From: a virus | Lineage: Duplodnaviria > Caudoviricetes | Reading direction: 5' to 3' (one strand) | Virus record (IMG/VR): IMGVR_UViG_3300023275_000004 | Location: 1-64,000 of that record | DNA: 64,000 nucleotides | In this document: positions 1 through 64,000 of the stretch, one piece after another | Layout: every line of letters starts with the position of its first letter | Position numbering within the stretch: position 1 is the first letter of the stretch | The notes under the pieces: model-generated | Databases searched by the model: none | What the model saw: the letters and a program-made list of their open reading frames with translations, nothing else | Told to the model about the DNA's origin: nothing | Made by a program: the position numbers and the translations under genes

Positions 1-99
1 AGGACCTTCCCGCAAGAAGGTCCTCATCTTAGGTCAGAAGGATCAGCAGTCCTAGTGCTATCAAAAGTGATAGCCAGAGCCAGAAAAACTTCATATCAC

Positions 100-591
100 T
101 CATGCGTCCACCAGAACACAAGTCGCGTCAGAAGAAGTTCCAGTCAGGGAAGCAACCGTCTCGCCCTTTGCCGTGCCATGAGCCGCCACCTCTGTAAAGT
201 CAAAACCATCTCCGACTTTGATTCCAGATGACATGATATCAAAGTCTAAAGCGTACGTCTGCTTGACGTTACTCGAATTAGTGATCGTATAGCCAATCTC
301 AATCATTCCGATTGAATTTTCTCTACACGAAGTAACTTCAACATCGTTCATTCGTGAAGCGCTCTGCTTCTCTACAGTGGCAGCAGTTCCTCCAATAAGA
401 GCAAGTCCACCAACCATACAGAGGACAAGCACTCCAGCAATTACTCCAAGAGTAATCCAGAGAGCCTTGCGGGACTTCTTGGGCGGCTGGGGCGGATAGT
501 ACATCGGAGCAGGAGGAATCTCAACACCAGGAGTTATGGTGTAAGACTGCTGCTCAGCGTTGTAATCCGAACGGTACGTAGGATCAGACAT
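100..591 (-). CDS. Membrane-anchored protein (Pro-rich N-terminus, one TM helix, small beta-rich extracytoplasmic domain)
   Basis: PPQPPKKSRK followed by hydrophobic LWITLGVIAGVLVLCMVGGLALIG; GGAG RBS upstream. Confidence 0.65.
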   Translation of the reverse strand: MSDPTYRSDYNAEQQSYTITPGVEIPPAPMYYPPQPPKKSRKALWITLGVIAGVLVLCMVGGLALIGGTAATVEKQSASRMNDVEVTSCRENSIGMIEIGYTITNSSNVKQTYALDFDIMSSGIKVGDGFDFTEVAAHGTAKGETVASLTGTSSDATCVLVDA

Positions 592-616
592 TTATTTCTC
601 CAAAGTTAGTGTTCTT

Positions 617-1202
617 ACTGATGGAAAGATCATAGCCTATGTCAGGATCTTTCGCAAGCTCTTCCATCGTTATCCCTATCCATCTTATCTGTATAGGCCC
701 AGTGACCTTCAGGAACTCCGTTAGGAAAATCCTTGCGGAGAGCTGTGCAGTTAGCATAATTCTTATGTGATGGAGTTGTCGGCTTCGGCTTAGGCTTCAC
801 TGTAGGCTTTGGAGTAACCCTATGGGTCGGAGTCGGCTTGCGTGTTGGTTTTGGTGTCACCTTATGAATAGGAGAAGGCTTAGCCTTTGGTGCTTTAGAA
901 GTTTTTGAAGGTACTGGATCAGGAGAATCATAAATTCCCGCTGCCTGAGGCACCTCTGTTGTAGCAGAAGCATCTACTGCCATAGCTGTACGAGGCGTAA
1001 AAGACGTTTCTGAAGAAGCTGAACAGCTTGCCACAAGAATAAGAATTAAAAGTACCGAACCCACTACTATGCCAACAACCTTCTGTTTATCTTTAGGCGT
1101 TAGACTGCTAGGCTTACTTCCATATACTGTCATACTTAATCTCCAAGTTGAGGTTTTTCTTTCTGATGAAAAGATCATAGCCTATGTCCGACTTACTGTC
1201 AA
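617..1202 (-). promoter_or_regulatory. Two near-identical sigma70-type promoters (about 617-657 and 1163-1202)
   Basis: Minus strand TTGCGA-17-TATGAT and TTGACA-17-TATGAT sharing GACATAGGCTATGATCTTT(C/T)CATCAG. Confidence 0.7.
642..1133 (-). CDS. Membrane/secreted protein with Pro/Lys/Thr linker and C-terminal Excalibur Ca-binding domain
   Basis: C-terminal YANCTALR...Y...DRDNDGRACE matches the Excalibur pattern; TM helix near N-terminus; start moved to ATG 1133 because a promoter lies at 1163-1202. Confidence 0.8.
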   Translation of the reverse strand: MTVYGSKPSSLTPKDKQKVVGIVVGSVLLILILVASCSASSETSFTPRTAMAVDASATTEVPQAAGIYDSPDPVPSKTSKAPKAKPSPIHKVTPKPTRKPTPTHRVTPKPTVKPKPKPTTPSHKNYANCTALRKDFPNGVPEGHWAYTDKMDRDNDGRACERS

Positions 1203-1369
1203 CTGTGAGCTAGAAGCCCTACTACGAGGTAAAGCACGATGATGAGTCCGAAGACAAAATACAACTTAAATTTCCACGGAATGAAAACTTTGGTCTTCGG
1301 TTCTGGCTGGAACTCAGGTAGCGGAGGAGGCTTCTGGCCTGGACCTGGCACCCATGGAGGCTCTGACAT
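1199..1369 (-). CDS. 56-aa Pro-rich membrane peptide (not in ORF track)
   Basis: Hand translation MSEPPWVPGPGQKPPPLPEFQPEPKTKVFIPWKFKLYFVFGLIIVLYLVVGLLAHS; AGGAG RBS. Confidence 0.6.
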   Translation of the reverse strand: MSEPPWVPGPGQKPPPLPEFQPEPKTKVFIPWKFKLYFVFGLIIVLYLVVGLLAHS

Positions 1370-1433
1370 TTGTGACTCCTAAAAGAAAAGGCCCGCACGG
1401 GGCGGGCCTGTCTCTTAGAAATCGTCAGTAAAT

Positions 1434-1820
1434 CTACGGAGTCTCTGGAAGATCTTTTTTAATACTTTTACTACCTTGAGGTAACGACTTTTTCGTTTTG
1501 ACTCGTTCTGCACGCTTTTGATTAGTAAAACTCACAGCAATATCATCAAGCTCTCCACGTAACCTGGCTCGCTGCTTGTATCTACCCACCCAGTAACGAG
1601 TCATAAATTCAACTTCCTTATCCTCATCCCAATCTTCAGAGCATTTAGACTCAGTCATGGCACCTGAGCCGTCAGGGTATTCTTTCCAAGCTACTACTAC
1701 ATAACTTCTATTCCCAACAAACTCTGAAATACTGTCATCAGATCTCCAGACAGTTGTTCTTGGGCCAGAATCGGGCTCTGGTATATCTAAAAACCAATAA
1801 ATAATATCTCTTAAATTCAC
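1434..1820 (-). CDS. Hypothetical protein
   Basis: 128-aa ORF overlapping the stop of the upstream nuclease by 4 nt; terminator-like hairpin at about 1389-1410. Confidence 0.5.
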   Translation of the reverse strand: MNLRDIIYWFLDIPEPDSGPRTTVWRSDDSISEFVGNRSYVVVAWKEYPDGSGAMTESKCSEDWDEDKEVEFMTRYWVGRYKQRARLRGELDDIAVSFTNQKRAERVKTKKSLPQGSKSIKKDLPETP

Positions 1821-2269
1821 ATCTGCTCCAGTGGTCTGCGATGAATATAATCCTGAAATCTTAGCATGAGAGCTGAAGACTTGTCTACTTTAGCCATATA
1901 TAAATTACAGTTGTAGCATAATAAGCCTCTTACACATTTACCACATGCCCTCTTACCGGAGCAACAAGAGTGATCATGATCGATAGCTAGTCTGGCTACC
2001 TCTCCTCCTCTACCAGGTAAAGTTTCTGCCTCTTTACATAAGTAGCATACGCCTTCTTGCTCTTTCAGCAACTTCTCATAAATACCCAAAGAAATTCCAG
2101 AGCGATATTTCATCTTTGCTTTCAATCCAGCTAGCTTACCAGCTTCAGTTTTCTGATAAGCTAGCTGCTTTAAATTCATACATTTTCTACAGGTAGGACG
2201 TACTCTACCTCTATCCTTAGCAAATTCAGACTCATCTTTAGTCTGACCACAGCATGCGCATGTTCTCAT
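1817..2269 (-). CDS. Endonuclease VII-family (HNH-like) nuclease, possibly homing
   Basis: CxxC N-terminus; QEGVCYLC...LAIDHDHSCC...CGKCVRGLLCYNCN motif; leaderless TACAAT -10 just upstream of the ATG. Confidence 0.85.
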   Translation of the reverse strand: MRTCACCGQTKDESEFAKDRGRVRPTCRKCMNLKQLAYQKTEAGKLAGLKAKMKYRSGISLGIYEKLLKEQEGVCYLCKEAETLPGRGGEVARLAIDHDHSCCSGKRACGKCVRGLLCYNCNLYMAKVDKSSALMLRFQDYIHRRPLEQM

Positions 2270-2290
2270 GCAAAGTATTGTAGCACGAAA

Positions 2291-2312
2291 AAGGGAGCCC
2301 GAAGGCTCCCTT
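2291..2312 (-). terminator. Intrinsic terminator after major capsid gene
   Basis: AAGGGAGCC-TTCG-GGCTCCCTT followed by a T run on the minus strand. Confidence 0.8.
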
Positions 2313-2337
2313 AATCTTGATTGCTATGTGTTAGTTA

Positions 2338-3348
2338 TCAGTTACCAGTCGCTACATCGGCAACATACACGAACTGCTCAGGACGGGTGATAACTGGCAA
2401 CATGTGCCATTCGAGCAAATACTGCCTTGCAGAAGGGTCCTTTTCCTTCCATGTCTTGCTGAACTTACCAGTGTAGTTCGATGGAGCCTCGTCGTCGGCT
2501 GTTGGGCCTTCGATAAGCTCAATCGGACGCTGGTCGGTAAGGTTACCGAAGATCAGCGAGTCATCGTTAAGGAAGTTAACCTGGTTACCGTTGTCATCGT
2601 CATAAACGTGCTCAACTAGGTTCCAGTTAACACCCATGAAGCCCTGAAGCATACCAGTACGGTAATACTCGTCCTTCATACGGTCGCTCATAAGAGCGGC
2701 ACCTGGGAAGTTAGTGGCACCAGTTGCAGCGAATGCGTTGAAGATGTAGGCCATAACCTTCTCAGAAGCCCAAGCTTCCTTGGCCTCAACGCGACCGTCA
2801 CGACGTACAAGCTTCTTCATGGCACGGATGTCGTCAACAATGTTGGCAGGAGTATCTGTGTGCCAAGTGAAACCGGTTAGCTTGTGGCTAGCTGGAAGCT
2901 TGTAGTCAACCGACGCCTGAACGTCTGGGTAGTCGAATACTAGCGTACCAGTAAGGGCCTGCCAGATGCAATACTCAGCGAAGTTGTCGAACCTCTGGTT
3001 AAGGTCAGTTACCTCACGAAGAACAGCCTGCTCAGCGTTCCTACCGGCTAGCTCACCTGGAGTACGAAGCCAGTGAAGTGTAGTCGGCTCGAAAACCTTC
3101 TTCTCACGAAGGTAAACGAACGCTGCACTTTCCTGCGAACGGCCTAGACGAGGAACGATGTGTGCCTCAGAGTTTGGAACGTTAGGCTTGGCGATAGCAC
3201 GCGAACCCTTAATAACATCCCAAGTAGCAGATGGGTAAGGCCATGGAGTGCGGTTAATGCGGTTAAGCATAATTAGATTCTCAGGAGCCGTAAGCTTCTC
3301 GACTACGCCGCGAAGTACGACAGGCTCCAAAAGTGGAATATTAGGCAT
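2338..3348 (-). CDS. Major capsid protein (lambda gpE / phage cap E-like, HK97 fold)
   Basis: 336 aa; EYCIWQALTG..VDY and KTWKEKDPSARQYLLEWHMLPV match the cap E family; follows decoration and protease genes. Confidence 0.85.
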   Translation of the reverse strand: MPNIPLLEPVVLRGVVEKLTAPENLIMLNRINRTPWPYPSATWDVIKGSRAIAKPNVPNSEAHIVPRLGRSQESAAFVYLREKKVFEPTTLHWLRTPGELAGRNAEQAVLREVTDLNQRFDNFAEYCIWQALTGTLVFDYPDVQASVDYKLPASHKLTGFTWHTDTPANIVDDIRAMKKLVRRDGRVEAKEAWASEKVMAYIFNAFAATGATNFPGAALMSDRMKDEYYRTGMLQGFMGVNWNLVEHVYDDDNGNQVNFLNDDSLIFGNLTDQRPIELIEGPTADDEAPSNYTGKFSKTWKEKDPSARQYLLEWHMLPVITRPEQFVYVADVATGN

Positions 3349-3557
3349 AGCGCTTTGGCTCCCTTTATAAATGCCTGGATGTTCAGCGACTCTCTTGCGA
3401 GCCCGACCTGCGCCACCATAAAGGTCACTTGGCTGGTCTTAGTCTTAATGGTTCTACATTCCTTATCGGCGCATCTCATCAACAACCTCGTTATTGACTA
3501 AATTCGCCCTGCACTATCTATTACTAGGACTTGATAAGGAAACTTAACCTAAAAAAG

Positions 3558-3580
3558 AAGGGTGCTCCGAAGAGCACCCT
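3558..3580 (-). terminator. Intrinsic terminator after head decoration gene
   Basis: AGGGTGCTC-TTCG-GAGCACCCT followed by TCTTTTTT. Confidence 0.75.
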
Positions 3581-3594
3581 AACTTTATTCACGA

Positions 3595-3981
3595 TCAGAA
3601 TGTGAACGTGTCTAGAACTGTGTCCTGACGTGCGTTCAGGTCTACAAGAGCAGCAGCGTCAGCACCAGATACAAGGCTGTTCTTAAGAATACCCTTGATA
3701 ACGATGTTGGCTAGCTGGTCGCCACCTGTAGTATCTACTGGCCTGCGAAGAACACCACGGGCAACCTCAACGCCGTTTGAAGCGCCATTGTTGTATACGT
3801 AGTACTTCTTGTCCGAAGTCTTACGACCAAGAACAGTTCCGATAGGGAGGATTCCCTGACCGGCCGCAATAGTTACACCCTTCTGAGTATAACCAGCCAT
3901 TGAGTACATAAGCTCCGGGTCAACGAACGTGTCTGTAGGACTCGTAAAACCCGGAACGGGGATCTTTTCATATGCTGCCAT
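3595..3981 (-). CDS. Head decoration protein (lambda gpD/HDPD-like)
   Basis: VTIAAGQGILPIGTVLGR...NGVEVARGVL pattern; position between protease/scaffold and MCP. Confidence 0.8.
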   Translation of the reverse strand: MAAYEKIPVPGFTSPTDTFVDPELMYSMAGYTQKGVTIAAGQGILPIGTVLGRKTSDKKYYVYNNGASNGVEVARGVLRRPVDTTGGDQLANIVIKGILKNSLVSGADAAALVDLNARQDTVLDTFTF

Positions 3982-4037
3982 TTTGATCTACCCTTTCCTA
4001 ACTACCTAATTGATCCGGAGGTTCCGAATTCTAGTGA

Positions 4038-5093
4038 TCACTTAGCCATCTCGGCATAGCGCTTGATGGCCTCGTCAACATTAATCTCGGCACTCTCGGA
4101 CTCACCAGGAGCCTCGCCAGTACCAGACTCGTTACTGAGCTTAACAATTGCCTCGGCTGGTACAAGCTTCTCGAAAAGCTCGGGCTGCTTTGTGCTTAGC
4201 TCGATCATTGCGTCACGCTGTGCTGGAAGTACGCGACCCTCTGCGACTAGGGCGTCAACCTTAGCCTCATTAGCCTGCTTCTCTACTTCCTCAAGTCGGT
4301 TGCTCATAGCTACATAACCTGTAGCCATCTCGGATACGGCAGCAACAATCTTCTCGTCAGCTACCTTAGCGCCCGCTGAAAGCTCGATTAGCCCCGAAGC
4401 CGTAAGGGCCTCTGCCAGGGTATTCGACAGCTTAGCAGCAGATGCATTCTCAGTAACCTTCTTCTGAAGGTCAATAACATCAATGCCGTGCTCATCCTTC
4501 AAAGCATCAAGCATCTCTTCTAGCGTCTGCATATCAGTATTCTCCTTAAGCGTCGGCCCTGTCAGTAGAACCGCTTCACCAGAATTATCGGCTGTAGCTG
4601 CAACAATCTCTTCATATTCGTCCAGACCAGTCACATACGGACGGTTAGTAACGCATACGTGAAGAAGGGTTGGCCCAACCTTCTTACCATTCTTTGTATT
4701 TGTGTAATTCAAATGCATCATTGCTGACGCACCAAGCATGGTCTTACCAAGCTTGTCTGCACTTGCCTTATCCCTAGCATCGATCAGGGCGTAGACTTTG
4801 TTATCCTTCTCTTCAATACCAATTACTTCACCGATATTGCGAGTTGGGTCTTCCGAATGCTCATTCTTATCGTTGGCTACAGGAACCTGCACGATATCGC
4901 AAACGCCATCCTGGAAGTTCTTGGTAAGCTTTGCAACAAAGTCATCATCAACCTTAATTTTCGTTCCTGGGAACGCTGGATGATGTAATTCGCCCTTGTT
5001 TAGAATGTGCTTGCGGAACAGACGACCACTCTTAGTACGAGAAAGTTCAACATAGCCCTCACCATCGGAAGGGACGATTACGAACTCGTTCAC
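4038..5093 (-). CDS. Prohead protease / scaffolding protein (Mu gpI-like)
   Basis: GPTLLHVCVTNRPYV (Mu I-type protease TN-P motif); C-terminal helical scaffold VDALVAEGRVLPAQRD. Confidence 0.8.
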   Translation of the reverse strand: MNEFVIVPSDGEGYVELSRTKSGRLFRKHILNKGELHHPAFPGTKIKVDDDFVAKLTKNFQDGVCDIVQVPVANDKNEHSEDPTRNIGEVIGIEEKDNKVYALIDARDKASADKLGKTMLGASAMMHLNYTNTKNGKKVGPTLLHVCVTNRPYVTGLDEYEEIVAATADNSGEAVLLTGPTLKENTDMQTLEEMLDALKDEHGIDVIDLQKKVTENASAAKLSNTLAEALTASGLIELSAGAKVADEKIVAAVSEMATGYVAMSNRLEEVEKQANEAKVDALVAEGRVLPAQRDAMIELSTKQPELFEKLVPAEAIVKLSNESGTGEAPGESESAEINVDEAIKRYAEMAK

Positions 5094-5135
5094 CGAAACA
5101 TCTCCTTAGAAAGGCTAATCTAATACTTTAATCGG

Positions 5136-5420
5136 TCAGAGCCCGATAGATTCTCTCTGATAGTTAGAAAGAGTGTCAGATAGGGCTTCTGAAGCAGGAG
5201 CGTCTGTCTGCTCAAACTTGATAAAGTACGGTGAACGTTCAGCTAATTTGTCAAACCAAGAATCCCAAGATATGTCATTACTCTTAAGATTCAACATTGA
5301 CTCGGCACCATCACGATCCTCTGCACGAGTATCTGAATCATAATAAGACTCTAGCCCGCCATGAACCACACGCCAGGCACCAACAGGACCAGTTGAAAGT
5401 ACATGAATTAAAACTTTCAT
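5136..5420 (-). CDS. Hypothetical 94-aa protein (candidate immunity/chaperone for the giant protein)
   Basis: ATGA overlap with the upstream ORF; lies inside the head module. Confidence 0.55.
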   Translation of the reverse strand: MKVLIHVLSTGPVGAWRVVHGGLESYYDSDTRAEDRDGAESMLNLKSNDISWDSWFDKLAERSPYFIKFEQTDAPASEALSDTLSNYQRESIGL

Positions 5421-5773
5421 ACTGCATCCGGTCCTGACTTCATAAGTTCCGCCAACTCTGGCGAAATATTGGCACTCCAGATCATAGGCTTATCAAAGCC
5501 TTCCACCTCTACTTCTGCGAGAAGTGGTTTTTCTTGAATATTTCTATAAGAAGTAATCTGACCAACAAATGTCTTTGGTACATCAAAAACTCGTAGCTCT
5601 ACTACAGGATCTAAACCCTTCATGTCTACGACAGAAATTTTCCATATCCTATAGTGAGGAGCGGACTCCGAATTCTCGGAGCCCTTCCACGCCATGAGAA
5701 GCCCATTAGGAAAATTTTTATCAATGCGCTTCTGCCACTTGTCGGCCGTTACGTTAGGCTGAGGATTAGTCAC
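5417..5773 (-). CDS. Hypothetical 118-aa protein (candidate immunity/chaperone for the giant protein)
   Basis: GTGA overlap with the stop of the 2348-aa gene. Confidence 0.55.
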   Translation of the reverse strand: MTNPQPNVTADKWQKRIDKNFPNGLLMAWKGSENSESAPHYRIWKISVVDMKGLDPVVELRVFDVPKTFVGQITSYRNIQEKPLLAEVEVEGFDKPMIWSANISPELAELMKSGPDAV

Positions 5774-8700
5774 TTACTCCACGCCTCCTTTGCGGCCTTC
5801 TGTGCTGCCATAATGTCATTCTTATTACGCATTACAAAGCGTTGTTCTACAGGCACTCCACGAATCTCATCAACGCCCATATCCTTCAACATCTTAATAA
5901 CCTTATTGCGAAGGACTTCATCAGTGAAGGTAACAATCTCAATATCATCAAGAGTTGAAACTGCATGCTTAATCATAATTTCGTTACCACTGCCACTATG
6001 CTTTGACAGAGCATCGAAATCAAAATACGCTTCTTCTGGCTTACTCTTAATGTTTCCATAATTATCGCCAGCATATGAATAGTTATGAGTACGCTTCAGA
6101 ATCTTAGGATTGTAGTAAACACCCATAAGTCCATAGGAATTAGTACTGGCACTTACTTCCTGGTTCTGACGAATAAACACAAAGCCTGATGATCCATGGC
6201 TCTGGTCAGCAGAAGACGACATTCCATCTTTCCACATTCCAAGCGTACGAAGTCGAGCTTCTGTAGAAAGCATTCCACCAGTGGTAACTGTGTACTGAGC
6301 AGCTTCATCTTGATAGAAACTTCCAGCAAGAAGCTGCTTACTCTGAGCCTCCTCATCAGTTACATCAAAACGCTCCCAATAAGGCTGGCCAGAATACTTA
6401 TTCTGATCTGCCATATGGAAGTGTCCAAACTTAGGAAGATGCCCGCCACTTCCCACAAACTCGTCAATTTGCTCACGAGAAGTGATATTAGCAAAAGCAT
6501 TTCTCCAAGCTTCAATTTCTTCCGCAGGAGTCATATTTGCAGTTTCTACTGGCTTAGCTGCCTTAAACTTATTGTACTTACTAGTAGATTTAGTTTGAGC
6601 TGGGTAGTTATCCTTAGAATCCGCACGGGCTGCCATGATTCCAGCCAAGTGACGCCAATAATAAAGCTCCAGATCATCCTCGTTAGCTTCATTCATAGAA
6701 AGACCCATCTCTGCCATTTGAGCGCGAATACGCTCAAGAGATGCTGCCTCTTCTGCGCCCGCAGGCATAGTGAATCGCGTCAGCCCCTTTGAAGCGGCTG
6801 GCGTACCTGTAGTATTGCCACGGAATTCGATTGTTTCACCAGTTGGAAGCGTAACAAGATACATGCTTCCAGGGTTTCCGTTCTCGTCATATCCAAACTT
6901 GTGGTGAAGCTGACCATCCTCGTCAAACTGAGGAACACCATTCTTAACAGCCTTAGGACTGCTAGCCTGACGAAGCTCTACCTTAACTCCAACACCATCA
7001 GTTGATTCAGGCTTATCTTCCTTAGGAGGAGTGTAAACAAATCTTTCAAACTCGCCAGGAGAGCTCTTAGTTCCGTTCTTCTTGTGCTCCTCAGCCTTCT
7101 TGATGTAGCCCAAATAAGTCTGTGCCATCTCCAAGAATGCTTTAGGGTCCTTATACTGCTTGGCAAGAGCAGCATTTTGAGTAGGATCTGCCATTTTGGC
7201 ATCATAGTCATTAATGTAATTCTGAAGTGTATTCTTAACAAAACTCATTCCATTAAGTTTTCCTTCATTGTACTGACCATCAAGTGCATGATGAGAAATT
7301 GTCTTCACACCAGCAATAATCTGCTGGTAGTAGTCGCCCTCATTTGGAAGCTCAACCTTCATGCTACTAGGTGTAAACCCATAGGCATTGCCCACCTGAA
7401 CAGCATTATCTTTAAGCCACTTCTCCACATCCTTGAATGCCTTAGTCTCTTCACGAATCTTCATTTCTCCGTGAAGAGTGTCCTGGCCTGTCTTACTCTT
7501 AGCATGATAAAGAAGAACATGAGCATCTTCAATTTCTGGCCCACCGAAGAATACAGAAGCTCCATAGGAACCGTTAGCCTTAGCCTGCTCAAGAGCAGCA
7601 GGAGTAATGCCAAGATGAATTTCCTGGTCATCATCATTGACAACAATATTTTCTGGAGGCTGAGGCTTTGTATATCCAGCCCTCTTAAAGACATTACCCC
7701 AAAGCTTTTCCATATCATCCACAAGAGAATTCTTGCGATCAAGAGCACGCTGGATGGCGTCTTCTTTATTAGAAGGGCCTCCAAACCCCCAAACCTTTCG
7801 GTTGGCAAATCCTCTCTCAAGAATTTCTGTCATCTTTGAGTCAGAAATTTTAGACATCTTACGAGCTTGCTTAAGTACAGAGAAGTAAGCTGCATTTGCG
7901 TCTTCTTGAGAAATGCTCTTGTTAGCGATAGCGTCATAAAGCTTAGTGTAAACCAAATTTGCACGAGAATCGGCCTTGGAATCTCCAGTAAGGCCATCCC
8001 AGTGACCAATTCCTACAAAGGCACGCCCTTTATCGATACCAACGACGCTTCCATTCTTAAGGATTAGAAGATTCGCGGCATGACCGTCATCGTTATCCAA
8101 CGCCCAGTCAAGCAAATGCTCTTTGGCAAGATCCTGGATCTGAGCAGTATTTAGATCTGTCACTGACGCCTTGGTAAAATCTTTCTCAGCATCGAGCATC
8201 TGCTGAACATGACCCTTACGGTTATCAAATTCAGTGATATGCGACTTTGCTGTCTTGAATCCCCAAGCACTAGACAACTCATGGGCAGCCTGCTCTACGT
8301 CAGCCAAGAAAATATCCTTGTCCTGACGTGGCTTATAAATCCACTTCTTACCAAACTGATCCGACAGAACCATAGCCTCGTGGGTGCTGGTTACTGTCTT
8401 TCCAGACTCCAAGGTGAACTTAGGCTTCATAGCCTCAGCTAGTTCTGCGGCAGCCTTTGCTGCTTCTTCAGCCTTCCTGTTCTCCATGTGCGAGTTAATA
8501 GGCGTGGCCCAGTCATAGACATAGCCGTTCTTCATACTTTCTGGCACAGAATCAGGGAATTCAGCTGCATAAGACTTCAACGCTTCTTGAGGCCAGGAAT
8601 GAGCTGAGCCTCCAGCCTTGTAATACTCATCGTGTGGCTGATAAGGCTTAACATTAGGAGTGAACTTAGGCTTACTTGAATAAAGAGCCGAAGGATCTTT

Positions 8701-11700
8701 ATCATGACGCTTCTTAGCCTTAAGCGAAAGAACATCCGCTTGAAGCTTAGAACCATTCATGTGGTAGTGAACCCAGTACTTCTTATCAGACGAATCCAAA
8801 TACTCTGGATAAGCCATGTTGGCAGCCAGGATGTAATTATCGATCTCGGCATCTGACATCTTGTATCCATCAGGAGACCATTTTCCTTCTGGAATCTTTC
8901 CAGCAGGAAGTTCACCAGGAACCGCAGCGGCCCAGATAATTTGATGAGTATCCTTATTAAGTGGCGAACCAGGATGTGTCTTATCATCAACTGGCATACC
9001 AGCATAGGTCTCAATTTGGTAGAGCTGTTTCATGTTTCCAGCCTGGAAAGCAGACATCCAGTCAGTCTTCTTATAAGAATTCAACTTGCTTGGAGACTGA
9101 CCAATAACCTTTCCATTACCTACCTGACTAGCAACTTTCTTGATCATGGCATTTTGCTCTGAAGAGCTTCCCCAGTGAAAATTCTGTGATTCTTCCTGGG
9201 ATAGTTCAGGCATGATGTAATAGCCCTGAGAGTCCTTCCCAAAGGCTGCTTTAGCTGCGTTAGGTACAGCCTCTACTGAAGGCTTGTCAGCCTGCTTTGT
9301 TGTAACTCCATGAAGAAGATCATCAATTGCCTTGATCATAGACTTACGAGCTGATCCTGAAGTGTTAGGAAAATACTTTTCAGCGTAGTCTACAAGGAAA
9401 TCAACGTTAATCTGACCGGTAAGCTTCTTAAGCTTAGTCAGAGACCCGTATTCCTCAGAAGTTAGATCGTTACGAAGCTCCTGAAGCTGCTCAGCACTAA
9501 CTTTGTTAGGACCAGCAAACAAGTGATAACCCGAAGGCTTCCCCCCTCCAGGAATTACGACAGTATTTCCAAACTCATCTGTTACCCAGCCTGTACTAAA
9601 GGTACTAAGAACTGCCTCAGCATCGACTGGAATTGCATCCTTACCCGTAGTCTTAAGCAGACCACTACCATCTGGAAGAACTTCAACTGTATGAGCACTA
9701 TCAAATGGCGCATCAAACGAATGGAAATAGTAAGATCCTGTGGCAGGACCGCCTACCTTAGTCTTTTCGGCAGACTGAGCTGGCCCAGCGGCACTTTCAA
9801 CTGGACCTGAATAAACCTTCATACCAGCGTCCCAATTCTTCTTAAACGCGGCAGCGGTTAGCTTCTTCTTGTCGCCCTTCTTATTCACATAGTAAACAGA
9901 GCCGTCGCCATGAACCTCAAGGAAGGCTTTGGCAAACTCCTTACCAATAGAATACTTTCCTGGCTTTACATCCATACCAGAAATTTTAACAGACTTTGGT
10001 GACTCTGTCGACTTTGGAGCATTAATTACTTCCTGAGCAGCCTTCTCAGCATCGGTCTCATTAGGTCCAACTGATGCTTCATTAGGAACATGAACAAGTT
10101 TAGTATCAGACTTATCCTCTACTAGACCTCCGTTACCTATAGCTGACTCAATTTCGGAAGTCATATAATTACTGGCCTTCTTGCTCCCTAACTTAGAAAC
10201 AACAGTCCACTCTTTGGTGTCAGGATCTTGAAGGTACTTCACACCTGAATTTTCAGGTGCAGTAACTGCGGAGTAAAATACCTTAGTTCCATCAGGGAAT
10301 GGTCCAAACTTGCTGTCACTACCAATCTTTACATAAAGACTCTTGTCACTCTTCTGCTCAGCTACTGAGTGATACTTTACCCACTTCGTTAGCGTCCCTG
10401 CGCCAATTTGTTCAAGCCTAGCGTCTTTTTCGTTGCCAGTAACTTCCTTAATTCCTGTTGCCGCTCCTAGTCGCCACATAGTTCCATCAGGAGTTACAAC
10501 ATAAGCAGTAGACGCCAAGTCAGGACTTGCATTCTTGGCGACATAAACAGAAGAGCCTTCTGGAAAGTCTTTATTAGTTCCGCCATTAGCCGAATTCAAA
10601 GAAACATTGAATGTCTTAACTGAGTCATCTACCGGCGTAACATCCTTAGGTTCCCACTCGGCATAAGTTCCTGTACCAATATAGTGCTCAAGAAGCTCCG
10701 CAGTTTGCTGCTTAAGAGGCTTTTCTCCAGAAGAGCTAAGGGTATGCCATGACTTATCTGGATACTGAACATACAAGACTGCAATATCCTGCTTGTTCTT
10801 ATTATTACCTGTTACATAAAACTTAGACCCCTTGGGAACAGTGTGTTCAACATCTGAATCAGCAAAACTTGAAGTAAAGACCTTGATAGTCTTATCTTCA
10901 GACTTATTGGATGGAGCATCGCCTTCCGGCAAAATGTCTCCATTAGCTTTCTTCTTATCCAATTCAGACTTGGCCCAGTCTGAATTTAGAAGGGTATTGG
11001 AACCCTTATCAACATAGAACCACTGACCGTCCTTCTCCTGCACATACTTATACATCGCTGTTTCAGGAGTAGCATTCTTACCGTAGTAAACTACTGCGTC
11101 TTCTGAAAAGGTACCTTTTTCTTTTCCTTCAATGCTTACAGTCTTAGTATTTTTTGACTTATCCTCTTCAGCCTTCTTAGCATCCTGCTTGGCCTTAAGT
11201 TCTATGGCTGCTTTCTTGGCAGCATCAATAGCCGGAGACGCCTTAGGCGATTCCGGTGCCTTTGGTGCTTCAGGAGCATTCTTACTCTCTACAAGCTTTC
11301 CATTCTCATAACTGTCACCTTTTTTAATAGCTCCAGTATCAGAGGTAAGAAACTTGTTCATGCCAAGCTTCCAATGACCCTCAAACGACTTAGGGCCAAT
11401 TTTCTTACGATCGCCGTTCTTGTTCTCGTACTCCGCTGTTCCGTCAGGATGTACGATCAAGAAAGCCTTAGCGAAGCCCTTAGGGCGAGAGTAACGACCA
11501 ACCTTTACTGTCAAATTACCAATCTTGACAGTATCCGGCTGACCCTCTTCTGGCTTACTGACAGGAGCAACCTTAGGCTGCTCCTTCTTAGCCTCAGCGG
11601 ACTTACTGCTGTCAATGAGATCCTTCTCCCATGCAGGGATGTCTGCCTGCTTCTGAGCAGGCTTAGCAGCCTCCTGAGGCTTAACCTCGGAAGCTGGCTT

Positions 11701-12816
11701 GTCTGGAGTCTTCGATCCAATAGGAGTCACAGGCTCTACCTTAGCAGAGCTAGGTTCCTGAGCGCTAGTCTTGTCAGAAACTAGCTTTCCATCCTGGAAA
11801 TGAGAATCCTTCTTGATAGGATCAGTAGACTCCGTCAAGAACTTGTTCATTCCTAGAGACTGATGACTCTCAAAAGACTTGGCAGTAATCTTCTTACGCT
11901 TACCAGTCTTGTCCTCGTACTCAATCGTTCCATCTTCGTGAACGATTAGGAACGCCTTAGCGAAGCCCTTAGGACGAGAGTATCTACCTACCTTGACATC
12001 CTTACCATTAATTTTAACAGTCTTCGATGTTGACTTTTCGGCAGGCTTAGTATCTGTCTCTGGCTTGGAAGTTTCCTTCTTAGCGGGAGAAGAATCCTTG
12101 GATTCTAGTGAGTCCACCTTGTCAGAAAGCTTCTGCAACTTCTGAAGAAGAGTTTTAACCTCTGGATCATAAGGAGTCTTTCCATTAGCAAAGTGGTCCT
12201 GAATCTTACTTGTAAGATCTGATTCAGTCGATACTGGCTCAGCATCAGGAATGTGACTAGAGTGAACTAGTCCCTTAGCTTCCATAGCCTGAAGAGCATT
12301 AACCTGCCCAGAAGTAGCTAGAACCTCTGTCTTTACCTGACCATTTTCGTAAGTCTGGGTATACCACTGACCATCCTTCTTCTGTACCCAACCCATAGTT
12401 GCCTTTGAAGGGTCATTTACAAAAGAGGATACATAAAAAGCATCAATATCATTCTTAGTCTGCCCACCAGGAACGCCAGTTATAGGGGCCTGCTTTGGCT
12501 GAGCTAGATTTCCAGAAGGTGCAGATACCTTAGGTGTAGAAGGCTTATTAGGTAGGTTCGTAGAACCTGACGACGAAGCTGCACCACTAGACTTATTAAT
12601 GTCCGAGTGCAGGCTCTTAGTAGCTGCCTCAGTAGCCTTCTTAGCAGCCTTTTCGATCATGTCCTTGGTGATGATAGTTCCGATAGGCTGATCGTACTTC
12701 TTTACGCCTTCAGGAGTACGCACCTTACGCTGCGCAAGCATGATCTCATCAGGATCATCATTTGAAGCCTTCATCTTAGCAAAAGCTTCGATGATTCTAA
12801 TAGTTTGCTCGTCCAC
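5770..12816 (-). CDS. 2348-aa multidomain (polyvalent) head-associated protein with internal repeats, HipA/PI3-4K-like kinase domain and C-terminal ART-like domain
   Basis: Located between portal and protease; WIYKP...LDWALDNDDGHAANLL...GIDKGRAF kinase motifs; GGMLST...NEIMIKHAV C-terminal motifs. Confidence 0.7.
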   Translation of the reverse strand: MDEQTIRIIEAFAKMKASNDDPDEIMLAQRKVRTPEGVKKYDQPIGTIITKDMIEKAAKKATEAATKSLHSDINKSSGAASSSGSTNLPNKPSTPKVSAPSGNLAQPKQAPITGVPGGQTKNDIDAFYVSSFVNDPSKATMGWVQKKDGQWYTQTYENGQVKTEVLATSGQVNALQAMEAKGLVHSSHIPDAEPVSTESDLTSKIQDHFANGKTPYDPEVKTLLQKLQKLSDKVDSLESKDSSPAKKETSKPETDTKPAEKSTSKTVKINGKDVKVGRYSRPKGFAKAFLIVHEDGTIEYEDKTGKRKKITAKSFESHQSLGMNKFLTESTDPIKKDSHFQDGKLVSDKTSAQEPSSAKVEPVTPIGSKTPDKPASEVKPQEAAKPAQKQADIPAWEKDLIDSSKSAEAKKEQPKVAPVSKPEEGQPDTVKIGNLTVKVGRYSRPKGFAKAFLIVHPDGTAEYENKNGDRKKIGPKSFEGHWKLGMNKFLTSDTGAIKKGDSYENGKLVESKNAPEAPKAPESPKASPAIDAAKKAAIELKAKQDAKKAEEDKSKNTKTVSIEGKEKGTFSEDAVVYYGKNATPETAMYKYVQEKDGQWFYVDKGSNTLLNSDWAKSELDKKKANGDILPEGDAPSNKSEDKTIKVFTSSFADSDVEHTVPKGSKFYVTGNNKNKQDIAVLYVQYPDKSWHTLSSSGEKPLKQQTAELLEHYIGTGTYAEWEPKDVTPVDDSVKTFNVSLNSANGGTNKDFPEGSSVYVAKNASPDLASTAYVVTPDGTMWRLGAATGIKEVTGNEKDARLEQIGAGTLTKWVKYHSVAEQKSDKSLYVKIGSDSKFGPFPDGTKVFYSAVTAPENSGVKYLQDPDTKEWTVVSKLGSKKASNYMTSEIESAIGNGGLVEDKSDTKLVHVPNEASVGPNETDAEKAAQEVINAPKSTESPKSVKISGMDVKPGKYSIGKEFAKAFLEVHGDGSVYYVNKKGDKKKLTAAAFKKNWDAGMKVYSGPVESAAGPAQSAEKTKVGGPATGSYYFHSFDAPFDSAHTVEVLPDGSGLLKTTGKDAIPVDAEAVLSTFSTGWVTDEFGNTVVIPGGGKPSGYHLFAGPNKVSAEQLQELRNDLTSEEYGSLTKLKKLTGQINVDFLVDYAEKYFPNTSGSARKSMIKAIDDLLHGVTTKQADKPSVEAVPNAAKAAFGKDSQGYYIMPELSQEESQNFHWGSSSEQNAMIKKVASQVGNGKVIGQSPSKLNSYKKTDWMSAFQAGNMKQLYQIETYAGMPVDDKTHPGSPLNKDTHQIIWAAAVPGELPAGKIPEGKWSPDGYKMSDAEIDNYILAANMAYPEYLDSSDKKYWVHYHMNGSKLQADVLSLKAKKRHDKDPSALYSSKPKFTPNVKPYQPHDEYYKAGGSAHSWPQEALKSYAAEFPDSVPESMKNGYVYDWATPINSHMENRKAEEAAKAAAELAEAMKPKFTLESGKTVTSTHEAMVLSDQFGKKWIYKPRQDKDIFLADVEQAAHELSSAWGFKTAKSHITEFDNRKGHVQQMLDAEKDFTKASVTDLNTAQIQDLAKEHLLDWALDNDDGHAANLLILKNGSVVGIDKGRAFVGIGHWDGLTGDSKADSRANLVYTKLYDAIANKSISQEDANAAYFSVLKQARKMSKISDSKMTEILERGFANRKVWGFGGPSNKEDAIQRALDRKNSLVDDMEKLWGNVFKRAGYTKPQPPENIVVNDDDQEIHLGITPAALEQAKANGSYGASVFFGGPEIEDAHVLLYHAKSKTGQDTLHGEMKIREETKAFKDVEKWLKDNAVQVGNAYGFTPSSMKVELPNEGDYYQQIIAGVKTISHHALDGQYNEGKLNGMSFVKNTLQNYINDYDAKMADPTQNAALAKQYKDPKAFLEMAQTYLGYIKKAEEHKKNGTKSSPGEFERFVYTPPKEDKPESTDGVGVKVELRQASSPKAVKNGVPQFDEDGQLHHKFGYDENGNPGSMYLVTLPTGETIEFRGNTTGTPAASKGLTRFTMPAGAEEAASLERIRAQMAEMGLSMNEANEDDLELYYWRHLAGIMAARADSKDNYPAQTKSTSKYNKFKAAKPVETANMTPAEEIEAWRNAFANITSREQIDEFVGSGGHLPKFGHFHMADQNKYSGQPYWERFDVTDEEAQSKQLLAGSFYQDEAAQYTVTTGGMLSTEARLRTLGMWKDGMSSSADQSHGSSGFVFIRQNQEVSASTNSYGLMGVYYNPKILKRTHNYSYAGDNYGNIKSKPEEAYFDFDALSKHSGSGNEIMIKHAVSTLDDIEIVTFTDEVLRNKVIKMLKDMGVDEIRGVPVEQRFVMRNKNDIMAAQKAAKEAWSK

Positions 12817-12992
12817 AGCCCTCTCCTATCTAGTCACCTACTAAATCGGACGATCAGTAAATTTTCTATCGTCGGATACTTTTTATTTTGTCACGTACTT
12901 TAGAAAAAATACTGAGACTGTTACTTTTTTTACTAGTTACAGGGACAGATTTAAAGTTTCCATCCCTGTAGCTAATAACGTAAAACAACGGC

Positions 12993-14879
12993 TCACTTTC
13001 CGGACTTTGGCTTGACATCTCCACTACCCTCTTCAGGAAGTTCCCAACCTGACGCTACGAACTGAGCTGGATCAAACTTTTGCCTTCTAGAAATGTTTCC
13101 AGAGGCATCTTGAACAGCTACAGTTCCATCGCCATAGACTAGAACCTTGGCTCCCTCGTGGTGAGGATGACGAAGAACCATCATAACACCTGCCCCACCC
13201 TGAGGAGCTGCACCTGTAGAAGCTGGCTGAGCAACAACGGGCTTATTTGGGAGGTTAGGAGCTACAGGAGCGTTCCCTGGAGCACCATCCCCGATAACAG
13301 TACCTATAGGCTTATTGTAGCGCTGCACACCTGTTTGAGAGGCTACCTTACGAGCTAGCTCTACGACATCCTCCGGAAGTACAGCAGTTAGCTGGAAGCC
13401 TTCAGGAAGCGCCGCAGGAGGCACACCTACAGGAGTGGTACCAGAAGCATCAGTAGGCGCTCCTGAGCCGTCTGAGAGGGCAGGATCGGCCTGTGGCTGC
13501 ATAGCCGCTAGTTGCGCCTGCTGAGTCTGAAGAGCCATCTCCTTCTGCTGCTCACGCTCTTTAGTAATTGGGTCCCAGTCAATCTCAAGACCAAGCTCTT
13601 CAGCCATCTGCTTCTCAAGCTCCCATACAAATTCTGGTGAAATTGTAAGAGTCTGACCAGCAGTAGATAGCTTATCGAACGTGTCCTTCATTGCACCCTT
13701 CTGCTCATCAGTAAGTGGTCCCCACTGGAATCTTGGATACTTACCTGAGTTGAAGTTCCAATCAATAAAACGAGGAATAATCTGGTTATTAATAACATCA
13801 GAAATTTCACGCATGATTGTATGAAGCATAAGCATGAACAATGAATCATCCTGCTTACCAAAATCTACAAGACTTGAATCGCCACCACTACCCTGCTCCG
13901 TATCAAAGAATGGGGCAAGAATAGACTTGGACATCTGAGAATTATGATGATTGATGTATTGAAGGAAATCAAACGAGCCAGCTTCCTTAAGACTCTCAAC
14001 TTCATATCCCTCAGGAACAGCAATATACTGAGCTAGACCTACATCAGCTAGCGCCTTCAGGAATCTATTCTTCTCAGTCACATTAGCATTCTTAGGAATA
14101 GTTCCTACTCTGGTACCCATAGCAGCTCTCTGAGCAGCAACATGTAGCAACCAATAAAGCTTTACCTTCTTGTCATAGTGATAGAAGGCAGCCTTAAAAT
14201 ACGACTGTCCGTAAAATGGGCGCTCATCTTCGTTAGCTGTGTAGTAAACAGCATCATCCTTAGGAATTTTTACGTCAATAAGCTCGCCATTAAAGTATGT
14301 CTGCTGACGGAATCCTTCAAAATTTCCATTACGATCAATCAAGAACTTTACCGTCTCGGCTGGACGATAAGCTACCTTCTTAAGAGTGTACTTACCCTTA
14401 AGGGGTCCTGTAGTAGGAGTCCAGTACACCAGTTCAAATGGTGCGAAACCATCAAAGACAGCTCTTAGCATCTGAGAAATTACTAGCGGGAAAGGAGTAA
14501 GCATTCCACCTGATGAGGCTGGAAGAGTGAACATCTTGTTAATGAAGTCAGCTTCCTTCTCTCCGCCACTCTCAAGATCTGTAGGAATGACTGTAGAGGA
14601 CTTCAGAGCAGCCTGAATAGGGCGGGTAAGTAGCCTGTATAGAGCCTGAGCCTGTCCGTCTGATTGACGCATAGCTACAAGCTTTTTTACAGAAACTTCT
14701 TCCTCGCGTGGAAGTTCCCAAGAATTTTTAAACTCGTTCAGGAAAGGAAGATAGAAACTATGTCCTACTTCAACTTCTGTCTCTGGACGAGGGATAGACA
14801 TGCTTGAAAGTCCATCACGTGCTGCTAGCTCAATTACCTCTTCGTCGCCAGGTAGCGACGCTTCTAGATTCTCAGACAT
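12993..14879 (-). CDS. Portal protein (DUF935 / Mu gp29-like) with long C-terminal extension
   Basis: GFAPFELVYW, PFYGQSYFKAAF..Y..K, FLQYINHHNSQMSKSIL, INNQIIPRFIDWNF...YPRFQW; directly after terminase. Confidence 0.85.
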   Translation of the reverse strand: MSENLEASLPGDEEVIELAARDGLSSMSIPRPETEVEVGHSFYLPFLNEFKNSWELPREEEVSVKKLVAMRQSDGQAQALYRLLTRPIQAALKSSTVIPTDLESGGEKEADFINKMFTLPASSGGMLTPFPLVISQMLRAVFDGFAPFELVYWTPTTGPLKGKYTLKKVAYRPAETVKFLIDRNGNFEGFRQQTYFNGELIDVKIPKDDAVYYTANEDERPFYGQSYFKAAFYHYDKKVKLYWLLHVAAQRAAMGTRVGTIPKNANVTEKNRFLKALADVGLAQYIAVPEGYEVESLKEAGSFDFLQYINHHNSQMSKSILAPFFDTEQGSGGDSSLVDFGKQDDSLFMLMLHTIMREISDVINNQIIPRFIDWNFNSGKYPRFQWGPLTDEQKGAMKDTFDKLSTAGQTLTISPEFVWELEKQMAEELGLEIDWDPITKEREQQKEMALQTQQAQLAAMQPQADPALSDGSGAPTDASGTTPVGVPPAALPEGFQLTAVLPEDVVELARKVASQTGVQRYNKPIGTVIGDGAPGNAPVAPNLPNKPVVAQPASTGAAPQGGAGVMMVLRHPHHEGAKVLVYGDGTVAVQDASGNISRRQKFDPAQFVASGWELPEEGSGDVKPKSGK

Positions 14880-14899
14880 ACCTAACCTCCTTCAACATC

Positions 14900-16756
14900 T
14901 TAAAAATCGGTTGGTGGCTCGTAGTACATATTTGAAATTTCAAAGCCAGCAAATTTCTCTACTTTAGTACCAACCAAAATTTCAAATTCTTCGTAGTGGG
15001 CTTCTCCACCGTCAGGATCTTCCTCTCCACCAAGATCAACGGCACCAAAAGCAGCACATGCAAGAGCATCCGCCTCATCTTTACTACCAGTGGTAGGGTG
15101 ATCAACTTTTCCATTTGGTAGCTGGTTAAGACTCAGTAGTTCGTTCATCACCAGGTCACGCTTAGGAATCCAGATACGACCATCGTGAATAAGGTCCTTA
15201 AGATTCCTCCAAGGCTCAGAAGAACGATCCGTAGAAACCCTGTCAGACTCGATTCCATGAATGTCTTCAAGAATCTGCATAGAGTCCTTCGACTGGAATC
15301 CATCGAAAGTGAACCTCTGAATGTTGAATCCACGCTTCTTTAGCTCCAGGCAGAGCTGCCTAGCCCAGCGAATTTGGATTTCACGTGGAGGTTTTGCAGA
15401 AATATCAGCCTCGTAAGAAATTACAAAGTCCATCTTAACATTAGGGCGCATTTCTCTAACTGTAATTTCTGCGCCATCTTCGTCATAGATGATATCTTCA
15501 AATTCTTCTTGACTGATTACGTGAGCCATAGCGATACCAGCGCGGTCACCATTAATGGCAAGGTCACCATGCATAGCGTACCTAGCGCCATTGATAGGAA
15601 TGAAGTCTGGAGCAAAGTCGTACTCTGGCTTCCAGGTTTCGCCATCCTGTACGTACCTTACTGTAATAGGCTCCTGCGCAACGTCATGGAAAACGCTCTT
15701 AACAGCAGCTTCGTTCCTGAAGTAAGGATTTACAGCCCTAGCTGGCTTGCACTCATACTTAGCAGCAGCCTCGATAGGATCTTTTTTGTACTGAGTAGCA
15801 AATTTTTCAGGTCCCGTAACACGTGGATTTACTTCCCACGTAGCATATGGACCAGAAACATAACTCTTAGACTCCTCGCCCATCTCTTCATTATCCTCCT
15901 TGCCCTCATTAATGAGAGACATGATAGGAGAACCCAAATAACGAGGGTACGAGATGGCTACCAGCTTATAGATATCTGGAAAACGAGTAGAAGCCGAAGA
16001 ATCCATCATGTTCATGATGTGTTCGGCTGAGTTCGTGATAGAAGAAGATCCCTTACGCTTGCCATCAAGAGCTGAAGGAAAAGCGTCAATTTCGTCAGCG
16101 ATGCCTAGCAGTAGGTTTAGACCTTCCTGACTTTCAGCATCAGAGTGACCAGAAATAGCTAGAACGTTCTTGTCAAACTCGACCTGATTCATGGTTGGAT
16201 TACACTTGTCCTCGAACCAGCCTTTTTTTACGGCTCTTTTAATAGGATCGAAGAAGGCAAGCATAGCCTGACGAGCGTTAGTAGCTACGTTCAAGGTGTG
16301 AATAGAGTCAGCATCAGGCATTTCATAGTAAAGCTGGGGTGACTTCAGGGTCAGTAGCAAGTAAATTACGCGGAGGGTAGCAACACGTACTGTGTTGTCT
16401 TTTCCGGCTCCCTTACCCCACATCGCTGTAATTTTGTTCGTCATACGAACTTGCTGACCCCAGTAAGGCTCTTCACGATAAGTAGCAAATGAGCCTACTA
16501 CCAGTCTGGACTTCTTGACTTCAGTCTCAGCTAGCAAAGCGATAGTGTCAGGAAAGTAAATCTGCTCGATCTGGCGAACGAGATTCCATTGGATAGGACT
16601 CAACTGGAATTTGGTACCAAGAGATGCCCCTAGATACTTTCTGTCTGAAACAAAAGTATCTAGGGGTACCGGAATCTCGTCAAAGAGGTCGTCTAGATCG
16701 GAATCCGTAGTTCGATCTAGAGTAGCTTCTCCAAGCAGCCTCGATAGGTCGCTCAC
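14900..16756 (-). CDS. terL: Terminase large subunit
   Basis: Walker A WGKGAGKD, Walker B IADEID, RNase H-like nuclease motifs HGDLA / TFDGFQS / KDEADALA. Confidence 0.9.
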   Translation of the reverse strand: MSDLSRLLGEATLDRTTDSDLDDLFDEIPVPLDTFVSDRKYLGASLGTKFQLSPIQWNLVRQIEQIYFPDTIALLAETEVKKSRLVVGSFATYREEPYWGQQVRMTNKITAMWGKGAGKDNTVRVATLRVIYLLLTLKSPQLYYEMPDADSIHTLNVATNARQAMLAFFDPIKRAVKKGWFEDKCNPTMNQVEFDKNVLAISGHSDAESQEGLNLLLGIADEIDAFPSALDGKRKGSSSITNSAEHIMNMMDSSASTRFPDIYKLVAISYPRYLGSPIMSLINEGKEDNEEMGEESKSYVSGPYATWEVNPRVTGPEKFATQYKKDPIEAAAKYECKPARAVNPYFRNEAAVKSVFHDVAQEPITVRYVQDGETWKPEYDFAPDFIPINGARYAMHGDLAINGDRAGIAMAHVISQEEFEDIIYDEDGAEITVREMRPNVKMDFVISYEADISAKPPREIQIRWARQLCLELKKRGFNIQRFTFDGFQSKDSMQILEDIHGIESDRVSTDRSSEPWRNLKDLIHDGRIWIPKRDLVMNELLSLNQLPNGKVDHPTTGSKDEADALACAAFGAVDLGGEEDPDGGEAHYEEFEILVGTKVEKFAGFEISNMYYEPPTDF

Positions 16757-17550
16757 TTACCCAATTTCTGTGAAATCTTACTTGCAGTATTGAAATACCC
16801 TGCCAGCTCGGCCTTACGGTCAGCCTCAAGGAAACTTTCTACATTCTCAGCAGTCAGAGAAGCATACTCACCCTCTGAATCAGCCAGTTGCTTAACAGTT
16901 ACGTACTTAGTCATAACTTCAACTGGATCTGAGAAGGTAGCATTACCGTTCTTGTCAACTGTGTAATCAACACGATACTTCTTTGAAGAATCTCCGTAGT
17001 CTCCTGTAACAATCAGGTAGTCTGTCCAAACTTCCTTGACGTACAAGTAGTCCCAAGGATCAGAAGCGTAGTCAGGAGTTACAGATCTACGGGCTCTGCG
17101 TGCATCGGTAACCTTTTGAGTGAACTGAGCACGAATCGAATCCATGCTGTAAGAAACCGAAAGCGAAAGAAGCTCGTAAGGACTAATTACCTGCTCAAGC
17201 TTGCCACGAGAGTTAGACATAGCAACTTTCTTGGAAGCTGATCTTGCCTTATTAGACGCCTTTAGCTTCTCCCAAGCAGCTACCGCAGCAGCAGCCTTGG
17301 CACGAGTATCTACATCTACGTTATCTCCACCGGCAGCCCACGCCTTTACGCGAGAGATAGCAATGGCGATAGCTGTACTCTTGGACTTACCACTACGGAT
17401 GAGCGCCTTAGCGATTCTGCTGATGTAGTCAGGCAGACCTTCATCGCTAGTCTTCTCAATCCAGTTATTCTTTCCTGGCTTCTCTGCGAGCGAGTGCGCG
17501 CGAGAAAGCTCATAGATCAACTCTAGATCCTGAGCATCTGTTTCAGGCAT
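16753..17550 (-). CDS. Hypothetical head-associated protein
   Basis: First gene of the head operon, overlaps the terL start; GLPDYISRIAKAL...AIAIA helical domain plus YRVDYTV...FSDPVEV beta domain. Confidence 0.55.
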   Translation of the reverse strand: MPETDAQDLELIYELSRAHSLAEKPGKNNWIEKTSDEGLPDYISRIAKALIRSGKSKSTAIAIAISRVKAWAAGGDNVDVDTRAKAAAAVAAWEKLKASNKARSASKKVAMSNSRGKLEQVISPYELLSLSVSYSMDSIRAQFTQKVTDARRARRSVTPDYASDPWDYLYVKEVWTDYLIVTGDYGDSSKKYRVDYTVDKNGNATFSDPVEVMTKYVTVKQLADSEGEYASLTAENVESFLEADRKAELAGYFNTASKISQKLGK

Positions 17551-17584
17551 AGCCGCCTCCGATAAAGTCGTGTGCTTTTATTAC

Positions 17585-18013
17585 TTAATCGGACACGACA
17601 TCTTTAGGCTGCTTCCACATGAGCTTATACAAGTTAGTATTTCCCTGACCTCTTCGTCTAACTTGAAGCGCTCCAATTTCCTGAAGTTCTCGCATAGCAC
17701 GCTGAACAGTCCTCGTGGATATGCCTAACTTCTCTGCCAAGTAGGATTGGCCCGGAAATATACCCTTTGGAGATCCACCAAACTGGTAAGACAAAAATCC
17801 ATAGAGCCTAACTGCTTCAGCACTACCCTTAGACTCAAAAATCCATCCTGGTACTTGACCGAATCTTCCTACTATTTCTGAACGCTCATCTTCAAAGTTT
17901 AAATCCTTTGAAGGATCTTTTTCTGGGTACAAGTTACTCAACTCTCTTATCAATGGGAAACTCGTAGTGAGTTGGGGGATTGGTTGCGACCCCAATCCCC
18001 CGTCGCATCCCAC
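17585..18013 (-). CDS. Helix-turn-helix DNA-binding protein (HTH_36-like)
   Basis: FPGQSYLAEKLGISTRTVQRAMRELQEIG...TNLY; true start uncertain. Confidence 0.8.
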   Translation of the reverse strand: MGCDGGLGSQPIPQLTTSFPLIRELSNLYPEKDPSKDLNFEDERSEIVGRFGQVPGWIFESKGSAEAVRLYGFLSYQFGGSPKGIFPGQSYLAEKLGISTRTVQRAMRELQEIGALQVRRRGQGNTNLYKLMWKQPKDVVSD

Positions 18014-18336
18014 TGACGAGCTGTTACCTAGATACTACCAACAAGTCAATCTTGGACCAAGCTATGTACTAATATGTCCGAAAGGTTTGATGAGACAAAA
18101 ACAGCACTTCTAGAACCGTCGTTTTTGGCGCACTAACCATAGTAAGCTTAACCATATAAAGATCTTCTTTTAAAAAAAGAAGCAAAAGCAGAGCGCCCTC
18201 CGGGCTCCTGCTAAACCTTATCAAGCCTTCGGCTAGGGGTTAAGCGAAGCGACCTAGCTAGGCACGATGAGTTTTCTTGCGCGCCGCAGTTGATCTTGTA
18301 CTTGCGGAGCTTTGCCTTTTCTGCTACAGTGATGGC

Positions 18337-18843
18337 ATGAGATTACAAACGTCATGTGTTTTCTGTGAAATTATCGCTGGTAGGTCACCAGCTAAGGTGG
18401 AGCACGAGTGGCGAGATGCCCTTGCTATCCACACGATTAAGCCCAAGGTTCCTGGACATTTGCTTGTGATCCCTAAGAAGCACGTTCAGGATGCTAACGA
18501 AAACCCTGAAGTTGCTGCTATGGTTATGCGTAGAGCCGCAGAGATTGCCAAGCCTCCGTCGCATATTCATACTAACCTTGGTGGAGCAGCAGCTCAGACG
18601 GTTTTTCACCTACACTATCACATAATCCCGCGTATTCCAGGCGAAGAGGTTCAACTCTCTTGGTTTAAGCCTTGGAAACCTAACCCATTGGACAGAAATT
18701 GCAACCAGGAATCGACACAGAGCGAGAAGCTTGGACTCTCGTTCTCAACGGAGCTGAATCTTACGTGGAAGATGCTATCGATGAAGACGGATCTTTCACT
18801 GCCGACGAATATGAAAAAATTACTTCAAGGGCTATGGAAATAA
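18337..18843 (+). CDS. HIT-family nucleotide hydrolase
   Basis: CVFCEII, GHLLVIPKKH, QTVFHLHYHIIP histidine triad; leaderless start after TACAGT. Confidence 0.9.
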   Translation: MRLQTSCVFCEIIAGRSPAKVEHEWRDALAIHTIKPKVPGHLLVIPKKHVQDANENPEVAAMVMRRAAEIAKPPSHIHTNLGGAAAQTVFHLHYHIIPRIPGEEVQLSWFKPWKPNPLDRNCNQESTQSEKLGLSFSTELNLTWKMLSMKTDLSLPTNMKKLLQGLWK

Positions 18844-18874
18844 TCGATGACCTTAAAGCTGAAAAGGATGTGAA

Positions 18875-19507
18875 GTGGTGATCGGAGATGATCTGAAGAT
18901 CAGACAACTTGAAGAAGAGCGAGTTGAGAAAAGCATCACTGCCTATTCAAATCACGCTGCTTACGCAGCAGAGCGTGACCTTGCTAGGGCTGGCAAGCTT
19001 AACTTGTTTGCAAAGTCCTTAGAAGAGAATAGTAGGGTCCTTGATGCTGGCTGTGGGCCAGGTTCCGATCTGAAGAGATTCAAAGAGCTAGGGTACAAGG
19101 CTATTGGAGTTGACCTTAATCCTCATTTTTTAAGTGTGGCTCAAAACTTCGGCTCTGTCTGCTTTGCTGACATTCTGGATCTACCCTTCCGCGACCGCTC
19201 ATTTGACGCTCTTTGGGCTAAAGAAGCTTTGGTACACATGTCCCACGATCTTACCTCCCAAGCGCTCAGAGAGCTTTACAGGGTGCTTAAACCAGGGTCT
19301 CCGACGTACATCTCTGTTGTAGCCTTTGATAATGAGCACTGGCGTGATGGGTGGCGTGACACTCCCTACGGAACTTTATACTTCCATACATGGAGCACGG
19401 ATATTTTTCCGTATGTAGTGGAAGCTCATGGCTTCAGTGTCAGTGAGTATTGGAAGTCAGGTGGGTATATTCACCTGTACGCTAACTCAAAGAAGAACCC
19501 CAAGTAG
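18875..19507 (+). CDS. Class I SAM-dependent methyltransferase
   Basis: VLDAGCGPG, GVDLN, LPF.D.SFD, ELYRVLKPG motifs. Confidence 0.85.
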   Translation: MVIGDDLKIRQLEEERVEKSITAYSNHAAYAAERDLARAGKLNLFAKSLEENSRVLDAGCGPGSDLKRFKELGYKAIGVDLNPHFLSVAQNFGSVCFADILDLPFRDRSFDALWAKEALVHMSHDLTSQALRELYRVLKPGSPTYISVVAFDNEHWRDGWRDTPYGTLYFHTWSTDIFPYVVEAHGFSVSEYWKSGGYIHLYANSKKNPK

Positions 19508-19583
19508 TAATAACTTCAGACTGTCGAACGTTGCACCTAACAGACGATTTGTTAGGTGCAACGTTTCTTTTTGGAGGTAAAAA

Positions 19584-20174
19584 ATGGCAGCAGTTGAAAC
19601 CCTAGGTCTACGTCCCGGCGATATCGGATTTGCCAGGATTGGTGGAATGCTAGGTAAGTGGATTGCTCTTGGTCAGGCTATTGCTGGCGACGCTAACAGA
19701 TTTACTCACGTGTTTGTAGTTCTTGACAACGATGAAGTTGCCGAAGCTATGCCAAACGGAGCTAGAATTCAGCCTCTTAACCGTCAGTACACTAGCGAAG
19801 TAGCCTATGTTCGTGTAGATCTAACTGATGAGCAGCGTACAGAGCTTGTAGCTCACCTACGCTCACGTCTAACACGTCCAGGCGGAATTAAGTACAGCTT
19901 TACCGACTACCTAGCTATTGCGCTAGCTCACTTCGGTATCAAGCCTAAGAGGCTTCGTGAGTACATTGCTCGTTCGGATAGGCAAATTTGTAGCCAGCTA
20001 GCAGACTATGAGCTGGCAAATGTAGGCTACCACGTATTCAATGATGGTCGTCTACCTCAGGATGTTACTCCAGGAGGATTCTTTTTTGAACTTCTGGAAC
20101 TTCCAAACAATACTGTAATTGTAGTTGATCCTACCCGTGAGGGTGCGTTCAGCTCTGGAGTATCGGAGAACTGA
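19584..20174 (+). CDS. Permuted papain-like amidase (YaeF/YiiX, NlpC/P60 superfamily)
   Basis: LRPGDIGF, FTHVFVV (His), ICSQLA (Cys), VTPG in permuted order. Confidence 0.75.
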   Translation: MAAVETLGLRPGDIGFARIGGMLGKWIALGQAIAGDANRFTHVFVVLDNDEVAEAMPNGARIQPLNRQYTSEVAYVRVDLTDEQRTELVAHLRSRLTRPGGIKYSFTDYLAIALAHFGIKPKRLREYIARSDRQICSQLADYELANVGYHVFNDGRLPQDVTPGGFFFELLELPNNTVIVVDPTREGAFSSGVSEN

Positions 20175-20175
20175 T

Positions 20176-20655
20176 ATGGACTTTGAAAATTTTGATCCTG
20201 AGAATTTTCCTGAGTTTATAGCAGGAGATCTCAACTCACTAGATGACGCCTTCACTCTTCCAGAGTGGGTAACAGAAGATCCTCGTCTTCGTCGTCTATA
20301 CGAAGTAATTGTTGATCGTATGCGCCGCGAATCTGAAGGTGTTCCTATGAACACAATTCAGACCCTTCTGATGGAGCGTATCGCCCTCAACTACATCGTT
20401 ATGAAGGCCCGTGAGGAGGGCACGCTTAATCCGCTCTCAGCGGCAGCTACAAAGGACCACCAGACTTGGTGGTTGGCTATGACAGCTCAGTTCAACAAGC
20501 AGCTTAACAAGGCAACTGAGCAGGAGTACAAGGACAAGATTCTTCGTGAGGTAACGAACGTAATCGTTTCGGTACTGAGCAAGGTGGAAGATCCAAAGCT
20601 CAAGCTTCAACTAAAGAACGACTTGATGGCAGGATTCGAGTCCGCAGGAATCTGA
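20176..20655 (+). CDS. Helical hypothetical protein (terminase small subunit-like candidate)
   Basis: 159 aa, apparently helical; proximity to the head module is the only support for the function. Confidence 0.35.
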   Translation: MDFENFDPENFPEFIAGDLNSLDDAFTLPEWVTEDPRLRRLYEVIVDRMRRESEGVPMNTIQTLLMERIALNYIVMKAREEGTLNPLSAAATKDHQTWWLAMTAQFNKQLNKATEQEYKDKILREVTNVIVSVLSKVEDPKLKLQLKNDLMAGFESAGI

Positions 20656-20664
20656 TAAAAAGTT

Positions 20665-20696
20665 AAGCCCCTAGATCAATGATCTAGGGGCTTTTC
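20665..20696. terminator. Bidirectional terminator between convergent genes
   Basis: AGCCCCTAGATC-AAT-GATCTAGGGGCT with flanking A/T runs. Confidence 0.7.
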
Positions 20697-21365
20697 TCAT
20701 GCTCGGCACTTATACCAGAAGTGTACGTTATACATATGTTGCAATCCACGTAGTGCGGTGTAGTGCGGATGCCTTACTGTCTTCAACTCGTATCCAAACC
20801 CCTCAAGATACTTTTTGATAATTTCTCCAAGCATGTGAGAGTGAATTTCAATAAGTAGTTCAGGCTTTTTCTCGCGCAGAATATTTACTGCTCCAGTAAG
20901 AACCTTTAGCTCGTGTCCCTCGACATCAATCTTCATGAAGTCAGGAATAACTGGCTCACTTCCGTTGACGTTCAAAGCTAAGAATGAGTCTGCCCTGAAA
21001 GCCTTAACCTTCCGAACCTTATGGCCCTGTTGATGAGCATCGTATTCCATGCCTTCAGCCTCGAAAGAAACTAGCTGTCCAGTATCGATCTTATCTGGAA
21101 TATCAACTAGTTCGATATCTCCATCAAAGTCTGAAAGAGCAATTTCATGAACAGTAACGTTTCCTAGCATACGGGCGTTATCACGAAGTTGTTCAATGCA
21201 CTCTTCAGCAGGCTCAAAGGTGTGAACAGTGTCAAATCTCTGAGACATTTCTCCTAGAGATTGACCAACATTAGCTCCGATGTCCCAACCTACCTTGCCA
21301 CTAAAGCCCTCCCAAAGCTTAGTATGAATCTCTGGAGGATCAATTGGAGCCGGGGTAATACTCAT
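20697..21365 (-). CDS. FkbM-family methyltransferase
   Basis: WDIGANVG, FEP, PDFMKIDVEGHELKVLTGA, LLIEIH. Confidence 0.9.
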   Translation of the reverse strand: MSITPAPIDPPEIHTKLWEGFSGKVGWDIGANVGQSLGEMSQRFDTVHTFEPAEECIEQLRDNARMLGNVTVHEIALSDFDGDIELVDIPDKIDTGQLVSFEAEGMEYDAHQQGHKVRKVKAFRADSFLALNVNGSEPVIPDFMKIDVEGHELKVLTGAVNILREKKPELLIEIHSHMLGEIIKKYLEGFGYELKTVRHPHYTALRGLQHMYNVHFWYKCRA

Positions 21366-22113
21366 TTAATTTCCAATCGTTGATGATGACTTCTTGAAAG
21401 TCGTTTTCTCTATTGTGACTACTTCTAAACGTTTTAGCCTGCGAGTCAGGGAAGTCGTGTGCAGAAGTGTGCGTACCACCAAATTCTCCAATGTGAGTTG
21501 ACCTGCTGGCATCAGGATAAATAAAATCCATATTCTCCCTTACTGCCACTCGCATCATATTCCAGTCCCAGCCAGCTTCGGAGCCATCAGGCTTTCCAGA
21601 AGAATAATCAAGATCCCAGTTGGGCTTAATAATACTCTCCCAGCGATCACTCCAGGTTCCCCAGACAAGCGGGCAGAATACCTTTGTCCTAGCTACCGCG
21701 CTAGCAAAACCATTTTCCTGCTTATTTCGTGAATAGGCTAGCACAGCAAGAACGCTTTTATCTTTTTCGTACTTATGCATTGCCCACTCAAAATATTCAA
21801 GAATGTCATCACTGACAATGATGTCATCCTCAGCGAGGACAACAAAATTATTTCCAGCGTCGAATGCTGAAGTTAGAGCAGCATATGGATTTCTAAGAAC
21901 TCCTAGAACACGATCATTTACTACTCCTGATATCTCAGCCGACTCGAATCTGTTGAATTCGTTCTGCATGGCCCTCTCGATAGGCTGAGTAGTAGGTTCT
22001 AGAAGGTAGGATACCGGCCAATCTTGAATATTCTCTGCTTGATTCCAGCTAGATACAGCTTCTCTAAGATAAGCAACTCTATGAAAAGCTGTAAAAACTA
22101 TTTCTTTCTTCAC
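21340..22113 (-). CDS. GT-A glycosyltransferase
   Basis: FTAFHRVAYL, VVLAEDDIIVS, WGTWSDRW, GWDW, SRSTHIG. Confidence 0.8.
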   Translation of the reverse strand: MKKEIVFTAFHRVAYLREAVSSWNQAENIQDWPVSYLLEPTTQPIERAMQNEFNRFESAEISGVVNDRVLGVLRNPYAALTSAFDAGNNFVVLAEDDIIVSDDILEYFEWAMHKYEKDKSVLAVLAYSRNKQENGFASAVARTKVFCPLVWGTWSDRWESIIKPNWDLDYSSGKPDGSEAGWDWNMMRVAVRENMDFIYPDASRSTHIGEFGGTHTSAHDFPDSQAKTFRSSHNRENDFQEVIINDWKLNEYYPGSN

Positions 22114-22847
22114 ATCAACCTCTTGATCTTCTGAACATCTTCTGGAATAACATGGTTCCTAACAATTCCTTCAAAAGTAATCCAGTCAGTCATGTCCAAT
22201 ACTGAGCTTCCTGAGAATTCATATCCCTCATCGATAGCAGCCTTACCCGCGCCCGGGTGCATATGCTCTACTACTACGTCAGGAAGGTAAGAAATTCGCT
22301 CTAGTGCCTTACCAAATTCCAGCCAATAAGTGTCTGTATAGAGATGAGTGAGTTGGTGAGGCACCATACGACCAAGAGTTGCAGGAATATTGGTCGTCAT
22401 AGCAATTTGAGTAGGCAAATTTTCGCCTTGGAGCAAATCATTTCCGTATACCATGCCTACTCCTGGCTTCCTACGCTGCCTGCATCGCCCTGAGAGAGCC
22501 GTTAGGGTCTCAAGGTAAGTCTGATCCCACCCTTCTGTACGTGGCCTGTGATCATCACCCATAAATCCTACTGCATACGAAGGAAATGTGTAGGGATTAT
22601 TAAACCATTTTTCAAATCCAAGATTTAGGGGAGCAGCCATACCTCGACACTCAGGGGATACAACTAGAATTTTGCTAATTTTTTCCATAGCATGCAAGTC
22701 AAAATAGCTTGTTAGCTGAGAATCATCATCCGAAAGAATAAAAATAACTTCTGTATTACCCCTGCAAGTTTCCCTAAAGGATTCTTGAAGCTCCTTAGCA
22801 GCCTTGGGCCTGCCTCGTGTAGGAACGAAGATGGTCAGGTCAGTCAT
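22110..22847 (-). CDS. GT-A glycosyltransferase (GT2-like)
   Basis: IFVPTRGRP, GFMGDDHRPRT, HLYTD, VEHMHP. Confidence 0.8.
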   Translation of the reverse strand: MTDLTIFVPTRGRPKAAKELQESFRETCRGNTEVIFILSDDDSQLTSYFDLHAMEKISKILVVSPECRGMAAPLNLGFEKWFNNPYTFPSYAVGFMGDDHRPRTEGWDQTYLETLTALSGRCRQRRKPGVGMVYGNDLLQGENLPTQIAMTTNIPATLGRMVPHQLTHLYTDTYWLEFGKALERISYLPDVVVEHMHPGAGKAAIDEGYEFSGSSVLDMTDWITFEGIVRNHVIPEDVQKIKRLM

Positions 22848-22851
22848 TGGT

Positions 22852-23142
22852 CTACTTCTCTTTCTTCCAAGGTAGGTTTCGGATCAGCGTACCAGGAGCG
22901 ATGTGGTAAAGCAAGTCCCACTCACGTGTTTCAAAGTTGAATTCCCAGATAGCTAGCGCGTTGCCAGCTCCATAATGGCCGTAGTTTGAGAGTGCTTGGT
23001 TGATAGCATTTTTAGCATGTCCTATGCTTTTGTGCTGCTTAAATCCAGCATACTTGCTATACCTACCTCTTCCAGGCACATAAGTTAAAAACTTAGGCAC
23101 AAAAGTTTCATAAGGTGGCGGGTTTGGAACAGTGTCATTCAT
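22852..23142 (-). CDS. Hypothetical protein
   Basis: 96-aa ORF with AGGAG RBS. Confidence 0.5.
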   Translation of the reverse strand: MNDTVPNPPPYETFVPKFLTYVPGRGRYSKYAGFKQHKSIGHAKNAINQALSNYGHYGAGNALAIWEFNFETREWDLLYHIAPGTLIRNLPWKKEK

Positions 23143-23184
23143 GTCTTCTCCTAATAAAAAAGGAGCCTTTCGGCTCCCTCTTAT

Positions 23185-24312
23185 TTAAATATTTGTCAAG
23201 TCCGCTAAAGTTAATTTCTTTGTTGGAACAGTCTCAACTGCTGTGGGCTTTGTAGCAACTGTCTCAGACTTTCCGAATACTTCAGCTACTAGTGTAGCAG
23301 CTAAGTAGACTTCATAGTAGGCTTCTGAGTGCTGGAATTTTGTCTTTAAGTCCCACAGTACGCGCAGTGCGTTCATGATCTGGGTTGGAGCTACTTGCTG
23401 AGCAAGCCTCAGTCGTACCTCTAGGGCCTCTCCTTGGCTCGCTAAGGCTCCTCCAGCCTGTACTAGGAGAATGTCCCGGAAGAGATTTGTCAACGCCTCA
23501 GGGACGATCTCAGCGTCTCCTGTGCCCTTAAGCTCTTCATCGACTACCTTAACAGCGGCAGTTGGTCCACCAGAGATCATAGCGTTCAAGAGGATAGGAC
23601 CAAGGTCTTTGTCATCCATTACGACTACGTACTCAGACATCTTCGTTATTCCTACACGCGAGAGCTTATCCATCAACATCAAGGCATCTCGCATGCTTCC
23701 GTTTGCCTTTTCTGCAATCCTCAGCATGAGATTTTGCTCAAAGTTCAAGTTTTCTTTGGTATTTACGTAATTCAAACGAGCTTCAATGTCTGAAACAGAG
23801 ACTCTAGTGAACGTGAAACGCATGGCCCGGCTAACAATAGTCTCTGGAATCTTACGAAACTCGGTTGTCACAAGGATGAAAACCACTCCAGGAGGAGCTT
23901 CTTCAAAAGTTTTGAGCATAGACTTGAAACCTTCACGCGAAATAGCGTGAGCTTCATCCAAAATAACTACTGTCTGTTCCGCTCCGTTACTGTACGCTAG
24001 TCTATTCCTAAGATTTTCCATATCCGAGACCTTACCGTGCGAGGCCGCATCAATTTCAATCACGTAATCAGAGTTTCCATCGAAAATATCTTGACATGAC
24101 TCACATGTACCGCAAGGTACTGGAGGATTTGAACAGTTTACTGACGCGCCAATGATACGGGCGCTTGAAGTTTTACCACTTCCGTGAATTCCGTCAAAAA
24201 TCAAAAGATTTGGAAGATCTTGCTTAGCAGTCATGTGGGCTAGGAAGACACTCACAGCCTTCTGCCCAATTACTTCATCAAAGTTTACTGGACGATACTT
24301 GAGAGCCAGCAC
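23185..24312 (-). CDS. dnaX: DNA polymerase III clamp-loader subunit gamma/tau-like
   Basis: LALKYRP..F.EVIGQ, Walker A GIHGSGKT, Cys4 Zn site, EIDAAS, ILDEAH, TIVSR, GSMRDA. Confidence 0.9.
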   Translation of the reverse strand: MLALKYRPVNFDEVIGQKAVSVFLAHMTAKQDLPNLLIFDGIHGSGKTSSARIIGASVNCSNPPVPCGTCESCQDIFDGNSDYVIEIDAASHGKVSDMENLRNRLAYSNGAEQTVVILDEAHAISREGFKSMLKTFEEAPPGVVFILVTTEFRKIPETIVSRAMRFTFTRVSVSDIEARLNYVNTKENLNFEQNLMLRIAEKANGSMRDALMLMDKLSRVGITKMSEYVVVMDDKDLGPILLNAMISGGPTAAVKVVDEELKGTGDAEIVPEALTNLFRDILLVQAGGALASQGEALEVRLRLAQQVAPTQIMNALRVLWDLKTKFQHSEAYYEVYLAATLVAEVFGKSETVATKPTAVETVPTKKLTLADLTNI

Positions 24313-24449
24313 GGTACCTCCTAGAGTAGAAAAAGAATGGGAAGGTCAGGCTTACCCAGACGACTTCAATGAAGTTCGGTGGGCCGCTAGTCCTGACCTT
24401 CCCATGATACACCATCGGCAGACTTACTCGACAGTTTCGTACATCCTAA

Positions 24450-25361
24450 TCAGAAATCTCCTTCAGCTACCTGGAAAACAGTCAACCCAAGCTTACGCCA
24501 CATGGTCACAACCTGATCACGATCATCAAAAACGCAACGGATGTTGTACTTGTTGCGAATTTTGTTGTCGAAGATTTCTGCCTTAATGATCCAGTCAGGG
24601 CGATTATCCTTTTCAGTCCTCATGAGCAGATTCCAGCCACTTGAACCAAAATTCTTTTCCAGCCAGACTTCAGTAGCCTCGTAGCAAGATCCGTCACGCC
24701 CAGAAGTGAACAAAATCAAATATCCCAGATCATTCATAGCTCTGACTGCCGCGAGAACATCCTCTACTGGCTCATCTTCACCAACACGAGCCCAGTCATA
24801 AGGACCACGATCAATCATTTTAGCGACAGTTCCGTCAATATCAACGATAACTGCCCACGGCTTATCGTGAAAGATTCGATATCCAGTTTCCCGCTCAATA
24901 TATGGCTTCAACTCATAGGTAGGCAGCTGAATCTTAGGCAGCTCAGTGCGACCCTTAATGTAGCGATCGAACATGCCCTGAACTACGTTCTTTTCAACAT
25001 CTCTTCCACCGTCAGCTACTCGCTGACGAATATTCGCCAAGCACTCATCCACAGAGACATTAGTGAAATCCTTGAACTCCACTTCAGCATCAAATGACTG
25101 AGCAATCTTCAGCAAATGACGAACATACCTAGGATTCAAGTTTGTATCGTCAAGAATTACGTCATAGCCAGACTTAAGAGCGTTTTTAACTGCTCCGTGC
25201 TGGATGACGGTTACTTGCTCTTCTTGCTCAGGCGAATACAAGATGTTGTTGAACAACATCTCACGAATGTCATCACGATTGATCCGAATGACACCCTTCT
25301 GCTTCTTAGCCCAAGTAGTTTTTCCGCTTCCAGGCAATCCCCTGGTCAATGTCATCTTCAT
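24450..25361 (-). CDS. pnk: Polynucleotide kinase/3'-phosphatase (T4 PseT-like)
   Basis: GLPGSGKTT, RINRDDIR; HAD domain DIDGTVA, SGR, FDDRDQVV. Confidence 0.92.
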   Translation of the reverse strand: MKMTLTRGLPGSGKTTWAKKQKGVIRINRDDIREMLFNNILYSPEQEEQVTVIQHGAVKNALKSGYDVILDDTNLNPRYVRHLLKIAQSFDAEVEFKDFTNVSVDECLANIRQRVADGGRDVEKNVVQGMFDRYIKGRTELPKIQLPTYELKPYIERETGYRIFHDKPWAVIVDIDGTVAKMIDRGPYDWARVGEDEPVEDVLAAVRAMNDLGYLILFTSGRDGSCYEATEVWLEKNFGSSGWNLLMRTEKDNRPDWIIKAEIFDNKIRNKYNIRCVFDDRDQVVTMWRKLGLTVFQVAEGDF

Positions 25362-25612
25362 GGTGTTAGTATGCTCCTTCCATCAGAGTATGTCAAGGGG
25401 TAACCTCGTTCGTCTAACTCTAGCTGAACTCCAATAAGAAGAGCAAGCGTAAGTTGTCCAGACTGTGAGGGAGGAGCGGCACCCTTGGTGCCTGGAGTGT
25501 TGAAAGTCTTGTTCAGTAGGGATCTGTGAACAGCACTAAGGCCATTCAACAGGTTATCCCTCACTGCGAGTAATGTCTCGTCATTGTACGACGAAAAACC
25601 TCTGTCGGACAT
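25358..25612 (-). CDS. Hypothetical protein
   Basis: 84-aa ORF overlapping both neighbours. Confidence 0.4.
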   Translation of the reverse strand: MSDRGFSSYNDETLLAVRDNLLNGLSAVHRSLLNKTFNTPGTKGAAPPSQSGQLTLALLIGVQLELDERGYPLTYSDGRSILTP

Positions 25613-26285
25613 GATGTAGCCACCTTTCTACGGCCTCCTCATCAGGCCGAAGAGGAAGGATTGACTTACAATTATCAAATGACTCAGCGTAAACATCATA
25701 GATGCTCTTAAGTGGGAGAAGATCTCCGTTGCCAGCCATAAATCCGATAGACTTTATTTGAACGGCAGTAGTGTCGTCAAGACGAACATCCAAATGACCA
25801 GTCATGTAAAGCTGAAAACCTTGCATCATCAGTCTGACAAGATGCCTAGCGTGCTTTTCCGTACGCTTTTTCAAGTCTGAGCCGAAGTCCCCGCGCTCTT
25901 CAATCTTGTGAAGTTGACTTCTAGCATACTTAATGTAGGCATTCTTTACAGCATCCTGGCTCAAGAATCTATTTCTAATCTCAATTAGAGCATTTCCAAC
26001 ATCTGTGCGCTTAGTATATAGCTCATCTGGAAGATAAACAAGCTCTAAAATGTTTGGATTGCACTTCAGAGCTAGATTTGCCCATTTCTTAGCTTCGTAC
26101 CAAGTCACGTCAGGATCAGGAGCATGCTGTTCATATACATCCTTGGGTGTACGAAGTCCATGAAGGTCTGCCGTATGCACCGCAAAGATGCCCTTCTTAT
26201 CGATATCTGAATCCTTATGAGCGAGACCGTAGGCTGTTGAGCCCACGATCCCCTCAAGGAGCAGATTCACATCTGCATTGATCAA
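25581..26285 (-). CDS. Pol-beta superfamily nucleotidyltransferase (RlaP/YcgL-like)
   Basis: VGSTAYGL...SDID.KG, LKCNPNILE, KHARHLVRL; adjacent to RNA ligase. Confidence 0.85.
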   Translation of the reverse strand: MINADVNLLLEGIVGSTAYGLAHKDSDIDKKGIFAVHTADLHGLRTPKDVYEQHAPDPDVTWYEAKKWANLALKCNPNILELVYLPDELYTKRTDVGNALIEIRNRFLSQDAVKNAYIKYARSQLHKIEERGDFGSDLKKRTEKHARHLVRLMMQGFQLYMTGHLDVRLDDTTAVQIKSIGFMAGNGDLLPLKSIYDVYAESFDNCKSILPLRPDEEAVERWLHHVRQRFFVVQ

Positions 26286-27421
26286 CTGTTATCCTCCGTA
26301 ATAACTTTGCCGCTAGGAGTTACATTTCCTTCCGGCTTCAAAATTTCCCAGACCTTCTCATCGTAGTTCTTTCCATCTAGGTGCTGAAATAGGAACGACT
26401 TGAATGAGCTGAGCTTTGCAAAGTGCGCAAAAGTAGCACGCACCTCACGAATACTTGAGTCCGCATCTTTTACCTGACGCACATTATCCATTACATCAAG
26501 ATAGTCAATCTCAATCTGGTCCATTAGGTTAGCAAACTTAGCTTTAAGCTCATTGCCAACCTCACGAACCCAGTCGTGAAACTCGTCCGGAAGGTCCTCG
26601 ATAAGCTTATCCAGGTCCCCATAGTTCTTCAAGTGCTCCCAGACTGTACGTGCGTTCAGGCCAGTTACAATTCTGTGTAGTGCAATGTAGTCGTCCTGCT
26701 TAATCTTCACACGCTGACCAGTCTTGGGGATAAAAACCACCAGTCCCTCAGCACCCTCGCGAGGCTTTGCTGCCAAAGCCTCATTGAAATAGTCATAATC
26801 AAAAATTTCAGCTATTGGACCAGTCCAGTCGAAGAAATACTTTGCTTGGTCAGCATCCCAAGTGCTGTTCTTAGAAGCAAGAACCTCCGCGCCGATCAAA
26901 ACAAGGTCATCAAGACCCTTGTAGTCGCAAACAATCCTGTTCTCAGGATAAACAATCTCAAAAAGAGGAGTTACCAGCTGAAGTGCTGCGAAATTCTCCT
27001 CCAACCAGTCTCCATACTTCTCATTCAAGACCTTGGTGGCGTGAATAGCCTGGTCCGAAGCAAAGGAGCCACGAGTAGCTACCGCAAACTTACCGAAAGG
27101 AAGCGGATAGACGATGCCAAGGCTGCCATCCATCTTGTCCATAGCCACAATCTCTGTGTCCAGGCTAAGGTCAGGCGCTCCAGGCTGGTTGTAGTTAAAG
27201 AACTTACGGAATGGACGAGCAAGAATCTTGCCAGTCTCAGCGTTGTAGATTAGGCCGCGACAAATTTCTGTAACGTCATTCCACATATTGTCAAACTGAG
27301 CCTTCTGCGTATAGTTGAGGATTCGCAGTTCAGGAAAATCAGGGTGAGTCTGCTCCTTGACGTAACCCTCAGCACGCATACGGAGCAGGTCACCATAGTC
27401 CAAAAGATCATTCAGTAGCAT
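26282..27421 (-). CDS. rnlA: RNA ligase 1 (T4 RnlA-like)
   Basis: CRGLI, ARPFRKFFN, KMDGSL (motif I), EGLVV, RVKIK. Confidence 0.92.
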   Translation of the reverse strand: MLLNDLLDYGDLLRMRAEGYVKEQTHPDFPELRILNYTQKAQFDNMWNDVTEICRGLIYNAETGKILARPFRKFFNYNQPGAPDLSLDTEIVAMDKMDGSLGIVYPLPFGKFAVATRGSFASDQAIHATKVLNEKYGDWLEENFAALQLVTPLFEIVYPENRIVCDYKGLDDLVLIGAEVLASKNSTWDADQAKYFFDWTGPIAEIFDYDYFNEALAAKPREGAEGLVVFIPKTGQRVKIKQDDYIALHRIVTGLNARTVWEHLKNYGDLDKLIEDLPDEFHDWVREVGNELKAKFANLMDQIEIDYLDVMDNVRQVKDADSSIREVRATFAHFAKLSSFKSFLFQHLDGKNYDEKVWEILKPEGNVTPSGKVITEDNS

Positions 27422-27429
27422 GACTCCTC

Positions 27430-27678
27430 CTAAGAGTTCATTCGATCAAGCAGCCTAGTGCTGATGATTCCCGTTCGTGGGCGGTTAAGATAGCTGTTGT
27501 TGAAGTCAGAAGCAGTAAGCTTACGTCCGATTCGCTTCTCAACGTCAAGCACGCAAAGCATACCGAACTTTCCAAGACCTGTCAACGTCCAAGTCGAGTC
27601 GACAAGCATGTAGTGCTCGCCAGCTTTACCAGTGTCAATGCCACAATCCAGACAAAGAAACTTCTTTCGGCTCTTCAT
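27430..27678 (-). CDS. Small Zn-finger hypothetical protein
   Basis: CLDCGIDT...HYML...W...MLCV; leaderless promoter TTGACT...CATACT upstream. Confidence 0.55.
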   Translation of the reverse strand: MKSRKKFLCLDCGIDTGKAGEHYMLVDSTWTLTGLGKFGMLCVLDVEKRIGRKLTASDFNNSYLNRPRTGIISTRLLDRMNS

Positions 27679-28960
27679 ACAGCTAGTATGGCACAGTAGT
27701 CCCAACAAGTCAAGGCAAAAAAATAGCGCTGTCCGAAAACAGCGCTACAAGATTATTCAACTAAGTTAAGTTCCCGCTCCCTGAAGGGGATAGGTGTTTT
27801 ATCTGCTACGTCATCAAGAGTTACATGTACCCAACCTGGTTCTAGCTTCTTCACAGTGCCTATAAATCCTTGCCAAGGCGAGTCTCCTTGAAAGTTAATG
27901 GCATTTGAGACCCAGACGCGATCCTTCTTAACGAACATCTATGCTCCTCTGGAGTAGTTTCTCATCAATAGTCCTGCAAGCAGAGACAGCTTGACCATAA
28001 GTCAGCGGCTTTACTAACATCTGCTCTCTAATAGAGTCAAGAAACCTAGACTCTACCAAAAAGTTTCTATCGATTAGCTTCTTCAACTTAGGATACAGGC
28101 GTAAATTTCGTTCGTAGGCAGATTCCATTACTTTTTGTTCCTTGTAGTCCAGAGCCAATATATTGCCACCACTGCACAGATGAATCCAACCATCATCATC
28201 CATTCAGGTAATCCTGTAATTCTATCTTGATTCATGGCTTGCTCATTATGTAAGCGAACGCGATAGCCACACACAGTCCTGCTATCCCTGCCAAACATTC
28301 CATCAGAGACGACTTCCTTTCTTAAGAGCACCAATCAAGGTTACGAGACCAATGATTGCTAACAAAGATAGAAAACACATCATACCTTCAGGACTCATTG
28401 CTATCCCTTTCTCCCTTAAACCTGATATGAAGGCCATTAGAAACTGACCCTTTACTATTTCGTACAATCCAATCAGTATCAGCTTCCATAAGTTCACTCA
28501 CAGAGAGCTGAATCTCCGGTAGATTGTACTTTTTCATTACCGCAGTGAGGAAAATATCCATGATCACAGAAGTTTCCCACTTCTTTTCTTCTTCATAGTC
28601 AGCAATCTTAGCAGCTATCTCTTTATGTATTTCGGATAGCGAGATAGGGTCTCCCATGTCTGAAATTCGCACGTTGGTCTCCTAAAAACTAATGCCATAC
28701 ATTAAGGCTAACGCCCTTAGTATGGCACAGGTTTATACGAACGTCAAGAAGAAGCTACTTCTCACCAAGGATTTAGCCAAACCCAAGTGATCATGGCAAT
28801 AAGCGCCATAAACACAATAATGAACACAGTTCTAGCCATGCCTCTAGCAAGTAACATGAATATTCCTGTCACTGTTGTTAAAGAATATAGGAAATACAAC
28901 TTGTTTCCTCCCCCCAAGCTACTAAAACAGGAGGAGTCCCAGCCGCCACCGAGATCATGA

Positions 28961-29303
28961 TCAACTAACCGCCATTAGGCCGAAGCCAACAAATATTGCC
29001 ATGGCTGTTAAAACAAGAAACGTAATAGCTGGGGCAAGAGCCATAGCGCTATAATTCGCGTGCTTACCAGGAGCAGCAAGGTAGAACTTACCCCAGATCA
29101 CAATACCGACAATGCCCAGAATCATCAGCAACATGTCATTTCCCCCAAGTCATTCCAGCTCCAAAGAACACAAATACGGCAGCAGTCAAAACCATAAGAA
29201 ATAGCACCCAAGCTGGCGTACGCCTAGCGTGCCTTCCTCCTTGAGACAGTAGCAGATACGCCCACCATATGACGAGAATGGCTGCTACCGCAAGCATAAA
29301 CAT
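28961..29303 (-). CDS. Two adjacent similar 2-TM micro-proteins (29136-29303 and 28961-29134)
   Basis: Hand translated; both have TM-G(R/K)HA-TM layout. Confidence 0.55.
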
Positions 29304-29336
29304 AGATACTCCTAAGTAGATCCGGTTGTTAGAAAG

Positions 29337-29408
29337 AGCATACCTTAAGAATAGAGTTATGTCAACTGTAGGAGCAGCTTTGCATCCCTACAAGATCTAG
29401 AGTATACT
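29337..29408. promoter_or_regulatory. Divergent sigma70-type promoter pair
   Basis: Minus TTGACA-17-TATGCT; plus TTGCAT-17-TATACT; gene orientation switches here. Confidence 0.7.
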
Positions 29409-29606
29409 AAACCTAGACAACTCCCCCGCTGTAAATATCGACCCTAAGTAAGGTAACGCACATGGCAGAATTCGACTGGGCGGGTCTTGTAATAGTCTTG
29501 GCTGTCATTGTTGGCTGGGTAGGACTATTCTTTTTAATTCTCTACTTGACTGATCCAAAAGTCGTACATAAGATGGAGCTAAAAAACACAGAGAAGAGGG
29601 TCAGGC

Positions 29607-29801
29607 GTGAGCACAATCGTAAGACACGATAAGAGTCCCATGCCCGAAGGGTGCCGCTGGTGCGGAGTCATGTTCAAGGAACACGGGCAGCAGTGGGTGA
29701 AGAGCAAGAAGTGGCATGAGTGGGAAGCTCCCACAGACACACAGATTACCGCCCGAGTTAGAGCACACCTTATTCAAAGAGCAAAGGAGATGGATAAATG
29801 A
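29607..29801 (+). CDS. Small Cys/His protein
   Basis: PEGCRWCG....EH motif. Confidence 0.55.
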   Translation: MSTIVRHDKSPMPEGCRWCGVMFKEHGQQWVKSKKWHEWEAPTDTQITARVRAHLIQRAKEMDK

Positions 29802-30803
29802 CACCTGAGGAGAGAAAGATCTTTTTCGGCCTGGCCTGCTTTCTCGCAGCGCTTGCCATGGTTGTGTACTACTTTTTTACTACGGTAGTGTTCTGATGCC
29901 ATACACACAAAAAATGGTAGAGCCGGTCAAACCTTCTTGTACTTGCACAAGAGGCTATTATTCTCCAGCAACAAATTCGTCTTCTTATGGCTATATCCAG
30001 GTGACTAGTCATTGTAAAGTTCATTGGCCTTTAATGCATTACCTGGTAAAGCTCAGGATCATTCACAACGAAAACCTACTCTGGATCGAGGATTGATGAA
30101 GTACGTCATCGGAGCTTTAGTGTTTGCTATTTTCATTCTCCTGGGGTATGCTTTCTACTTGACTTTAACTGCACTCTAGGGAGAAAACAATGGCTATAAA
30201 CAAAGTCAGGCTCATAGACAGAACCGTAGAATTTGTTTTAGTTGCTCTTGTTATAGCAGCGTTACTGGCAGGGATTGGCTGGGTAGTGTATTCTATAATC
30301 AACTAAGGAGAAAATAATGACTATAGGCGGACTTGCTATGGCAGTAGCTGTAGCCATGATGTGTATGGGATTCGTATTGGCAGCACAAAGTGGCAATGTG
30401 CAAAGCAAGGCGCTACGACCGCTGACTTACTTTTTCATCTGGTTTGGTTCCGCAGCATTTATGATTGGACTGGTGTTATGGCTAGTAGGCGTGTAAAAAA
30501 GTTTAAGCTTAACTTACGCATTGTCGACGCCGCCGAGGAATTCAGAAACTTGTTTGGCACCACTGAGTTCATGGGAAGAGATATCAGCCTTCCAGATTAC
30601 AGGTTTGAGATCGATACTCCTACTGGTGGTACGGTAACCTTCCATCAGGAAGCAACAGCTAGGCACGTTATGCAATACATTGAGCGGGAAGGCTGGAAAG
30701 GTTGATAGAAGTTAAAACGATCTTCTGGATACTGGTAATCCTTATGGGTGTAGGAATAGGAATCCTACTGACAAGCCTGTGACGATAGCCAGAGAGAAGA
30801 ATA

Positions 30804-31364
30804 ATGGAAAAGAGATTCGGCTTCAGCTACAACTACCCAACCGTTCCCTATGCGCAAGGTAAGGCTCTGCCACGAAGCCATGGCGATATTGGGGGGCCTC
30901 AGCACAACTACGTGACTATTCCGTGGAAGGTAGCGGAGAACGTAGATCCAGATCCACAGAATCCAGTCAGCCTAAATTCTGGCTGGACCTTCCTGTACGG
31001 CCCAACCAACGACGCGATCATCACAGCACACGCGAGGATCATGGTCGTACAAGCAGGTAGTTCTTTGCACCTACGCCTATACAAGGTAAGGTTGAATACA
31101 GACGGTAGCGAGACGATCGTCTGGACTTCAGAAAGCCCTGAGCGCTTCGTAGGCAATGGTGAAACACACGGCAGCGGAGCCAACGTATCCTACAGCTCAA
31201 CGCATCTCGACGCTACTTGGAGAGTAGCAGGATTAAACAGTGACGAAAGACTACGACTACAAGCAGACTACTGGACAGCGGTAGATCCTGACCCAGACTA
31301 CGAAACTGGAAGAATCGTAGGAGCTAGAGTAGAGGGTCACTACTACAGAGAACTCGTGTCGTAA
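30804..31364 (+). CDS. Hypothetical beta-rich protein (possible late/virion protein)
   Basis: 186 aa; preceded by the CGAT motif also seen before head genes. Confidence 0.5.
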   Translation: MEKRFGFSYNYPTVPYAQGKALPRSHGDIGGPQHNYVTIPWKVAENVDPDPQNPVSLNSGWTFLYGPTNDAIITAHARIMVVQAGSSLHLRLYKVRLNTDGSETIVWTSESPERFVGNGETHGSGANVSYSSTHLDATWRVAGLNSDERLRLQADYWTAVDPDPDYETGRIVGARVEGHYYRELVS

Positions 31365-32039
31365 AATTTTACTTGCTAATCCGCTTGAGGTCAGGTAAGA
31401 TAAAGGGACTCCTAGGATTTTTCTCTAGGAGTCCCTTCCACATCTAAGGAGATATAATGAATCGACGTAACCGTAACGGTATGGAATCAGCTCTAGTCCT
31501 ATACGCCTTCCTGCTCGTAGTAACCTTATACTTATGGATCTTCCTCTTTTAAGGAGCAGACATGAAAGTATGGATTCTCTACCAAGAACAAGAACTGGAT
31601 TTCAACCAGTGCAGTATGGAAGACGTAGAAATCTTCACCAGCCAAGAAGCAGCAGAACAAGCAGCCTACTGGCTCAACTCACGACTAAACGAATACGACC
31701 GCGACTACAACGGCTGGCACGTAGGCTCCGAAAGGACAGTACGATGACCATAGATGCCAGGAGGTTAAACCTCATTGAAAGGTTTGATCACCAATGGTGG
31801 TGGACATTCGCACTAGACCGATGCTATCCAGAAATTAATCGACACGTAGGAATATGTACCAAGTGTCTAGCTATCAAAAGCCGTAGGATAATATTATGAA
31901 TCTTGAAGACTTACTTAAACTCGCTATGTGGATGGTTATCACACTAGTAGCCGTGGCATTCTTAGTCATACCACTATCCTTTTATTTAGCATAGTAAGGA
32001 AAGCTATACAGAACTCGGCCAGCTAGCTGCTAGGAACCT

Positions 32040-32660
32040 CGCAAGGAGTCTCTTAGGAGTCCCGCTACCTTTGATAAAGGAGGTAGATGGTACCTAACCG
32101 GAGTCCCAACTACTCTAAGGAAATATGGTACCTAATTTTATTTTGACTTAGAGACTCACGCACACAGACCGGAGTCCCGTTCGGCGGGCAATATGGTACC
32201 TAGGTAGATCTTGGTTCCCAGACACACACGCAGGAGTCCCGTTCCATGGCCTACGTTGGCGGGATACCCAACCGGAGTCCCATTACCCCTAGTGATTTTT
32301 AGTTCACTGAGTTGAAAAAAGTAAAGTCAGTTTGAGCGTGTCAATTCTCTCAGAATCATTTAACCAAAAGCCTTGACAAGTCTACACATCTAATACTCAT
32401 AACCGCATACAAATTAGCTGCCTAGTTTCCTAGGATGCATGGCCCTAGCTAGCCTGCCCTCTGAGACGCACGCTAAGGCGTTAGGCATGCGTGCCCTAGC
32501 CCACGTACCCATGCGCGTAGGCTAGGCCCATAGCTAGCCATACACAGGGCCATACAGTACCCATGCATGGGCATGGGATGGTCACCCTACAGGGTAGGCC
32601 CATGGTAGGGGGCACATACAGAAGCACCCCCTCATATGAGGGGGTGCTATATGCGGGGTA
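32040..32660. repeat. Non-coding repeat-rich region at the convergence of transcription units
   Basis: About six GGAGTC(C/T) copies, three ATGGTACCTA copies, then a GC-rich CCCTA/CCCATG/TAGGG low-complexity block. Confidence 0.7.
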
Positions 32661-32662
32661 CC

Positions 32663-32833
32663 TCAGCGCAGGCTAAGCAGCAGGCCCAGGATATCCGACC
32701 ACTGCATACCCGCGTTGTAGCACTGCACCACAGCAGCACGCTCAGCAGGGGTAGTAGCAAGGTCCCACACAGCAGCCTCTTCCTGCGTACGGAGGATGGA
32801 TTCGGTAGCGGCGGTGTACTCTGTGTTCGTCAT
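32663..32833 (-). CDS. 56-aa leaderless early protein (not in ORF track)
   Basis: TTGCGT-17-TAGACT-6-ATG; MTNTEYTAATESILRTQEEAAVWDL... Confidence 0.6.
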   Translation of the reverse strand: MTNTEYTAATESILRTQEEAAVWDLATTPAERAAVVQCYNAGMQWSDILGLLLSLR

Positions 32834-33254
32834 ATCTGTAGTCTACCCATCTATGCGGCTAAACGCAAGCTTTAATCCTAGGGTTTTTATTTATCCTACG
32901 CGCAGAACGCTAGCTACTCGGTTGTGCAACCCCGCCCTGTAGCCACGTTTGGTTACGATACGGGCTGCGCCCCATGCCGTGTAGGCATGCACCGTAGCAC
33001 GGTTACCAAGCACCGAGGTAAAGGAGTTGGAATACTCCACCGCGTAGGTCTTCTTAAACATCCCGGCTCCCTAGCTCGTCTTGTATCCATAGCCTATCAG
33101 GCGAGGGGTAGAAATCAAGGGCTTGTGAGATTTTCCACAAAATCATAACCAGCCTAGTTTCCTAGGATGCTCAACTTAGCTAACCCTAAGATCTTCGGAT
33201 TCAAGGAGGACACAAAAAAGGCCCCCTCAAATGAGGGGGCCATTCAGAAAATTT

Positions 33255-33530
33255 TCACAGGGAGGGCATTTTGACCGTGCGCACCGATCCCTGAACATAT
33301 TCGTACTCGTAGGTAGCCCGGTTGAACTTCAGTTCGTAAGCCTCAAGCCAGATTGCCTCGCCAGTGCGGCAGTTGCGAGCGATGTTGTACTGCTGCTGTG
33401 CACTCTTCAGAGTGTTTGCGTAGAACTTGCTGTCAGCGGGAGTCGAGTAGCGCGCCGTGGTCTCGTTGGAGAACTGGTGACCGATGCGGTACATCGTTTT
33501 CTCCTGCGCGAACATGTCAGCGTAGCTCAT
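33255..33530 (-). CDS. Early hypothetical protein
   Basis: Preceded by conserved leader and promoter. Confidence 0.6.
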   Translation of the reverse strand: MSYADMFAQEKTMYRIGHQFSNETTARYSTPADSKFYANTLKSAQQQYNIARNCRTGEAIWLEAYELKFNRATYEYEYVQGSVRTVKMPSL

Positions 33531-33617
33531 TTTGTTCTCCCTAGCTCGTCTTGTATCTATAGCTTAGCGCACGGCTAGACGACATGCAACCCCTACCGCC
33601 AACTTTCTCAGAATTAA

Positions 33618-33824
33618 TCAGCGCGTGAGGTAGCTAGCCAACATCATGTGCGCCTTAACCTCAACCCATGATTTACCCGAGCTGCGCATAATAACTACAG
33701 CCTCGGCTGCCAGAGCCTTAGCCTCAGGAGAGGAGTAGCTTAGAAGACGGTTCCCTACCCAAAGCCTTGCCTTGATTTCTGCTTCGGCTTTAGCGGCCTT
33801 GCGAGCTTTCATCGCTGCGAACAT
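33618..33824 (-). CDS. Early hypothetical protein
   Basis: Preceded by conserved leader and promoter. Confidence 0.6.
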   Translation of the reverse strand: MFAAMKARKAAKAEAEIKARLWVGNRLLSYSSPEAKALAAEAVVIMRSSGKSWVEVKAHMMLASYLTR

Positions 33825-33913
33825 CTTCTCTCCCTAGTTCGTCTTGCTGATATCTAAAGACTACTGCCAGGCCCGACCGAAGTCAAGACCTGGCATCCTC
33901 TATTTTCAGAAAA

Positions 33914-34141
33914 TTACTTCAGATACTGCGCAACCACATTGGCGTTCGCATAGACGTTGAGCGCCAGAACTTTCTCGCCCCTGTAGTCCGCGCTAGTCCA
34001 CATGTAGTGAATGCCCGCGTCGAAGAGCCGCTGACGAATCCCGTCGATGTTGATCCGGTTCTCTTCAGTCACAGCGTAGAAAGTTACGCCCAGCGGCGGC
34101 AGAGCGTCCTGCACGACAGTCTCAACGTGATCCATGTTCAT
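33914..34141 (-). CDS. Early hypothetical protein
   Basis: Preceded by conserved leader and promoter. Confidence 0.6.
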   Translation of the reverse strand: MNMDHVETVVQDALPPLGVTFYAVTEENRINIDGIRQRLFDAGIHYMWTSADYRGEKVLALNVYANANVVAQYLK

Positions 34142-34222
34142 TGCGCGCTCCCTAGCTCGTCTTGCTGATATCTAAAGACTAGTGGGAAGCCCTGCGCTAG
34201 TCAAGACTTCCCACTAATTTTC

Positions 34223-34444
34223 TCAGATTGATTCGTACTCGACCACACTCTGATTAGTCAGGCCATCTTCCTGCACGCTCTTGATAACCCGGAACACGCC
34301 CTCCTTCTGCGCCCAGAGGTAAGCGAAAGCTTCCTGCGGCGTGAGCGTGTAGCGACCGGTCTTGCGCGATCCCTTAGCGACGTAGGCGACCCAACCCTTG
34401 CCCTCGATGAAGATCTGAACGATGTATCGAGTGGTGGTTTCCAT
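34223..34444 (-). CDS. Early hypothetical protein
   Basis: Start reassigned to METTTRY after AAGGAG RBS and TTGACA promoter. Confidence 0.55.
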   Translation of the reverse strand: METTTRYIVQIFIEGKGWVAYVAKGSRKTGRYTLTPQEAFAYLWAQKEGVFRVIKSVQEDGLTNQSVVEYESI

Positions 34445-34787
34445 GTCTAGCTCCTTCGTCGCTGCTGTGTTCCTGATAGATAGAACACTACTAGCATCAA
34501 CCACCGCTGTCAAGAGATTTTGAGAAAAAGATTTAGAGACAGCAAAGCCCGCCTCCCGTAATCGAGAGTCGGTCAAGATCATTCATCCGAGAGGTTCCGC
34601 AGCCATCATGCTTTGGATTAACGTCCGCAATTTCCTCTAAAATTTGTAAGCTCTCTGTCTTCTCAGTCGATGCTCGGCTATCTTCCCTACTTACCGAGGC
34701 TCTATGGCCTACTTCGGGAGCACTGATCAAACTAATTGGACATCCTGCTAACAATAATAACGGCTAACAGGATGTCCAACCTAATTA

Positions 34788-35234
34788 TCACTCCAAGTAC
34801 ATAGGGATGATCGTATAAGGCGTCACCGTGTTATCCGCCTTCCGCATACGTACAGGGCCAGCACTAGGAAGGTAAGCACGCTCAGGAAATATCTCGCCCT
34901 CGATAGGCTCCGCAAATTTCTTAGCAGCAGCTACAGCTGTCTTAAAGCTCATGCTCGCAGCTATCGTGCTCTCGCCCAGCCCCTCAACCTTTTCTATCAC
35001 TAGGAATACACAGGGATTATCTGACTCTATGTTCAGACGTGTATCGTCACCAGGTTCTTTCTTGCGTCTCTTGCCCACATACTTGCCAGGCTTGTCATCG
35101 TTGTTGTAGATGGGCTGATCGTTTGAAAAAGTTTTCTCGGGCACAAAGACCGGGTTAGCCGCGATATTCGCCGAGTTAACGCTGTTGTAAGGCTGGCCGG
35201 ATAACTCACTGGGGTTCTCTGTTACTTGCTTCAT
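34788..35234 (-). CDS. Hypothetical protein
   Basis: 148-aa ORF. Confidence 0.5.
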   Translation of the reverse strand: MKQVTENPSELSGQPYNSVNSANIAANPVFVPEKTFSNDQPIYNNDDKPGKYVGKRRKKEPGDDTRLNIESDNPCVFLVIEKVEGLGESTIAASMSFKTAVAAAKKFAEPIEGEIFPERAYLPSAGPVRMRKADNTVTPYTIIPMYLE

Positions 35235-35419
35235 TATTGTGTTCCCACTCTCTTTTTAGCTCTTCGTAAAATTCTTCCCACATCTCTTCCGAGTATTGAG
35301 CGCTCATCTGATCGTTGCGGGATAACTCTTCACTAGCCTCTAGGGAGTACGCATATCGTTTATCCTCCGTTGCTCGTAGGTACGCTACCGTAAAGTTGAA
35401 CCTGTAATCTTCCATACCT

Positions 35420-35863
35420 CTAGTCTAGCTCCCTGTTGATCCTCTCCCAAGGTCTCTCTCCTTCTGTCATCAGCTCAGCTATCCTGCTCTCTGTCTCTAG
35501 TCCGTATTTCCTTCTCTGTTTCAGCCTATCGCACTTGAGACATCTTCTGTGTTGCCTTCCCTTTCTATCAACGTCTAGCCGTACATTCTCTTCCGTTAAC
35601 TCATGTCCCCGGTAGCAAGAGGTCTGCATTCTTTTTTGTAGAGCGGCTGGGGAGATGACTTTTATTTCTTGGGCTAGCGTCCTGGCGGGGAGATGCTTTC
35701 TACGCTTGGGAGAATCTATTTTCCTATTATGGTATGCCCTGTTCAAGGTGCGGCGGTGGCACTCGCGGCAGCGCTTATAACTACCGCGAACATACCAATC
35801 ATCGGTACTGCACTTCTTACATTTCATGGTCGCTCTCCGATAGCCAGGAAGATATATCCTCAC
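35420..35863 (-). CDS. Zn-finger protein with HNH-associated C..GH...EN...RC..C motif
   Basis: CKKC...CREC and SCYRGHELTEEN...RRCLKC. Confidence 0.6.
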   Translation of the reverse strand: MRIYLPGYRRATMKCKKCSTDDWYVRGSYKRCRECHRRTLNRAYHNRKIDSPKRRKHLPARTLAQEIKVISPAALQKRMQTSCYRGHELTEENVRLDVDRKGRQHRRCLKCDRLKQRRKYGLETESRIAELMTEGERPWERINRELD

Positions 35864-35992
35864 ACTGTATTACTAAGTGATGACAGACTTAGCCCTCTAG
35901 CCCGCTGTAGCGCTCTCTGTGCCCCTAAACGTAGCTAAGCCGTCCTGGCCTACCTAGACGGTAGCGGACGGCTTAGAATAGGTATTGCTGGA

Positions 35993-36496
35993 TTAGCCTT
36001 CCAAGCCCTTCAGCGCGAGGCGTAAGGCTTGCATAATTGCTTTTTCTGTTTGCAAATACTTGGTGTACTGCTCAGTTACGGTAGTATCGTCTGTGTAGCT
36101 AGCAAGTGTCTTAATAAAGACTTTTTCTTTCGCCGCTGCTAAAGATAGTCGGCCCTGTAGTTCCTGCGTAAGGCTGATGATCGCGGAAGTCTGGTAAGGA
36201 TTTAATTCTGAGAAATTTACAGCCTCCTCCTTATGCATCTTGTTAGCTGGGCGCACTGCTTTGCCTTGCGTGACAACCTTCCCGTTCTCATCACGTTTGA
36301 CTTCCCACACGCTGTGCGTGCCCTCTTTGAGGGTGATCACGTCACCCTTGTAAAGTTTCTCGGCAGCGGTGCCCACGATGGTGCCGAACTTATCCATCTT
36401 GGCTAGCGAGACACGACCGGTGCTTCTGTCCATGACCATCGACTGCCCAGCCTCGATGGTCTCGTTAACCTCTAGCGTCATGCTCGGACGATTCAT
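35993..36496 (-). CDS. Hypothetical protein (N-terminal beta-clip/DUF2190-like resemblance)
   Basis: IEAGQ...IVGTAAE...GDVITL pattern; weak. Confidence 0.35.
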   Translation of the reverse strand: MNRPSMTLEVNETIEAGQSMVMDRSTGRVSLAKMDKFGTIVGTAAEKLYKGDVITLKEGTHSVWEVKRDENGKVVTQGKAVRPANKMHKEEAVNFSELNPYQTSAIISLTQELQGRLSLAAAKEKVFIKTLASYTDDTTVTEQYTKYLQTEKAIMQALRLALKGLEG

Positions 36497-36519
36497 TTTA
36501 TTTCTCCTAAAACTGTGGG

Positions 36520-36771
36520 TTACTTGTCAAGCTCCAGCATCAATCCGCCAAGCATGCCCAGCCACATCAAGAAGTCGGGGGAAGAGTGCCAGATCTCAGA
36601 ATCTGAGTGCGCGACAAAAAGCAGTTCCCCCGTCTTGTAGATATTAATTTCCATAGCATCGCCATCGTTGTCAGAAAACGTCCATCCTCCGGAGTAGGTG
36701 CTACAGCCAGTGCTCTCTACGCACTTAGGAGCCAGAGCGGTTGCGCTGTTATAGATCTCTGCGAGAGTCAT
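36520..36771 (-). CDS. Early hypothetical protein
   Basis: 83-aa ORF behind a promoter hairpin. Confidence 0.5.
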   Translation of the reverse strand: MTLAEIYNSATALAPKCVESTGCSTYSGGWTFSDNDGDAMEINIYKTGELLFVAHSDSEIWHSSPDFLMWLGMLGGLMLELDK

Positions 36772-37078
36772 TGGATTAGCCTTCCGAGAAGTCTTGGAGG
36801 AATTTCCCTACTCACAAACAATAGCAAGAGCCCTCAACCGAAGTCAAGGGCTCTTACGAAGTTTTTTAATTACTTTGTGCTAGCTTGAAAGTGTTTAATC
36901 GCCATCCCCACTGCGCGAGGCTCAGCGTTGGTAATCAGATTGCCTCCCTTGATCTTGACCACGTAGCCCCAGCGAGTCAGTACGCGACCAGCGTTGAAAA
37001 AGTCAGAAGCTAAAGACATTGACTTAGGCTTGTAAGTGAACATCAACAATCCTTCGTTAGAAGACTGACCAGAAATTT

Positions 37079-37297
37079 TCAGAACGTCCGAGGCGTGGGG
37101 ATGTTGTGCTCAGTGCAAAACTCACGGAGGATGTCTGTCGCCTCGTTGTACTTGTTTCGCGCTTTCATTTCTCGCGTGCTCTGAATACGCTGACCTTTAG
37201 CTACTCGCGCCTCACGAGCCATGCCAACCTTACCGTGAGCTAAGCGAGCTCGCGCGGTCAGAGTCTCAAGCTTCTTAATGATCTGCGCCTCAGTCAT
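37079..37297 (-). CDS. Early hypothetical protein
   Basis: Conserved leader and promoter. Confidence 0.6.
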   Translation of the reverse strand: MTEAQIIKKLETLTARARLAHGKVGMAREARVAKGQRIQSTREMKARNKYNEATDILREFCTEHNIPTPRTF

Positions 37298-37378
37298 TGA
37301 AGTCTCCCTAGCTCGTTTGCTTGTACCTAAAGCCTACCGCGCCTGTCAACCGGAGTCAACAGGCGCGGCGGAAAAACT

Positions 37379-37579
37379 TTAGCTGATTGCGTTGATCACC
37401 GGAGCATTCTCAGGAAAGCGGTCGACAACAATCGTCTCAAGCTCAGAGACAACCATGTCCGCAGAAGTGTAAGCGTCGAACACTGCATTCTGTGCTTGCG
37501 TGCCGTTAGCAGCAGCGACATAGATGAACAGGTCACCGTCGTGGTCTTCGAGGTTGATCTTGACCCGGTAGCGTGCCAT
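37379..37579 (-). CDS. Early hypothetical protein
   Basis: Conserved leader and promoter. Confidence 0.6.
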   Translation of the reverse strand: MARYRVKINLEDHDGDLFIYVAAANGTQAQNAVFDAYTSADMVVSELETIVVDRFPENAPVINAIS

Positions 37580-37664
37580 TTTATACTCCTTGGGTTGTTG
37601 TCTTGCTTGTATCTAAAGCTTAGCGCACCCCTTTCGAGGTGCGCAAGCTCTCTACCAAGATTTT

Positions 37665-37913
37665 TTAGAGAATTCCTGCTGCCTTGTAAGCCTTCTTCAA
37701 CTTACGCGGAAGGCGAGTAAGGCTGCGACTCAGCACGGGCTTAGCCGGGTAGATCGTGGCATCCATGTCCAGGGCGAGAGCGTGGCAGCGATCCAACCGC
37801 TCCGAAATTTCGGCGTACAGCTCAGCCTTTTTCATAGCGCTCCGACCAGCGATGTTCAGCGTGGCAGCGAGAGCGGAAAGGTCCTTAGCGGTGTACTCAG
37901 CGATGGTCTTCAC
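37665..37913 (-). CDS. Rho-N-terminal-like (HEH fold) small protein
   Basis: TAKDLSALAATLNIAGRSAMKKAELYAEI matches the Rho_N pattern. Confidence 0.65.
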   Translation of the reverse strand: MKTIAEYTAKDLSALAATLNIAGRSAMKKAELYAEISERLDRCHALALDMDATIYPAKPVLSRSLTRLPRKLKKAYKAAGIL

Positions 37914-37982
37914 AATTTCTCCTAAGTGAGAAGCTAAAATTTTTGATGAGAGGGGCGAGCGGATGCCCGCCCCTGCCTTGCT

Positions 37983-38201
37983 TCAGGAAATATCGGAAAG
38001 CTCTCCGGTCTCGTCAACAAACTCAACCGTGATGTTGTGAGGAGCAGCAGCCTTGCGAGCGTTGCTCAAGAACTCACGCACTCCGTCAGCGTTCCGGTAA
38101 CGCACCGACTGGCGACCAGCGACCCGCAGGTCAGCGAAGTAGCGCTCAGCGAAAGTCGGGTTGGTAGAGACCGAAACCGTGAGGGTAGCAATCCGGGCCA
38201 T
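37983..38201 (-). CDS. Early hypothetical protein
   Basis: Leader and promoter module upstream. Confidence 0.55.
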   Translation of the reverse strand: MARIATLTVSVSTNPTFAERYFADLRVAGRQSVRYRNADGVREFLSNARKAAAPHNITVEFVDETGELSDIS

Positions 38202-38287
38202 TGTCTGCTCTTTTCTCTCTGTCTTGCTGATACTCAAAGCTTAGTCCCTAGGGTGCGAGGCTGTCAACCCCGCACCCTAGAAACTTT

Positions 38288-38593
38288 TTAGCGAAGATAG
38301 GTACGGCACATGCCCTGGTGAGTCGTGGTAGTCACGCTGTAGCGAGCGTCGGGCACGCGCACCGCGCCATCCTTGGTGACGTAGGCAATCGGAGTAGCGT
38401 AGCTGACGACCGTGTAAACGATCTCGTCCGCGTTGGCGAAGTTGTTGTACTCTCGGGCATCCTCGGCGGGCATATGGCCCGTGCTGGACACTGCGCCCTC
38501 AACGCCTTTCATAGCGAACCCGCTGCGCTTAAAGGCGGTCTTGGACTCAAGGGCGGCGATGGTGAGCTGACGGGCGCGACCGTGAGTAGCCAT
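38288..38593 (-). CDS. Early hypothetical protein (SY.TPIA...YS.TT..HQ family)
   Basis: VVSYATPIA...YSVTTTTHQ motif; conserved leader. Confidence 0.65.
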   Translation of the reverse strand: MATHGRARQLTIAALESKTAFKRSGFAMKGVEGAVSSTGHMPAEDAREYNNFANADEIVYTVVSYATPIAYVTKDGAVRVPDARYSVTTTTHQGMCRTYLR

Positions 38594-39743
38594 TTTGTTC
38601 TCCTTGGGTTGTTGTCTTGCTTGTATCTAAACCCTACCTAGAATCCGTCCTGATTGCAAGCCTTAGAAAGAACTTTTCTTGTGAGTTAGTTCACAAGAGA
38701 GACCATAATGTTGACCGCGCAGGTGATCAGAAAGCCAGCAAAGCAGATGCCAGCAAGAGAAAATTTGCGCGCTGTAGCAAAAACAATTCCACCACATAGC
38801 AGGAAGACAGCGACAGTGATCATTAGTTTCACCTCCAATTATTTTTATACAGTAAACACTACAGGACCTTGGCTTTCTCAGTCAAGGTCCTGTAATTTTT
38901 CTTTAGAAGATCCACTCTAGAAACTTCCTCCAGAGACTCTTCTTACTTTCGCGGATGGCTTCCCAACTGCTACCAGGGGAGTCAAGAGTCCAGCCCTGTT
39001 CCTTCTTCCTAAAGATACCCACTGTGCTCTCCTAACTACTGGATTGCTTATAGTAATTATTTTAGCACAGTGGGTATTTAGTTGTCTAGTTTGCGATCTT
39101 CCACATTTGGTAGATTGTCCATCCGGGGTCGTCCGCGTACACTGCCGTGACGTACTTCTTAGCCCTCTTGGCATTGCACTTAGCAACATAGTGAGTGAAA
39201 GTGACGGTACTGTTCCTCATGACGATCTTGTATGTCCTCATAGATAAAACAATAGCAGCGCCCTCAACGAGTGTCAAGGGCGCTGCTCAAGATTTTTAGT
39301 TGACTTTTACCAGCCTCAAACGGTCCGCACTTGTACCATAGACCCAGTGACCTTGATAGCGGTACGCCTCCCACTCATACTCTCGGCCATCTGTGTCAGT
39401 AGACTTGAAGCTAGCCGTACGCTCCACTCCTCCACCACGAAGGCTAAGAAATTTTGCTGTCTCTGTGTAGTGCCCGAAATCTAGCGTGACCTCGGTTCCG
39501 GGCACAAGGCTATCGATTCGCATTTTAGCCCTCAACAATCTCAACGTCAGCGACGGTAACGCCATTTGCATCCATTTCCCACGAAAACGCAAACTCGATG
39601 CGGTCGAAGTTGTCAACAGGAACGAACTCTACGGTGTGGATACGACCGGAATCAACGTCACGGTAGCGAATGGTGTAGGTCACTTCTGCCTCCTCGGTAG
39701 CTTGTATCTAAAGTCTAGCAGCAGCTCACGAGAATAGCAAGCC

Positions 39744-39986
39744 TCAGTGTCGCCAGTTCATAACGAATCCGTCAGTTTTTTCCAGATCTTTGCCTTCTAT
39801 CAACTCGGCCCAGACGATCTCAAATTCCCAAGCTGCACGAAGCCGAATAATTTTCTCAGCATCGCTCAACGAAATTCCAGATTCTTTACGGAGGATGTCC
39901 ATGAGATCATCATCAGCGTCACTGCTTTGCATGTACTTTGAGAGGAAGTCTTCAAGGATAGTTTCGTAGTTCATCGTCTTAGTCAT
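39744..39986 (-). CDS. Leaderless early hypothetical protein
   Basis: TTGACT-18-TACTGT-6-ATG. Confidence 0.55.
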   Translation of the reverse strand: MTKTMNYETILEDFLSKYMQSSDADDDLMDILRKESGISLSDAEKIIRLRAAWEFEIVWAELIEGKDLEKTDGFVMNWRH

Positions 39987-40041
39987 GTATAGACAGTAAC
40001 AGGCTCCCTCAACCGAAGTCAAGGGAGCCTGTCAAGATTCT

Positions 40042-40545
40042 TTAGGCAAGTCGTCCGCTACACACAGGTCCCATGCCGTCTTCGATCGACTGCTTTGCTG
40101 TCAACTTGCGTCCGCAGACACAGCAGAAAGAAATTTTGAGGCTGAGCTTTTTTCCTTCTTCCTTGGTCATCAGCATGTCAGCAGTGAAGCCAACCGGAGC
40201 TCCGCAGAATTCGTAGTACGCCTTCTTGCCCTCTGGAGTGCGAAGGATCTTTGCCCACTGCTTACCAGAGCCAGCCGTCCGAAGCTGAAAAACTCGGCCC
40301 TCTTTGACGTACACACCATCGGCCAGCTTCACGGAAGTCTGAGCAACAGTCTTGGACGGCCATGGGAGACCAAAGAGCCAGTTTTTGAGAGCGTCAACCT
40401 CACATTTTTTGACGTTGCACAGTTCCGCTTCGATAAGTTCCTTATTAGCTTCGGTGGTCTTCTTGGCAGCGATCTTACGCAGCATGCTCATCTGCGGTTC
40501 GGTAGCGGGAGCTTCAAGCGTTGCGGCGAGCCATGTCGTTGTCAT
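40042..40545 (-). CDS. DUF6011-like Zn-finger protein
   Basis: CCVCGRKLT...SI..GMGPVC; leaderless TTGACA-17-TAGTAT promoter. Confidence 0.8.
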   Translation of the reverse strand: MTTTWLAATLEAPATEPQMSMLRKIAAKKTTEANKELIEAELCNVKKCEVDALKNWLFGLPWPSKTVAQTSVKLADGVYVKEGRVFQLRTAGSGKQWAKILRTPEGKKAYYEFCGAPVGFTADMLMTKEEGKKLSLKISFCCVCGRKLTAKQSIEDGMGPVCSGRLA

Positions 40546-41272
40546 GTCTAAATACTATGGGAGCCCTCAACTGATGTCAAGGGCTCCCACTAGATTTTTA
40601 GTTGTTTATGTATGTCCAGTTCATGCCTAGCTCGCACACAAACCCTATGAAGAGCAGCAGCGCAGCCAGCCAAAACCATGGACTTTGGAAAATTTTCACC
40701 GTGACCCCAACCATAAGATGATTATGAAGATCATCAGCAGGATTAGGGAGACAGTGTGCCAGTTTTTCATGTCAGTCAGTAGCCTCCGAAACAGTCGCCT
40801 TGATGTCTGCCGAGGTAGCGTAAACCTCGCGGTCATCCTCCGTCACGATGTAAAAAGCCTGGCGTCCGTGATCCCAACGAACAACCTCACCGAACTCGCC
40901 GGTGTTCAGCTCAACGATCGCGCCCATGTCTAGCTCCTTGGGTAGTTGTTTCCTTGCTGATGATCTAAGACTATCAGATGTCTAGCTATCTTGCAAGCGG
41001 AATCTTAGTAACAGGAAGAAAGAATTGTGGAGTATGCAACAATAATCATGCATACCAGGAAGATCCATCCATTACGTTCGCTCATGACCTTCAGACTTTC
41101 TCACTTCTTACCTCCACAGAAGTCAGCGCTGATAGATTTTAACAGTCTACGATAGTGATAAGTAATTGTGACAAAGTTCTCTTTGCTGGCAGTCAGCAAA
41201 GAGGGAGCCTGTAGCGCTGATTGCTTACACTTCGTTGTCATGATTAGACCCTACTATCTAGGGCCTAGTCTG

Positions 41273-41806
41273 TCAATAGGTAGAGCTAGACGTGTCAGGC
41301 ATGCTGTAGTTGCTGCTGTTGTCAGCAGGCATCGAGATCGGAGTGTCATACACAGGAGAAGTGTACGTAGTAGGGTCACTAGCCACCTGAACAGGCTCAT
41401 ACGAAGCGAACACTCCAGGCAAAGTAGTCCCGTAGACAGCAACATTCATAGCTGTAGCAGCGGCCTCAACCTCGCTTTCTGCCACGGCCAACTGAGCAGG
41501 AGTGTAGGAGCTGCGAGACAGCCGGTAATCTTGACGCATCGGCGGGATGATCTTCTTCTCGGCACGGTGAGCGCCAGGGATCACCGGAACACTCGGCTTA
41601 GCAGGCGTGTTGGTGTTGTTCTTGTAGGCCACCACGACATCCGACTTTTCGGCAACCTTAGAAATTTCTGCCAGACTCTCAAGCGAGACCACGCCACGCG
41701 GCTTCGGCTCAGCAAGCGTCTGCATAGTGGACTTGCCATCAGTACGGTGACGACCATCCTTAGTGATCCGAAAGACGTTCTTACGAATCCAGGTGAACAG
41801 GCTCAT
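41273..41806 (-). CDS. Hypothetical low-complexity protein
   Basis: 177 aa, AAGGAG RBS. Confidence 0.5.
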   Translation of the reverse strand: MSLFTWIRKNVFRITKDGRHRTDGKSTMQTLAEPKPRGVVSLESLAEISKVAEKSDVVVAYKNNTNTPAKPSVPVIPGAHRAEKKIIPPMRQDYRLSRSSYTPAQLAVAESEVEAAATAMNVAVYGTTLPGVFASYEPVQVASDPTTYTSPVYDTPISMPADNSSNYSMPDTSSSTY

Positions 41807-41864
41807 GGGTATGCTCCTTATATGTTAGGTAGTTGCTTTCATCTATATGAGAAGTCTACAGTGA

Positions 41865-42764
41865 TCAACAACCCGCTGTCAACTCCCAGGCCACCAGATC
41901 TCTCGGCTTGTTAGTGGTGAGCACAGTCACTCCATAGTTAGTCATGTTAGACCAGTTAGTCACTGTGTCATACGAAGTGTTATCTGTGCTCCAAGCGATC
42001 ATATGAACCCCAGCAGCCTCATACCCATCGACAAATTCTTTTGAGGCAATATTTTTTACAGCTAGGGCGTAGTACTTCACCTTCAAGACATCCCGCAGGT
42101 AGGCAGGATTCTTGACGTTGACGGCTACCGACGAGACCGAAGCAGGGAACTCAATCAAGGCGTAAGTCAGGGCGCTGTAGCCAGAGTACGTCCTCATCTT
42201 TTTGATCGTGTCTTCACTCCCCTGAACGATGATCTTTGACGCCAGATTGTAAGTAGTGATGTATTGAAGCAGCTTAGCTGCTTGATCAGCGTTGGCAGGA
42301 GCAGCCTTCATATCCAGGATCGCAGAAATTTGAGCGTTGTTGACGGCTGTAAAAAAATCATAGGCACGAGCAACCTTGGTCTTCGATCCTTTAAACCGAG
42401 CATCTGTGTTCCATGGCGCATAGTCGGCAGCCGTGTAAGTCTCCACAGTTGTGTAAGTCTGAGCAGAGATAGCACCCTTACCATTTGTGGTGCGGTCTAG
42501 CGTGTCATCGTGTAGTAGGCGAGGATATCCAGACTTATCAAACTGAACATCCATCTCAACATACTTAGCTCCAGCAGCCTTGGCAGCGTTGATACCAGGC
42601 ACGGAATTTTCTGGAGCTTCGCTGACTGAGCCACGATGCCCGCTGACAGCAGGACAGATAAGAGAGTTGGTTACCGCAGTAGCAGGAGTGTTGCTCTTAG
42701 TCAGCACGGGAGTACCCAGCGCAAAGACTGTGGCTACCACAACTGAGATGACCTTGACGAACAT
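41865..42764 (-). CDS. Secreted glycerophosphodiester phosphodiesterase (GDPD)
   Basis: Signal peptide; GHRG, PENS, VEMDVQ, LLHDDTLDRTTNG, LTTN.P. Confidence 0.9.
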   Translation of the reverse strand: MFVKVISVVVATVFALGTPVLTKSNTPATAVTNSLICPAVSGHRGSVSEAPENSVPGINAAKAAGAKYVEMDVQFDKSGYPRLLHDDTLDRTTNGKGAISAQTYTTVETYTAADYAPWNTDARFKGSKTKVARAYDFFTAVNNAQISAILDMKAAPANADQAAKLLQYITTYNLASKIIVQGSEDTIKKMRTYSGYSALTYALIEFPASVSSVAVNVKNPAYLRDVLKVKYYALAVKNIASKEFVDGYEAAGVHMIAWSTDNTSYDTVTNWSNMTNYGVTVLTTNKPRDLVAWELTAGC

Positions 42765-42902
42765 GATTCCTCCGAAGATTTGAGTTTGTTTCATATCTCT
42801 TATACTTCAGACAGTATCATAGCTTCCTAGGATAGTCAACTTTCCCAAAATAGAAGCTGCCCCGGAGCATTATGCTCCGGGGCTAACTTTAACTTCTAGA
42901 GA

Positions 42903-43133
42903 TCAGCTAGCCTCTTCCTGGTCAGCCTTCGTACCGCCGTAAGGAAGCAGTTCGTTCCGCAGGACAGCGAACTTGCCGACACTCGTGTGAACGATCACGT
43001 TCCACGTGTCGACATCCTCAGGCTGACCGTCAATCGTGACGTACTGGTTGTCACCCTGCTCCAGGTAGTCCGAAGCATCGATCAGGTCGCCATCCTCGAA
43101 GTCCTCAGCGCGAACGAGAGAGATCGTAGCCAT
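42903..43133 (-). CDS. Acidic early hypothetical protein
   Basis: Conserved leader identical to that at 38586-38621. Confidence 0.6.
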   Translation of the reverse strand: MATISLVRAEDFEDGDLIDASDYLEQGDNQYVTIDGQPEDVDTWNVIVHTSVGKFAVLRNELLPYGGTKADQEEAS

Positions 43134-43756
43134 TTTGTTCTCCTTGGGTTGTTGTCTTGCTGATGAGTAGAACTCTACCTGATAGATCCTAGCCTCGTCA
43201 AGCTCTATTTTGTGAGTTCTTTCACAACCTCAGTTGCAATATCCAAGGCTGCGTAGAGGCCACCGTCGGTCTTGATTTCTTGGAAAAAGTTTGGGCCATG
43301 CAATGTCCACCGAAAATAACCTCCAGCGGGCATAGCAATCAGTACCCACTCACCGTCGTTAGCAACGTAGTGGGAATAGTCTTTAGCGGCTGTCCATTCG
43401 ATATCCATGGGTTAGACACTACTCCGACTTGTCGAAGCTGTCAACCTTACCTAGAGCCAAAGTTCCAGAAAGAGACCGCTCCAGCAGCAGCTACCAAGCT
43501 AATAGCAAGGTAGACATAGTTACCAGCAACAACAAAATTTAGCAGTGCTACAAGGAACACTGCTCCTAGCACTAGACCTATAAGCTTCCAAATCATCGCT
43601 TCCCCTGAACCGCTAGCAGTATGCCCGAGGAAAAGATCAGCCCAAGCGCTAGCATAAGTTGAAAAGTATTTTGTGTATAAGTGAAAGTAAGCAGAGTGAT
43701 CAGCCCGATCGAAAAAATCAGATAACAGACCACTCTAACAGCTGTTCCCATAAGAT

Positions 43757-44134
43757 TTACTCCTCGGGAGTTAGTGTGCGGATAATGAAATCTGCTTGGT
43801 CCATAGCCGCACCTACAGTCTCAGCAGTCAACAGGATGAATTGATTAGCATCGCCCTGCAAAAGAAATTTTCTATCCTCATAGTTAACGATCTGCCAGTC
43901 TCCGTCAGGAGTGGAGAAGCTATCGCCATCTTTTGAAGTAATCCAATCAATCTCAGTAAGAGCAGAGATCGGAAGCTCAGGAGCCTCTTCCTTTGGTGCC
44001 TTAGACCTCTTAGCCTCACCCTGAACGGCTTTTTTACATACCCACAGAAGAAGGATGAGTGCCCAAGCAAACGCGGGGATGTGAACGGAAGGAAGAAGGA
44101 AATCGACAAGGATCAAGCTGGCGATAACAAACAT
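43757..44134 (-). CDS. Membrane protein
   Basis: N-terminal hydrophobic segments. Confidence 0.5.
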   Translation of the reverse strand: MFVIASLILVDFLLPSVHIPAFAWALILLLWVCKKAVQGEAKRSKAPKEEAPELPISALTEIDWITSKDGDSFSTPDGDWQIVNYEDRKFLLQGDANQFILLTAETVGAAMDQADFIIRTLTPEE

Positions 44135-44145
44135 TTGAAATTTCC

Positions 44146-44469
44146 TCAGTTCACGTAGTAGTCAGCGAGGAAGCGAGCCATTCGGGGGTAAATGTAAGAT
44201 TTGACCGAGACAGACGACGGGCGAGTAGTAACACCTTCCATCGTTACATCGGTACGCATCACTACCTTGCCCTTTGTAAGAACTTCTGTGGTGTCAGGGT
44301 AGAGGATGGAAATTTCCTGCGTGCTGTGATCCACCTTGACATCGAACAGGTACTTGCCTGTCTTAGTAGTCGCAGTGTAGATGGACATTACGCCATCCTG
44401 AGACAGCTCAGGGTTAAAGTTGACCTTGACTCCCATGACACCTTCGACGCGGGAAATGTTGTCAGTCAT
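44146..44469 (-). CDS. Hypothetical protein
   Basis: ORF with GGAGG RBS before MTDN. Confidence 0.5.
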   Translation of the reverse strand: MTDNISRVEGVMGVKVNFNPELSQDGVMSIYTATTKTGKYLFDVKVDHSTQEISILYPDTTEVLTKGKVVMRTDVTMEGVTTRPSSVSVKSYIYPRMARFLADYYVN

Positions 44470-44505
44470 AATTCCTCCAGAGTTGAGATTCTTTCTCGAC
44501 AAGAC

Positions 44506-44886
44506 TTACTCTACAGGGTCTCCTGCCTTATCGTCAAGTACCTTACCCGCATCATACTCAGGATTTTCTAGCCGGTACTGGTCAAGGATAGTTCGCATAG
44601 CTCGGATCACTCGACGCGCTGCGTACAGTTGACCGTGGGAGTATTGCTTAGAGGCATCAGAGACGTTCGTTAGCTCAAGAGTAATTTGAGCCTCTTCAGC
44701 CATCTCGCTAGCTTGACTTAGCGCTGTAGCCGCCAGCATAGCCAGCACGTGACGATCAGGAGCGATAGCTGTATAAGCGTCTAGTGATGGCGCTTGCTTG
44801 ATGTCTGCAAGATCTTCATACCCAACATGATGCATGAGCCAACGTCGCATGGTTTGGCTGTTGTACTTTTCTCCTAAGTCATCCAT
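44506..44886 (-). CDS. Hypothetical protein
   Basis: 126 aa, GAGGAG RBS. Confidence 0.55.
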   Translation of the reverse strand: MDDLGEKYNSQTMRRWLMHHVGYEDLADIKQAPSLDAYTAIAPDRHVLAMLAATALSQASEMAEEAQITLELTNVSDASKQYSHGQLYAARRVIRAMRTILDQYRLENPEYDAGKVLDDKAGDPVE

Positions 44887-44942
44887 TATTTCTCCTCAAA
44901 TAATAGTAGGGCCAGGAACCCTGGCCCTACTAGTTTAGCTAC

Positions 44943-45284
44943 TTACGAGCAGGTAGAGCCATTGAAGTAGTAGCCGATCCGGCAGCGATCGTAGACTGCC
45001 TTGGAAATTTCCTTCTCGACGTGCTCACCCGTGCGCTCGTCAACGTAGGTGAGATCCCAGTCCTCACGCTCCTTGATACGAGGCGTGCGGCAGTCTCCAG
45101 GGCGCTTGAATTTCTTCTGACACTCCTTGGCAGTGTAGAACTTTGCCGGGTCATAGTCCATGTTCACGATAGTTCCTCGACCACTACCAACAGGGCCAGA
45201 GTGATAATGCCCGCCCAGCACAACGATGATAATAACGACCGCAGCAAGAACAACTACTCCAGCGGCGATAAGTCCTTTACGCAT
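44943..45284 (-). CDS. Secreted/membrane-anchored Cys-containing protein
   Basis: N-terminal TM/signal, four Cys; own TTGACA-17-TAATAG promoter. Confidence 0.6.
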   Translation of the reverse strand: MRKGLIAAGVVVLAAVVIIIVVLGGHYHSGPVGSGRGTIVNMDYDPAKFYTAKECQKKFKRPGDCRTPRIKEREDWDLTYVDERTGEHVEKEISKAVYDRCRIGYYFNGSTCS

Positions 45285-45513
45285 ACTATCCCCTTAATCT
45301 CTGTCTTAGTATTCTTTCACTCTATTACAGAGTGGAGTGACTGTCAAGTCCCTACGCCTGACAGCAGCATGTAGAGACAGAGCGCACTACCAACTCCAAA
45401 CAATCCAAAGAGAAAGAACCCATGGGGCTTTAATGCCCCGTCAGGGGTACGAATCAAAAGTAAGCACCCTAAAGAAAGAAATGCTAAGAGCACCATGAGA
45501 ATAGCTAGCTCTT

Positions 45514-45846
45514 TCACCAGCTCACCTTCCTTGAATGATACTTATCGTGAATTTTTTGAATTCCATGGTTGAGGCCCTTCGGCCACCAATTCTCAGGGAT
45601 CTTCAGATCGTCTGAATATCCAAATTCTTCGACAAGTATCTTGTCATAGATACCCGGCTTGAAATTTCCTTGCTTACGTTGCTCCATGATGATCTGAGCG
45701 TAAGTCTCAACCCGAGAATGATTGGCGATAGCCGCTGCCATCAGCTCAAGATACTCGTATGTATAGATTTGAGGATCTTGAAGCCACTCGAAACTCTTAA
45801 CTCGGATAGCTGCGGCAGCGTGTGCAGCGAGCGTAGCTGGATTCAT
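45514..45846 (-). CDS. Early hypothetical protein
   Basis: Behind the 43-bp promoter hairpin repeat. Confidence 0.55.
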   Translation of the reverse strand: MNPATLAAHAAAAIRVKSFEWLQDPQIYTYEYLELMAAAIANHSRVETYAQIIMEQRKQGNFKPGIYDKILVEEFGYSDDLKIPENWWPKGLNHGIQKIHDKYHSRKVSW

Positions 45847-46098
45847 CAGAACTCCTTCGTTATGGTTATGCTCAAATAATAACAGGCTCCCTCAACCGAA
45901 GTCAAGGGAGCCTGTCAAGATTTTACAGCCAGATCACGAAGCCAACCAAGCTTCCTGCGATCATGAGAAATCCCAGGATAAACCAGCGTGCTACCTGAGA
46001 GTCATCCGTTGTGCGAATATTTTTGATCGACTGCTTGACTGATGCCAGCCCTGCAACAAAAAATATTGCAATTACGAGCAAGGCCAGATAGTGATGGG

Positions 46099-46470
46099 TC
46101 ACTCCAGGAAGCTCTTCAGCTTCTCAGCGACTCCGCGAGCATTCTTAGCCTTCTCAAGGCGAGCCTCAGCAAGAGACCTCAGTTCATCTCCCTGAGCCTT
46201 GGCATCCTCAAGAATGCGGTCGGCTGAAGCCTTCAGAGCAGCAGCCTTAGAAGCTGCCATCTGACGAGCCTGCTCTGCCTCTGCCTGCGCAGTGTGTGCA
46301 GCATCCTCCAGCGTCTCAGCGGCACGCTCCTGAGCGTCATGAGCACGCTGAAAAAGTGCCGTCGCTTCAGCTCGCATGTCGTCAGCCAGCTCATCCACAG
46401 ACTTGCGCACAGCCTCAACGGCAGGCGCTTCCTTACCGAAATACTTGTTCCACAGTTCCTTAATGGACAT
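46099..46470 (-). CDS. Ala/Glu-rich coiled-coil protein
   Basis: Heptad-like A/E/Q/K composition; AAGGAG RBS. Confidence 0.6.
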   Translation of the reverse strand: MSIKELWNKYFGKEAPAVEAVRKSVDELADDMRAEATALFQRAHDAQERAAETLEDAAHTAQAEAEQARQMAASKAAALKASADRILEDAKAQGDELRSLAEARLEKAKNARGVAEKLKSFLE

Positions 46471-46507
46471 CTTTTCTCCTTGTGTTGGGTTTTCTGCTAG
46501 AACTATC

Positions 46508-47014
46508 TTACCGCATCTTCTCTTCCTCGGCAAGCGCGGCATCTTCCTGCTTTTTCAGCTTCTTATACATTTTGGTATAGATTTCGTAGAGCCTGTCCGA
46601 AAATTCTTCGTCATACTCTTCGATATCGTTGCCATCTGAAGCATCAGGGTAGTAGTTATCAGTGTCAGAGTAGATCACAGGAATCTCGTCAAGCCCAAGA
46701 AGGATGGCACAGACAACCCGGTGATGACCGTTTCCCAAGCCATAGGCACCACGACTATCGCGCCAGATGCATACGGGGTCAGTGAACCCTTCGTCAAGAA
46801 TTTTTTGTGCAAGCACAGGAGTGTGAGTATCACCGGCTTTGCTGGCGATCACATAAGCCCAGGTAGAAGGGGTGCCGTCAAACTCAATGGTGTTCCAGCC
46901 ACCATCAAAATCAGCACTCAGCGTTACCTTCTGCAAGATGTCGGTAACACTCCACATTTTGATCTCATATGTGACACCATACTCTTCGATGATGTCGCCC
47001 ACTTTGTAAGTCAT
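46508..47014 (-). CDS. ParB/Srx-like domain protein with acidic tail
   Basis: GFTDPVCI...LGNGHHRV...LGLDEIPV. Confidence 0.7.
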   Translation of the reverse strand: MTYKVGDIIEEYGVTYEIKMWSVTDILQKVTLSADFDGGWNTIEFDGTPSTWAYVIASKAGDTHTPVLAQKILDEGFTDPVCIWRDSRGAYGLGNGHHRVVCAILLGLDEIPVIYSDTDNYYPDASDGNDIEEYDEEFSDRLYEIYTKMYKKLKKQEDAALAEEEKMR

Positions 47015-47326
47015 GATAAAAATACTAACGGCCAGAGGCTATGTTGTCAACCTCTGGCCGCTAAATACTTCAACTATCTTCTGTGTGACGCTCCGGGCGA
47101 GCATAGAAAGTCACGCTCTTGAAAGCAAGATCGCCCTTGAACAGCGTAACTACTCTGCCTCGCTTGCCTTCAATAGGAACTCCATCTTTGAGGTACCAAA
47201 CCAAAATCTGCATTTTTGCAGGCTCTAGTGTAACCAACTCTCCAATGTTCATTCCTACGTTAGTGCTCTTGCTCGTATAGAGCACTGTGTCACCAACTTC
47301 AAGATTGCTACCTAGCCAATCTTTCA

Positions 47327-48190
47327 TCACACCATCCCTAGCATGTGCCTCAACTGAGTGAAACCATGGAAGTTTCCGTGAAGCGCTCCTGTCAATGGTA
47401 CACCAGCAGCCGCTACATGTTCAAGAGGGCTAGCGTGAGGTGGCTTATGTCTTGCTAGTCGATCGAACAGCTCAATATCCTTGTCAAGATCACGTACGCC
47501 ATCATGCGTAAGATAGCTGACCCTGGCACACCTGGCAGCAGAAATTTTCAGCAGCGGGTTAGCCGCTACAATTTCCCATTCTCGCAGGCCACGGCCGTTT
47601 CTAGACATCACGATCGGAAACTCCTTAAGCTCTTCAACCGTGATGTAAGGAAGGTGCCAACCTCCCCACGGAATGCGTACTGGAGTACTGGCATCATAAG
47701 CAGTCTTCATAGCTACTGCCGCCGCTCGAATCTCGGGCTGAGCGTCAGGATGGCAGCGTTGTGCCCAAAATCCCTTCCAATTTGTAGCTGACACAATAAT
47801 TGTGTGCGGAAGAAAGGGCTCAAGTAGACGGTTGATCACTGACTTGTGAACACCAATCTTGAAAAGTTTGTCAGCACTCTCAACCGCAGCATCCCTAGCT
47901 TGAAGCCATTCTTGCTCAGCCTGCTCTTTAACATCCTCGGGAAGTTCTGCACCGCCCTGCATACCCTTTTGCTCTTGGGGCCAGGATAGCGGGACGGCTG
48001 GATTCTCTAGAGCCTTAGCACGCATCTTAGCGAAAGGAATTGCACGCGAGCTGGCAGAATTTCTGGAGAATGCACGATGAGTATTGAACTCTGCGAGCAC
48101 AAATCTATGTATCGTACACTCAATCGTTGTTAAACGATCTCCTTCCTCAGTGATAGTGTCTGCTACTACGTGAGCGTTAGGTTGAAACAT
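47327..48190 (-). CDS. thyX: FAD-dependent thymidylate synthase ThyX
   Basis: EFNTHRAFSRNSASSR, HKSVINRLLEP, AQPEI, SAARCARVSY, HASPLEH. Confidence 0.9.
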   Translation of the reverse strand: MFQPNAHVVADTITEEGDRLTTIECTIHRFVLAEFNTHRAFSRNSASSRAIPFAKMRAKALENPAVPLSWPQEQKGMQGGAELPEDVKEQAEQEWLQARDAAVESADKLFKIGVHKSVINRLLEPFLPHTIIVSATNWKGFWAQRCHPDAQPEIRAAAVAMKTAYDASTPVRIPWGGWHLPYITVEELKEFPIVMSRNGRGLREWEIVAANPLLKISAARCARVSYLTHDGVRDLDKDIELFDRLARHKPPHASPLEHVAAAGVPLTGALHGNFHGFTQLRHMLGMV

Positions 48191-48223
48191 GAACTGCCTC
48201 TTTCAAGTAAGTTAAAGCTCGTC

Positions 48224-48484
48224 TTACGAATTCTTAACAATCTTGCGCCCGCCACCCTTGGGGCCTGTGGCTGTAATCCTATGCGTGTGCTCGTACCACT
48301 GTTTACCACACCACTGATGCGAGCAAGGATGCGCCACCTTCTTAGCACAAGTTTTATGACTACACGGCCCATGCTTGTATGAAGGTCCATTGTGATCTAG
48401 AAATGGATGGTCAGAAATTGTAGTAAGCCGATCACCCTCTTCAGTGATCGTATCTGCAATCACCTTTGAGTTAGGCTGAAACAT
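48224..48484 (-). CDS. Small protein: ThyX N-terminal duplicate fused to a His/Cys-rich tail
   Basis: First 23 aa nearly identical to the ThyX N-terminus. Confidence 0.55.
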   Translation of the reverse strand: MFQPNSKVIADTITEEGDRLTTISDHPFLDHNGPSYKHGPCSHKTCAKKVAHPCSHQWCGKQWYEHTHRITATGPKGGGRKIVKNS

Positions 48485-48726
48485 CCTGATCCTCCAATAC
48501 TATGTGCGATTCTGAATAGACTTGCCAAGCCTCTAGTTCTGATTCTGACAGACTAGCAATAAAGTTTTCTTGTACTCGGCGTCGGTCTTCTCGTTTAAGC
48601 CCGCGATTAGCCTCGTAATATCGAATAGAGGTTAGCTTTCCCAGAATCTTTACGTGAAGATCAGGCGCAGTCTCCTTCGGAATATATTCCAGCAGTCGGG
48701 TTAGCTCAGAAACTGTTAAATGCATA

Positions 48727-49263
48727 TCAACTCCAAGTAGCAATTTTCTTACCATTGTAGGTAAGCGTGATAGTTCCTTGCTTGTATGTGTTCATAGGTG
48801 CCTCAAGGCTCATCTTGTATACCTTGGTTGCGCCAGCCTTGAGATTGTCTGAAAGAGGATCTGAACCAGAAATCTGATAAAAATCTTCGTTCGTCTTGCT
48901 GTCGAAATAAATCTTAGCAGCATCACCGCTCCACGCCGAACGAGCCTTGACAGTGATATTGAAGGTAACTATCTGTGTTCCGGAGTTGGTAGTTACTGCA
49001 CGTGAGTTAGCAGGATCACTGACGTAAATAGAGACATCTCCCTCGTCAACTGTGAGCCTGTAAGCCGATCCATAGCTCAAGGTCTGGTAGGCAGTCTTCT
49101 CGGGCGCAGGAGCCGTAGTTTTAGCCTTCTGAGGAGCCGCCTGAGGGGCCTTTGTAGTTGGTTGGGTATAAGGGGTTGGGTTGGAAGTGTTAGGGGCTCC
49201 TGCTGTCTCACAGCCGCCTAGAGCTAGGGCAGCAACAGCTATTAGCAGAACAGTACGCTTCAT
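48727..49263 (-). CDS. Lipoprotein
   Basis: MKRTVLLIAVAALALGGC lipobox, Pro/Thr linker, beta-rich domain. Confidence 0.75.
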   Translation of the reverse strand: MKRTVLLIAVAALALGGCETAGAPNTSNPTPYTQPTTKAPQAAPQKAKTTAPAPEKTAYQTLSYGSAYRLTVDEGDVSIYVSDPANSRAVTTNSGTQIVTFNITVKARSAWSGDAAKIYFDSKTNEDFYQISGSDPLSDNLKAGATKVYKMSLEAPMNTYKQGTITLTYNGKKIATWS

Positions 49264-49592
49264 AATTTTCTCCAAAAGTAGTAGAGCAGGATCGATTGAT
49301 CCTGCTCTATCATATCACTCGACTTCCCACTCTTCTATTTTCCTAGTTGCCTTGCCCCATCGAACTCTGGCATAAGATCCATGAAGCTCTGGGTAGTCAC
49401 TAACATAGAAAGTCCCCCAGAGGTTAGCAGCCTCAACTCCATTCCTGCGATAGTCTCCCATTTCTGTAGAGACAGGAACTTGGAGATCCATCTTTAGTTC
49501 TCCTCGGACTCCCCACTTACTCGCAGCTTCTTGAACTTCCTTAATAAAAGCCTTCATGGAAATTTCTGCTTCGGCTCTAGCAATATCGTCCA

Positions 49593-50249
49593 TCAGATCT
49601 CCTTGACTGTGGTCATACCTTGCCTGTTAAGTTCAAACCTGTATCTTTTATCGGCAAGATCTGAATAGGCGTCTGAGTGAGTAACCATGACAAACTGAAT
49701 GCCAGCCTCATCAGCAAGCTTTCGTAGAAACTCTGCCATCCGCCCTTCATACTCCTGAGAAAGCATACCAAAAGTCTCATCCAAGAAAATTACTGACTGT
49801 TGAGACTTCTTGCTCAGCAGCATGATCACCACACGCAGCAAGAAACCTACGACCGAAGCTAAACCTCCACCGCGAGAAGACATCACATCAGTCTCAATAA
49901 TTTTTCCGTCGGGAAGAGTTGAACGCACCAGGAAACTTACTTCTGGCCTAGCTCCATTCATCGACTGCTCGATGTGGAAACTAAGCTCTTCGCCAAATAC
50001 TGATTGAAGACCTCGGGTTACTAGAGCCTCCACTTGAGCCTGTGCAGCCTGCTGACGCTGCTCCCCGATAGACCCTAAGACAGCCGCCGCGCGTTCGTAG
50101 GTGGCCTTCTCAGCGGTCAGAGCCTCCACCTCAGCTTCAGTCTTGATTCCGTTAGCTCTGATTACCCTCGCCTGTCCTATTTCCTGATCGACGGAAGATC
50201 TTGCTAAGCGGATTCTTGTGGAGAGACTTTCTAACGTCACGCTGCTCAT
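49593..50249 (-). CDS. SbcC/Rad50-like ABC ATPase, C-terminal half only
   Basis: Coiled coil, SRGGG signature, IFLDETFG Walker B, MVTHS H-loop; no Walker A. Confidence 0.8.
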   Translation of the reverse strand: MSSVTLESLSTRIRLARSSVDQEIGQARVIRANGIKTEAEVEALTAEKATYERAAAVLGSIGEQRQQAAQAQVEALVTRGLQSVFGEELSFHIEQSMNGARPEVSFLVRSTLPDGKIIETDVMSSRGGGLASVVGFLLRVVIMLLSKKSQQSVIFLDETFGMLSQEYEGRMAEFLRKLADEAGIQFVMVTHSDAYSDLADKRYRFELNRQGMTTVKEI

Positions 50250-50842
50250 CTAAATAAATTACCTCTCTAGCTACAGCAAGGGCATAGTAGAAATTTTGCG
50301 CAGTTACAACTTTAGCACCACCAAGTTGATTGATCTTTGAATCTGGATCTCTACGCTCTTCAGCTTCCCAGATCTTATAGTGCTGATCTAACATCTCAGC
50401 TTTATCCCTTAACCAATCAGCTAGGGATACCGAAACTCTCAAATTAGCAATTGCTCTTTTGCCAGGGCGCAAAGAAATATCCTGCTCCAGGATATTTGCT
50501 GCCTTGTTGAGAATCTTAGCCTGCTCACAATAATCTTTAGCGGGCTCGTTAGCTTCACTCATGACCATACCTATCTCTTAACACTGCTTGAGTATTTTCT
50601 GGTAAATCGGCCAAGGTAACCACATTAAGCGCTAAAGATATCCCCATACCTAGACCATCAATAGCTTTGACAGCTTCAGGATGGAGACCTTCCATAGTCA
50701 TTACTTCAACCATCAGGCGCATCAAGTCCTGAACATTCACGTATAACTGGCCGTCAAGGTCAGCTTTTCTAAGATTAGATGACATATTTTCCCTCCCTAT
50801 ACAAGTTTAGCCGGTAAGTTGGATCTCTCCTAACTTACCGGC

Positions 50843-51157
50843 CTAGTTCTCTAGGGACTTGAATACCCTAGCCAACACTGTCTTTTGTTCTTTAAGCGCT
50901 GCAAGGACAACACGATGATGACCGTCCTCAAGATAAAAATCATTATTCCAAATAATAACATGAGGAAAAGCGTCCTTGGAATATGAAAGAGCGTTACTAA
51001 ATAATGGATCTATAAATACGCCACGTTGGGTAAGTACTAAGTCTTTCAACACTACTTTTTGAATAGGAATGGCAAGCCATAGCTTTGAAGTTAGCCCAGA
51101 TACAGGATAAGGACGTTCATCAATAAATCCTTTAAAAGGTAGGTAGTCGGTAGCCAT
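50843..51157 (-). CDS. ParB-like small protein
   Basis: LVLTQ...PHVIIWNNDFYLEDGHHRV. Confidence 0.6.
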   Translation of the reverse strand: MATDYLPFKGFIDERPYPVSGLTSKLWLAIPIQKVVLKDLVLTQRGVFIDPLFSNALSYSKDAFPHVIIWNNDFYLEDGHHRVVLAALKEQKTVLARVFKSLEN

Positions 51158-51176
51158 GACTTTTCCAAAACCTTTC

Positions 51177-51264
51177 TGGCGGTGTCTACAGGATTTGAAC
51201 CTGTGGAAGTTTTACCTTCTCTGGTTTAGCAAACCAGTGCAATAGACCACTCTGCCAAGACACC
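51177..51264 (-). tRNA. tRNA-Ser(GCT), CCA encoded
   Basis: Cloverleaf with long variable arm; CTGGT-TT GCT AA-ACCAG. Confidence 0.9.
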
Positions 51265-51290
51265 AAACGGGCAACTATCTGCCCTAAAAC

Positions 51291-51707
51291 TTAGAACGTA
51301 CTGTAATTACAAGATACGCTCTCTGCTGGACCATCTTTATCGAGTACCCTGCCATCAATATCGGTGATCCTGCAAGTCAAATCCTGTCCATCCTTAGTTG
51401 AGGAGGCAGTAATTTTTGTGGAGCTAGAAAGGTAGTACTTGCTGAACGGAAGCTCAACAAAACCTTCCTTCTTATCATCTTCATTAACTGAGTACATAGA
51501 AATCTGTGCTGAAATTCCTGTACCTTCAAGCTCTATGTGCATTTGAATTCTATCTACTGGCTCATTTGGTCTCTCATGTCTACTACCCACAGTCCCATAC
51601 GCTATATAAATATACCCTAGCGCTAGAACAAAGAGAGTTGCCATGATCAGAACGAAATTCTTCCTCAACTTAATCCTTTCTAAATTGTGCAACAGCTGAG
51701 TTAGCAA
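51291..51707 (-). CDS. MmpS-like membrane-anchored protein (start uncertain)
   Basis: TM helix plus LTCRIT..DG.V......VSC. Confidence 0.55.
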   Translation of the reverse strand: MLTQLLHNLERIKLRKNFVLIMATLFVLALGYIYIAYGTVGSRHERPNEPVDRIQMHIELEGTGISAQISMYSVNEDDKKEGFVELPFSKYYLSSSTKITASSTKDGQDLTCRITDIDGRVLDKDGPAESVSCNYSTF

Positions 51708-51909
51708 ACATCATGGCAATCTGAAGATGCTTGATAGCTTCTACTTTTTCATCACAATCAGGAAGCTTCTGCTGCCACTCATAAGCAAGATCACCAATAG
51801 TTTCTCGTACAGACTCATGACTAAGCACTTGAGCCAGACTTGTAGGACGATGGTATCTGAACTTATTAGCTACTCGCTCAAGCTCGGCAGGATCATATCG
51901 GCTTTCCAT
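51670..51909 (-). CDS. Acb2/Tad1-like helical hairpin protein (DUF7681-like)
   Basis: F.YH.P...HE.VR...LA...LP...EK..AI..L..AMM.AN.AVA pattern. Confidence 0.6.
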   Translation of the reverse strand: MESRYDPAELERVANKFRYHRPTSLAQVLSHESVRETIGDLAYEWQQKLPDCDEKVEAIKHLQIAMMFANSAVAQFRKD

Positions 51910-52123
51910 TTAGCCTCCTCAGAAAAAAACAAGGGCGATAACTACAACTACACTCAAAATAGAAATAAGAATTAGTTTCTTGTTATACTGACGCTGAGGC
52001 TTAGTTCCATGATATTGGTGCCAAGCATCCCTAGCATATTTTTGCTGTGCTTTTCTATCTAGATAGCGTCGCCACCAAGGATAATCCTTAGACATAGGCA
52101 CTCCTTATTTAGTTTTTATAGAG

Positions 52124-52211
52124 CGGAAGAGGTAGGACTCGAACCCACACGGGTGTTACCCCCAACAGTTTTCAAGACTGCGACCCATAGACCGACTTGG
52201 CTTACTCTTCC
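52124..52211 (-). tRNA. tRNA-Ser(TGA)
   Basis: GCAGT-CT TGA AA-ACTGT, long variable arm, GTTCGAG T-loop. Confidence 0.85.
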
Positions 52212-52883
52212 AGCGCTGTTTTTGATATACGGAATGGAACAGCAAAACCATCCCTGAGTACTACGATCTTCCGCTAGTCCCTCTACGCCTGCCTAGTAGA
52301 CGCCTGCGCTCAACCTCACCAGCAGTAGCCGAATAAAGATAGTCAGGATACTTGCGCTGAACCCTAGAAACTCTCGTCTCTGGAGTAGGGTTACTGGCAA
52401 AAGCCCTCTTTATTGCTCTGATAACCCAGCTAGGACGTTTGTCTGCCATCATCGCACCGCCGCGTAAATAATTCCTGCAACGCCAAGAACGGCGATAAGC
52501 AGAAGTCCAATAAGGATCGCCCCAATTAGACCATACACGTTCATACTACGCTTAGCCATAATTTCTCCTAGTTAAGAAAGATCGAGAGAATGTTCATCAC
52601 AATTACCAGCAAAATCAAAGTACCATACACTACTCCGACTGCGATAAATAAATGCTTTAGTTTAAAATTACGATCTCTTGACATCTATTCCTCCATTTGC
52701 TGTCGCGGACCCTCTACATAATAGAAAGGAATAAAATACTTTGTCAAGGGTTCGTCGGTAGTTTGATTTTATCGATTGAACTCATCAAGACTGGAGGTTT
52801 CGCACCAAAGAGTGCCTGAAGGAAGCCAACTTTGGTACCAGGTTTTAACTAATGTAGATTTATAATTTTCAATATCTTTCACG

Positions 52884-52958
52884 TACTCCATGTCAGATTT
52901 GAACTGACTCTCACGAATTTATAAGATTCGCCCGTTTACCAGAGATCGGCTATGGAGC
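52884..52958 (-). tRNA. tRNA-Ile(TAT)
   Basis: CGAAT-CT TAT AA-ATTCG; acceptor GCTCCAT/ATGGAGT, discriminator A. Confidence 0.75.
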
Positions 52959-53024
52959 ATAGCCCCCGTTTGCGCTGGATATCACAAGCGACTTATAACC
53001 CGCACGGAGACAAACACGGGATTT

Positions 53025-53161
53025 AGAGTGTGAAGAGAATTGAACTCTTCCAGCGGACTTGCGCAAGTCCTTTTTTCCACCAAGATTTTATTATGCGGAG
53101 TCGAACCGCACTCCCGTCCAGGAAAATGTTGGAATCGAACCAACGACTGCCATTTACACCC
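53025..53161 (-). ncRNA. tRNA-like RNA with three T-arms
   Basis: GGGTGT/ACACTC closing stem; GTTGG-TTCGATT-CCAAC, GTGCGG-TTCGACT-CCGCAT, GAAGAG-TTCAATT-CTCTTC. Confidence 0.65.
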
Positions 53162-53167
53162 TTAACG

Positions 53168-53243
53168 TCCTCGCACTAGGATTTGAACCTAGGACCTCTC
53201 GTTTATCAGACGAGTGCTCTAAACCTGACCGAGCTATACGAGG
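53168..53243 (-). tRNA. tRNA-Ile(GAT)
   Basis: CTCGT-CT GAT AA-ACGAG. Confidence 0.9.
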
Positions 53244-53258
53244 TTGAAATTTAATACG

Positions 53259-53336
53259 TCTGACAAGGAGGAATCGAACCCCCGCCCTCTTGAAGAAACA
53301 CACCTCAAGCGCTCTCACCGCTAGAGCTATTGTCAG
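53259..53336 (-). tRNA. Non-canonical tRNA (extended anticodon arm, identity undetermined)
   Basis: Normal acceptor, D and T arms; anticodon arm CTTGAGG-TGTGTTT-CTTCAAG. Confidence 0.65.
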
Positions 53337-53444
53337 CCAGAGAAGGCCGCTGAATCTCCGTCTCCCACCAATTAGCTAGCTTCGGTCAGTAAGTCAGTAA
53401 CCCCTACTGTGGACCTAATGCTACCTAATGGATGTTTATTCACG

Positions 53445-53527
53445 TGTACCAGGAGGGAGTCGAACCCCCGAACCCGAAGGAATGGTTTTACAGACCACCG
53501 CAACTAACCGACAGTTGCCTCTGATAC
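53445..53527 (-). tRNA. tRNA-Tyr(GTA)
   Basis: GTGGT-CT GTA AA-ACCAT, variable arm with UUCG loop. Confidence 0.85.
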
Positions 53528-54033
53528 ATGAAGGATCTTTTTAGTTATTTAGCTGGCAGCCAATCCTTCAACCTCTGCCGCGCCTCTTACGCTTTAAATA
53601 TTACTACCTGCTTGGTGTGTTGTCAAGTCCTAGGTTGTGGCAGCTACGTAAATCGAGTAGACAATATAGCCTACCAGCAGCAGTAGGAACAACACAACGC
53701 CAATTTCTAGCAAGTTGGTGATGAATTTTCTCATACTATCACCCAAACATTATAACTGCAAGGATGATTGCTAGGACTATAAACCCACCAAGAATAACAG
53801 ATGCCTTGGTATACGGGGAAGAGCCTTTCTGTCTGTGTCTAGCCATAAGTTTAACTCCCTCTGTATTATGTGGTCTAAGCCTAGCACTTGATTACTAGGC
53901 TGTCAACCTCTCACCAGAAGTCGCCTGAGCTAATATCCAGGCCACAACATATAACGATAATCAAAAAAACCACTACTACCGCTACCACAATAGCGGGGAA
54001 AGAGATCTTTACTTTAGTCTTCAAGTTTTCCTC

Positions 54034-55224
54034 CTATAAGCTGTAACCTGTAAGACTTCCTAGAAGCATTTGCTGGACAACGCCGACCAGCCCTGCCTCT
54101 TCATTTTGGAGAAGAATAGGACTCTTACGACTCTTAACATCTTCTCCGAGCATGAACTTACAGGTATCTACTTCATTCACTGCTAACAATTCTAGCAGAT
54201 ACCCATGGTGAACTGTCAAGGTGCGACTTTTGCCCTTCCAGCCCGCCTCTATGATTTCCTTAGACTTGTTGCCTAGTTGGTCACGGGTAGAAACCTCTAT
54301 CGAGTCCTTAGACAGCTTGAGAGCGATAGCGCTAGTGTCCTCATCTGCGCACAGCCTCACATGCTTGATGGCTGCGATCAGCTTAGACCTGCTAACAGTA
54401 AGTTCCAGATCGTTAGCAAGTGCGGGCCTCAAAAAAAGCTGCTCAGCGTGAGGAAATTTCGCCTTAGCTTTTTCCACCAGCAGCAAAGTCTTGTCAACCT
54501 TGAACACCAGTTCATTTTCTGTCTCAGCTACTACAAGATCGTCTGAGACAGAGGCACCTACAATCTTGGAAATCAAATCAATGGAGCCCCCAGGAATCTG
54601 CATAGCCGGAGCCTTAACTACCGCCTGCTGAAACCTAGCTCCATCACAAGCTGTCATCTTGTTCTGACTAAGATTGATCATCTTTAGTCCCGGTCGAGCA
54701 CTGTCCTTGGCCACGGCATACTTAACAGAGTAAAGACCATTCAAGAAATTTTTGCGATCGATAACTACCGGCTTTGTTCCAACAAGGCTAGGAGTTTGAG
54801 GAAACTTTAAACCCTGCATACTTCTCAGCTCCCAAGAAGCTCCGCCGATCACAACAATGATAGAACTTCCCGTAACTTCAATGTCTACCTTGGCCTCAGG
54901 CACGCTGCGCAGGATCTCTAGGATAATTTTTGCAGGAATCATCATGGTTCCATTAGCAAGAGGCTCAAACATTTTGGTCGAAACGATCATTGTGTGATTG
55001 CCGTCCGTACCAGTGATTTTCAGTGTTTCACCAACTTCAATCTTGAAATTAAGGATCACTGAACTATCAGACTTAACGGGAATTACCGCAGAAACTTTAT
55101 CCAGCAAGGCTAAAAGTACCTGCTTGTTTGCAGTAAATCTAACTGAGTCAAAGTCCTGCTTCTGCTCTGGCTCGTAGGCTACTGCTGTCTTATTGGACTC
55201 CAGATACGCAAGAACATCTGTCAT
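54034..55224 (-). CDS. dnaN: DNA polymerase III beta sliding clamp
   Basis: LKITGTD, AVAKDSARPGL, ACDGAR, three-domain size 396 aa. Confidence 0.88.
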   Translation of the reverse strand: MTDVLAYLESNKTAVAYEPEQKQDFDSVRFTANKQVLLALLDKVSAVIPVKSDSSVILNFKIEVGETLKITGTDGNHTMIVSTKMFEPLANGTMMIPAKIILEILRSVPEAKVDIEVTGSSIIVVIGGASWELRSMQGLKFPQTPSLVGTKPVVIDRKNFLNGLYSVKYAVAKDSARPGLKMINLSQNKMTACDGARFQQAVVKAPAMQIPGGSIDLISKIVGASVSDDLVVAETENELVFKVDKTLLLVEKAKAKFPHAEQLFLRPALANDLELTVSRSKLIAAIKHVRLCADEDTSAIALKLSKDSIEVSTRDQLGNKSKEIIEAGWKGKSRTLTVHHGYLLELLAVNEVDTCKFMLGEDVKSRKSPILLQNEEAGLVGVVQQMLLGSLTGYSL

Positions 55225-55475
55225 GGCCTACCCTCAAACATATCTAGCAGTTCTTGTATTTGAACAGTCTTGTCAGCTAACCTTACTTCCATTTCAGCTA
55301 GCAAGGCTAAAGCTTCTTCCTTAGTTGTAACTTTGTACTGAGTCTTTAAAATTTCTTTTGCATTAGCTACATCAGCCCTAGCAACCTCAGCCTTATGTTC
55401 AGCCATAAGCTTAGCCTTAGCTGCTGCCTGCTCTCTGGCCTTCAAGGCTTGAATTTCCTGATTAATGTCTGACAT
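55221..55475 (-). CDS. Small coiled-coil protein
   Basis: GAGGAG RBS before MSDINQE; coupled to dnaN. Confidence 0.55.
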   Translation of the reverse strand: MSDINQEIQALKAREQAAAKAKLMAEHKAEVARADVANAKEILKTQYKVTTKEEALALLAEMEVRLADKTVQIQELLDMFEGRP

Positions 55476-55485
55476 TATTTTCTCC

Positions 55486-56316
55486 TCAAATAAGGCCGGG
55501 CATCCCCAGGCCCACAAGGTTAGGCTTCTTATACTTTTCACAAGCATGCTTTACCTGGCACCAACTACAACCAGCTACGTCATCTTTTGGGCTATGATCT
55601 TCCGTCCAAACCGCACGAAGCATGGTCATAATACGAGCTAGCATTGCTCGCCTGTCGTCATTAGTGAAGTTGAACTCTAAGACTTGCTGATCACACATAG
55701 GCTGAATAAGTCCAGACTTCACTGGTGATTCACCCATCATAGCGTAGACAGCTAGGTCGTAAAAAACCAGTTGCCCTAGAGTCTTCTTCCAATAGTTGTT
55801 ATCTGCTGTAGCCTTAAGATCCCAGACGTTGTAATGGCTGTTTTCTCGTACTAGCAGGTCGAATTCTCCAGTAAGGAAAATTTCTGTTGGCTCGTTATTG
55901 ATTCCTGGCAACGTCATGGGAATCTTGAAGCGCTTAGCTGGCTCGTAGTCAAAGGGCACTACTAGTCTGAATAGAATTGGCTCCAATTTTTTTGTCAGAG
56001 TTATGCAGAACTCTCGAAGATCTGCCTTATCAGTCTTGTGCTTCCACTTAACAATTCCGTCACCAGTCTCCAGCGCCTCACGCTCGCAGCTCTCCATGTA
56101 GTCATCAACCATCTGAGGCATGATGCCAGGCTGAGGATCATCTAACCAATTACGCATGATACGGTCAACAACAGTTCCATGAAAAAAGTTTCTACTGTCT
56201 TTAACAGGACTAGATTTGCGTTGACTAATCAACCAGCCCTTTTGCTTACACATTTCCCAATTTTGAAGGCTGCTCCACGATACTCTAAACGGCTCCATAG
56301 TCTTTAATTCACTCAT
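55486..56316 (-). CDS. PD-(D/E)XK / Cas4-like exonuclease
   Basis: SWS...W.MC, GEFDLL, VWDLKA, QL.FY, CSWC..K..C cysteine cluster. Confidence 0.85.
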   Translation of the reverse strand: MSELKTMEPFRVSWSSLQNWEMCKQKGWLISQRKSSPVKDSRNFFHGTVVDRIMRNWLDDPQPGIMPQMVDDYMESCEREALETGDGIVKWKHKTDKADLREFCITLTKKLEPILFRLVVPFDYEPAKRFKIPMTLPGINNEPTEIFLTGEFDLLVRENSHYNVWDLKATADNNYWKKTLGQLVFYDLAVYAMMGESPVKSGLIQPMCDQQVLEFNFTNDDRRAMLARIMTMLRAVWTEDHSPKDDVAGCSWCQVKHACEKYKKPNLVGLGMPGLI

Positions 56317-56393
56317 AAAAAATCATCCTAGCTTCTCTAGTTGGCTTACCTATATTACCAGGCGAGCGAACCTCGGGAGAAGCTAGGATGATT

Positions 56394-56855
56394 TTAACCA
56401 GAATACGGTTTGCCTAATTTAGAGAGTGCTGCTAAGAGCTTTTTTTGTGAGTCTCCGCCCATTTTAAACTCTATGTGAGAGTGAGTTTCTGCTTGTGACC
56501 ACTGTTTTTCCTCGTCAGTCATTTGTCCGGGAATTTTTCCTTTGCTGTTATAGATGAATGACTTTTCGCCAGGGATCTTTTTCAGCGGAATAGCTTGATC
56601 TTCTTGCCATGCCACCTCTTCCCAATCATCTTCAAACACTAGCTCTATTAGATACCTATCAAAAGCTTTATTAAGGATGTAGTAGCTCCAAGCTTTAGTA
56701 CCATAATAGATCTTAGTTGAACCTTTAGGAAAACTGAACTCGTCAGTCTTAATGAAGCCCTTTGTTCTCGTAAAACTCGCTGTAAAAGTCTTCCCGACCC
56801 CCGGCCTTAGTATCTGTATATCCGAGTCTCTAACTAACCTAACTTTGTGTACCAT
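56394..56855 (-). CDS. Hypothetical protein
   Basis: 153-aa ORF. Confidence 0.5.
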   Translation of the reverse strand: MVHKVRLVRDSDIQILRPGVGKTFTASFTRTKGFIKTDEFSFPKGSTKIYYGTKAWSYYILNKAFDRYLIELVFEDDWEEVAWQEDQAIPLKKIPGEKSFIYNSKGKIPGQMTDEEKQWSQAETHSHIEFKMGGDSQKKLLAALSKLGKPYSG

Positions 56856-56872
56856 GTCGCTCCCCTCTCTAG

Positions 56873-57862
56873 CTACAGAGTACTACAAACAGCTTCAGAT
56901 AACAAGGACTCAACTAGCGCCTCCAAGTCCTTCCCTAATCCTAGTGTTTTTACATGATCCATAACAGCTTCTAAGCTAGTAATTTCTACGGTCGTTTGTC
57001 CAATCGAAGCAAGGAACGAATCAAGCTCTGCTTGTACGGTCTTGACTTCACCAATTTCTTGAAGACGAAAAACCTGTGTTGCTGGCTTAGCATCCAATGG
57101 TATGAACTCAAATTCACCAGTAGTGGAGTCCCATAATGTAACTCCAACTTGCCGAGTAAGATGGGATTCTGTAAGACTTCCTCGGGAGAGTGCACCATTA
57201 TTGCAGAATCGTACTCCGCCAACATTATATGTTCCATGCGGATCGTGGATATGCCCATAATACACAGAACCATGTCGACCCATGTGTAGCGCAAATTTCT
57301 CGGGATAGTAGACCTCTGCATTTTCATACTTCGGCTCCTTGCCAGGAGGATAGAAGGGTGCGTGCGTGATAACTAGCGCAGGAACACTACCATCATACAA
57401 GTCTTGCCATTGTGCCAGAGCTTTAGAGACCTCTGCTTCTTGTACGCTCTCGTCAGGATTATCCCAGTCCTGTAACCAGGGTACGCCATAGATAGGTAAG
57501 CCTTCTGCCCAGCCCTGAAGCATTCTAACGGACTTTGAACGGATGACTGCCCCTAGTGGTTGGCCCTCGTGTAGTGAGGCTAGACGATCGTTTGACAGAT
57601 CATGGTTACCAGGTACTACCCACACAGGACAGGGAGCGTTAGAAGCCCAGTCAATCGAACGAATAACTAATTTATAAGAATTTCTGCTAGGCATCTTGAT
57701 ATGAAACCAGTCGCCAGCCTGAATAATCCCCTCACAGTTATTCTTCTTAGCAACAGCACTGGCTTGATCAAGTAAATCAAATAGATCTTCAAGATACTCG
57801 TCAGTGCAGGACGATGGAGGACGATCAGCAAGGTGAACATCTCCAATAAGCAAAAATTTCAC
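56873..57862 (-). CDS. sbcD: SbcD/Mre11-like metallophosphoesterase nuclease
   Basis: DVH, GDWFH, GNHD, ITH, GHIH, NNGALSR. Confidence 0.85.
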   Translation of the reverse strand: MKFLLIGDVHLADRPPSSCTDEYLEDLFDLLDQASAVAKKNNCEGIIQAGDWFHIKMPSRNSYKLVIRSIDWASNAPCPVWVVPGNHDLSNDRLASLHEGQPLGAVIRSKSVRMLQGWAEGLPIYGVPWLQDWDNPDESVQEAEVSKALAQWQDLYDGSVPALVITHAPFYPPGKEPKYENAEVYYPEKFALHMGRHGSVYYGHIHDPHGTYNVGGVRFCNNGALSRGSLTESHLTRQVGVTLWDSTTGEFEFIPLDAKPATQVFRLQEIGEVKTVQAELDSFLASIGQTTVEITSLEAVMDHVKTLGLGKDLEALVESLLSEAVCSTL

Positions 57863-58561
57863 TTGTGCTCCTGATAAGTAGCTGGCAGGTTTTCTAATTG
57901 AGGATCATTAGACCATAAATTTGCATTAACGCCTTGCATTAATCCTATCCAAATAAAAAGGAAGGCAAGTAGACCAAGTAACAGCCTTGGTCCAACTTTA
58001 GGATCTTTAATAAATTCAATAAATAAACGTAACCAACTCATAGTTCCTCCAAAATGAAAGTAGGGAGAGCCTTTTGACTCTCCCTACTAGCTTAACATCT
58101 TCTAGCCGTCAACGAACTCTGTCAAGTCCGTGATCAGGTTACGAGCCTCGGTGCGCGAGATTGGAAGGTTACTGATCATCGAGTTGCCCAAGCTAGCACA
58201 CTGTGCGTGAATTCTGATGATCTCGGAAGTCTCATATTGCTGCTTAACATTAGCAAGCAGAGCATGTGCAGAATCCCAATTCAGTAGGACAGTAGTGCTG
58301 CCAGCCTCAAGAAGAAATACTTGCTGAGTACGAAGCTTAAGAGTAGTTGACATTAGACGTAGCTCCACTTCTTACGATCGAATCCTGCGGCGATAAGAAA
58401 ATCTGCAATCTCAAGTGCCCGACTGGAAGGCATCTCACGCCAACCATAGGTTACAAAAACTTTCTCGATGGGAGCATCAGCAACTTCTCGAAGCTCTCGG
58501 GCAGAAGTAATTACATAATAATCCTCTCCTGCCTTCCAACCCTGGTCGTTTGCCCACGCAT

Positions 58562-59374
58562 TTACACTGGCATAAGTCCCCACGACAAGAACTCGGACAT
58601 CTGACATTGCGGCTCCTCTGGATTTAGGAAACTAAAAACTGGAGCTGAAAAATCCTTGAAGGATACAGTTGGCCTGGCTACCCAAGTCATACGTTCCGCC
58701 AAAGCTACTTCCTGCTCACCTGTCTGCTTATGAGTGTACTCGACATCCTCACTATAAGCAACCTTCCCGCTGATCGCTCCCAAAGTCTCACGATCAGAAT
58801 AGTCGTCTTCCCAGCTCAAGCCCGCCTCTTTCAACATCCTACGCTTGTCTGAGAAAGTTTTACCTAACAATTCCTTGTGACTATAAACAGAGTTGGCTGC
58901 TAGAAAGATTGCATTACGAAGAGCATCCATTTGTCTCCACAGCAAATAATTTCTTACTTCCATGGTTGAAGGAACGGTAAAAACTCTAGCATCGAAAACT
59001 GAAATCTCTGAGTCTGCACGAAGCCTGTTCCAGTAAGCTCCTGCATAACTTGCAGCCACTGAAACAATTTTCTGAGTCTTTCCAGCAAACCAGTGCTGGT
59101 GAGTTGGTCTAGATAGATCATGCATGATAATAGAAATTTCATCTGACTGCGTATAACCAAACACTGCTCCGCTGATGTTACTACAAAGATAGTTCATCAG
59201 TAGATCCATATCTAGCATAAGCTGTCTATCAAATGGCTTATCAAGGTTCCTGGTGTACGTATGGAAAGCCTTCCCATCGAGCCGTAGAACAGCCCAGGAG
59301 TTACTAGGTAGGATTGCGCCAGTTGCAGCCTCGTAGGACTTCATACGTACAGCTAGCGGGCTAGGAATAGTCAT
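58562..59374 (-). CDS. thg1: tRNA(His) guanylyltransferase Thg1-like 3'-5' polymerase
   Basis: RMKSYE, RLDGKAFH, YTQSDEIS, FDARV, WRQ.DA.RN. Confidence 0.92.
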   Translation of the reverse strand: MTIPSPLAVRMKSYEAATGAILPSNSWAVLRLDGKAFHTYTRNLDKPFDRQLMLDMDLLMNYLCSNISGAVFGYTQSDEISIIMHDLSRPTHQHWFAGKTQKIVSVAASYAGAYWNRLRADSEISVFDARVFTVPSTMEVRNYLLWRQMDALRNAIFLAANSVYSHKELLGKTFSDKRRMLKEAGLSWEDDYSDRETLGAISGKVAYSEDVEYTHKQTGEQEVALAERMTWVARPTVSFKDFSAPVFSFLNPEEPQCQMSEFLSWGLMPV

Positions 59375-59781
59375 CAGGCATCCCTCAGAGCGTTACGAAT
59401 AAGAATAATCGGATCAATGTTACGAGGAGTTTCGACCTTCTCCGGATTAAAAATTTCATCCTCCAGCATAGGATGCTGCTGGATTTTCTGCCAGACCTTG
59501 AAGCTCCACATAAGCCAATCCTCCAAGTCCTTAGCCTTATTTCCATCGAGAACCATAGTTACCGTAGTAACTACGGACTTTTCTACCATCACTGAGCCCA
59601 TAACTTTTTCCTTTTCCAACTCTTCACAATACTCACACGGATAAGCCTGCTTAACATCCCCCAACTTTACTGGACAATCCTTGTGCCCGTACTTGCACCC
59701 ATGATCTTTACAGCAGTGCGTCCTACAAGCATAATGCTTGCTTCTCTGCACCGTTGCTTCAATTGCAGCGTCAGGCCACAT
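59374..59781 (-). CDS. Cys/His-rich hypothetical protein
   Basis: HCC..HGCKYG...CPV......YPCEYC. Confidence 0.55.
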   Translation of the reverse strand: MWPDAAIEATVQRSKHYACRTHCCKDHGCKYGHKDCPVKLGDVKQAYPCEYCEELEKEKVMGSVMVEKSVVTTVTMVLDGNKAKDLEDWLMWSFKVWQKIQQHPMLEDEIFNPEKVETPRNIDPIILIRNALRDA

Positions 59782-59862
59782 GACGGAACTCCTCTCAACG
59801 TAAAACTCCCGTGCTTTCTACTGTACTAGCAGAAAGCACGGGAGTCAAGTAAAACGTTAGGA

Positions 59863-60120
59863 TCAGGTGAAGGCTACTGCCACGATGCCCACGATAAGTA
59901 GGCAGACCAGCGCGCCCTTAAGGAACTGAGAGCGTCGCAGCCAGTAGGCCACAAAAGCAGCCAGGAACAGGATAACGATAATCTTCATCGTGTCGGGTGA
60001 CATGTGAGTGATCCAGTGAGAAAACTTCTCCGCCCAACCCAGACCATCGCTAGATGATGGAGCATGAATGTCAGGCTTCGGAATGTCAACAGTGTAGAAG
60101 CTCAAGGTATTACCTCCCAA
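59863..60120 (-). CDS. Membrane protein
   Basis: Two C-terminal TM helices. Confidence 0.5.
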   Translation of the reverse strand: MGGNTLSFYTVDIPKPDIHAPSSSDGLGWAEKFSHWITHMSPDTMKIIVILFLAAFVAYWLRRSQFLKGALVCLLIVGIVAVAFT

Positions 60121-60500
60121 ATTTTTGTATCTTCGTAGCTACCATCATAGCGCATGTTGCTGAAATTTACAACATACTCATTAGGTATGATCCAGTTTGG
60201 AAAGATATGTTCTACAGAGGCATAGACATTTTCAGAGACACGAACTACTAGGCCCGGCTCAAGATCAAAAGTATTCACCTCAGTAAAATTTGCCATAATC
60301 AGCGCCTCGGAAGGTGAGGAGCTGTCCAGGTCTTGGACACTCCTGCGCACTTCAGGCCGTTACGGTCTCGCCAGCCTCTACGTGGGATGAAAAACACCTC
60401 AGTGTTGCAGGTCGTGCAGCGAGTGGTGGTCGGGAGCTTGATCAGTGTAGTCTGCATTGCTTCCTCCTCGTTGTTGGCGATGAGTAAAGCTTACACTAGC

Positions 60501-60845
60501 TCACTCCGGAGTGTCAAGCTCTTCTTCGATACCGACTGTACGTCTCAGTTCATCTACGAAGGGCTGTAGACGTTCATCCTCCTGGTCAGAATTTTCCATA
60601 AAGTGCGCCAAAGCATCAGCTAGAGCATTTAATTTCAATCTAGTAGCTTCGTCAACACCAGCACTCTTAGCTGCTTGGTAAGAGGAGATGTGTCCTACAA
60701 AGTTGGCGTAGATAGAGACCATGACAACAAACGTAATAGAATTTTTCCATAGAGTTACCCCTGGAATGACAAGTAAGGCCCACAAGCCCGAAAGAGCTAG
60801 GTGGACCTTAATTGCTGTCATATGTCTAGCATAAAAGAGTCTCAT
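60501..60845 (-). CDS. Membrane protein
   Basis: Two TM helices, SIYANFVGH motif. Confidence 0.55.
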   Translation of the reverse strand: MRLFYARHMTAIKVHLALSGLWALLVIPGVTLWKNSITFVVMVSIYANFVGHISSYQAAKSAGVDEATRLKLNALADALAHFMENSDQEDERLQPFVDELRRTVGIEEELDTPE

Positions 60846-60852
60846 ACACTAC

Positions 60853-61479
60853 CTATCGGTAGCGAGGGTAGTTCCTGTTAGGTAAGCCTGACCTGCGCTG
60901 AAGCTTTCTTTCTGAATTGTAGTGTCTGAGCATGACCTTCTCATAAAATTCATAGAACGATCCTACTCGTCTACGGTACTCGCCTGGCCCGTTTTGATTA
61001 TAGGGACGATCAACTAAGTAAGCTTCTACTCCTACTGCCTCTAGAGCATCATAGTTTTTGAGGTTATCTTCAAGAAAAATATCTGTGGGAACTGAAGTCT
61101 TATCCTTGGTAAATGTCAAGCTATCATATTCTATGCCGACAGACTCAAAAAAGTGCTTCGTAGCTTCCTCTGAAGATAACTGTTTTCCAGAGAACCTGTT
61201 AGTTACGATATGAATCGTATTCCCAGCCGCTCTCATATGACGAATGTAGTCAGGAATATTGTCGTCGTATAGCTCTCCTTGCCAGAACAGCTTTTTGCTG
61301 TCTACCAGATCGTCCATATGACTGCAAAACTCTTCAGCGGTATATCCGTACTTAGTGAAGTAGTCCCATACCTCAGGGTGGCTCTCAACCTCTACTTCGT
61401 GTCCTAGGCTAGCTAGGTGCTCGTTATACACACTGAAAAATTTATACAGCACTCCGTCAGAATCTAGCCCTACTCTCAA
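60853..61479 (-). CDS. 5'(3')-deoxyribonucleotidase (HAD, NT5C-like)
   Basis: GLDSDGVL, IVTNR, FLEDN, RPYN. Confidence 0.8.
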   Translation of the reverse strand: MRVGLDSDGVLYKFFSVYNEHLASLGHEVEVESHPEVWDYFTKYGYTAEEFCSHMDDLVDSKKLFWQGELYDDNIPDYIRHMRAAGNTIHIVTNRFSGKQLSSEEATKHFFESVGIEYDSLTFTKDKTSVPTDIFLEDNLKNYDALEAVGVEAYLVDRPYNQNGPGEYRRRVGSFYEFYEKVMLRHYNSERKLQRRSGLPNRNYPRYR

Positions 61480-61488
61480 GATTTCTCC

Positions 61489-61728
61489 TTAATCAATGAC
61501 TGGCTTTCCTTCAAGGAATCGCTGAACGTCTGAGGTGTAATAAACCCAGCCATGCGGCCCGCATCCTGATGGCTCGTAGGTCGAGGCTTCATGGTCATAT
61601 TGGTAGCCGTTGCACTCGGTGAAAGTTTGACCGCGCATCCAACAGAAAAACTCTTTCTTCAACTCAGGACTAAAAATATCTCCGAGTTGACTGTAGGGGT
61701 AGCCAAGCTTACAAATTGGTGCCTGCAT
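61489..61728 (-). CDS. Hypothetical protein
   Basis: 79 aa, GGAGG RBS. Confidence 0.5.
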   Translation of the reverse strand: MQAPICKLGYPYSQLGDIFSPELKKEFFCWMRGQTFTECNGYQYDHEASTYEPSGCGPHGWVYYTSDVQRFLEGKPVID

Positions 61729-61804
61729 ACTTCCTCCAAAGTAAAACGCCCTTACCGATAAGTCAAAGACTATCAGGAAGGGCGCTACATGTCAAACTGG
61801 AAAG

Positions 61805-61880
61805 GGTGACTGACGAGATTTGAACTCGCGGTCTCTAGGGTCACAACCTAGCGCTTTAACCAGACTAAGCTACAGCCACC
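61805..61880 (-). tRNA. tRNA-His(GTG) with genomically encoded G-1 and C73
   Basis: CTAGG-TT GTG AC-CCTAG; G-GTGGCTG / CAGTCAC-C. Confidence 0.9.
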
Positions 61881-61973
61881 ATTCGGAAATTCCTCGGTGC
61901 CAGTTCACCATAGGAGAAATTTCCTTTGTCTCTGGTCTTCTACTAGAGGATGTGAAACCTCCAACCAGCTACG

Positions 61974-62047
61974 CTGCCCGACTAGGACTCGAACCTAGAA
62001 ACACCGGAGTCAAAGGCCGGGGACTTTGCCAATTCGTCTACCGGGCA
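61974..62047 (-). tRNA. tRNA-Gln(TTG)
   Basis: CCGGC-CT TTG AC-TCCGG (31-39 mismatch); U1-A72, G73. Confidence 0.85.
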
Positions 62048-62205
62048 TAGTGTCCGACCATCGAAATAATCCAGTATCAAGCTAGCCTCACTTGACTTAA
62101 ATCATTCGGAGGGGGCATGTCGTCTCGCACCTATTCCCTCATTTTATATGAAATTAGCTGTGCGCTAAGCACATTTAAGAGATTGCCTTTCCCACTACTT
62201 TCAAG

Positions 62206-62277
62206 CTCTCCGACCTGGACTCGAACCAAGATTAAGGGATTCAGAGTCCCTTGTGCTACCCATTACACTATCGGAGA
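62206..62277 (-). tRNA. tRNA-Gln(CTG)
   Basis: AGGGA-CT CTG AA-TCCCT. Confidence 0.9.
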
Positions 62278-62564
62278 ATAAAGACTTTAAGGCTTTCATC
62301 TGTGCGGTGGCTGCTGTGCGAAGCTTTGGACACTTCGTTACCAGAATGACGTTTAATGAAGGGCTGCTATCCTTCAGAAAACCAGCCTAATGCGAGCAGT
62401 TGACGGCTACCCATGTGCTAATCGCCTTGTAGTCCTAGCTGCTATCCAGTGACTCCATCTAAATGAGAATGAGTTTGCTAGCAGGCTAAATAATAAGCGC
62501 CTTGTAAGCCCACCGAAGGGTAGCTAATCCTCCTGTACTTACATCCCCTCTTATTATTATCGCG

Positions 62565-62637
62565 TCGGGTATGAAGGACTCGAACCTTCCGCCTCCGGAC
62601 TCCAAGACCGGCCGTCTTCCCCATGACCTAATACCCG
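62565..62637 (-). tRNA. tRNA-Pro(TGG), variant
   Basis: CCGGT-CT TGG AG-TCCGG; C1-G72, A73. Confidence 0.75.
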
Positions 62638-62655
62638 GTAAACCTTATAAGTACG

Positions 62656-62729
62656 TCGGGATGACAGGATTTGAACCTGCGACATCTTGCTCCCAAAGCA
62701 AGCGCGCTACCAAACTGCGCCACATCCCG
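62656..62729 (-). tRNA. tRNA-Pro(TGG)
   Basis: CTTGC-TT TGG GA-GCAAG; canonical cloverleaf. Confidence 0.92.
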
Positions 62730-62731
62730 AT

Positions 62732-62815
62732 TGTAAGCAATCAGTAGGACTCGAACCTACAACCCCCGGCTTACCATGCCCGGCGCTCTGCCTTTGAGGC
62801 GTACAACTGCTTACA
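62732..62815 (-). tRNA. Non-canonical tRNA-like RNA (possible Thr-GGT, bulged anticodon stem, extended acceptor helix)
   Basis: T-arm GTAGG-TTCGAGT-CCTAC; CCGG(G)C-ATGGTAA-GCCGG; terminal helix TGTAAGCAGTTG/TGATTGCTTACA. Confidence 0.55.
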
Positions 62816-62830
62816 TGCTTAATACTACTC

Positions 62831-63130
62831 TTACTCTGTACCTTCTGTCAACTCTTCATCCGTAAGAAGCTTTGGACTCAGAATGTTTGTGTACTCATGC
62901 CAAGCCTGCGAGATAGCAAAATATGTTAGCAGGATGTCAATAACTATCCAAAATTCTCGGGTCAGAACAAAATATCTAGTTGGAGGAAAAAACACATCCC
63001 ACACTAACGAAAGTGTCCAACACACAGTCCAGAAGATATTCCACTTGATAGCTCTACGCTGTTTCGGAGAAATAAACTTCCATTGAATCTTAGCCCGAGC
63101 TAGATTCCATTCGACTGCGGTCTTTACCAT
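62831..63130 (-). CDS. Membrane protein
   Basis: Two TM helices. Confidence 0.5.
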   Translation of the reverse strand: MVKTAVEWNLARAKIQWKFISPKQRRAIKWNIFWTVCWTLSLVWDVFFPPTRYFVLTREFWIVIDILLTYFAISQAWHEYTNILSPKLLTDEELTEGTE

Positions 63131-63768
63131 GGCAGGCAGACTCCCTTAGTAGTGCAAGTGAGTAGACCCATGTGAGTATAGTAGTTCAAGCAAGAAAACA
63201 CTAGGAAGAAAACTCCAACTGTATTCCAACCATATCTAACTAACTTAATAAGTGTTCCATCGGTTACTGTAAAAGGAAGAGCCAGACAAGATAGTGCTGC
63301 AATTAGGTAGATAATTCCAAAGGTTGTATTTTCCCAGCCATGGAACTGTCCAGAAATTGGCTCCATCGAAGGAGCGTCACCAACTACATTAAATCTGAAA
63401 ATTGCTGCGGAGCAAGATAACAACATTAGACCAACTGCTGCGACTATCCAAATGAAAACTCTACCATTGATTTTAATCCTTCTAGTGGAATTTACTACTA
63501 GGAAGGTACCACCAGTGATTGCTAACATCCCAAGAATCAAACTTGGTTCCGCAAAAAGAATGTTGATCGGTAGATTTACCTTAAGGGGCCAAGTTGTTGC
63601 CATAAGAAAAGATAACACCGTTAGTGGCACTCCAGCAACAAGTAGTCCGTATCCATGAACTGTAGAAGAAAGCCTTTCAAAAGATCCTTGCGAAAGCTTT
63701 AGAATGTTTGATGTGATTAGTAGCACAAGCGCTGCGCAAAATCCCATCATGGTATTGTAAAGAATCAT
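63124..63768 (-). CDS. DUF981-like multi-pass membrane protein
   Basis: YNTMMG, MATTWPL, NILFAEPSL, EPISG; about six TM helices. Confidence 0.7.
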   Translation of the reverse strand: MILYNTMMGFCAALVLLITSNILKLSQGSFERLSSTVHGYGLLVAGVPLTVLSFLMATTWPLKVNLPINILFAEPSLILGMLAITGGTFLVVNSTRRIKINGRVFIWIVAAVGLMLLSCSAAIFRFNVVGDAPSMEPISGQFHGWENTTFGIIYLIAALSCLALPFTVTDGTLIKLVRYGWNTVGVFFLVFSCLNYYTHMGLLTCTTKGVCLPW

Positions 63769-63799
63769 AGTTTTCTGCTCTCTTTCAATTTTACTAACG

Positions 63800-63875
63800 T
63801 GGTGAGTACAGGAATCGAACCTGTGAACCTCTCGGGTTTCAACCGAGCGCTCTGACCAGTCTGAGCTAACTCACC
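63800..63875 (-). tRNA. tRNA-Phe(GAA)
   Basis: CTCGG-TT GAA AC-CCGAG. Confidence 0.9.
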
Positions 63876-63966
63876 ATTACTGGTAGTTGTAGCGGTCCGC
63901 CTTCCTATCTACCAGTATCCCTTAACTCAAGTCGATAAGCGGACATGTGAACTTGAGCTTACAGCG

Positions 63967-64000
63967 TAGAGCTAGAGGGAATTGAACCCTCACTACGAGA
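63967..64000 (-). tRNA. 3' half of a tRNA truncated by the window edge
   Basis: GAGGG-TTCAATT-CCCTC T-arm and acceptor 3' strand. Confidence 0.7.

Follow-up and report, generated by a model that had tools for sequence, protein, structure and literature searches.

Head-packaged enzymes allow a phage to act on its host before its own transcription, and few of them have been studied, i.e. T4 Alt, the virion RNA polymerases of N4 and crAss-like phages, and Dar of P1. Head-packaged ADP-ribosyltransferases (ARTs), kinases and MuF fusions have been described as polyvalent effectors (Iyer et al. 2017, PMC5512222; Iyer et al. 2022, PMC9503650), a class for which packaging and injection are predicted (PMC5512222; PMC9503650). 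T4 Alt is such a head-packaged ART (PMC5512222), and the T7 kinase Gp0.7 is reported to disarm defences and to have many host proteins as its phosphorylation targets (PMC13645617). Related architectures are found in mycobacteriophage proteins named 'minor capsid and ADP-ribosyltransferase domain fusion' (prophiFSQJ01-1 gp54, McProf gp54 and Onyinye gp16), where gp54 has a MuF-like VG15 domain at its N-terminus, followed by a kinase-like domain and a C-terminal ADPrib_exo_Tox ART.

The giant phage protein described here is probably a previously known kind of protein, i.e. a polyvalent effector, in a new form. With the polyvalent and MuF-fused effectors it shares that it is a very large multidomain product of a late head gene, with a link to MuF in its relatives and with both a kinase and an ART, so that a single polypeptide from the head module carries at least two effector-type domains. 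The kinases of the described effectors are, however, of the Ser/Thr/Tyr type without a C-lobe, whereas the nearest relatives here are PI4K-II, CtkA and HipA, and their ARTs belong to the Tox-ART-HYD2 or Alt/VIP2 clades, whereas here DarT is nearest (PMC5512222; PMC9503650). Moreover, the domains of the described effectors occur as shuffled cassettes, whereas here they form a fixed tandem of ~1200 aa, in this member without MuF. The kinase-like domain of the mycobacteriophage fusions is homologous to the one described here (25-28% identity over ~235-283 aa; tblastn E 1e-8 to 3e-14, pairwise BLASTP E 2e-17), and there too it precedes a C-terminal ART within a protein of the head module. Their ART, however, is of the R-S-E exoenzyme type (PF03496) rather than DarT-like, they measure only 1170-1340 aa, and outside the kinase-like domain the module shows no detectable similarity. 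T4 Alt and T7 Gp0.7 are functional analogues of the ART and the kinase, respectively, but they are two separate proteins of small size from unrelated families, and the T7 kinase is an early product that is not packaged.

Genomic setting

The window (i.e. the whole stretch of 64,000 nucleotides that was analysed) derives from an uncultured phage from leaf litter, with a 125-kb genome that is 98% complete and encodes 13 tRNAs; it is taken as lytic. The giant open reading frame, P0001 (5770..12816, minus strand; 2348 aa, GTG start), lies between a Mu-type portal protein of 628 aa (12993..14879, minus strand; PF06074, E 2e-38; phrog_113) and a Mu-I-like prohead protease of 351 aa (4038..5093, minus strand; PF10123, E 7e-9; phrog_328), with coordinates, strand and lengths as given in the preliminary description of this DNA. 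The head-module setting claimed there is upheld by the annotated neighbours, which include TerL (14900-16756; Pfam/PHROGs neighbourhood annotation), a lambda-D-like decoration protein (3595-3981) and an E-type major capsid protein (MCP; 2338-3348). The resulting gene order, TerL-portal-giant gene-s118-s94-protease-decoration-MCP (s118 and s94 being two small genes treated below), is repeated in 12 related loci, and in every locus examined the module has the portal or MuF on one side and the protease on the other. That the giant open reading frame is more than a chance occurrence follows from its full-length homologues in metagenomic relatives (54-57% identity) and from its last 949 aa, which match 1127 metagenomic clusters (50% identity).

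The kinase-like domain

An atypical protein-kinase-like domain is predicted at aa 1455-1716 (7669..8454, minus strand) from an AlphaFold model, Foldseek, VIA and residue conservation. The AlphaFold model of aa 1455-1885 has a bilobal kinase fold (pLDDT 89.9), and Foldseek with this model returned at least 500 matches at E<=0.001, all 50 among the matches listed being kinases. In VIA the best match was PI4K-IIα (Z 15.7, rmsd 3.9, 229 aa), with CtkA (Z 14.4) and HipA (Z 11.5) among the other kinases, which occupied all 50 rows listed. The residues typical of kinases are kept in most of the family (K1495 in 146, E1508 in 140, D1577 in 147, N1582 in 141 and D1595 in 152 of 160 sequences), and at the sequence level their order and spacing fit an ATP-binding Lys, a helix Glu, a catalytic Asp, an Asn at +5 and a metal-binding Asp. 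Going by the model, the domain appears to belong to the protein-kinase-like superfamily, and there to the PI3/4K-HipA-CtkA type, with HipA, CtkA and PI4K-II sharing both the fold (VIA Z 15.7-10.3) and the K / E / D-x4-N / D pattern. A search of the kinase segment against PDB sequences gave no match.

The preliminary description had proposed a HipA-type kinase, quoting the string WIYKP...LDWALDNDDGHAANLL...GIDKGRAF, which is indeed present (aa 1492-1600, nt ~8020-8340), and at the level of the fold this proposal is borne out by the model (i.e. a PI4K/CtkA/HipA-type fold). Its reading of 'DGHAAN' as the HipA catalytic loop holds for the Asp (147/160) and the Asn (141/160), but not for the His, which is found in only 88/160; the family consensus at this position is DNDDxHGxN or DNDDSWGAN. 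The differences from HipA go further, since the HipA_C match (PF07804) of the giant protein is weak, with 16.3 bits versus a Pfam cut-off of 30.5, no HipB was found, and Pfam detected no HipA_N, coupling domain or HTH family in P0001-P0003. Among the relatives, HipA_C matches are recurrent (E down to 3e-6), the best one, at 27.7 bits, being below the cut-off as well.

The C-terminal ART-fold domain

The last domain, at aa ~2150-2337 (5806..6369, minus strand), is a putative DarT-like ART, delineated from an AlphaFold model, VIA, Foldseek, Atlas and conservation. In the model of aa 1960-2348 (pLDDT 90) this part has the split-β-sheet fold of ARTs. Against 48,161 chains, the best four VIA matches were DarT1 or DarT2 (Z 9.5, 9.2, 8.1 and 8.0; 148-159 aa aligned), with Tpt1, SopF (Z 5.9) and OspC3/CopC (Z 4.8) next in rank; the top six rows (four DarT, Tpt1 and SopF) all have an ART fold, with Z from 9.5 to 5.9, while unrelated rows score at most 5.0. 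Foldseek with the ART model gave no match at E<=0.001 in the PDB or BFVD, its E-values for the PDB being 0.2-1 overall and DarT reaching a probability of up to 0.72 at E 0.3, and the nearest Atlas models include a PF14487 DarT cluster as well as a 'phage head morphogenesis protein' cluster. The assignment to DarT is based on VIA and Atlas. Between the kinase region and this domain lies a subdomain of a small β unit and helices (aa 1960-2149; 6370..6939, minus strand; AlphaFold model), which falls partly within the VIA alignments of SopF (Z 5.9) and OspC3/CopC (Z 4.8).

Conserved positions in and at the edge of the domain are R2149, R2188, R2190, S2200, D2204, R2216, D2251 and E2279, of which E2279 is kept in 155, R2188 in 151 and S2200 in 145 of 158 sequences. 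The near-invariant R2188/R2190, S2200 and E2279 run in the order R...S...E, and by alignment and model E2279 opens a late β-strand, the place of the catalytic Glu in ARTs, DarT1 and DarT2 included; they are candidates for the catalytic triad (H-Y-E or R-S-E) that lines the NAD+ pocket of ARTs. The ART string of the preliminary description, GGMLST...FVF...NEIMIKHAVSTLDDIEIV, is found at aa 2180-2295 (nt ~5930-6280), and the claim of a DarT-like ART is confirmed as far as the fold is concerned, DarT being the best solved match. Both residues that had been proposed for mutation are nearly invariant, i.e. the D of 'DGH' (D1577, 147/160) and the E of 'NEIM' (E2279, 155/158).

At the sequence level DarT is not recovered, as Pfam gave no PF14487 match at E<=1 in the giant protein and the family profile found no DarT sequence in the PDB at E<=10. 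The C-terminal domain is thus best described as a predicted ART fold with DarT as its nearest solved relatives, a membership by fold only. It also differs from DarT in being accompanied by neither DarG nor NADAR and in being fused to a 2100-aa protein in a phage head module, whereas DarTG is a toxin-antitoxin pair of host defence. Its pI of 5.6 lends no support to DNA binding, and in this acidity it is presumably unlike the DNA-binding DarT toxins. Stand-alone shorter versions of the ART were seen only as fragments cut by contig ends.

Family core and distribution

The core of the family is a C-terminal module of ~1200 aa, ancient and conserved, and short-form relatives (1053-1375 aa) consist of essentially this core alone. 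In the giant protein it begins with a conserved pre-kinase region (aa ~1150-1455; 8452..9369, minus strand), recognised by its conserved alignment columns, and the kinase-like domain is followed by a middle α/β and helical region (aa 1717-1959; 6940..7668, minus strand), delimited from the secondary structure of the model. Near aa 1880-1960 there is a variable linker, at which database matches split into two stretches. Kinase and ART form an obligate tandem that is conserved as one unit. The candidate catalytic residues of both domains are kept in >87% of about 158 representatives of 50%-identity clusters (all residue counts given here refer to ~158-160 such representatives), which suggests that catalytic-type residues are under purifying selection across divergent members.

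The C-terminal module defines a large family that has no name in Pfam, PHROGs or NCBIfam. PHROGs contains no family for the giant protein, s118 or s94, NCBIfam gave nothing relevant to the giant or the small proteins, and Pfam on the giant protein returned the sub-threshold HipA_C alone, with no DarT, ART or MuF. In the INPHARED phages, neither a megablast search with the locus nor a tblastn search with aa 1940-2348 (E<=1e-5) gave a match, and a comparable full module was not found among the 50,697 sequenced phages searched.

MuF linkage and a candidate loading tag

The giant gene had been placed in the slot of MuF proteins. The head-module setting agrees with this, but related loci carry MuF as an upstream gene of its own (L005-L007, L009, L014, L017 and the P0016 locus) or, in L010, fused to the N-terminus of the homologue (aa 132-233), and the giant protein is therefore not simply an occupant of the MuF slot. 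The earlier statement that it has no recognisable MuF domain was right: PF04233 was found neither in P0001 nor anywhere in the 98%-complete genome, and a cryptic MuF in aa 1-1250 was rejected by hhalign with a MuF profile (probability 0.07%). Judging from these sequence comparisons, the giant protein appears to be a MuF-associated cargo whose lineage lost recognisable MuF, which makes the route by which it would be loaded hypothetical in this phage.

A candidate head-loading signal is the N-terminal tag at aa 22-49 (RKVRTPEGVKKYDQPIGTII; 12670..12753, minus strand), a copy of which is found in the C-terminal extension of the portal (portal aa ~502-529; 13293..13376, minus strand); the match with the portal tail extends over 28 aa (E 8e-7). 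In 77 of the 157 large relatives, all 77 with at least 1986 aa, a relaxed form of the motif occurs within the N-terminal 120 aa, and the portal proteins of L005-L007 and L009 carry it in their tails. The N-terminal half itself appears non-enzymatic (9820..12033, minus strand) and consists of repeats and linkers. Piecewise BLAST of the giant protein revealed three copies of a repeat A (aa 262-335, 429-498 and 939-999) and some four to five of a repeat B (weakly at aa ~120-200, then at 560-910), with linkers rich in K/E/S/P/A. No Pfam domain was detected in this half, and Tandem Repeats Finder found no tandem repeats at the DNA level in the giant open reading frame, i.e. the repeats exist at the protein level only.

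The two small downstream genes

As had been described, two small open reading frames of 118 and 94 aa follow downstream, with 4-nt overlaps at both junctions. The first, s118 (5417..5773, minus strand), overlaps the giant gene and encodes an acidic protein of a family with a WQ..FP.G motif; the second, s94 (5136..5420, minus strand), overlaps s118 and encodes a protein of a family with the motif H..GPVG.WR ... SWD.WF..L.ERSPY. HMM searches matched s118 in L004, L006, L010, L011/L012, L013, L014, L016 and L017, and s94 in L004 and L007-L017, with no s94 match in L005 and L006. Proteins of the s118 type are acidic (pI 4.3-5.4), and the 4-nt overlaps of the small genes recur in L004, L015 and L017. 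Both families stay directly downstream in unchanged order, even though the giant proteins share only ~30% identity, and s118 and s94 are conserved partners of the module across distant relatives. Neither resembles a DarG macrodomain, NADAR, HipB or any other family in Pfam, PHROGs and NCBIfam, and Atlas look-ups of both gave scores <0.9, which are uninformative.

Proposed role

On balance, the giant protein of this lytic ~125-kb phage seems more probably than otherwise to be a polyvalent effector that is associated with the head and delivered by the virion. Head association is suggested by the gene order from TerL to MCP, repeated in the relatives, and by the MuF linkage, and a polyvalent character by the NUDIX or Alt/VIP2-type ART domains in the N-terminal part of relatives and by the kinase-ART pairing of the mycobacteriophage fusions. 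The protein would be made late and enter the procapsid near the portal, via MuF in the relatives and possibly via the N-terminal tag in this phage, after which it would be ejected together with the DNA. Inside the host, ATP and NAD+ would be used to phosphorylate and ADP-ribosylate targets before phage gene expression, which may serve host takeover or the disarming of defences, with T4 Alt and the T7 kinase as precedents. The translationally coupled small proteins s118 and s94 would be dedicated partners of the giant protein, perhaps as chaperone, loading adaptor, inhibitor or co-cargo.

The preliminary description had instead assigned one small antidote to each enzymatic domain, in line with the immunity genes of MuF polymorphic toxins, so that an injected toxin-like protein would be neutralised in the producer cell. 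The translational coupling of the small genes to the giant gene, with overlaps also in L004, L015 and L017, their fixed order downstream of giant proteins with ~30% identity, and the consistently acidic nature of s118-like proteins, as in many immunity proteins, all fit this arrangement. Yet the rule breaks in L005-L009, since, with both enzyme domains present, L005 lacks small genes altogether, L006 carries the s118 type alone and L007-L009 the s94 type alone; the small proteins are unlike DarG, NADAR, HipB or any known family, and a lytic 125-kb phage with 13 tRNAs would have little need to shield a cell that is soon lysed. We consider such a toxin-immunity system unlikely. In another scenario, kinase and ART would act in the producer cell or procapsid, modifying proteins of the capsid or portal, or else DNA that is being packaged, with the small proteins as assembly factors. 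The module is strictly confined to the position between portal/MuF and protease, its tandem is fixed, unlike shuffled effector cassettes, and DNA bases are the targets of the solved ARTs that lie nearest (VIA; PMC11543638), which would fit a role in morphogenesis. However, known MuF-linked enzymatic domains are interpreted as ejected effectors (PMC5512222), DarT works on single-stranded DNA whereas packaged DNA is double-stranded (PMC11543638), and the N-terminal parts of relatives gain a NUDIX or an Alt/VIP2-type ART, additions that are typical of host-directed cargo, so that a morphogenetic role is doubtful too.

About half of the giant protein consists of repeats and linkers without enzymatic signatures, and it could be conceived as a head protein with a structural or internal-scaffold role only, in which the enzyme-like folds are vestigial. 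Decayed active sites are not to be expected, though, because the catalytic-type residues of both domains are so widely kept (>87% of ~158 divergent representatives), which renders this explanation very improbable. Within the preferred reading of a virion-delivered effector, a more far-reaching version is that kinase and DarT-like ART form an obligate two-step machine, kept as a unit in over a thousand phage lineages, delivered by the capsid and acting in sequence on one substrate, with the tag and the small proteins as a MuF-independent loading system. Its substrate might be, for example, a nucleic-acid end or base, or one host protein, that is phosphorylated and then ADP-ribosylated. We regard this as a long shot; if true, it would amount to a new virion-delivered modification system rather than another effector fusion.

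The large family, absent from Pfam, PHROGs and NCBIfam, joins two activities for which there are strong precedents, both in the takeover of hosts and in anti-defence. DarT is a bacterial anti-phage toxin, and a DarT-like fold deployed from the capsid by phages would therefore reverse the usual roles. The tag that is common with portal tails and the coupled partner genes offer handles on the capsid loading of very large cargo, with or without MuF. Among the listed sequencing datasets with DNA of the locus there was no RNA run; leaf-litter metagenome sequencing runs do contain the locus DNA.

Head locus and family of the giant protein

The best explanation of the giant protein (P0001, 2348 aa) is, with moderate confidence, that of a head-delivered effector, and in concept the protein is a new variation on the polyvalent or MuF-linked effectors already known. 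Its notable features are the large unnamed family to which it belongs, a fixed kinase-ART tandem, the use of a DarT-like fold by phages, and a conserved N-terminal tag together with conserved partner genes. The virus record behind the window (125,618 bp, 98% complete) carries the protein amid its head genes on the minus strand, in the order large terminase (14900-16756), Mu-type portal (12993-14879; PF06074, E 2e-38), giant ORF (5770-12816), the ORFs of the small proteins s118 (118 aa, 5417-5773) and s94 (94 aa, 5136-5420), Mu-I-like prohead protease (4038-5093), lambda-D-like decoration protein (3595-3981) and E-type major capsid protein (2338-3348). Each small ORF shares 4 nt with the ORF upstream of it, and the ORFs and amino acid strings reported in the preliminary description were found where it had placed them. 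DNA of the window occurs in leaf-litter metagenomes.

The sole Pfam match of the giant protein is a sub-threshold one to HipA_C (aa 1465-1533, E 0.008). PHROGs gave no family match for the giant or the small proteins and NCBIfam no relevant match, and among the sequenced phages of INPHARED neither the DNA of the locus nor the last 409 aa of the giant protein found a match. When aa 1400-2348 were used in an exhaustive HMMER search, 1127 cluster representatives (50% identity) matched at E<=0.001, 256 of them at E<=1e-30; the matching proteins are 1053-4193 aa long, and the match is nearly always C-terminal. The alignments place the start of the conserved core near aa 1150, and short forms of 1053-1375 aa are essentially this core alone. 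The giant protein can therefore be described as a ~1200-aa core with an N-terminal extension of ~1150 aa.

MuF linkage in the relatives

Twelve related loci share the order portal, MuF (where there is one), homologue, small genes, protease, decoration protein and capsid protein. The initial view of the giant protein as a plain occupant of the MuF slot needs correction, since MuF in the relatives is either an upstream gene or an N-terminal fusion. As its own gene, called by PF04233 matches of which some were sub-threshold, it lies directly upstream of the homologue in loci L005, L006, L007, L009, L014 and L017 and in that of homologue P0016, while in L010 it is fused N-terminally (aa 132-233) within a homologue of 3121 aa (L010:1736-11101). 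The latter also has a NUDIX domain (aa ~600-725), as does the N-terminal part of the giant relative at L016:5001-15707, and the 4193-aa homologue P0099 (L014:4415-16996) carries an extra Alt/VIP2-type ART (PF03496, aa 79-218) besides its C-terminal DarT-like domain.

A homologous kinase-like domain (E 1e-8 to 3e-14) is also found in mycobacteriophage proteins, with a MuF-like VG15 domain on its N-terminal side and an ADPrib_exo_Tox ART at the C-terminus. The carriers, prophiFSQJ01-1 gp54 (L001:4651-8163), Onyinye gp16 (L002:4443-8465) and Phrappuccino gp195 (L003), are annotated as MuF (minor capsid)/ART fusion, as ART or as hypothetical, and their HipA/PI4K-like kinase domain is unannotated. 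The kinase thus recurs in MuF-linked head proteins with two different ART families. The MuF linkage and the domain mix of the relatives fit the polyvalent or MuF-effector class of Iyer et al. (PMC5512222, PMC9503650). The kinases and ARTs of that description belong to other families than those found here.

Two further genes were seen in these loci. A gene of 69-78 aa lies between MuF and the kinase-ART gene at L007:6916-7143 and L009:6773-7003 (these two copies being 58% identical), as well as in L014, L015 and L017, and is absent from the window. In the P0099 locus, the 836-aa gene upstream of MuF (L014:871-3381) has a 2H/LigT phosphoesterase domain.

Kinase and ART domains

At the level of fold, as judged from AlphaFold2 models and VIA-align, the kinase and ART guesses of the preliminary description were right. 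The kinase model (aa 1455-1885, built on a 40-sequence alignment) has a mean pLDDT of 89.9 and gave at least 500 Foldseek matches to the PDB at E<=0.001, the 50 listed all being kinases. The same holds for the 50 listed rows of VIA-align, run against 48,161 chains, which cover model residues 1-262; the best match is PI4K-IIα (Z 15.7, rmsd 3.9, 229 aa), followed by CtkA (14.4), ATM (13.3), Vps34 (13.2), MavQ (12.9), actin-fragmin kinase (12.2) and HipA (11.5). The classical kinase pattern is kept among ~160 cluster representatives, with K1495 in 146, E1508 in 140, D1577 in 147, N1582 in 141 and D1595 in 152. The exact HipA loop 'DGHAAN' of the preliminary description is not conserved, its His being kept in just 88 of 160 representatives; the family signature is instead the Asp-x4-Asn spacing. 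The domain scores under the Pfam HipA_C threshold, and neither a HipA N-domain nor a HipB partner was found. It is a predicted HipA/PI4K-type kinase outside the HipA family.

The ART model (aa 1960-2348, built on 44 sequences) has a mean pLDDT of 90.0 and a pTM of 0.89. Its Foldseek matches have weak E-values (0.2-1), the highest probabilities, up to 0.72, going to DarT chains. In the VIA search, which is independent of Foldseek, the first four ranks are E. coli DarT1 (Z 9.5, rmsd 4.0, 159 aa), Thermosipho DarTG (9.2), M. tuberculosis DarT (8.1) and Thermus DarT2 (8.0); the next matches all have the ART fold (Tpt1 6.3, SopF 5.9, OspC3/CopC 4.8), and unrelated helical matches reach Z <=5.0. A shape search of the ESM Atlas returned, among others, a PF14487 DarT cluster and a virus-dominated cluster auto-named 'phage head morphogenesis protein' (model residues 10-379, TM 0.55). 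The BFVD matches were weak and included iridovirus and baculovirus proteins, which may belong to the ORF28 family, described as related to DarT (PMC9503650).

Near-invariant among 158 sequences are R2149 (155), R2188 (151), R2190 (147), S2200 (145), D2204 (149), R2216 (148), D2251 (156), G2254 (158) and E2279 (155). The last of these, in 'NEIM', opens a modelled β-strand, where ARTs usually have their catalytic Glu. In DarT1 and DarT2 the catalytic Glu is E152 and E160, respectively (PMC11543638). The assignment of a catalytic triad in the present domain is one that we infer. No DarT membership was found at the sequence level (Pfam; PDB sequences via the family profile), and with a pI of 5.6 the domain is acidic. 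The label 'DarT-like fold' is justified, but not that of a DNA-modifying member of the DarT family.

Role of the small genes

Profile searches show the s118 and s94 families to be conserved, always directly 3' of the homologue and in constant order, which makes both of them genuine partners of the kinase-ART module. Proteins like s118 occur in L004, L006, L010, L011/L012, L013, L014, L016 and L017, those like s94 in L004, L007-L011, L013, L014, L015, L016 and L017. Overlapping stop and start codons are seen again in L004, L015 and L017. Neither matches any family in Pfam, PHROGs, NCBIfam or the Atlas. All s118-like proteins are acidic, with a pI of 4.3-5.4, and the pI of the s94-like ones ranges from 4.4 to 10.5.

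The initial proposal of one antidote per enzymatic domain is possible but unsupported. Both domains are retained in L005-L009 without the full pair: L005 has neither small gene, L006 lacks s94, and L007-L009 lack s118. Roles as chaperone, loading adaptor or co-cargo are at least as likely as that of an antidote.

A tag shared with the portal

MuF is missing from the window phage and its close relatives: PF04233 had no match in the 98%-complete genome, including the giant protein, and the MuF profile aligned to aa 1-1250 of the latter with an hhalign probability of 0.07%. The giant protein does carry, at aa 22-49 (window 12670-12753), a tag that matches the C-terminal extension of the portal (aa ~502-529, window 13293-13376), with 12 of 28 residues identical and a pairwise E of 8e-7. 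In its fuller form the motif spans ~25 aa ([RK][RKH]V.[TS]..G...[YF]..P[IVL]G..I); the relaxed form, G-x3-[YFW]-x2-P-[IVL]-G, usually follows [RK][RKH]V-x-[TS]. Of the 157 large relatives, 77, each of at least 1986 aa (within P0015-P0140), have the relaxed form among their first 120 residues; none of the short forms has it. The motif also occurs in the portal C-terminal tails of L005, L006, L007 and L009, short-form relatives included. The tag is a good candidate for an interaction in the capsid interior and may be a loading tag. It is not simply a substitute for MuF, because homologue P0033 combines it with a separate MuF. The remainder of the N-terminal half consists of three copies of a repeat A, four to five of a repeat B, and charged low-complexity linkers.

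Other features of the window

Antisense ORFs of 135-251 aa lie within the giant gene (6196-6792, 7084-7839 and 5654-6061, plus strand); they are most likely frame shadows, since the relatives conserve the minus-strand frame. An endonuclease VII gene (1817-2269) and an Excalibur-domain nuclease-like gene (642-1178) closely follow the major capsid gene and share its strand. Thirteen tRNA genes lie on the minus strand at 51177-63875, among them two tRNA-Ile (one with anticodon TAT) and two each for Gln, Pro, Ser and Thr.

What the first reader, a model, noticed from the sequence alone, without database searches (positions are those of the whole stretch)
12670..13364. Shared 24-aa motif at the giant protein N-terminus and the portal C-terminal extension (possible head-loading tag)
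Seen: giant protein EIMLAQRKVRTPEGVKKYDQPIGTII (about 12670-12747) aligns with portal VVELARKVASQTGVQRYNKPIGTVI (about 13293-13364). Both are followed by a linker containing NLPNKP. The portal then ends in AKVLVYGDGTVAVQDASG, which resembles the giant protein repeat AFLIVHPDGTAEYENKNG. Inference: the portal tail is a miniature version of the giant protein. The RKV...G...Y..PIGT.I motif may be a capsid-targeting or ejection-channel signal exposed after protease cleavage.
Basis: partly seen in the sequence, partly recalled or inferred. Interest (0 to 1): 0.78.

Follow-up and report, generated by a model that had tools for sequence, protein, structure and literature searches.

The report
Portable header tag on phage head cargo
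The peptide shared by this phage's portal tail and its 2348-residue neighbour is real: it is one copy of a widespread, uncatalogued ~21-residue "header" that phages place in front of proteins carried inside the capsid, so it may let injected phage effectors be recognised from sequence alone.

Summary
The motif is confirmed. A profile built without this genome finds exactly two places in its 125-kb six-frame translation: giant protein aa 30-49 (E 3e-13) and portal aa 510-529 (E 1e-9).

The core is R-x-V-R-T-x-x-G-x3-[YF]-G-x-P-I-G-x-x-I. It is kept in all 10 close portal homologues and all 8 giant homologues found. At least 1147 protein clusters carry it, often in 2-7 scored copies. No Pfam or NCBIfam model covers it.

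It heads giant head-module proteins, small post-portal ORFs, and Zeta-toxin, ADP-ribosyltransferase, topoisomerase-IB, LysM and prohead-protease proteins. It is also inserted into a MuF loop. It occurs with different portal, capsid and protease families.

Related portals continue from the same motif and tail domain into a toxin, so this portal tail is the stump of a cargo arm. Published mass spectrometry of Gordonia phage GMA2 virions found a carrier, including a peptide from inside the motif.

NLPNKP is not conserved. The likeness of the tail domain to the giant's repeat is weak but plausible.

Most likely the motif is a loading or retention header for capsid-interior proteins; its partner is unknown. 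This scan has noted analogous tags of different sequence in other phages.

The parts
5770..12816 (-). Giant protein (2348 aa, GTG start behind an AGGAG ribosome site), encoded between portal and Mu-gpI-like protease/scaffold; contains no cysteine and no MuF domain
12670..12729 (-). Core header motif of the giant protein (aa 30-49, RKVRTPEGVKKYDQPIGTII)
   Evidence: profile E 3.3e-13
12598..12669 (-). Helix that follows the motif in giant-type headers (aa 50-73, TKDMIEKAAKKA...), conserved as I-T-x-D-x-I-x-x-A in other giants
   Evidence: helix 51-73
12993..14879 (-). Portal protein (628 aa; Portal_Mu domain aa 70-413) with a C-terminal extension of about 170 aa
13293..13352 (-). Core header motif in the portal tail (aa 510-529, RKVASQTGVQRYNKPIGTVI), flanked by linkers predicted to be disordered
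   Evidence: pLDDT about 72 between linkers below 50
13044..13214 (-). Conserved small C-terminal 'T' domain of the portal tail (aa 556-612); also present after the motif in portal-toxin fusions P0177 and P0178
11815..12036 (-). Giant protein repeat R1 (aa 261-334)
11326..11547 (-). Giant protein repeat R2 (aa 424-497)
9793..10008 (-). Giant protein repeat R3 (aa 937-1008)
12541..12558 (-). NLPNKP in the giant's linker (not conserved in relatives)
13242..13259 (-). NLPNKP in the portal's linker (not conserved in relatives)
4038..5093 (-). Mu-gpI-like prohead protease/scaffold (context; candidate partner or processing enzyme)
2338..3348 (-). Major capsid protein, lambda gpE family (context; candidate partner)

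Best explanation
The shared peptide is one copy of a portable ~21-residue header module, core R-x-V-R-T-x-x-G-x3-[YF]-G-x-P-I-G-x-x-I. In the portal model it is predicted as strand, two-turn helix, strand. V, Y, I and I are the conserved hydrophobic positions and the variable positions are mostly basic. Many tailed phages place this module at the start of proteins, or of protein modules, that sit inside the capsid. I propose that it docks the module to a common internal partner while the procapsid is built, so that the module is enclosed, kept near the portal and later leaves with the DNA. In this window the 2348-aa protein is such a cargo, with one header at its N-terminus. The portal carries the same header plus a small domain on a roughly 50-residue flexible linker. 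That tail is the stump of a portal-borne cargo arm, present twelve times per head if the portal is a dodecamer, as portals normally are. Shown here: the motif, its distribution, its head-module context, the colinearity with portal-toxin fusions, and its presence in a virion protein of GMA2. Inferred: the docking function, its timing, and the nature of the partner. The descriptive part (a cargo-module header) I hold at about 0.9; the loading mechanism at about 0.5.
For: The motif has exactly two copies in the genome, both in head genes. It is nearly invariant in 10 portal and 8 giant homologues while the linkers vary. The giants of this phage and of Magritte share only the header. That pattern is expected of a targeting module on variable cargo. 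In 80 related loci the motif sits on portal tails, giant N-termini, small post-portal ORFs and Zeta-toxin proteins. In ~335-aa MuF proteins it is a ~30-aa insertion between CxxC and HxxCxC. Five related phage genomes (four complete, one about 74%) hold 1-3 strong copies each, clustered within a few kb; two further matches near the E 0.01 cut-off lie elsewhere and look like noise. The library holds 1147 clusters at E<=1e-3. In 99 of the 148 top carriers the first copy lies within 60 aa of the start. Carrier domains are those of phage-delivered effectors and head proteins: topoisomerase IB, ADP-ribosyltransferase, Zeta toxin, glutamine deamidase, LysM, 2H ligase, GNAT, MuF and S78 protease. Large proteins that contain the prohead-protease domain, and so must be enclosed, carry it (DalanDe gp27). 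GMA2 Orf10, which RefSeq labels a head maturation protease, carries it too. Portal homologues P0177 and P0178 run portal, motif, T domain, toxin. GMA2 virion mass spectrometry detected Orf10 at 29% coverage, including the peptide KYGVPIGSPINAAK from inside the motif (PMC4524720 Table S5). A strict DNA pattern for the motif found only 7 stretches in 185,579 species genomes, so it is mainly a feature of virulent or uncultured phages.
Against: No binding partner has been identified. The motif occurs with unrelated portal (Portal_Mu vs Phage_portal), capsid (gpE-like vs HK97-like) and protease (Mu gpI-like vs S78) families. That is awkward for a peptide meant to bind a fast-evolving structural protein. 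A portal and a MuF protein should not need a loading tag. Some proteins combine a MuF domain with up to 7 copies (P0026), so the motif does more than replace MuF as an anchor. The motif stays on the virion protein, unlike the T4 targeting peptide. In the AlphaFold model of the giant's N-terminus the motif itself has pLDDT below 50.
Confidence: 0.5

Rival explanations
1. Junction or processing signal. The motif, with the E-x-K that often precedes it, marks where the head-maturation protease (or a peptidase of the cargo itself) cuts polyproteins and portal-cargo fusions into separate modules. Each mature module would then begin at the motif. Loading would be achieved by other means.
For: Internal copies are preceded by E-x-K within 10 residues in 50% of 202 cases, against 4% background; [LIVM]-E-x-K in 32% against 1%. 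The copies sit between modules, with a median spacing of about 275 aa. Portal-toxin fusions have the motif at the portal-cargo junction, where release would be needed. In GMA2 Orf10 no mass-spectrometry peptide lies N-terminal of residue 141, and the first one starts inside the motif. Earlier notes of this scan read other header tags in this way.
Against: The motif occurs with two unrelated protease families (Mu gpI-like and S78), which are unlikely to share one specificity. The E-x-K is missing from both copies in this window and from giant-type headers. The strongly conserved residues (V, T, G, Y, P-I-G, I) look fold-determining and do not resemble a cleavage consensus. Five of the 7 portal-cargo fusions lack the motif. 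Cutting inside the MuF zinc-binding loop would split that domain. The GMA2 coverage argument rests on 29% coverage.
Confidence: 0.2
2. DNA tether. The motif is a small basic module that binds packaged DNA without sequence preference, so portal tails, MuF and cargo modules hold on to the genome and leave with it, as proposed for the DNA-binding MuF protein gp7 of SPP1.
For: DNA is the one partner common to phages with unrelated portal, capsid and protease families. The variable positions are mostly Arg/Lys (R at -2 in 86%, R at +1 in 81%, R/K at +7 and +8 in about 63%). Multiple copies per protein would give multivalent binding. SPP1 gp7 is described as a DNA-binding protein targeted to the procapsid by the portal (PMC6316719).
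Against: Proteins must be inside the procapsid before DNA enters, so DNA binding does not explain loading of a cargo whose only conserved part is this header. There is no similarity to any solved DNA-binding protein. The portal-type copies replace the +1 Arg by Ala, Asn or Ser. Proteins containing the prohead protease, which acts before DNA arrives, also carry it.
Confidence: 0.15
3. Host-directed module. The motif acts only after ejection, by binding a conserved host component that places or protects each effector module.
For: Carriers are dominated by effector-type enzymes. The motif stays on the virion protein, so it would enter the cell with it.
Against: Portal tails, MuF loops and prohead-protease proteins carry it although they act inside the capsid. 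Carriers range from a 45% G+C phage to phages of high-G+C Actinobacteria, and motif-bearing contigs were binned with Proteobacteria MAGs, so no single host target is evident.
Confidence: 0.07
4. Chance or compositional similarity without function.
For: The pairwise BLASTP E-value alone is only 2e-4.
Against: Independent profile E-values are 3e-13 and 1e-9, with nothing else in the genome. There are 1147 carriers in the library. The motif is conserved against variable linkers.
Confidence: 0.01

Closest known systems
Capsid targeting sequence (CTS) of phage T4 internal proteins IPI-III and Alt
   Same: A short peptide shared by otherwise unrelated proteins that end up inside the head; N-terminal on free cargo; would make cargo recognisable and heterologous loading possible.
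   Different: The T4 CTS is about 10 residues, restricted to T4-like phages, binds the scaffold core and is cut off by gp21 (my knowledge; reviews PMC3012670 and PMC9026906 were listed but not read). The present motif is about 21 residues and predicted to be structured. It spans unrelated head-gene families, also sits internally, in portal tails and in a MuF loop, and is retained in a virion protein.
MuF (SPP1 gp7 / Mu gpF, PF04233) N-terminal domain of phage polymorphic toxins (Jamet et al. 2017, PMC5576092)
   Same: Same gene position after the portal and a similar repertoire of fused toxin domains; MuF is enclosed through binding to the portal (PMC6316719).
   Different: MuF is a zinc-binding domain (112-position Pfam profile). 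The motif is not homologous to it: it appears as an insertion within MuF. This genome has no MuF at all.
Phage-type polyvalent proteins and portal- or MuF-fused effectors (Iyer et al. 2017, PMC5512222)
   Same: Giant multi-enzyme proteins encoded in the head module and predicted to be injected; effector fusions to portal domains are described there.
   Different: I found no term for a linker, short motif or N-terminal motif in that paper. The header described here, and its presence on stand-alone portal tails, is not part of that description.
Encapsulin cargo-loading peptides, and the C-terminal targeting tail of the HK97 prohead protease
   Different: No sequence similarity, and binding to the capsid protein is not established here. 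Those peptides are terminal and single-copy as a rule; this motif is often internal and repeated.
Other header tags on phage cargo polyproteins noted earlier in this scan (e1-5928422, e1-5889517, e1-3282988, e1-5686597, e1-3291511)
   Same: Same syntax: a short conserved element before each module of head-module giant proteins, undescribed in the literature.
   Different: Different sequences (for example LxEA...HPRGxxGxW and K-GDxxGHxFHGNQ[YW]). Those notes are unchecked AI notes. None mentions a copy on a portal tail or in a MuF loop.

Membership tests
T4-type capsid targeting sequence | Located at the extreme N-terminus of the cargo precursor | tested here: inconclusive
   Met for the giant (aa 30-49) and for 99 of the 148 top carriers (first copy within 60 aa of the start). 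Not met for portal tails, MuF insertions and internal copies.
T4-type capsid targeting sequence | Removed by the prohead protease in the mature head | tested here: not met
   Published GMA2 virion mass spectrometry contains the peptide KYGVPIGSPINAAK from inside the motif of Orf10. This is one phage only.
T4-type capsid targeting sequence | Sufficient to load a foreign protein into the head | not testable with these tools
   Needs a fusion-reporter experiment.
MuF polymorphic toxins (PF04233 N-terminal domain) | A MuF domain in the protein, or in the gene after the portal | tested here: not met
   No PF04233 match at E<=10 in the whole genome. Local MuF profiles find nothing, and the giant has 0 cysteines.
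Phage polyvalent proteins (Iyer et al. 2017) | Large protein encoded in the head/packaging module | tested here: met
   2348 aa, between the portal and the Mu-gpI-like protease.
Phage polyvalent proteins (Iyer et al. 2017) | Two or more effector-type enzymatic domains in one polypeptide | tested here: inconclusive
   For this giant only a sub-threshold HipA_C kinase-like hit (16 bits). Other motif carriers clearly combine such domains.
Portal-effector fusion proteins | Portal core followed in the same chain by a cargo arm | tested here: met
   P0001 is colinear with P0178 aa 2-683, including linker, motif and T domain.
Portal-effector fusion proteins | An effector domain at the end of the arm | tested here: not met
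   The tail of this portal ends about 16 residues after the T domain. P0177 and P0178 continue into an ADP-ribosyltransferase or a Zeta toxin.
Portal_Mu (PF06074) | Match to the family profile above its cut-off | tested here: met
   E 2.3e-38, 132.8 bits, aa 70-413.
Encapsulin-like cargo-loading peptide | Binds the inner face of the HK97-fold shell protein | not testable with these tools

The most novel reading that the evidence does not exclude
The motif is a lineage-independent cargo-loading header for tailed-phage capsids. It would be a small folded module that docks to a structurally conserved site of the procapsid interior or portal whatever the portal, capsid or protease family. It would be sufficient to load any protein placed behind it, and would therefore also serve as a sequence marker for the injected proteome of thousands of uncultured phages.
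Probability: 0.3. Interest if true: 0.85.

Novelty: new variant of a known kind. Interest (0 to 1): 0.68.

Why it matters
Which proteins a phage carries in its head and injects with its DNA can at present be learned only by proteomics of cultured phages. A conserved header present in more than a thousand protein clusters would let such cargo be predicted from metagenomic sequence. That cargo includes toxins, kinases, topoisomerases and cell-wall binders. It would also explain how giant proteins without a MuF domain get into capsids, and would link portal-effector fusions, free cargo and MuF in one evolutionary scheme of fusion and fission at the header. It would further offer a short handle for loading foreign proteins into phage particles of actinobacterial and related phages. 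If the motif proves to be a processing or DNA-binding element instead, it is still an uncatalogued and very widespread module of phage head biology. Cultured phages (Magritte, Cantare, DalanDe, GMA2) are available to test it.

Tried and rejected
- Complex prediction of the tag (giant aa 16-75) with capsid protein, portal core aa 40-460 and the C-terminal half of the protease/scaffold: 'no answer', score 0.00. It counts neither for nor against binding.
I used a strict DNA pattern instead; it covers only CGN-Arg, Tyr and ATH-Ile forms.
- No match to solved structures by sequence, to Pfam at E<=10, to NCBIfam or to the ESM Atlas. Foldseek of the giant's N-terminal model against the PDB gave nothing below E 0.1.
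- PHROGs 960 ('HNH endonuclease') and 2659 ('RNA ligase') match only because their heterogeneous profiles contain the motif.
- The motif as a degenerate MuF zinc ribbon: rejected. The MuF alignment shows it as an insertion that is absent from other MuFs.
- MuF as the universal receptor: rejected for this phage, which has no MuF.
- The motif as part of a LysM domain (Cantare gp12): rejected. The LysM starts directly after the motif.
- Self-cleavage at PIG|S: rejected. An intact tryptic peptide spans that site in GMA2 virions.
- The R/T domain as the universal partner: not supported, because neither domain was detected in Magritte or in the MuF-insertion loci.
- NLPNKP as a functional element: not supported.
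- A literature search for C-terminal processing of the Mu portal found nothing usable.

Full report
**Setting.** The window is the first 64 kb of a 125.6-kb viral record, about 98% complete.

On the minus strand lie, in order:
- the large terminase (14900-16756);
- a 628-aa portal (12993-14879; Portal_Mu, E 2e-38);
- a 2348-aa protein (5770-12816; no Pfam or PHROG family);
- two small ORFs;
- a Mu-gpI-like protease/scaffold (4038-5093);
- a gpD-like decoration protein;
- a lambda gpE-like capsid protein (2338-3348).

The nearest named phage is Microbacterium phage Magritte, with 54% identity in the portal.

- Giant aa 22-49 aligns with portal aa 502-529 at 12/28 identities, E 2e-4.
- A profile built from 31 copies in other phages, without this genome's own sequences, scores the giant at E 3.3e-13 and the portal at 1.1e-9 among 2075 six-frame ORFs. 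The next best is 0.66.
- In 10 portal homologues the motif is nearly invariant while the linkers on both sides vary in length and sequence. These homologues are 63-86% identical in the tail and 80-96% over the whole protein.
- The 8 giant homologues keep their copy too.

NLPNKP is present in both linkers but not in the relatives, and the two DNA copies differ at third codon positions. I do not treat it as a feature.

The portal's last domain ('T', aa 556-612) is conserved. Its likeness to the giant's three repeats is weak:
- The repeats ('R') lie at aa 261-334, 424-497 and 937-1008.
- hhalign gives probability 61%, E 8e-5 over 28 columns.
- The predicted strand-DGT-strand-strand-helix order is the same.
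- Neither HMM finds the other domain.

**What the motif is.** Over 288 copies the core reads [V]-R-[RHY]-V-R-T-[PA]-[AE]-G-x-[RK]-[RK]-[YF]-G-x-P-I-G-[STA]-x-I. V and the first G are invariant; P, the last G and I are at 93-96%. In the AlphaFold model of the portal it forms a strand, a two-turn helix and a strand at pLDDT about 72, between linkers below 50. With a shallow alignment of the giant it is not confidently modelled.

In 80 loci fetched through the portal, the motif occurs in these places:
- on portal C-tails;
- at the N-terminus of giants of 1650-3125 aa;
- at the N-terminus of small ORFs directly after the portal (for example Magritte gp14);
- at the N-terminus of Zeta-toxin proteins;
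- in MuF proteins of about 335 aa, as a ~30-residue insertion between the CxxC and HxxCxC zinc ligands.

Other giants in the same group start with a MuF domain and have no motif. The giants of this phage and of Magritte share only the header.

Five related phage genomes (four complete, one about 74%) hold 1-3 strong copies each, clustered within a few kb. Two further matches near the E 0.01 cut-off lie elsewhere and look like noise.

**Breadth.** A search of 1.84 billion representative proteins gave 1147 carriers at E<=1e-3.
- Among the best 150, most have 2 copies and some up to 7 by my re-scoring. The server counted 12 matched stretches in one protein.
- The median spacing between copies is about 275 aa.
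- In 99 of 148 carriers the first copy lies within 60 residues of the start.
- The domains that follow are topoisomerase IB, ADP-ribosyltransferase, Zeta toxin, glutamine deamidase, LysM, 2H ligase, GNAT, PI3/4-kinase-like, MuF and S78 protease.

This resembles the repertoire of phage polyvalent proteins and MuF polymorphic toxins (PMC5512222, PMC5576092). I found no mention of such a motif in either paper. No Pfam or NCBIfam model covers it.

A strict DNA pattern found only 7 stretches in 185,579 species genomes. At least one of them lies next to a MuF gene, and two encode ADP-ribosyltransferase toxins.

**Cultured carriers.**
- Magritte: gp14 and gp17.
- Cantare: gp11, and gp12 (motif followed by LysM).
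- DalanDe: gp21, gp22 and the 1633-aa S78-protease protein gp27.
- GMA2: Orf10 and Orf13.

Cantare and DalanDe have HK97-type capsid proteins and S78 proteases, and Cantare has a Phage_portal+MuF portal. This window has a gpE-type capsid protein, a Mu-gpI-type protease and a Portal_Mu portal. The motif is therefore independent of the head-gene families.

**Experimental anchor.** Dyson et al. 2015 (PMC4524720, Table S5) identified three GMA2 proteins in purified virions. One is Orf10, at 29% coverage. Its most N-terminal peptide, KYGVPIGSPINAAK, is the second half of the motif, and no peptide lies upstream of residue 141. So a carrier is a virion protein, the motif is retained, and there is no cut at PIG|S. 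The silent N-terminal 140 residues are compatible with a cut upstream of the motif, but at this coverage that is only a hint.

**The portal tail.** Seven portal homologues longer than 1100 aa are portal-cargo fusions. Two of them read:
- P0177: portal, motif, T domain, ADP-ribosyltransferase, R domain;
- P0178: portal, motif, T domain, Zeta toxin.

This window's portal is colinear with P0178 through linker, motif and T domain, and then stops. The tail is thus the proximal stump of a portal-borne cargo arm. It also suggests gene fusion and fission between the portal and the downstream cargo gene at the header.

**Mechanism.** I favour a loading or retention header (0.5). The reasons:
- It is the only conserved part of otherwise unrelated cargo.
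- It heads effector modules.
- It is carried by proteins containing the prohead protease, which must be enclosed.
- It is confined to head modules.
- A carrier is in virions.

Weaknesses:
- No partner is known.
- The motif is indifferent to portal, capsid and protease family.
- It sits on proteins (portal, MuF) that need no tag.
- It co-occurs with MuF in one chain (P0026).

Rivals:
- A processing or junction signal (0.2). For: E-x-K within 10 residues upstream in 50% of internal copies against 4% background, the junction position, and the GMA2 hint. Against: two unrelated protease families, and no E-x-K in this window.
- A basic DNA tether (0.15).
- A host-directed module (0.07).
- Chance (0.01).

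**Relation to earlier notes.** This scan has recorded other header tags of different sequence on phage cargo polyproteins. The general syntax therefore recurs in this scan. I did not find this particular motif, or its presence on a portal tail and in a MuF loop, in those notes or in the papers I read.

**Verdict.** The motif observation is confirmed, NLPNKP is not, and the domain likeness is plausible. It is a new variant of a known kind (capsid-targeting or cargo tags, polyvalent proteins), widespread and directly testable in cultured phages.

Noticed in passing
window 12817-12992 (minus strand): The 176-nt portal-giant spacer folds far better than shuffles (-53.6 kcal/mol, z -5.3). It has a long perfect hairpin followed by an A-run, and a second hairpin whose arms carry TCCGA(C)GAT / ATCGTCCGAT boxes just before the giant's ribosome site. 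This may relate to the CCGAT promoter-in-hairpin note e1-5843579.
   Followed up: partly
window 14820-14850 (portal aa 12-20): The portal N-terminus (DEEVIELAA) resembles the hydrophobic-x-L-A helix that precedes the motif (VVELARKV in the tail, DEIMLAQRKV in the giant). BLASTP paired it with the pre-motif segment of P0178. It could be a second short element or coincidence.
   Followed up: no
L022, L058, L061, L066, L069, L070, L082 (giant N-termini; alignment A5): Giant-type headers are longer than the core: an upstream hydrophobic-E-L-A helix, the motif, an I-T-x-D-x-I-x-x-A helix and, about 12 residues later, a G-x-(T/K)-P-P-K-(G/N)-A-L-(S/T) mini-motif. This window's clade lacks the last element; its NLPNKP sits at a similar place.
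   Followed up: partly
L001 10665-10991 (Magritte gp14); L055, L066/67, L071, L082, L086 small ORFs: The small post-portal proteins are a family of their own: N-terminal motif, a linker, then a conserved helical segment R-P-V-T-x-x-R-L-x-S-L-x-R-Q-F-x-x-A-K-x-x-G-N. No Pfam or PHROG family matches.
   Followed up: partly
L004 3144-3437, L005 3289-3627, L046 (98-113-aa ORFs after the portal): The giant's repeat domain R exists as a stand-alone small gene directly after tailed portals in phages that have no giant, and as a single internal copy in most other giants (L022, L062, L070, L071, L082, L089). It has no match in the PDB by Foldseek.
   Followed up: partly
L057 3221-4099 and L060 2839-3933: In two phages whose giant starts with a MuF domain, a 293-365-aa ORF about 7 kb upstream of the portal carries a portal-type copy of the motif (..VRTMAG..RY.KPIG.QLG). 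Function unknown; no family match.
   Followed up: no
library proteins P0045, P0046, P0028, P0183 and others: Type IB topoisomerase is the commonest recognisable domain behind the motif (8 of 66 mid-size carriers), and it also occurs fused to a portal (P0183). This suggests that many phages may carry a topoisomerase IB in the capsid, as I recall poxvirus virions do.
   Followed up: no
L085 10808-12118 (Cantare gp12): A head-module protein with the motif directly followed by a LysM peptidoglycan-binding domain (one Pfam match; a second LysM-like segment by eye): a candidate ejected protein that grips the cell wall.
   Followed up: partly
window 5770-12816: The 2348-aa protein contains no cysteine at all. 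Its first ~1000 residues are built of several kinds of small beta-rich repeats separated by Lys/Pro/Ala/Ser-rich linkers.
   Followed up: partly

Follow-up and report, generated by a model that had tools for sequence, protein, structure and literature searches.

Three Candidate Families of Structured Non-coding RNA in the Spacers of a Phage tRNA Array

Three elements, termed A, B, and C, occupy spacers between the tRNA genes of the phage record IMGVR_UViG_3300023275_000004. In alignments with related phages, the cores of A, B, and C are conserved equally to the tRNAs across a divergence at which synonymous sites are saturated, and the comparative evidence supports their interpretation as distinct RNA modules under purifying selection, with real secondary structure. 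They are best explained as members of three mutually unrelated families of structured non-coding RNA that had not been catalogued before. The account that we favor as a whole, at somewhat better than even confidence, is that these RNA families are co-transcribed with the tRNAs, cut out by tRNA maturation, and specifically recognized.

The tRNA Array and Its Transcription Unit

The IMG/VR phage record comprises 125,618 bp and is estimated to be 98% complete; its first 64 kb, the stretch of DNA analyzed here, are referred to as the window. All 36 tRNA genes of the record lie on the minus strand, and the phage also encodes a Thg1-like tRNA-His guanylyltransferase. The public runs that contain the sequence are DNA runs from leaf-litter and soil metagenomes, with no RNA run among them; among the contigs of four such runs, one of 103 kb from soil contains element C together with tRNA-Pro. 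In the 5' to 3' direction of the minus strand, the array within positions 62851-61741 has the order Thr-Pro-Pro-[A]-Gln(CUG)-[B]-Gln(UUG)-[C]-His, and its features are the following:

62822..62851, minus strand: promoter-like TTGACA-N18-TAGTAT, 11 nt upstream of tRNA-Thr(GGT)
62735..62811, minus strand: tRNA-Thr(GGT)
62655..62729, minus strand: tRNA-Pro(TGG), first copy
62564..62637, minus strand: tRNA-Pro(TGG), second copy, without encoded CCA
62487..62563, minus strand: variable 5' part of spacer S3 (77 nt), with the hairpin TGTAAGT/GCTTACA inside an A/U-rich stem (z -1.85)
62278..62486, minus strand: element A (seven-sequence covariation; nhmmer)
62205..62277, minus strand: tRNA-Gln(CTG), without encoded CCA
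62153..62204, minus strand: variable 5' part of spacer S2 (52 nt), not conserved and not significantly structured (z -0.65)
62048..62152, minus strand: element B, about 100 nt (eight-sequence covariation)
61973..62047, minus strand: tRNA-Gln(TTG), without encoded CCA
61880..61972, minus strand: element C, 93 nt, the entire spacer S1 (MFE z-score; nine-sequence covariation)
61804..61879, minus strand: tRNA-His(GTG), without encoded CCA
61741..61786, minus strand: terminator-like hairpin and U tract at the end of the unit (z -4.7)

An initial annotation of the window, made from its letters, had described non-coding spacers between tRNAs on the minus strand, and three such spacers are indeed present: S1 (61880-61972, 93 nt) between tRNA-His and tRNA-Gln(TTG), S2 (62048-62204, 157 nt) between tRNA-Gln(TTG) and tRNA-Gln(CTG), and S3 (62278-62563, 286 nt) between tRNA-Gln(CTG) and tRNA-Pro, all on the minus strand and with cores free of open reading frames of at least 30 amino acids. 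The remaining tRNA junctions of the array have spacers of just 5-17 nt, which, together with the absence of C from the related phage L099, indicates that A, B, and C are optional. Encoded CCA ends are found in none of the six tRNAs.

The promoter-like hexamers are identical and in the same place in the related phages L082 and L099; the site overlaps the 3' end of a 99-aa gene, and its conservation may therefore partly reflect coding. At the other end of the unit, the terminator-like hairpin, which also holds the TTGACA of the next gene's promoter-like site, has equivalents in L082 (z -5.4) and L099 (z -8.5) in which the structure is kept and the sequence differs. A, B, and C and the six tRNAs are probably transcribed as one precursor of about 1.1 kb that would begin at the promoter-like site (62851) and end with the hairpin (about 61741).

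Conservation in Related Phages

Relatives were found through the neighboring genes for NT5C, DUF981, and the Thg1-like enzyme, and their contigs were then inspected. This yielded six or seven metagenomic relatives (L082, L099, L103, L105, L116, and L117, with the partial L106 near-identical to L105). Gene order around the array is the same in all of them, as is the array itself, Pro-Pro-[A]-Gln(CTG)-[B]-Gln(TTG)-[C]-His, save that element C is missing from L099; in the distant phage L100, B is found in another array, directly 5' of tRNA-Gln(CTG). The gene contexts of L111 and of L100-L102 differ from that of the window phage. The nearest cellular homolog of the neighboring DUF981 gene comes from Nocardia, a weak hint at the host.

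Between these phages the DUF981 proteins are 52-57% identical, and four-fold degenerate third codon positions at identical DUF981 residues show 24-39% identity, that is, saturation. Across the relatives, the cores of A, B, and C retain 64-87% identity over their full length, and the flanking tRNAs 63-88%; conservation of the spacers, which the initial annotation had named as a check on its proposal, is thereby established for the three cores. Each element is present in a single copy per genome, and the order of the array is fixed; no paralogs of A, B, or C were found in the phage's own genome. The compensatory-change counts of A, B, and C each lie above those of all 500 of 500 column shuffles and of all slid controls, with the caveat that the 7-9 sequences per family are related by descent and the shuffle controls are therefore not probabilities.

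The initial annotation had also described the spacers as packed with helices, and here folding energies against dinucleotide shuffles agree for S1 (z -3.5 on the minus strand vs. -0.7 on the plus strand) but not for the whole of S2 (z -0.3) or the whole of S3 (z -0.5). Since these MFE z-scores are not significant, the verdict on structure in S2 and S3 is drawn from the comparative data and not from folding energy. Judged by a standard that the annotation had set itself, namely that folding should surpass that of shuffles, two of the three spacers would fall short, a verdict that the comparative data reverse. That the folds form on the tRNA strand, at the RNA and not the DNA level, is indicated by G-U pairs that are conserved and by the difference between strands seen for C. 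Two further spacers in the window had been listed as similar; the one at 52959-53022 is 92% conserved in two relatives, whereas the one at 53337-53443 is unmatched in those relatives.

Element C and Its Spread to Other Lineages

Element C folds into two hairpins. Hairpin 1 has an outer stem CUGGUU/GACCAG, an internal loop UAGUAGA, an inner stem GGAGG/CCUCU, and a loop with an invariant CAC; in hairpin 2, an 11-bp stem and a CUAU bulge lead up to a stem GGUG/CACC that is capped by the hexaloop AACUGG. Position 61880, with which the element ends, doubles as the encoded G-1 of tRNA-His. Of the 26 pairs of C, 16 show compensatory changes, a value reached by 0 of 500 shuffles, in nine sequences from three phage lineages whose alignment (A11) was fitted to the model and is somewhat biased toward the structure. 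This covariation confirms the helices CTGGT/ACCAG, GGAGG/CCTCT, and GGAAATTTCTC/GAGGAATTTCC of the initial annotation, and with them the inner GGTG/CACC. The same cannot be said of the suggested cross-pairing between TTCAC and GTGAA, which competes with the covariation-supported GGTG/CACC stem; in L082, a U>C change in GUGA is compensated inside the GGUG/CACC stem and not in loop 1.

C extends beyond the relatives of the window phage, into two unrelated lineages, L118/L119 and L104. The records of L118 and L119 came to light when IMG/VR was scanned for exact matches to the C apex, and L104 when a covariance model of C was applied. Very large tRNA islands surround the L118 and L119 copies, each of which lies immediately 5' of a tRNA-Thr(TGT); the L118 record, complete at 95.8 kb, has neither a homolog of the window phage's portal protein nor element B. 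The L104 copy stands without a neighboring tRNA where a gene block ends on its 3' side, and UUUGU comes after its G/C-rich hairpin 2. All three lineages have the same apex AUGGUGAACUGGCACCG and the same CAC in loop 1, and the lower 11-bp stem of hairpin 2 is almost wholly replaced by compensating pairs between them. C fills the gap between tRNA-Gln(TTG) and tRNA-His up to G-1 in six of six cases, and its 3' end falls at a tRNA 5' end in eight of the nine copies. L120 was considered as an additional copy of C and was rejected, being a 17-mer match in apparent coding sequence without the lower stem.

Elements A and B

Element A has a core of about 165 nt in the relatives, where nhmmer recovers it with E values of 1e-24 to 1e-50; the window copy contains an insertion of about 40 nt, and the element as a whole measures about 165-210 nt. 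It combines an irregular hairpin of 43 nt, P1 (GCUAGCAAACUC...GAGUCACUGGAUAGC), with a multi-helix domain in which the closing helices GAGAC/GUCUC and AGGC/GCCU enclose a hairpin GGGUAG/CUGCUC and a variable hairpin; the unpaired GAYUAGCACAU is invariant. Compensatory changes are seen in 16 of 33 pairs among seven sequences; for an earlier five-sequence fold they were seen in 10 of 39 pairs, a result that 0 of 500 shuffles reach. A pairing GUGCU/AGCAC inside A was rejected, as it is not kept in L105 and L103. In seven of seven arrays, 0-9 nt separate A from the tRNA-Gln(CTG) that follows it, and A starts directly after tRNA-Pro in L099 and L116.

The 5' part of S3 upstream of A is missing from L099 and L116, and other relatives have a different hairpin there. 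The TGTAAGT/GCTTACA helix noted earlier falls within these variable 77 nt and, judging from its z-score, is weak. Hairpin loops of a recurring GAT(T)AGC type had also been reported from S3; four copies are clustered there, yet the genome-wide count of 26 is close to the 22.5 +/- 4.8 of shuffles, and one of the four S3 copies is no loop but the 3' strand of A's P1 stem.

In element B, an outer stem GAGGG/CCCUC surrounds a stem GGUG/UGCC with the invariant loop GAGACGAC; then come a long bipartite hairpin (GAAUGA/UUAUUU, UUA/UGG, and UCAAG/CUUGA) and an invariant, single-stranded 3' tail, GAUGGUCGGAC. The second pair of the outer stem varies by phage among A-U, U-A, G-U, and C-G. In the eight-sequence alignment A6, compensatory changes affect 13 of 24 pairs and 92% of cells are paired; 0 of 500 shuffles match the observed value on any of five measures, and slid controls are far lower. 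A covariance model of B (R1) scores these copies at 95-108 bits and matches them only. The TCAAGT/GCTTGA helix of the initial annotation corresponds to the apical hairpin of B and is corroborated by covariation; its companions GAAAGTAG/CTAATTTC and TGTGC/GCACA fall into the 5' 52 nt of S2, have no counterpart in the relatives, and are discounted (z -0.65). The GGUCG of the tail could pair with CGAC(C) of the loop to form a pseudoknot of 4-5 bp, all of whose bases are invariant and thus give no covariation readout.

The ends of B are less regular than its fold. The window copy ends 4 nt before tRNA-Gln(TTG), and an end 4-5 nt before a tRNA-Gln is seen in four of eight copies; in L082, L103, and L116, B abuts only the 3' end of the upstream tRNA-Gln(CTG), with about 90-180 nt to the next tRNA; and in L117 it is located between both Gln genes with 183 nt of spacer upstream and 96 nt downstream, abutting no tRNA. 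This spacing in L117, L082, L103, and L116 implies that tRNA punctuation alone cannot set the ends of B everywhere.

Searches for Homologs

No match to A, B, or C was obtained with Rfam 15 over positions 61800-62570 at E values up to 10, including the riboswitch, ribozyme, and tRNA-clan families, and ARAGORN in its standard, intron, and relaxed (ps80) modes returned the six known tRNAs only and none in the spacers. The Rfam models of GOLLD and ROOL were likewise unmatched, and the 93-210 nt of A, B, and C compare with a size criterion of >500 nt for those RNAs. A weak YrlA match (22.6 bits vs. a gathering score of 69) lies over the tRNA-Pro and tRNA-Thr genes, outside the spacers; no protein with a TROVE (Ro) domain is encoded in the phage, nor is a CCA-adding enzyme. 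A, B, and C contain no intrinsic terminator, and the sole terminator-like match within 61880-62563 is inside tRNA-Gln(CTG); in the window copy of C, hairpin 2 is rich in A and U and leads into GAAUG, and the L104 copy has a U-rich tail.

T4 rnaC and rnaD show no match to the A, B, or C profiles (nhmmer), and with model R1, run with filters off, T4 yields at most 7 bits and not at either gene. Searched against the array in a distant-homology mode of blastn, GenBank phages match the tRNAs, and the spacers are without a relative. Exact-pattern scans of IMG/VR for the A core and the B core found nothing outside this record; scans through the neighboring genes returned one distant locus without tRNAs for NT5C, and 80 loci of at most 49% identity for Thg1, none of them with B or C by covariance model. 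A comparison of metagenome contigs with the DUF981 alignment recovered distant, apparently cellular homologs without the array, and a search of genome contigs for B gave three chance matches of at most 11 bits, with no tRNAs and a GC content of 0.7. Among the phage's own transcripts, the invariant single-stranded segments have no antisense targets except one exact 11-mer. The published screen of IMG/VR for structured RNAs (csRNAs) required at least three IMG/VR regions (PMC10690425). Judging from the scans, the A and B cores occur in one IMG/VR record and C in two others, and their presence in the csRNA catalogue is therefore unlikely.

Release From the Precursor and Possible Functions

Most element ends abut tRNA ends, which points to co-transcribed RNAs whose ends are set by tRNA processing. 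RNase P, cutting at the 5' end of the downstream tRNA, would generate the 3' ends of A, of C, and of some copies of B, and a cut of the RNase Z or RNase E type after the discriminator of the upstream tRNA would generate the 5' ends. As the tRNAs are without CCA, these 5' ends would be made by an endonucleolytic cut; several of them lie directly at the 3' terminus of such a tRNA, and in many bacteria the endonuclease that cuts after the discriminator of such tRNAs is RNase Z. In this manner, ordinary maturation of tRNAs by the host would free A, B, and C as discrete small RNAs, similar to RNAC, RNAD, and the tRNA precursors of T4; by this analogy, tRNA-punctuation release of the three elements is plausible. 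The exceptions (B in L117, C in L104, and L099 without C) indicate that punctuation is not the whole story. Beyond the role of an inert spacer, the invariant loops and tails suggest that each RNA is specifically recognized by a protein, an RNA, or a ligand.

Alternatively, the elements could act only in cis, as structured leaders and trailers of pre-tRNAs that are discarded after processing and have no function in trans; as such, they might prevent the misfolding of neighboring tRNAs, block exonucleases, act as terminators, or give RNase III or RNase E a point of entry. A and C nearly always have their 3' end at a tRNA 5' end, the position of a leader; the C copy of L104, at the end of a gene block and with its G/C-rich hairpin 2 followed by UUUGU, resembles an intrinsic terminator; and elements come and go among the relatives, as exemplified by the absence of C from L099 and by the variable filler modules. 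Yet insulators and nuclease blocks require structure and not sequence, and here long unpaired segments have stayed the same while synonymous sites reached saturation (GAGACGAC and GAUGGUCGGAC in B, AACUGG and CAC in C, GAYUAGCACAU in A). Equivalent junctions hold three quite different folds while other junctions manage with 5-17 nt, and the apex of C is identical beside different tRNAs (His or Thr) and in unrelated phages. A purely cis-acting role is accordingly regarded as unlikely, although it is the alternative to be taken most seriously. Released, trans-acting RNAs are preferred to purely cis-acting leaders or terminators, by a judgment that falls just on the favorable side of even, because of the invariant unpaired bases, the three folds at equivalent junctions, and the portability of C.

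The initial annotation had proposed a counter-defense arsenal. As decoys or sponges, the released RNAs would then divert host immune proteins, tRNA-targeting nucleases among them, in concert with the phage tRNAs, the Thg1-like protein, and other RNA enzymes. Phage tRNAs are countermeasures to anticodon nucleases, and the setting, an island of 36 tRNAs in a phage with a Thg1-like enzyme, would suit such a role, as would invariant loops that suggest a specific binding partner; but nothing links A, B, or C to any defense system, ARAGORN and Rfam detect no tRNA mimicry, and no Ro/TROVE partner is encoded, so that the proposal appears improbable. About equally speculative is the idea that C is a portable module that interacts with tRNAs or mimics the tRNA elbow, and that C, perhaps together with A and B, acts in trans by docking to the tRNA-handling machinery or to tRNA 3' ends. 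Of its two invariant loops, the one in hairpin 1 (YCAC) is reminiscent of part of a T-loop, and the other, AACUGG above a stem of 4 bp, is similar to a D-loop and includes a GG like G18-G19. The T-box antiterminator core UGGNACC pairs with the 3'-NCCA end of tRNA, and the C apex UGGCACCG presumably matches that core. RNase P, CCA-adding enzyme, and tRNA-cleaving defense nucleases may be the docking partners under a tRNA-elbow reading; if it were true, phages would have a means of controlling or protecting the tRNA pool at the RNA level. For B in particular, a ligand-sensing or self-cleaving RNA could be envisaged, a riboswitch- or ribozyme-like leader for the maturation of tRNA-Gln. B is compact, with many invariant unpaired nucleotides and a potential tail-loop pseudoknot, and it stands beside a tRNA-Gln in every copy whose flank was examined, including L100, where the neighbor is Gln(CTG) and not Gln(TTG); against this, no Rfam riboswitch or ribozyme matches at E values up to 10, and B is followed by no expression platform, neither a terminator nor a helix sequestering a Shine-Dalgarno sequence, which makes this reading highly doubtful. 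Decayed tRNA genes, scars of introns or mobile elements, or neutral filler with chance helices would account for the non-significant whole-spacer MFE z-scores of S2 and S3 and for their variable 5' parts. The cores, however, are conserved as tRNAs are while synonymous sites are saturated, they have abundant compensatory changes, and they show no tRNA features and no paralogs; as a general explanation, decay or filler is very hard to credit. It is contradicted for the cores of A, B, and C and is viable only for 62153-62204 and, in part, for 62487-62563.

These distinctions matter for the understanding of phage tRNA islands, which are at present read chiefly as codon-supply or anti-defense cargo. 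The small RNAs that accompany phage tRNAs, RNAC and RNAD of T4, have been known for fifty years without a function, and GOLLD and ROOL are likewise without one. The array described here yields three compact families, 93-210 nt long, whose folds are backed by covariation and which contain invariant unpaired nucleotides; one of them, C, occurs across lineages. The small size of the three makes probing, pull-down, and deletion much easier than for the giant ornate RNAs. Should tRNA processing excise A, B, and C and a specific partner bind them, they would offer a tractable route to the role of non-tRNA RNAs in phage tRNA islands; if they act in cis only, they still document sequence-specific leader elements in the maturation of phage pre-tRNAs.

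Comparison With Known Systems

The general principle is not undescribed, as the initial annotation had supposed: in T4, rnaC and rnaD are placed likewise after tRNA-Arg, and GOLLD and ROOL occur near phage tRNA islands. In the T4 genome, tRNA-Arg, rnaD, and rnaC are consecutive, with gaps of 1 and 6 nt, and the latter two are annotated as small stable RNAs; RNAC and RNAD accumulate in infected cells, their role being unknown (PMC3014915; PMC9697503), and the multi-tRNA precursors of T4 are cut by host RNase P (PMC11143913). Like A, B, and C, RNAC (species 1) and RNAD (species 2) are non-coding, belong to a phage tRNA cluster, share the strand of its tRNAs, and adjoin a tRNA, and their length of about 120-140 nt falls within the 93-210 nt of the elements described here. 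They differ in being trailers after the last tRNA, whereas A, B, and C are located between tRNAs and mostly at the 5' end of the next one; their accumulation has been shown, and they have no homology in sequence or structure to A, B, or C.

GOLLD and ROOL are structured non-coding RNAs of unknown function that are typically found near phage tRNA islands, sometimes with tRNAs embedded in them (PMC12286853); with 500-800 nt or more and multimeric cages, they contrast with A, B, and C, which at 93-210 nt leave their Rfam models unmatched. The proposed release would correspond to tRNA punctuation as known from mitochondria and from the multimeric pre-tRNAs of bacteria and T4, in which flanking tRNAs direct the RNase P and RNase Z cuts that free the RNA between them; mitochondrial punctuation frees mRNAs and rRNAs, whereas the products here would be small structured RNAs. 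A, B, and C also share with the csRNAs of IMG/VR the character of covariation-supported intergenic phage motifs, many of which are tRNA-like or of unknown role (PMC10690425). In function and position, the closest known counterparts of A, B, and C are RNAC and RNAD of T4 and, more loosely, GOLLD and ROOL.

A fourth conserved spacer RNA

Features of the tRNA islands considered here are as follows (positions are those of the window).
63876-63965, minus strand: fourth conserved spacer RNA, between tRNA-Glu(TTC) and tRNA-Phe
52959-53166, minus strand: Ile-Ile spacer, between tRNA-Ile(GAT) and tRNA-Ile(TAT)

The RNA in the Glu-Phe gap consists of two hairpins whose loops, GUCCGC and GCGGAC, are complementary to each other; it is also carried by two related metagenomic phages with a syntenic tRNA array, L103 and L099, the latter with a counterpart of 85% identity (L099:6383-6469). 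Both stems show compensating changes, CTCAAGT/ACTTGAG vs. CTCGTTGT/ACACGAG in one and CTGGTAG/CTACCAG vs. CTGACAG/CTGTCAG in the other; folding of the minus and plus strands gave minimum free energy z-scores against shuffled sequence of -2.1 and -2.0, respectively.

Within the Ile-Ile spacer, conservation is confined to the 3' 62 nt (52959-53022), which were recovered at 92% in the related phages L082 (L082:19458-19522) and L116 (L116:14025-14085). The 5' part, with its three T-arm-like hairpins, has no counterpart in these two phages because their Ile-Ile spacers are only ~70 nt long, and the Tyr-Thr spacer (53337-53443) had no match in either of them. The tRNA islands of the relatives contain a further long conserved non-coding module (L082:6584-6757; L099:6471-6650), which has a T-arm-like CCGGTTCGACTCCGG and received no tRNA call; in the genome of the window, the corresponding module would fall just past position 64000.

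In L082, tRNA-Met(CAT) takes the place of the first tRNA-Pro of the window, a tRNA-His-like gene with anticodon ATG lies at L082:6758-6830, and tRNA-Gln(TTG) was not detectable at its syntenic place (L082:9137-9219), where the structured elements B and C are separated by ~80 nt of unrelated sequence.

Flanking genes and matches outside the array

The following features lie at the downstream end of the array and just beyond it.
61741-61803: hairpin 3' of tRNA-His (equivalents L082:9382-9445 and L099:9239-9300)
60853-61479, minus strand: 5'(3')-deoxyribonucleotidase-like protein (PF06941)
58562-59374, minus strand: Thg1-like tRNA-His guanylyltransferase (PHROG 4717, E 1e-64)

In the hairpin, a terminator-like stem and its U tract occur together with the motifs TTGACA and TAGnnT, which have the spacing of -35 and -10 elements, as in a promoter of the next gene; the relatives keep the structure with a different stem sequence. 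The two genes lie just downstream of the array, and are syntenic in those relatives for which this flank was recovered.

Outside the window, the sense (minus) strand at genome positions 75516-75526 reads AAUGAGUUUGC, which over its 11 nt is perfectly complementary to GCAAACUCAUU, the 5' strand of the P1 hairpin in element A; ~0.03 such matches are expected per strand per segment, but twelve segment-strand combinations were tried.

Element C also has a homologue in a third phage lineage.
L104:6664-6752, minus strand: element C homologue (47 bits)

This copy adjoins no tRNA; it occupies the 3' end of a gene block and is in convergent orientation to a DUF981 gene. With a second hairpin that is G/C-rich and precedes UUUGU, it resembles a terminator.
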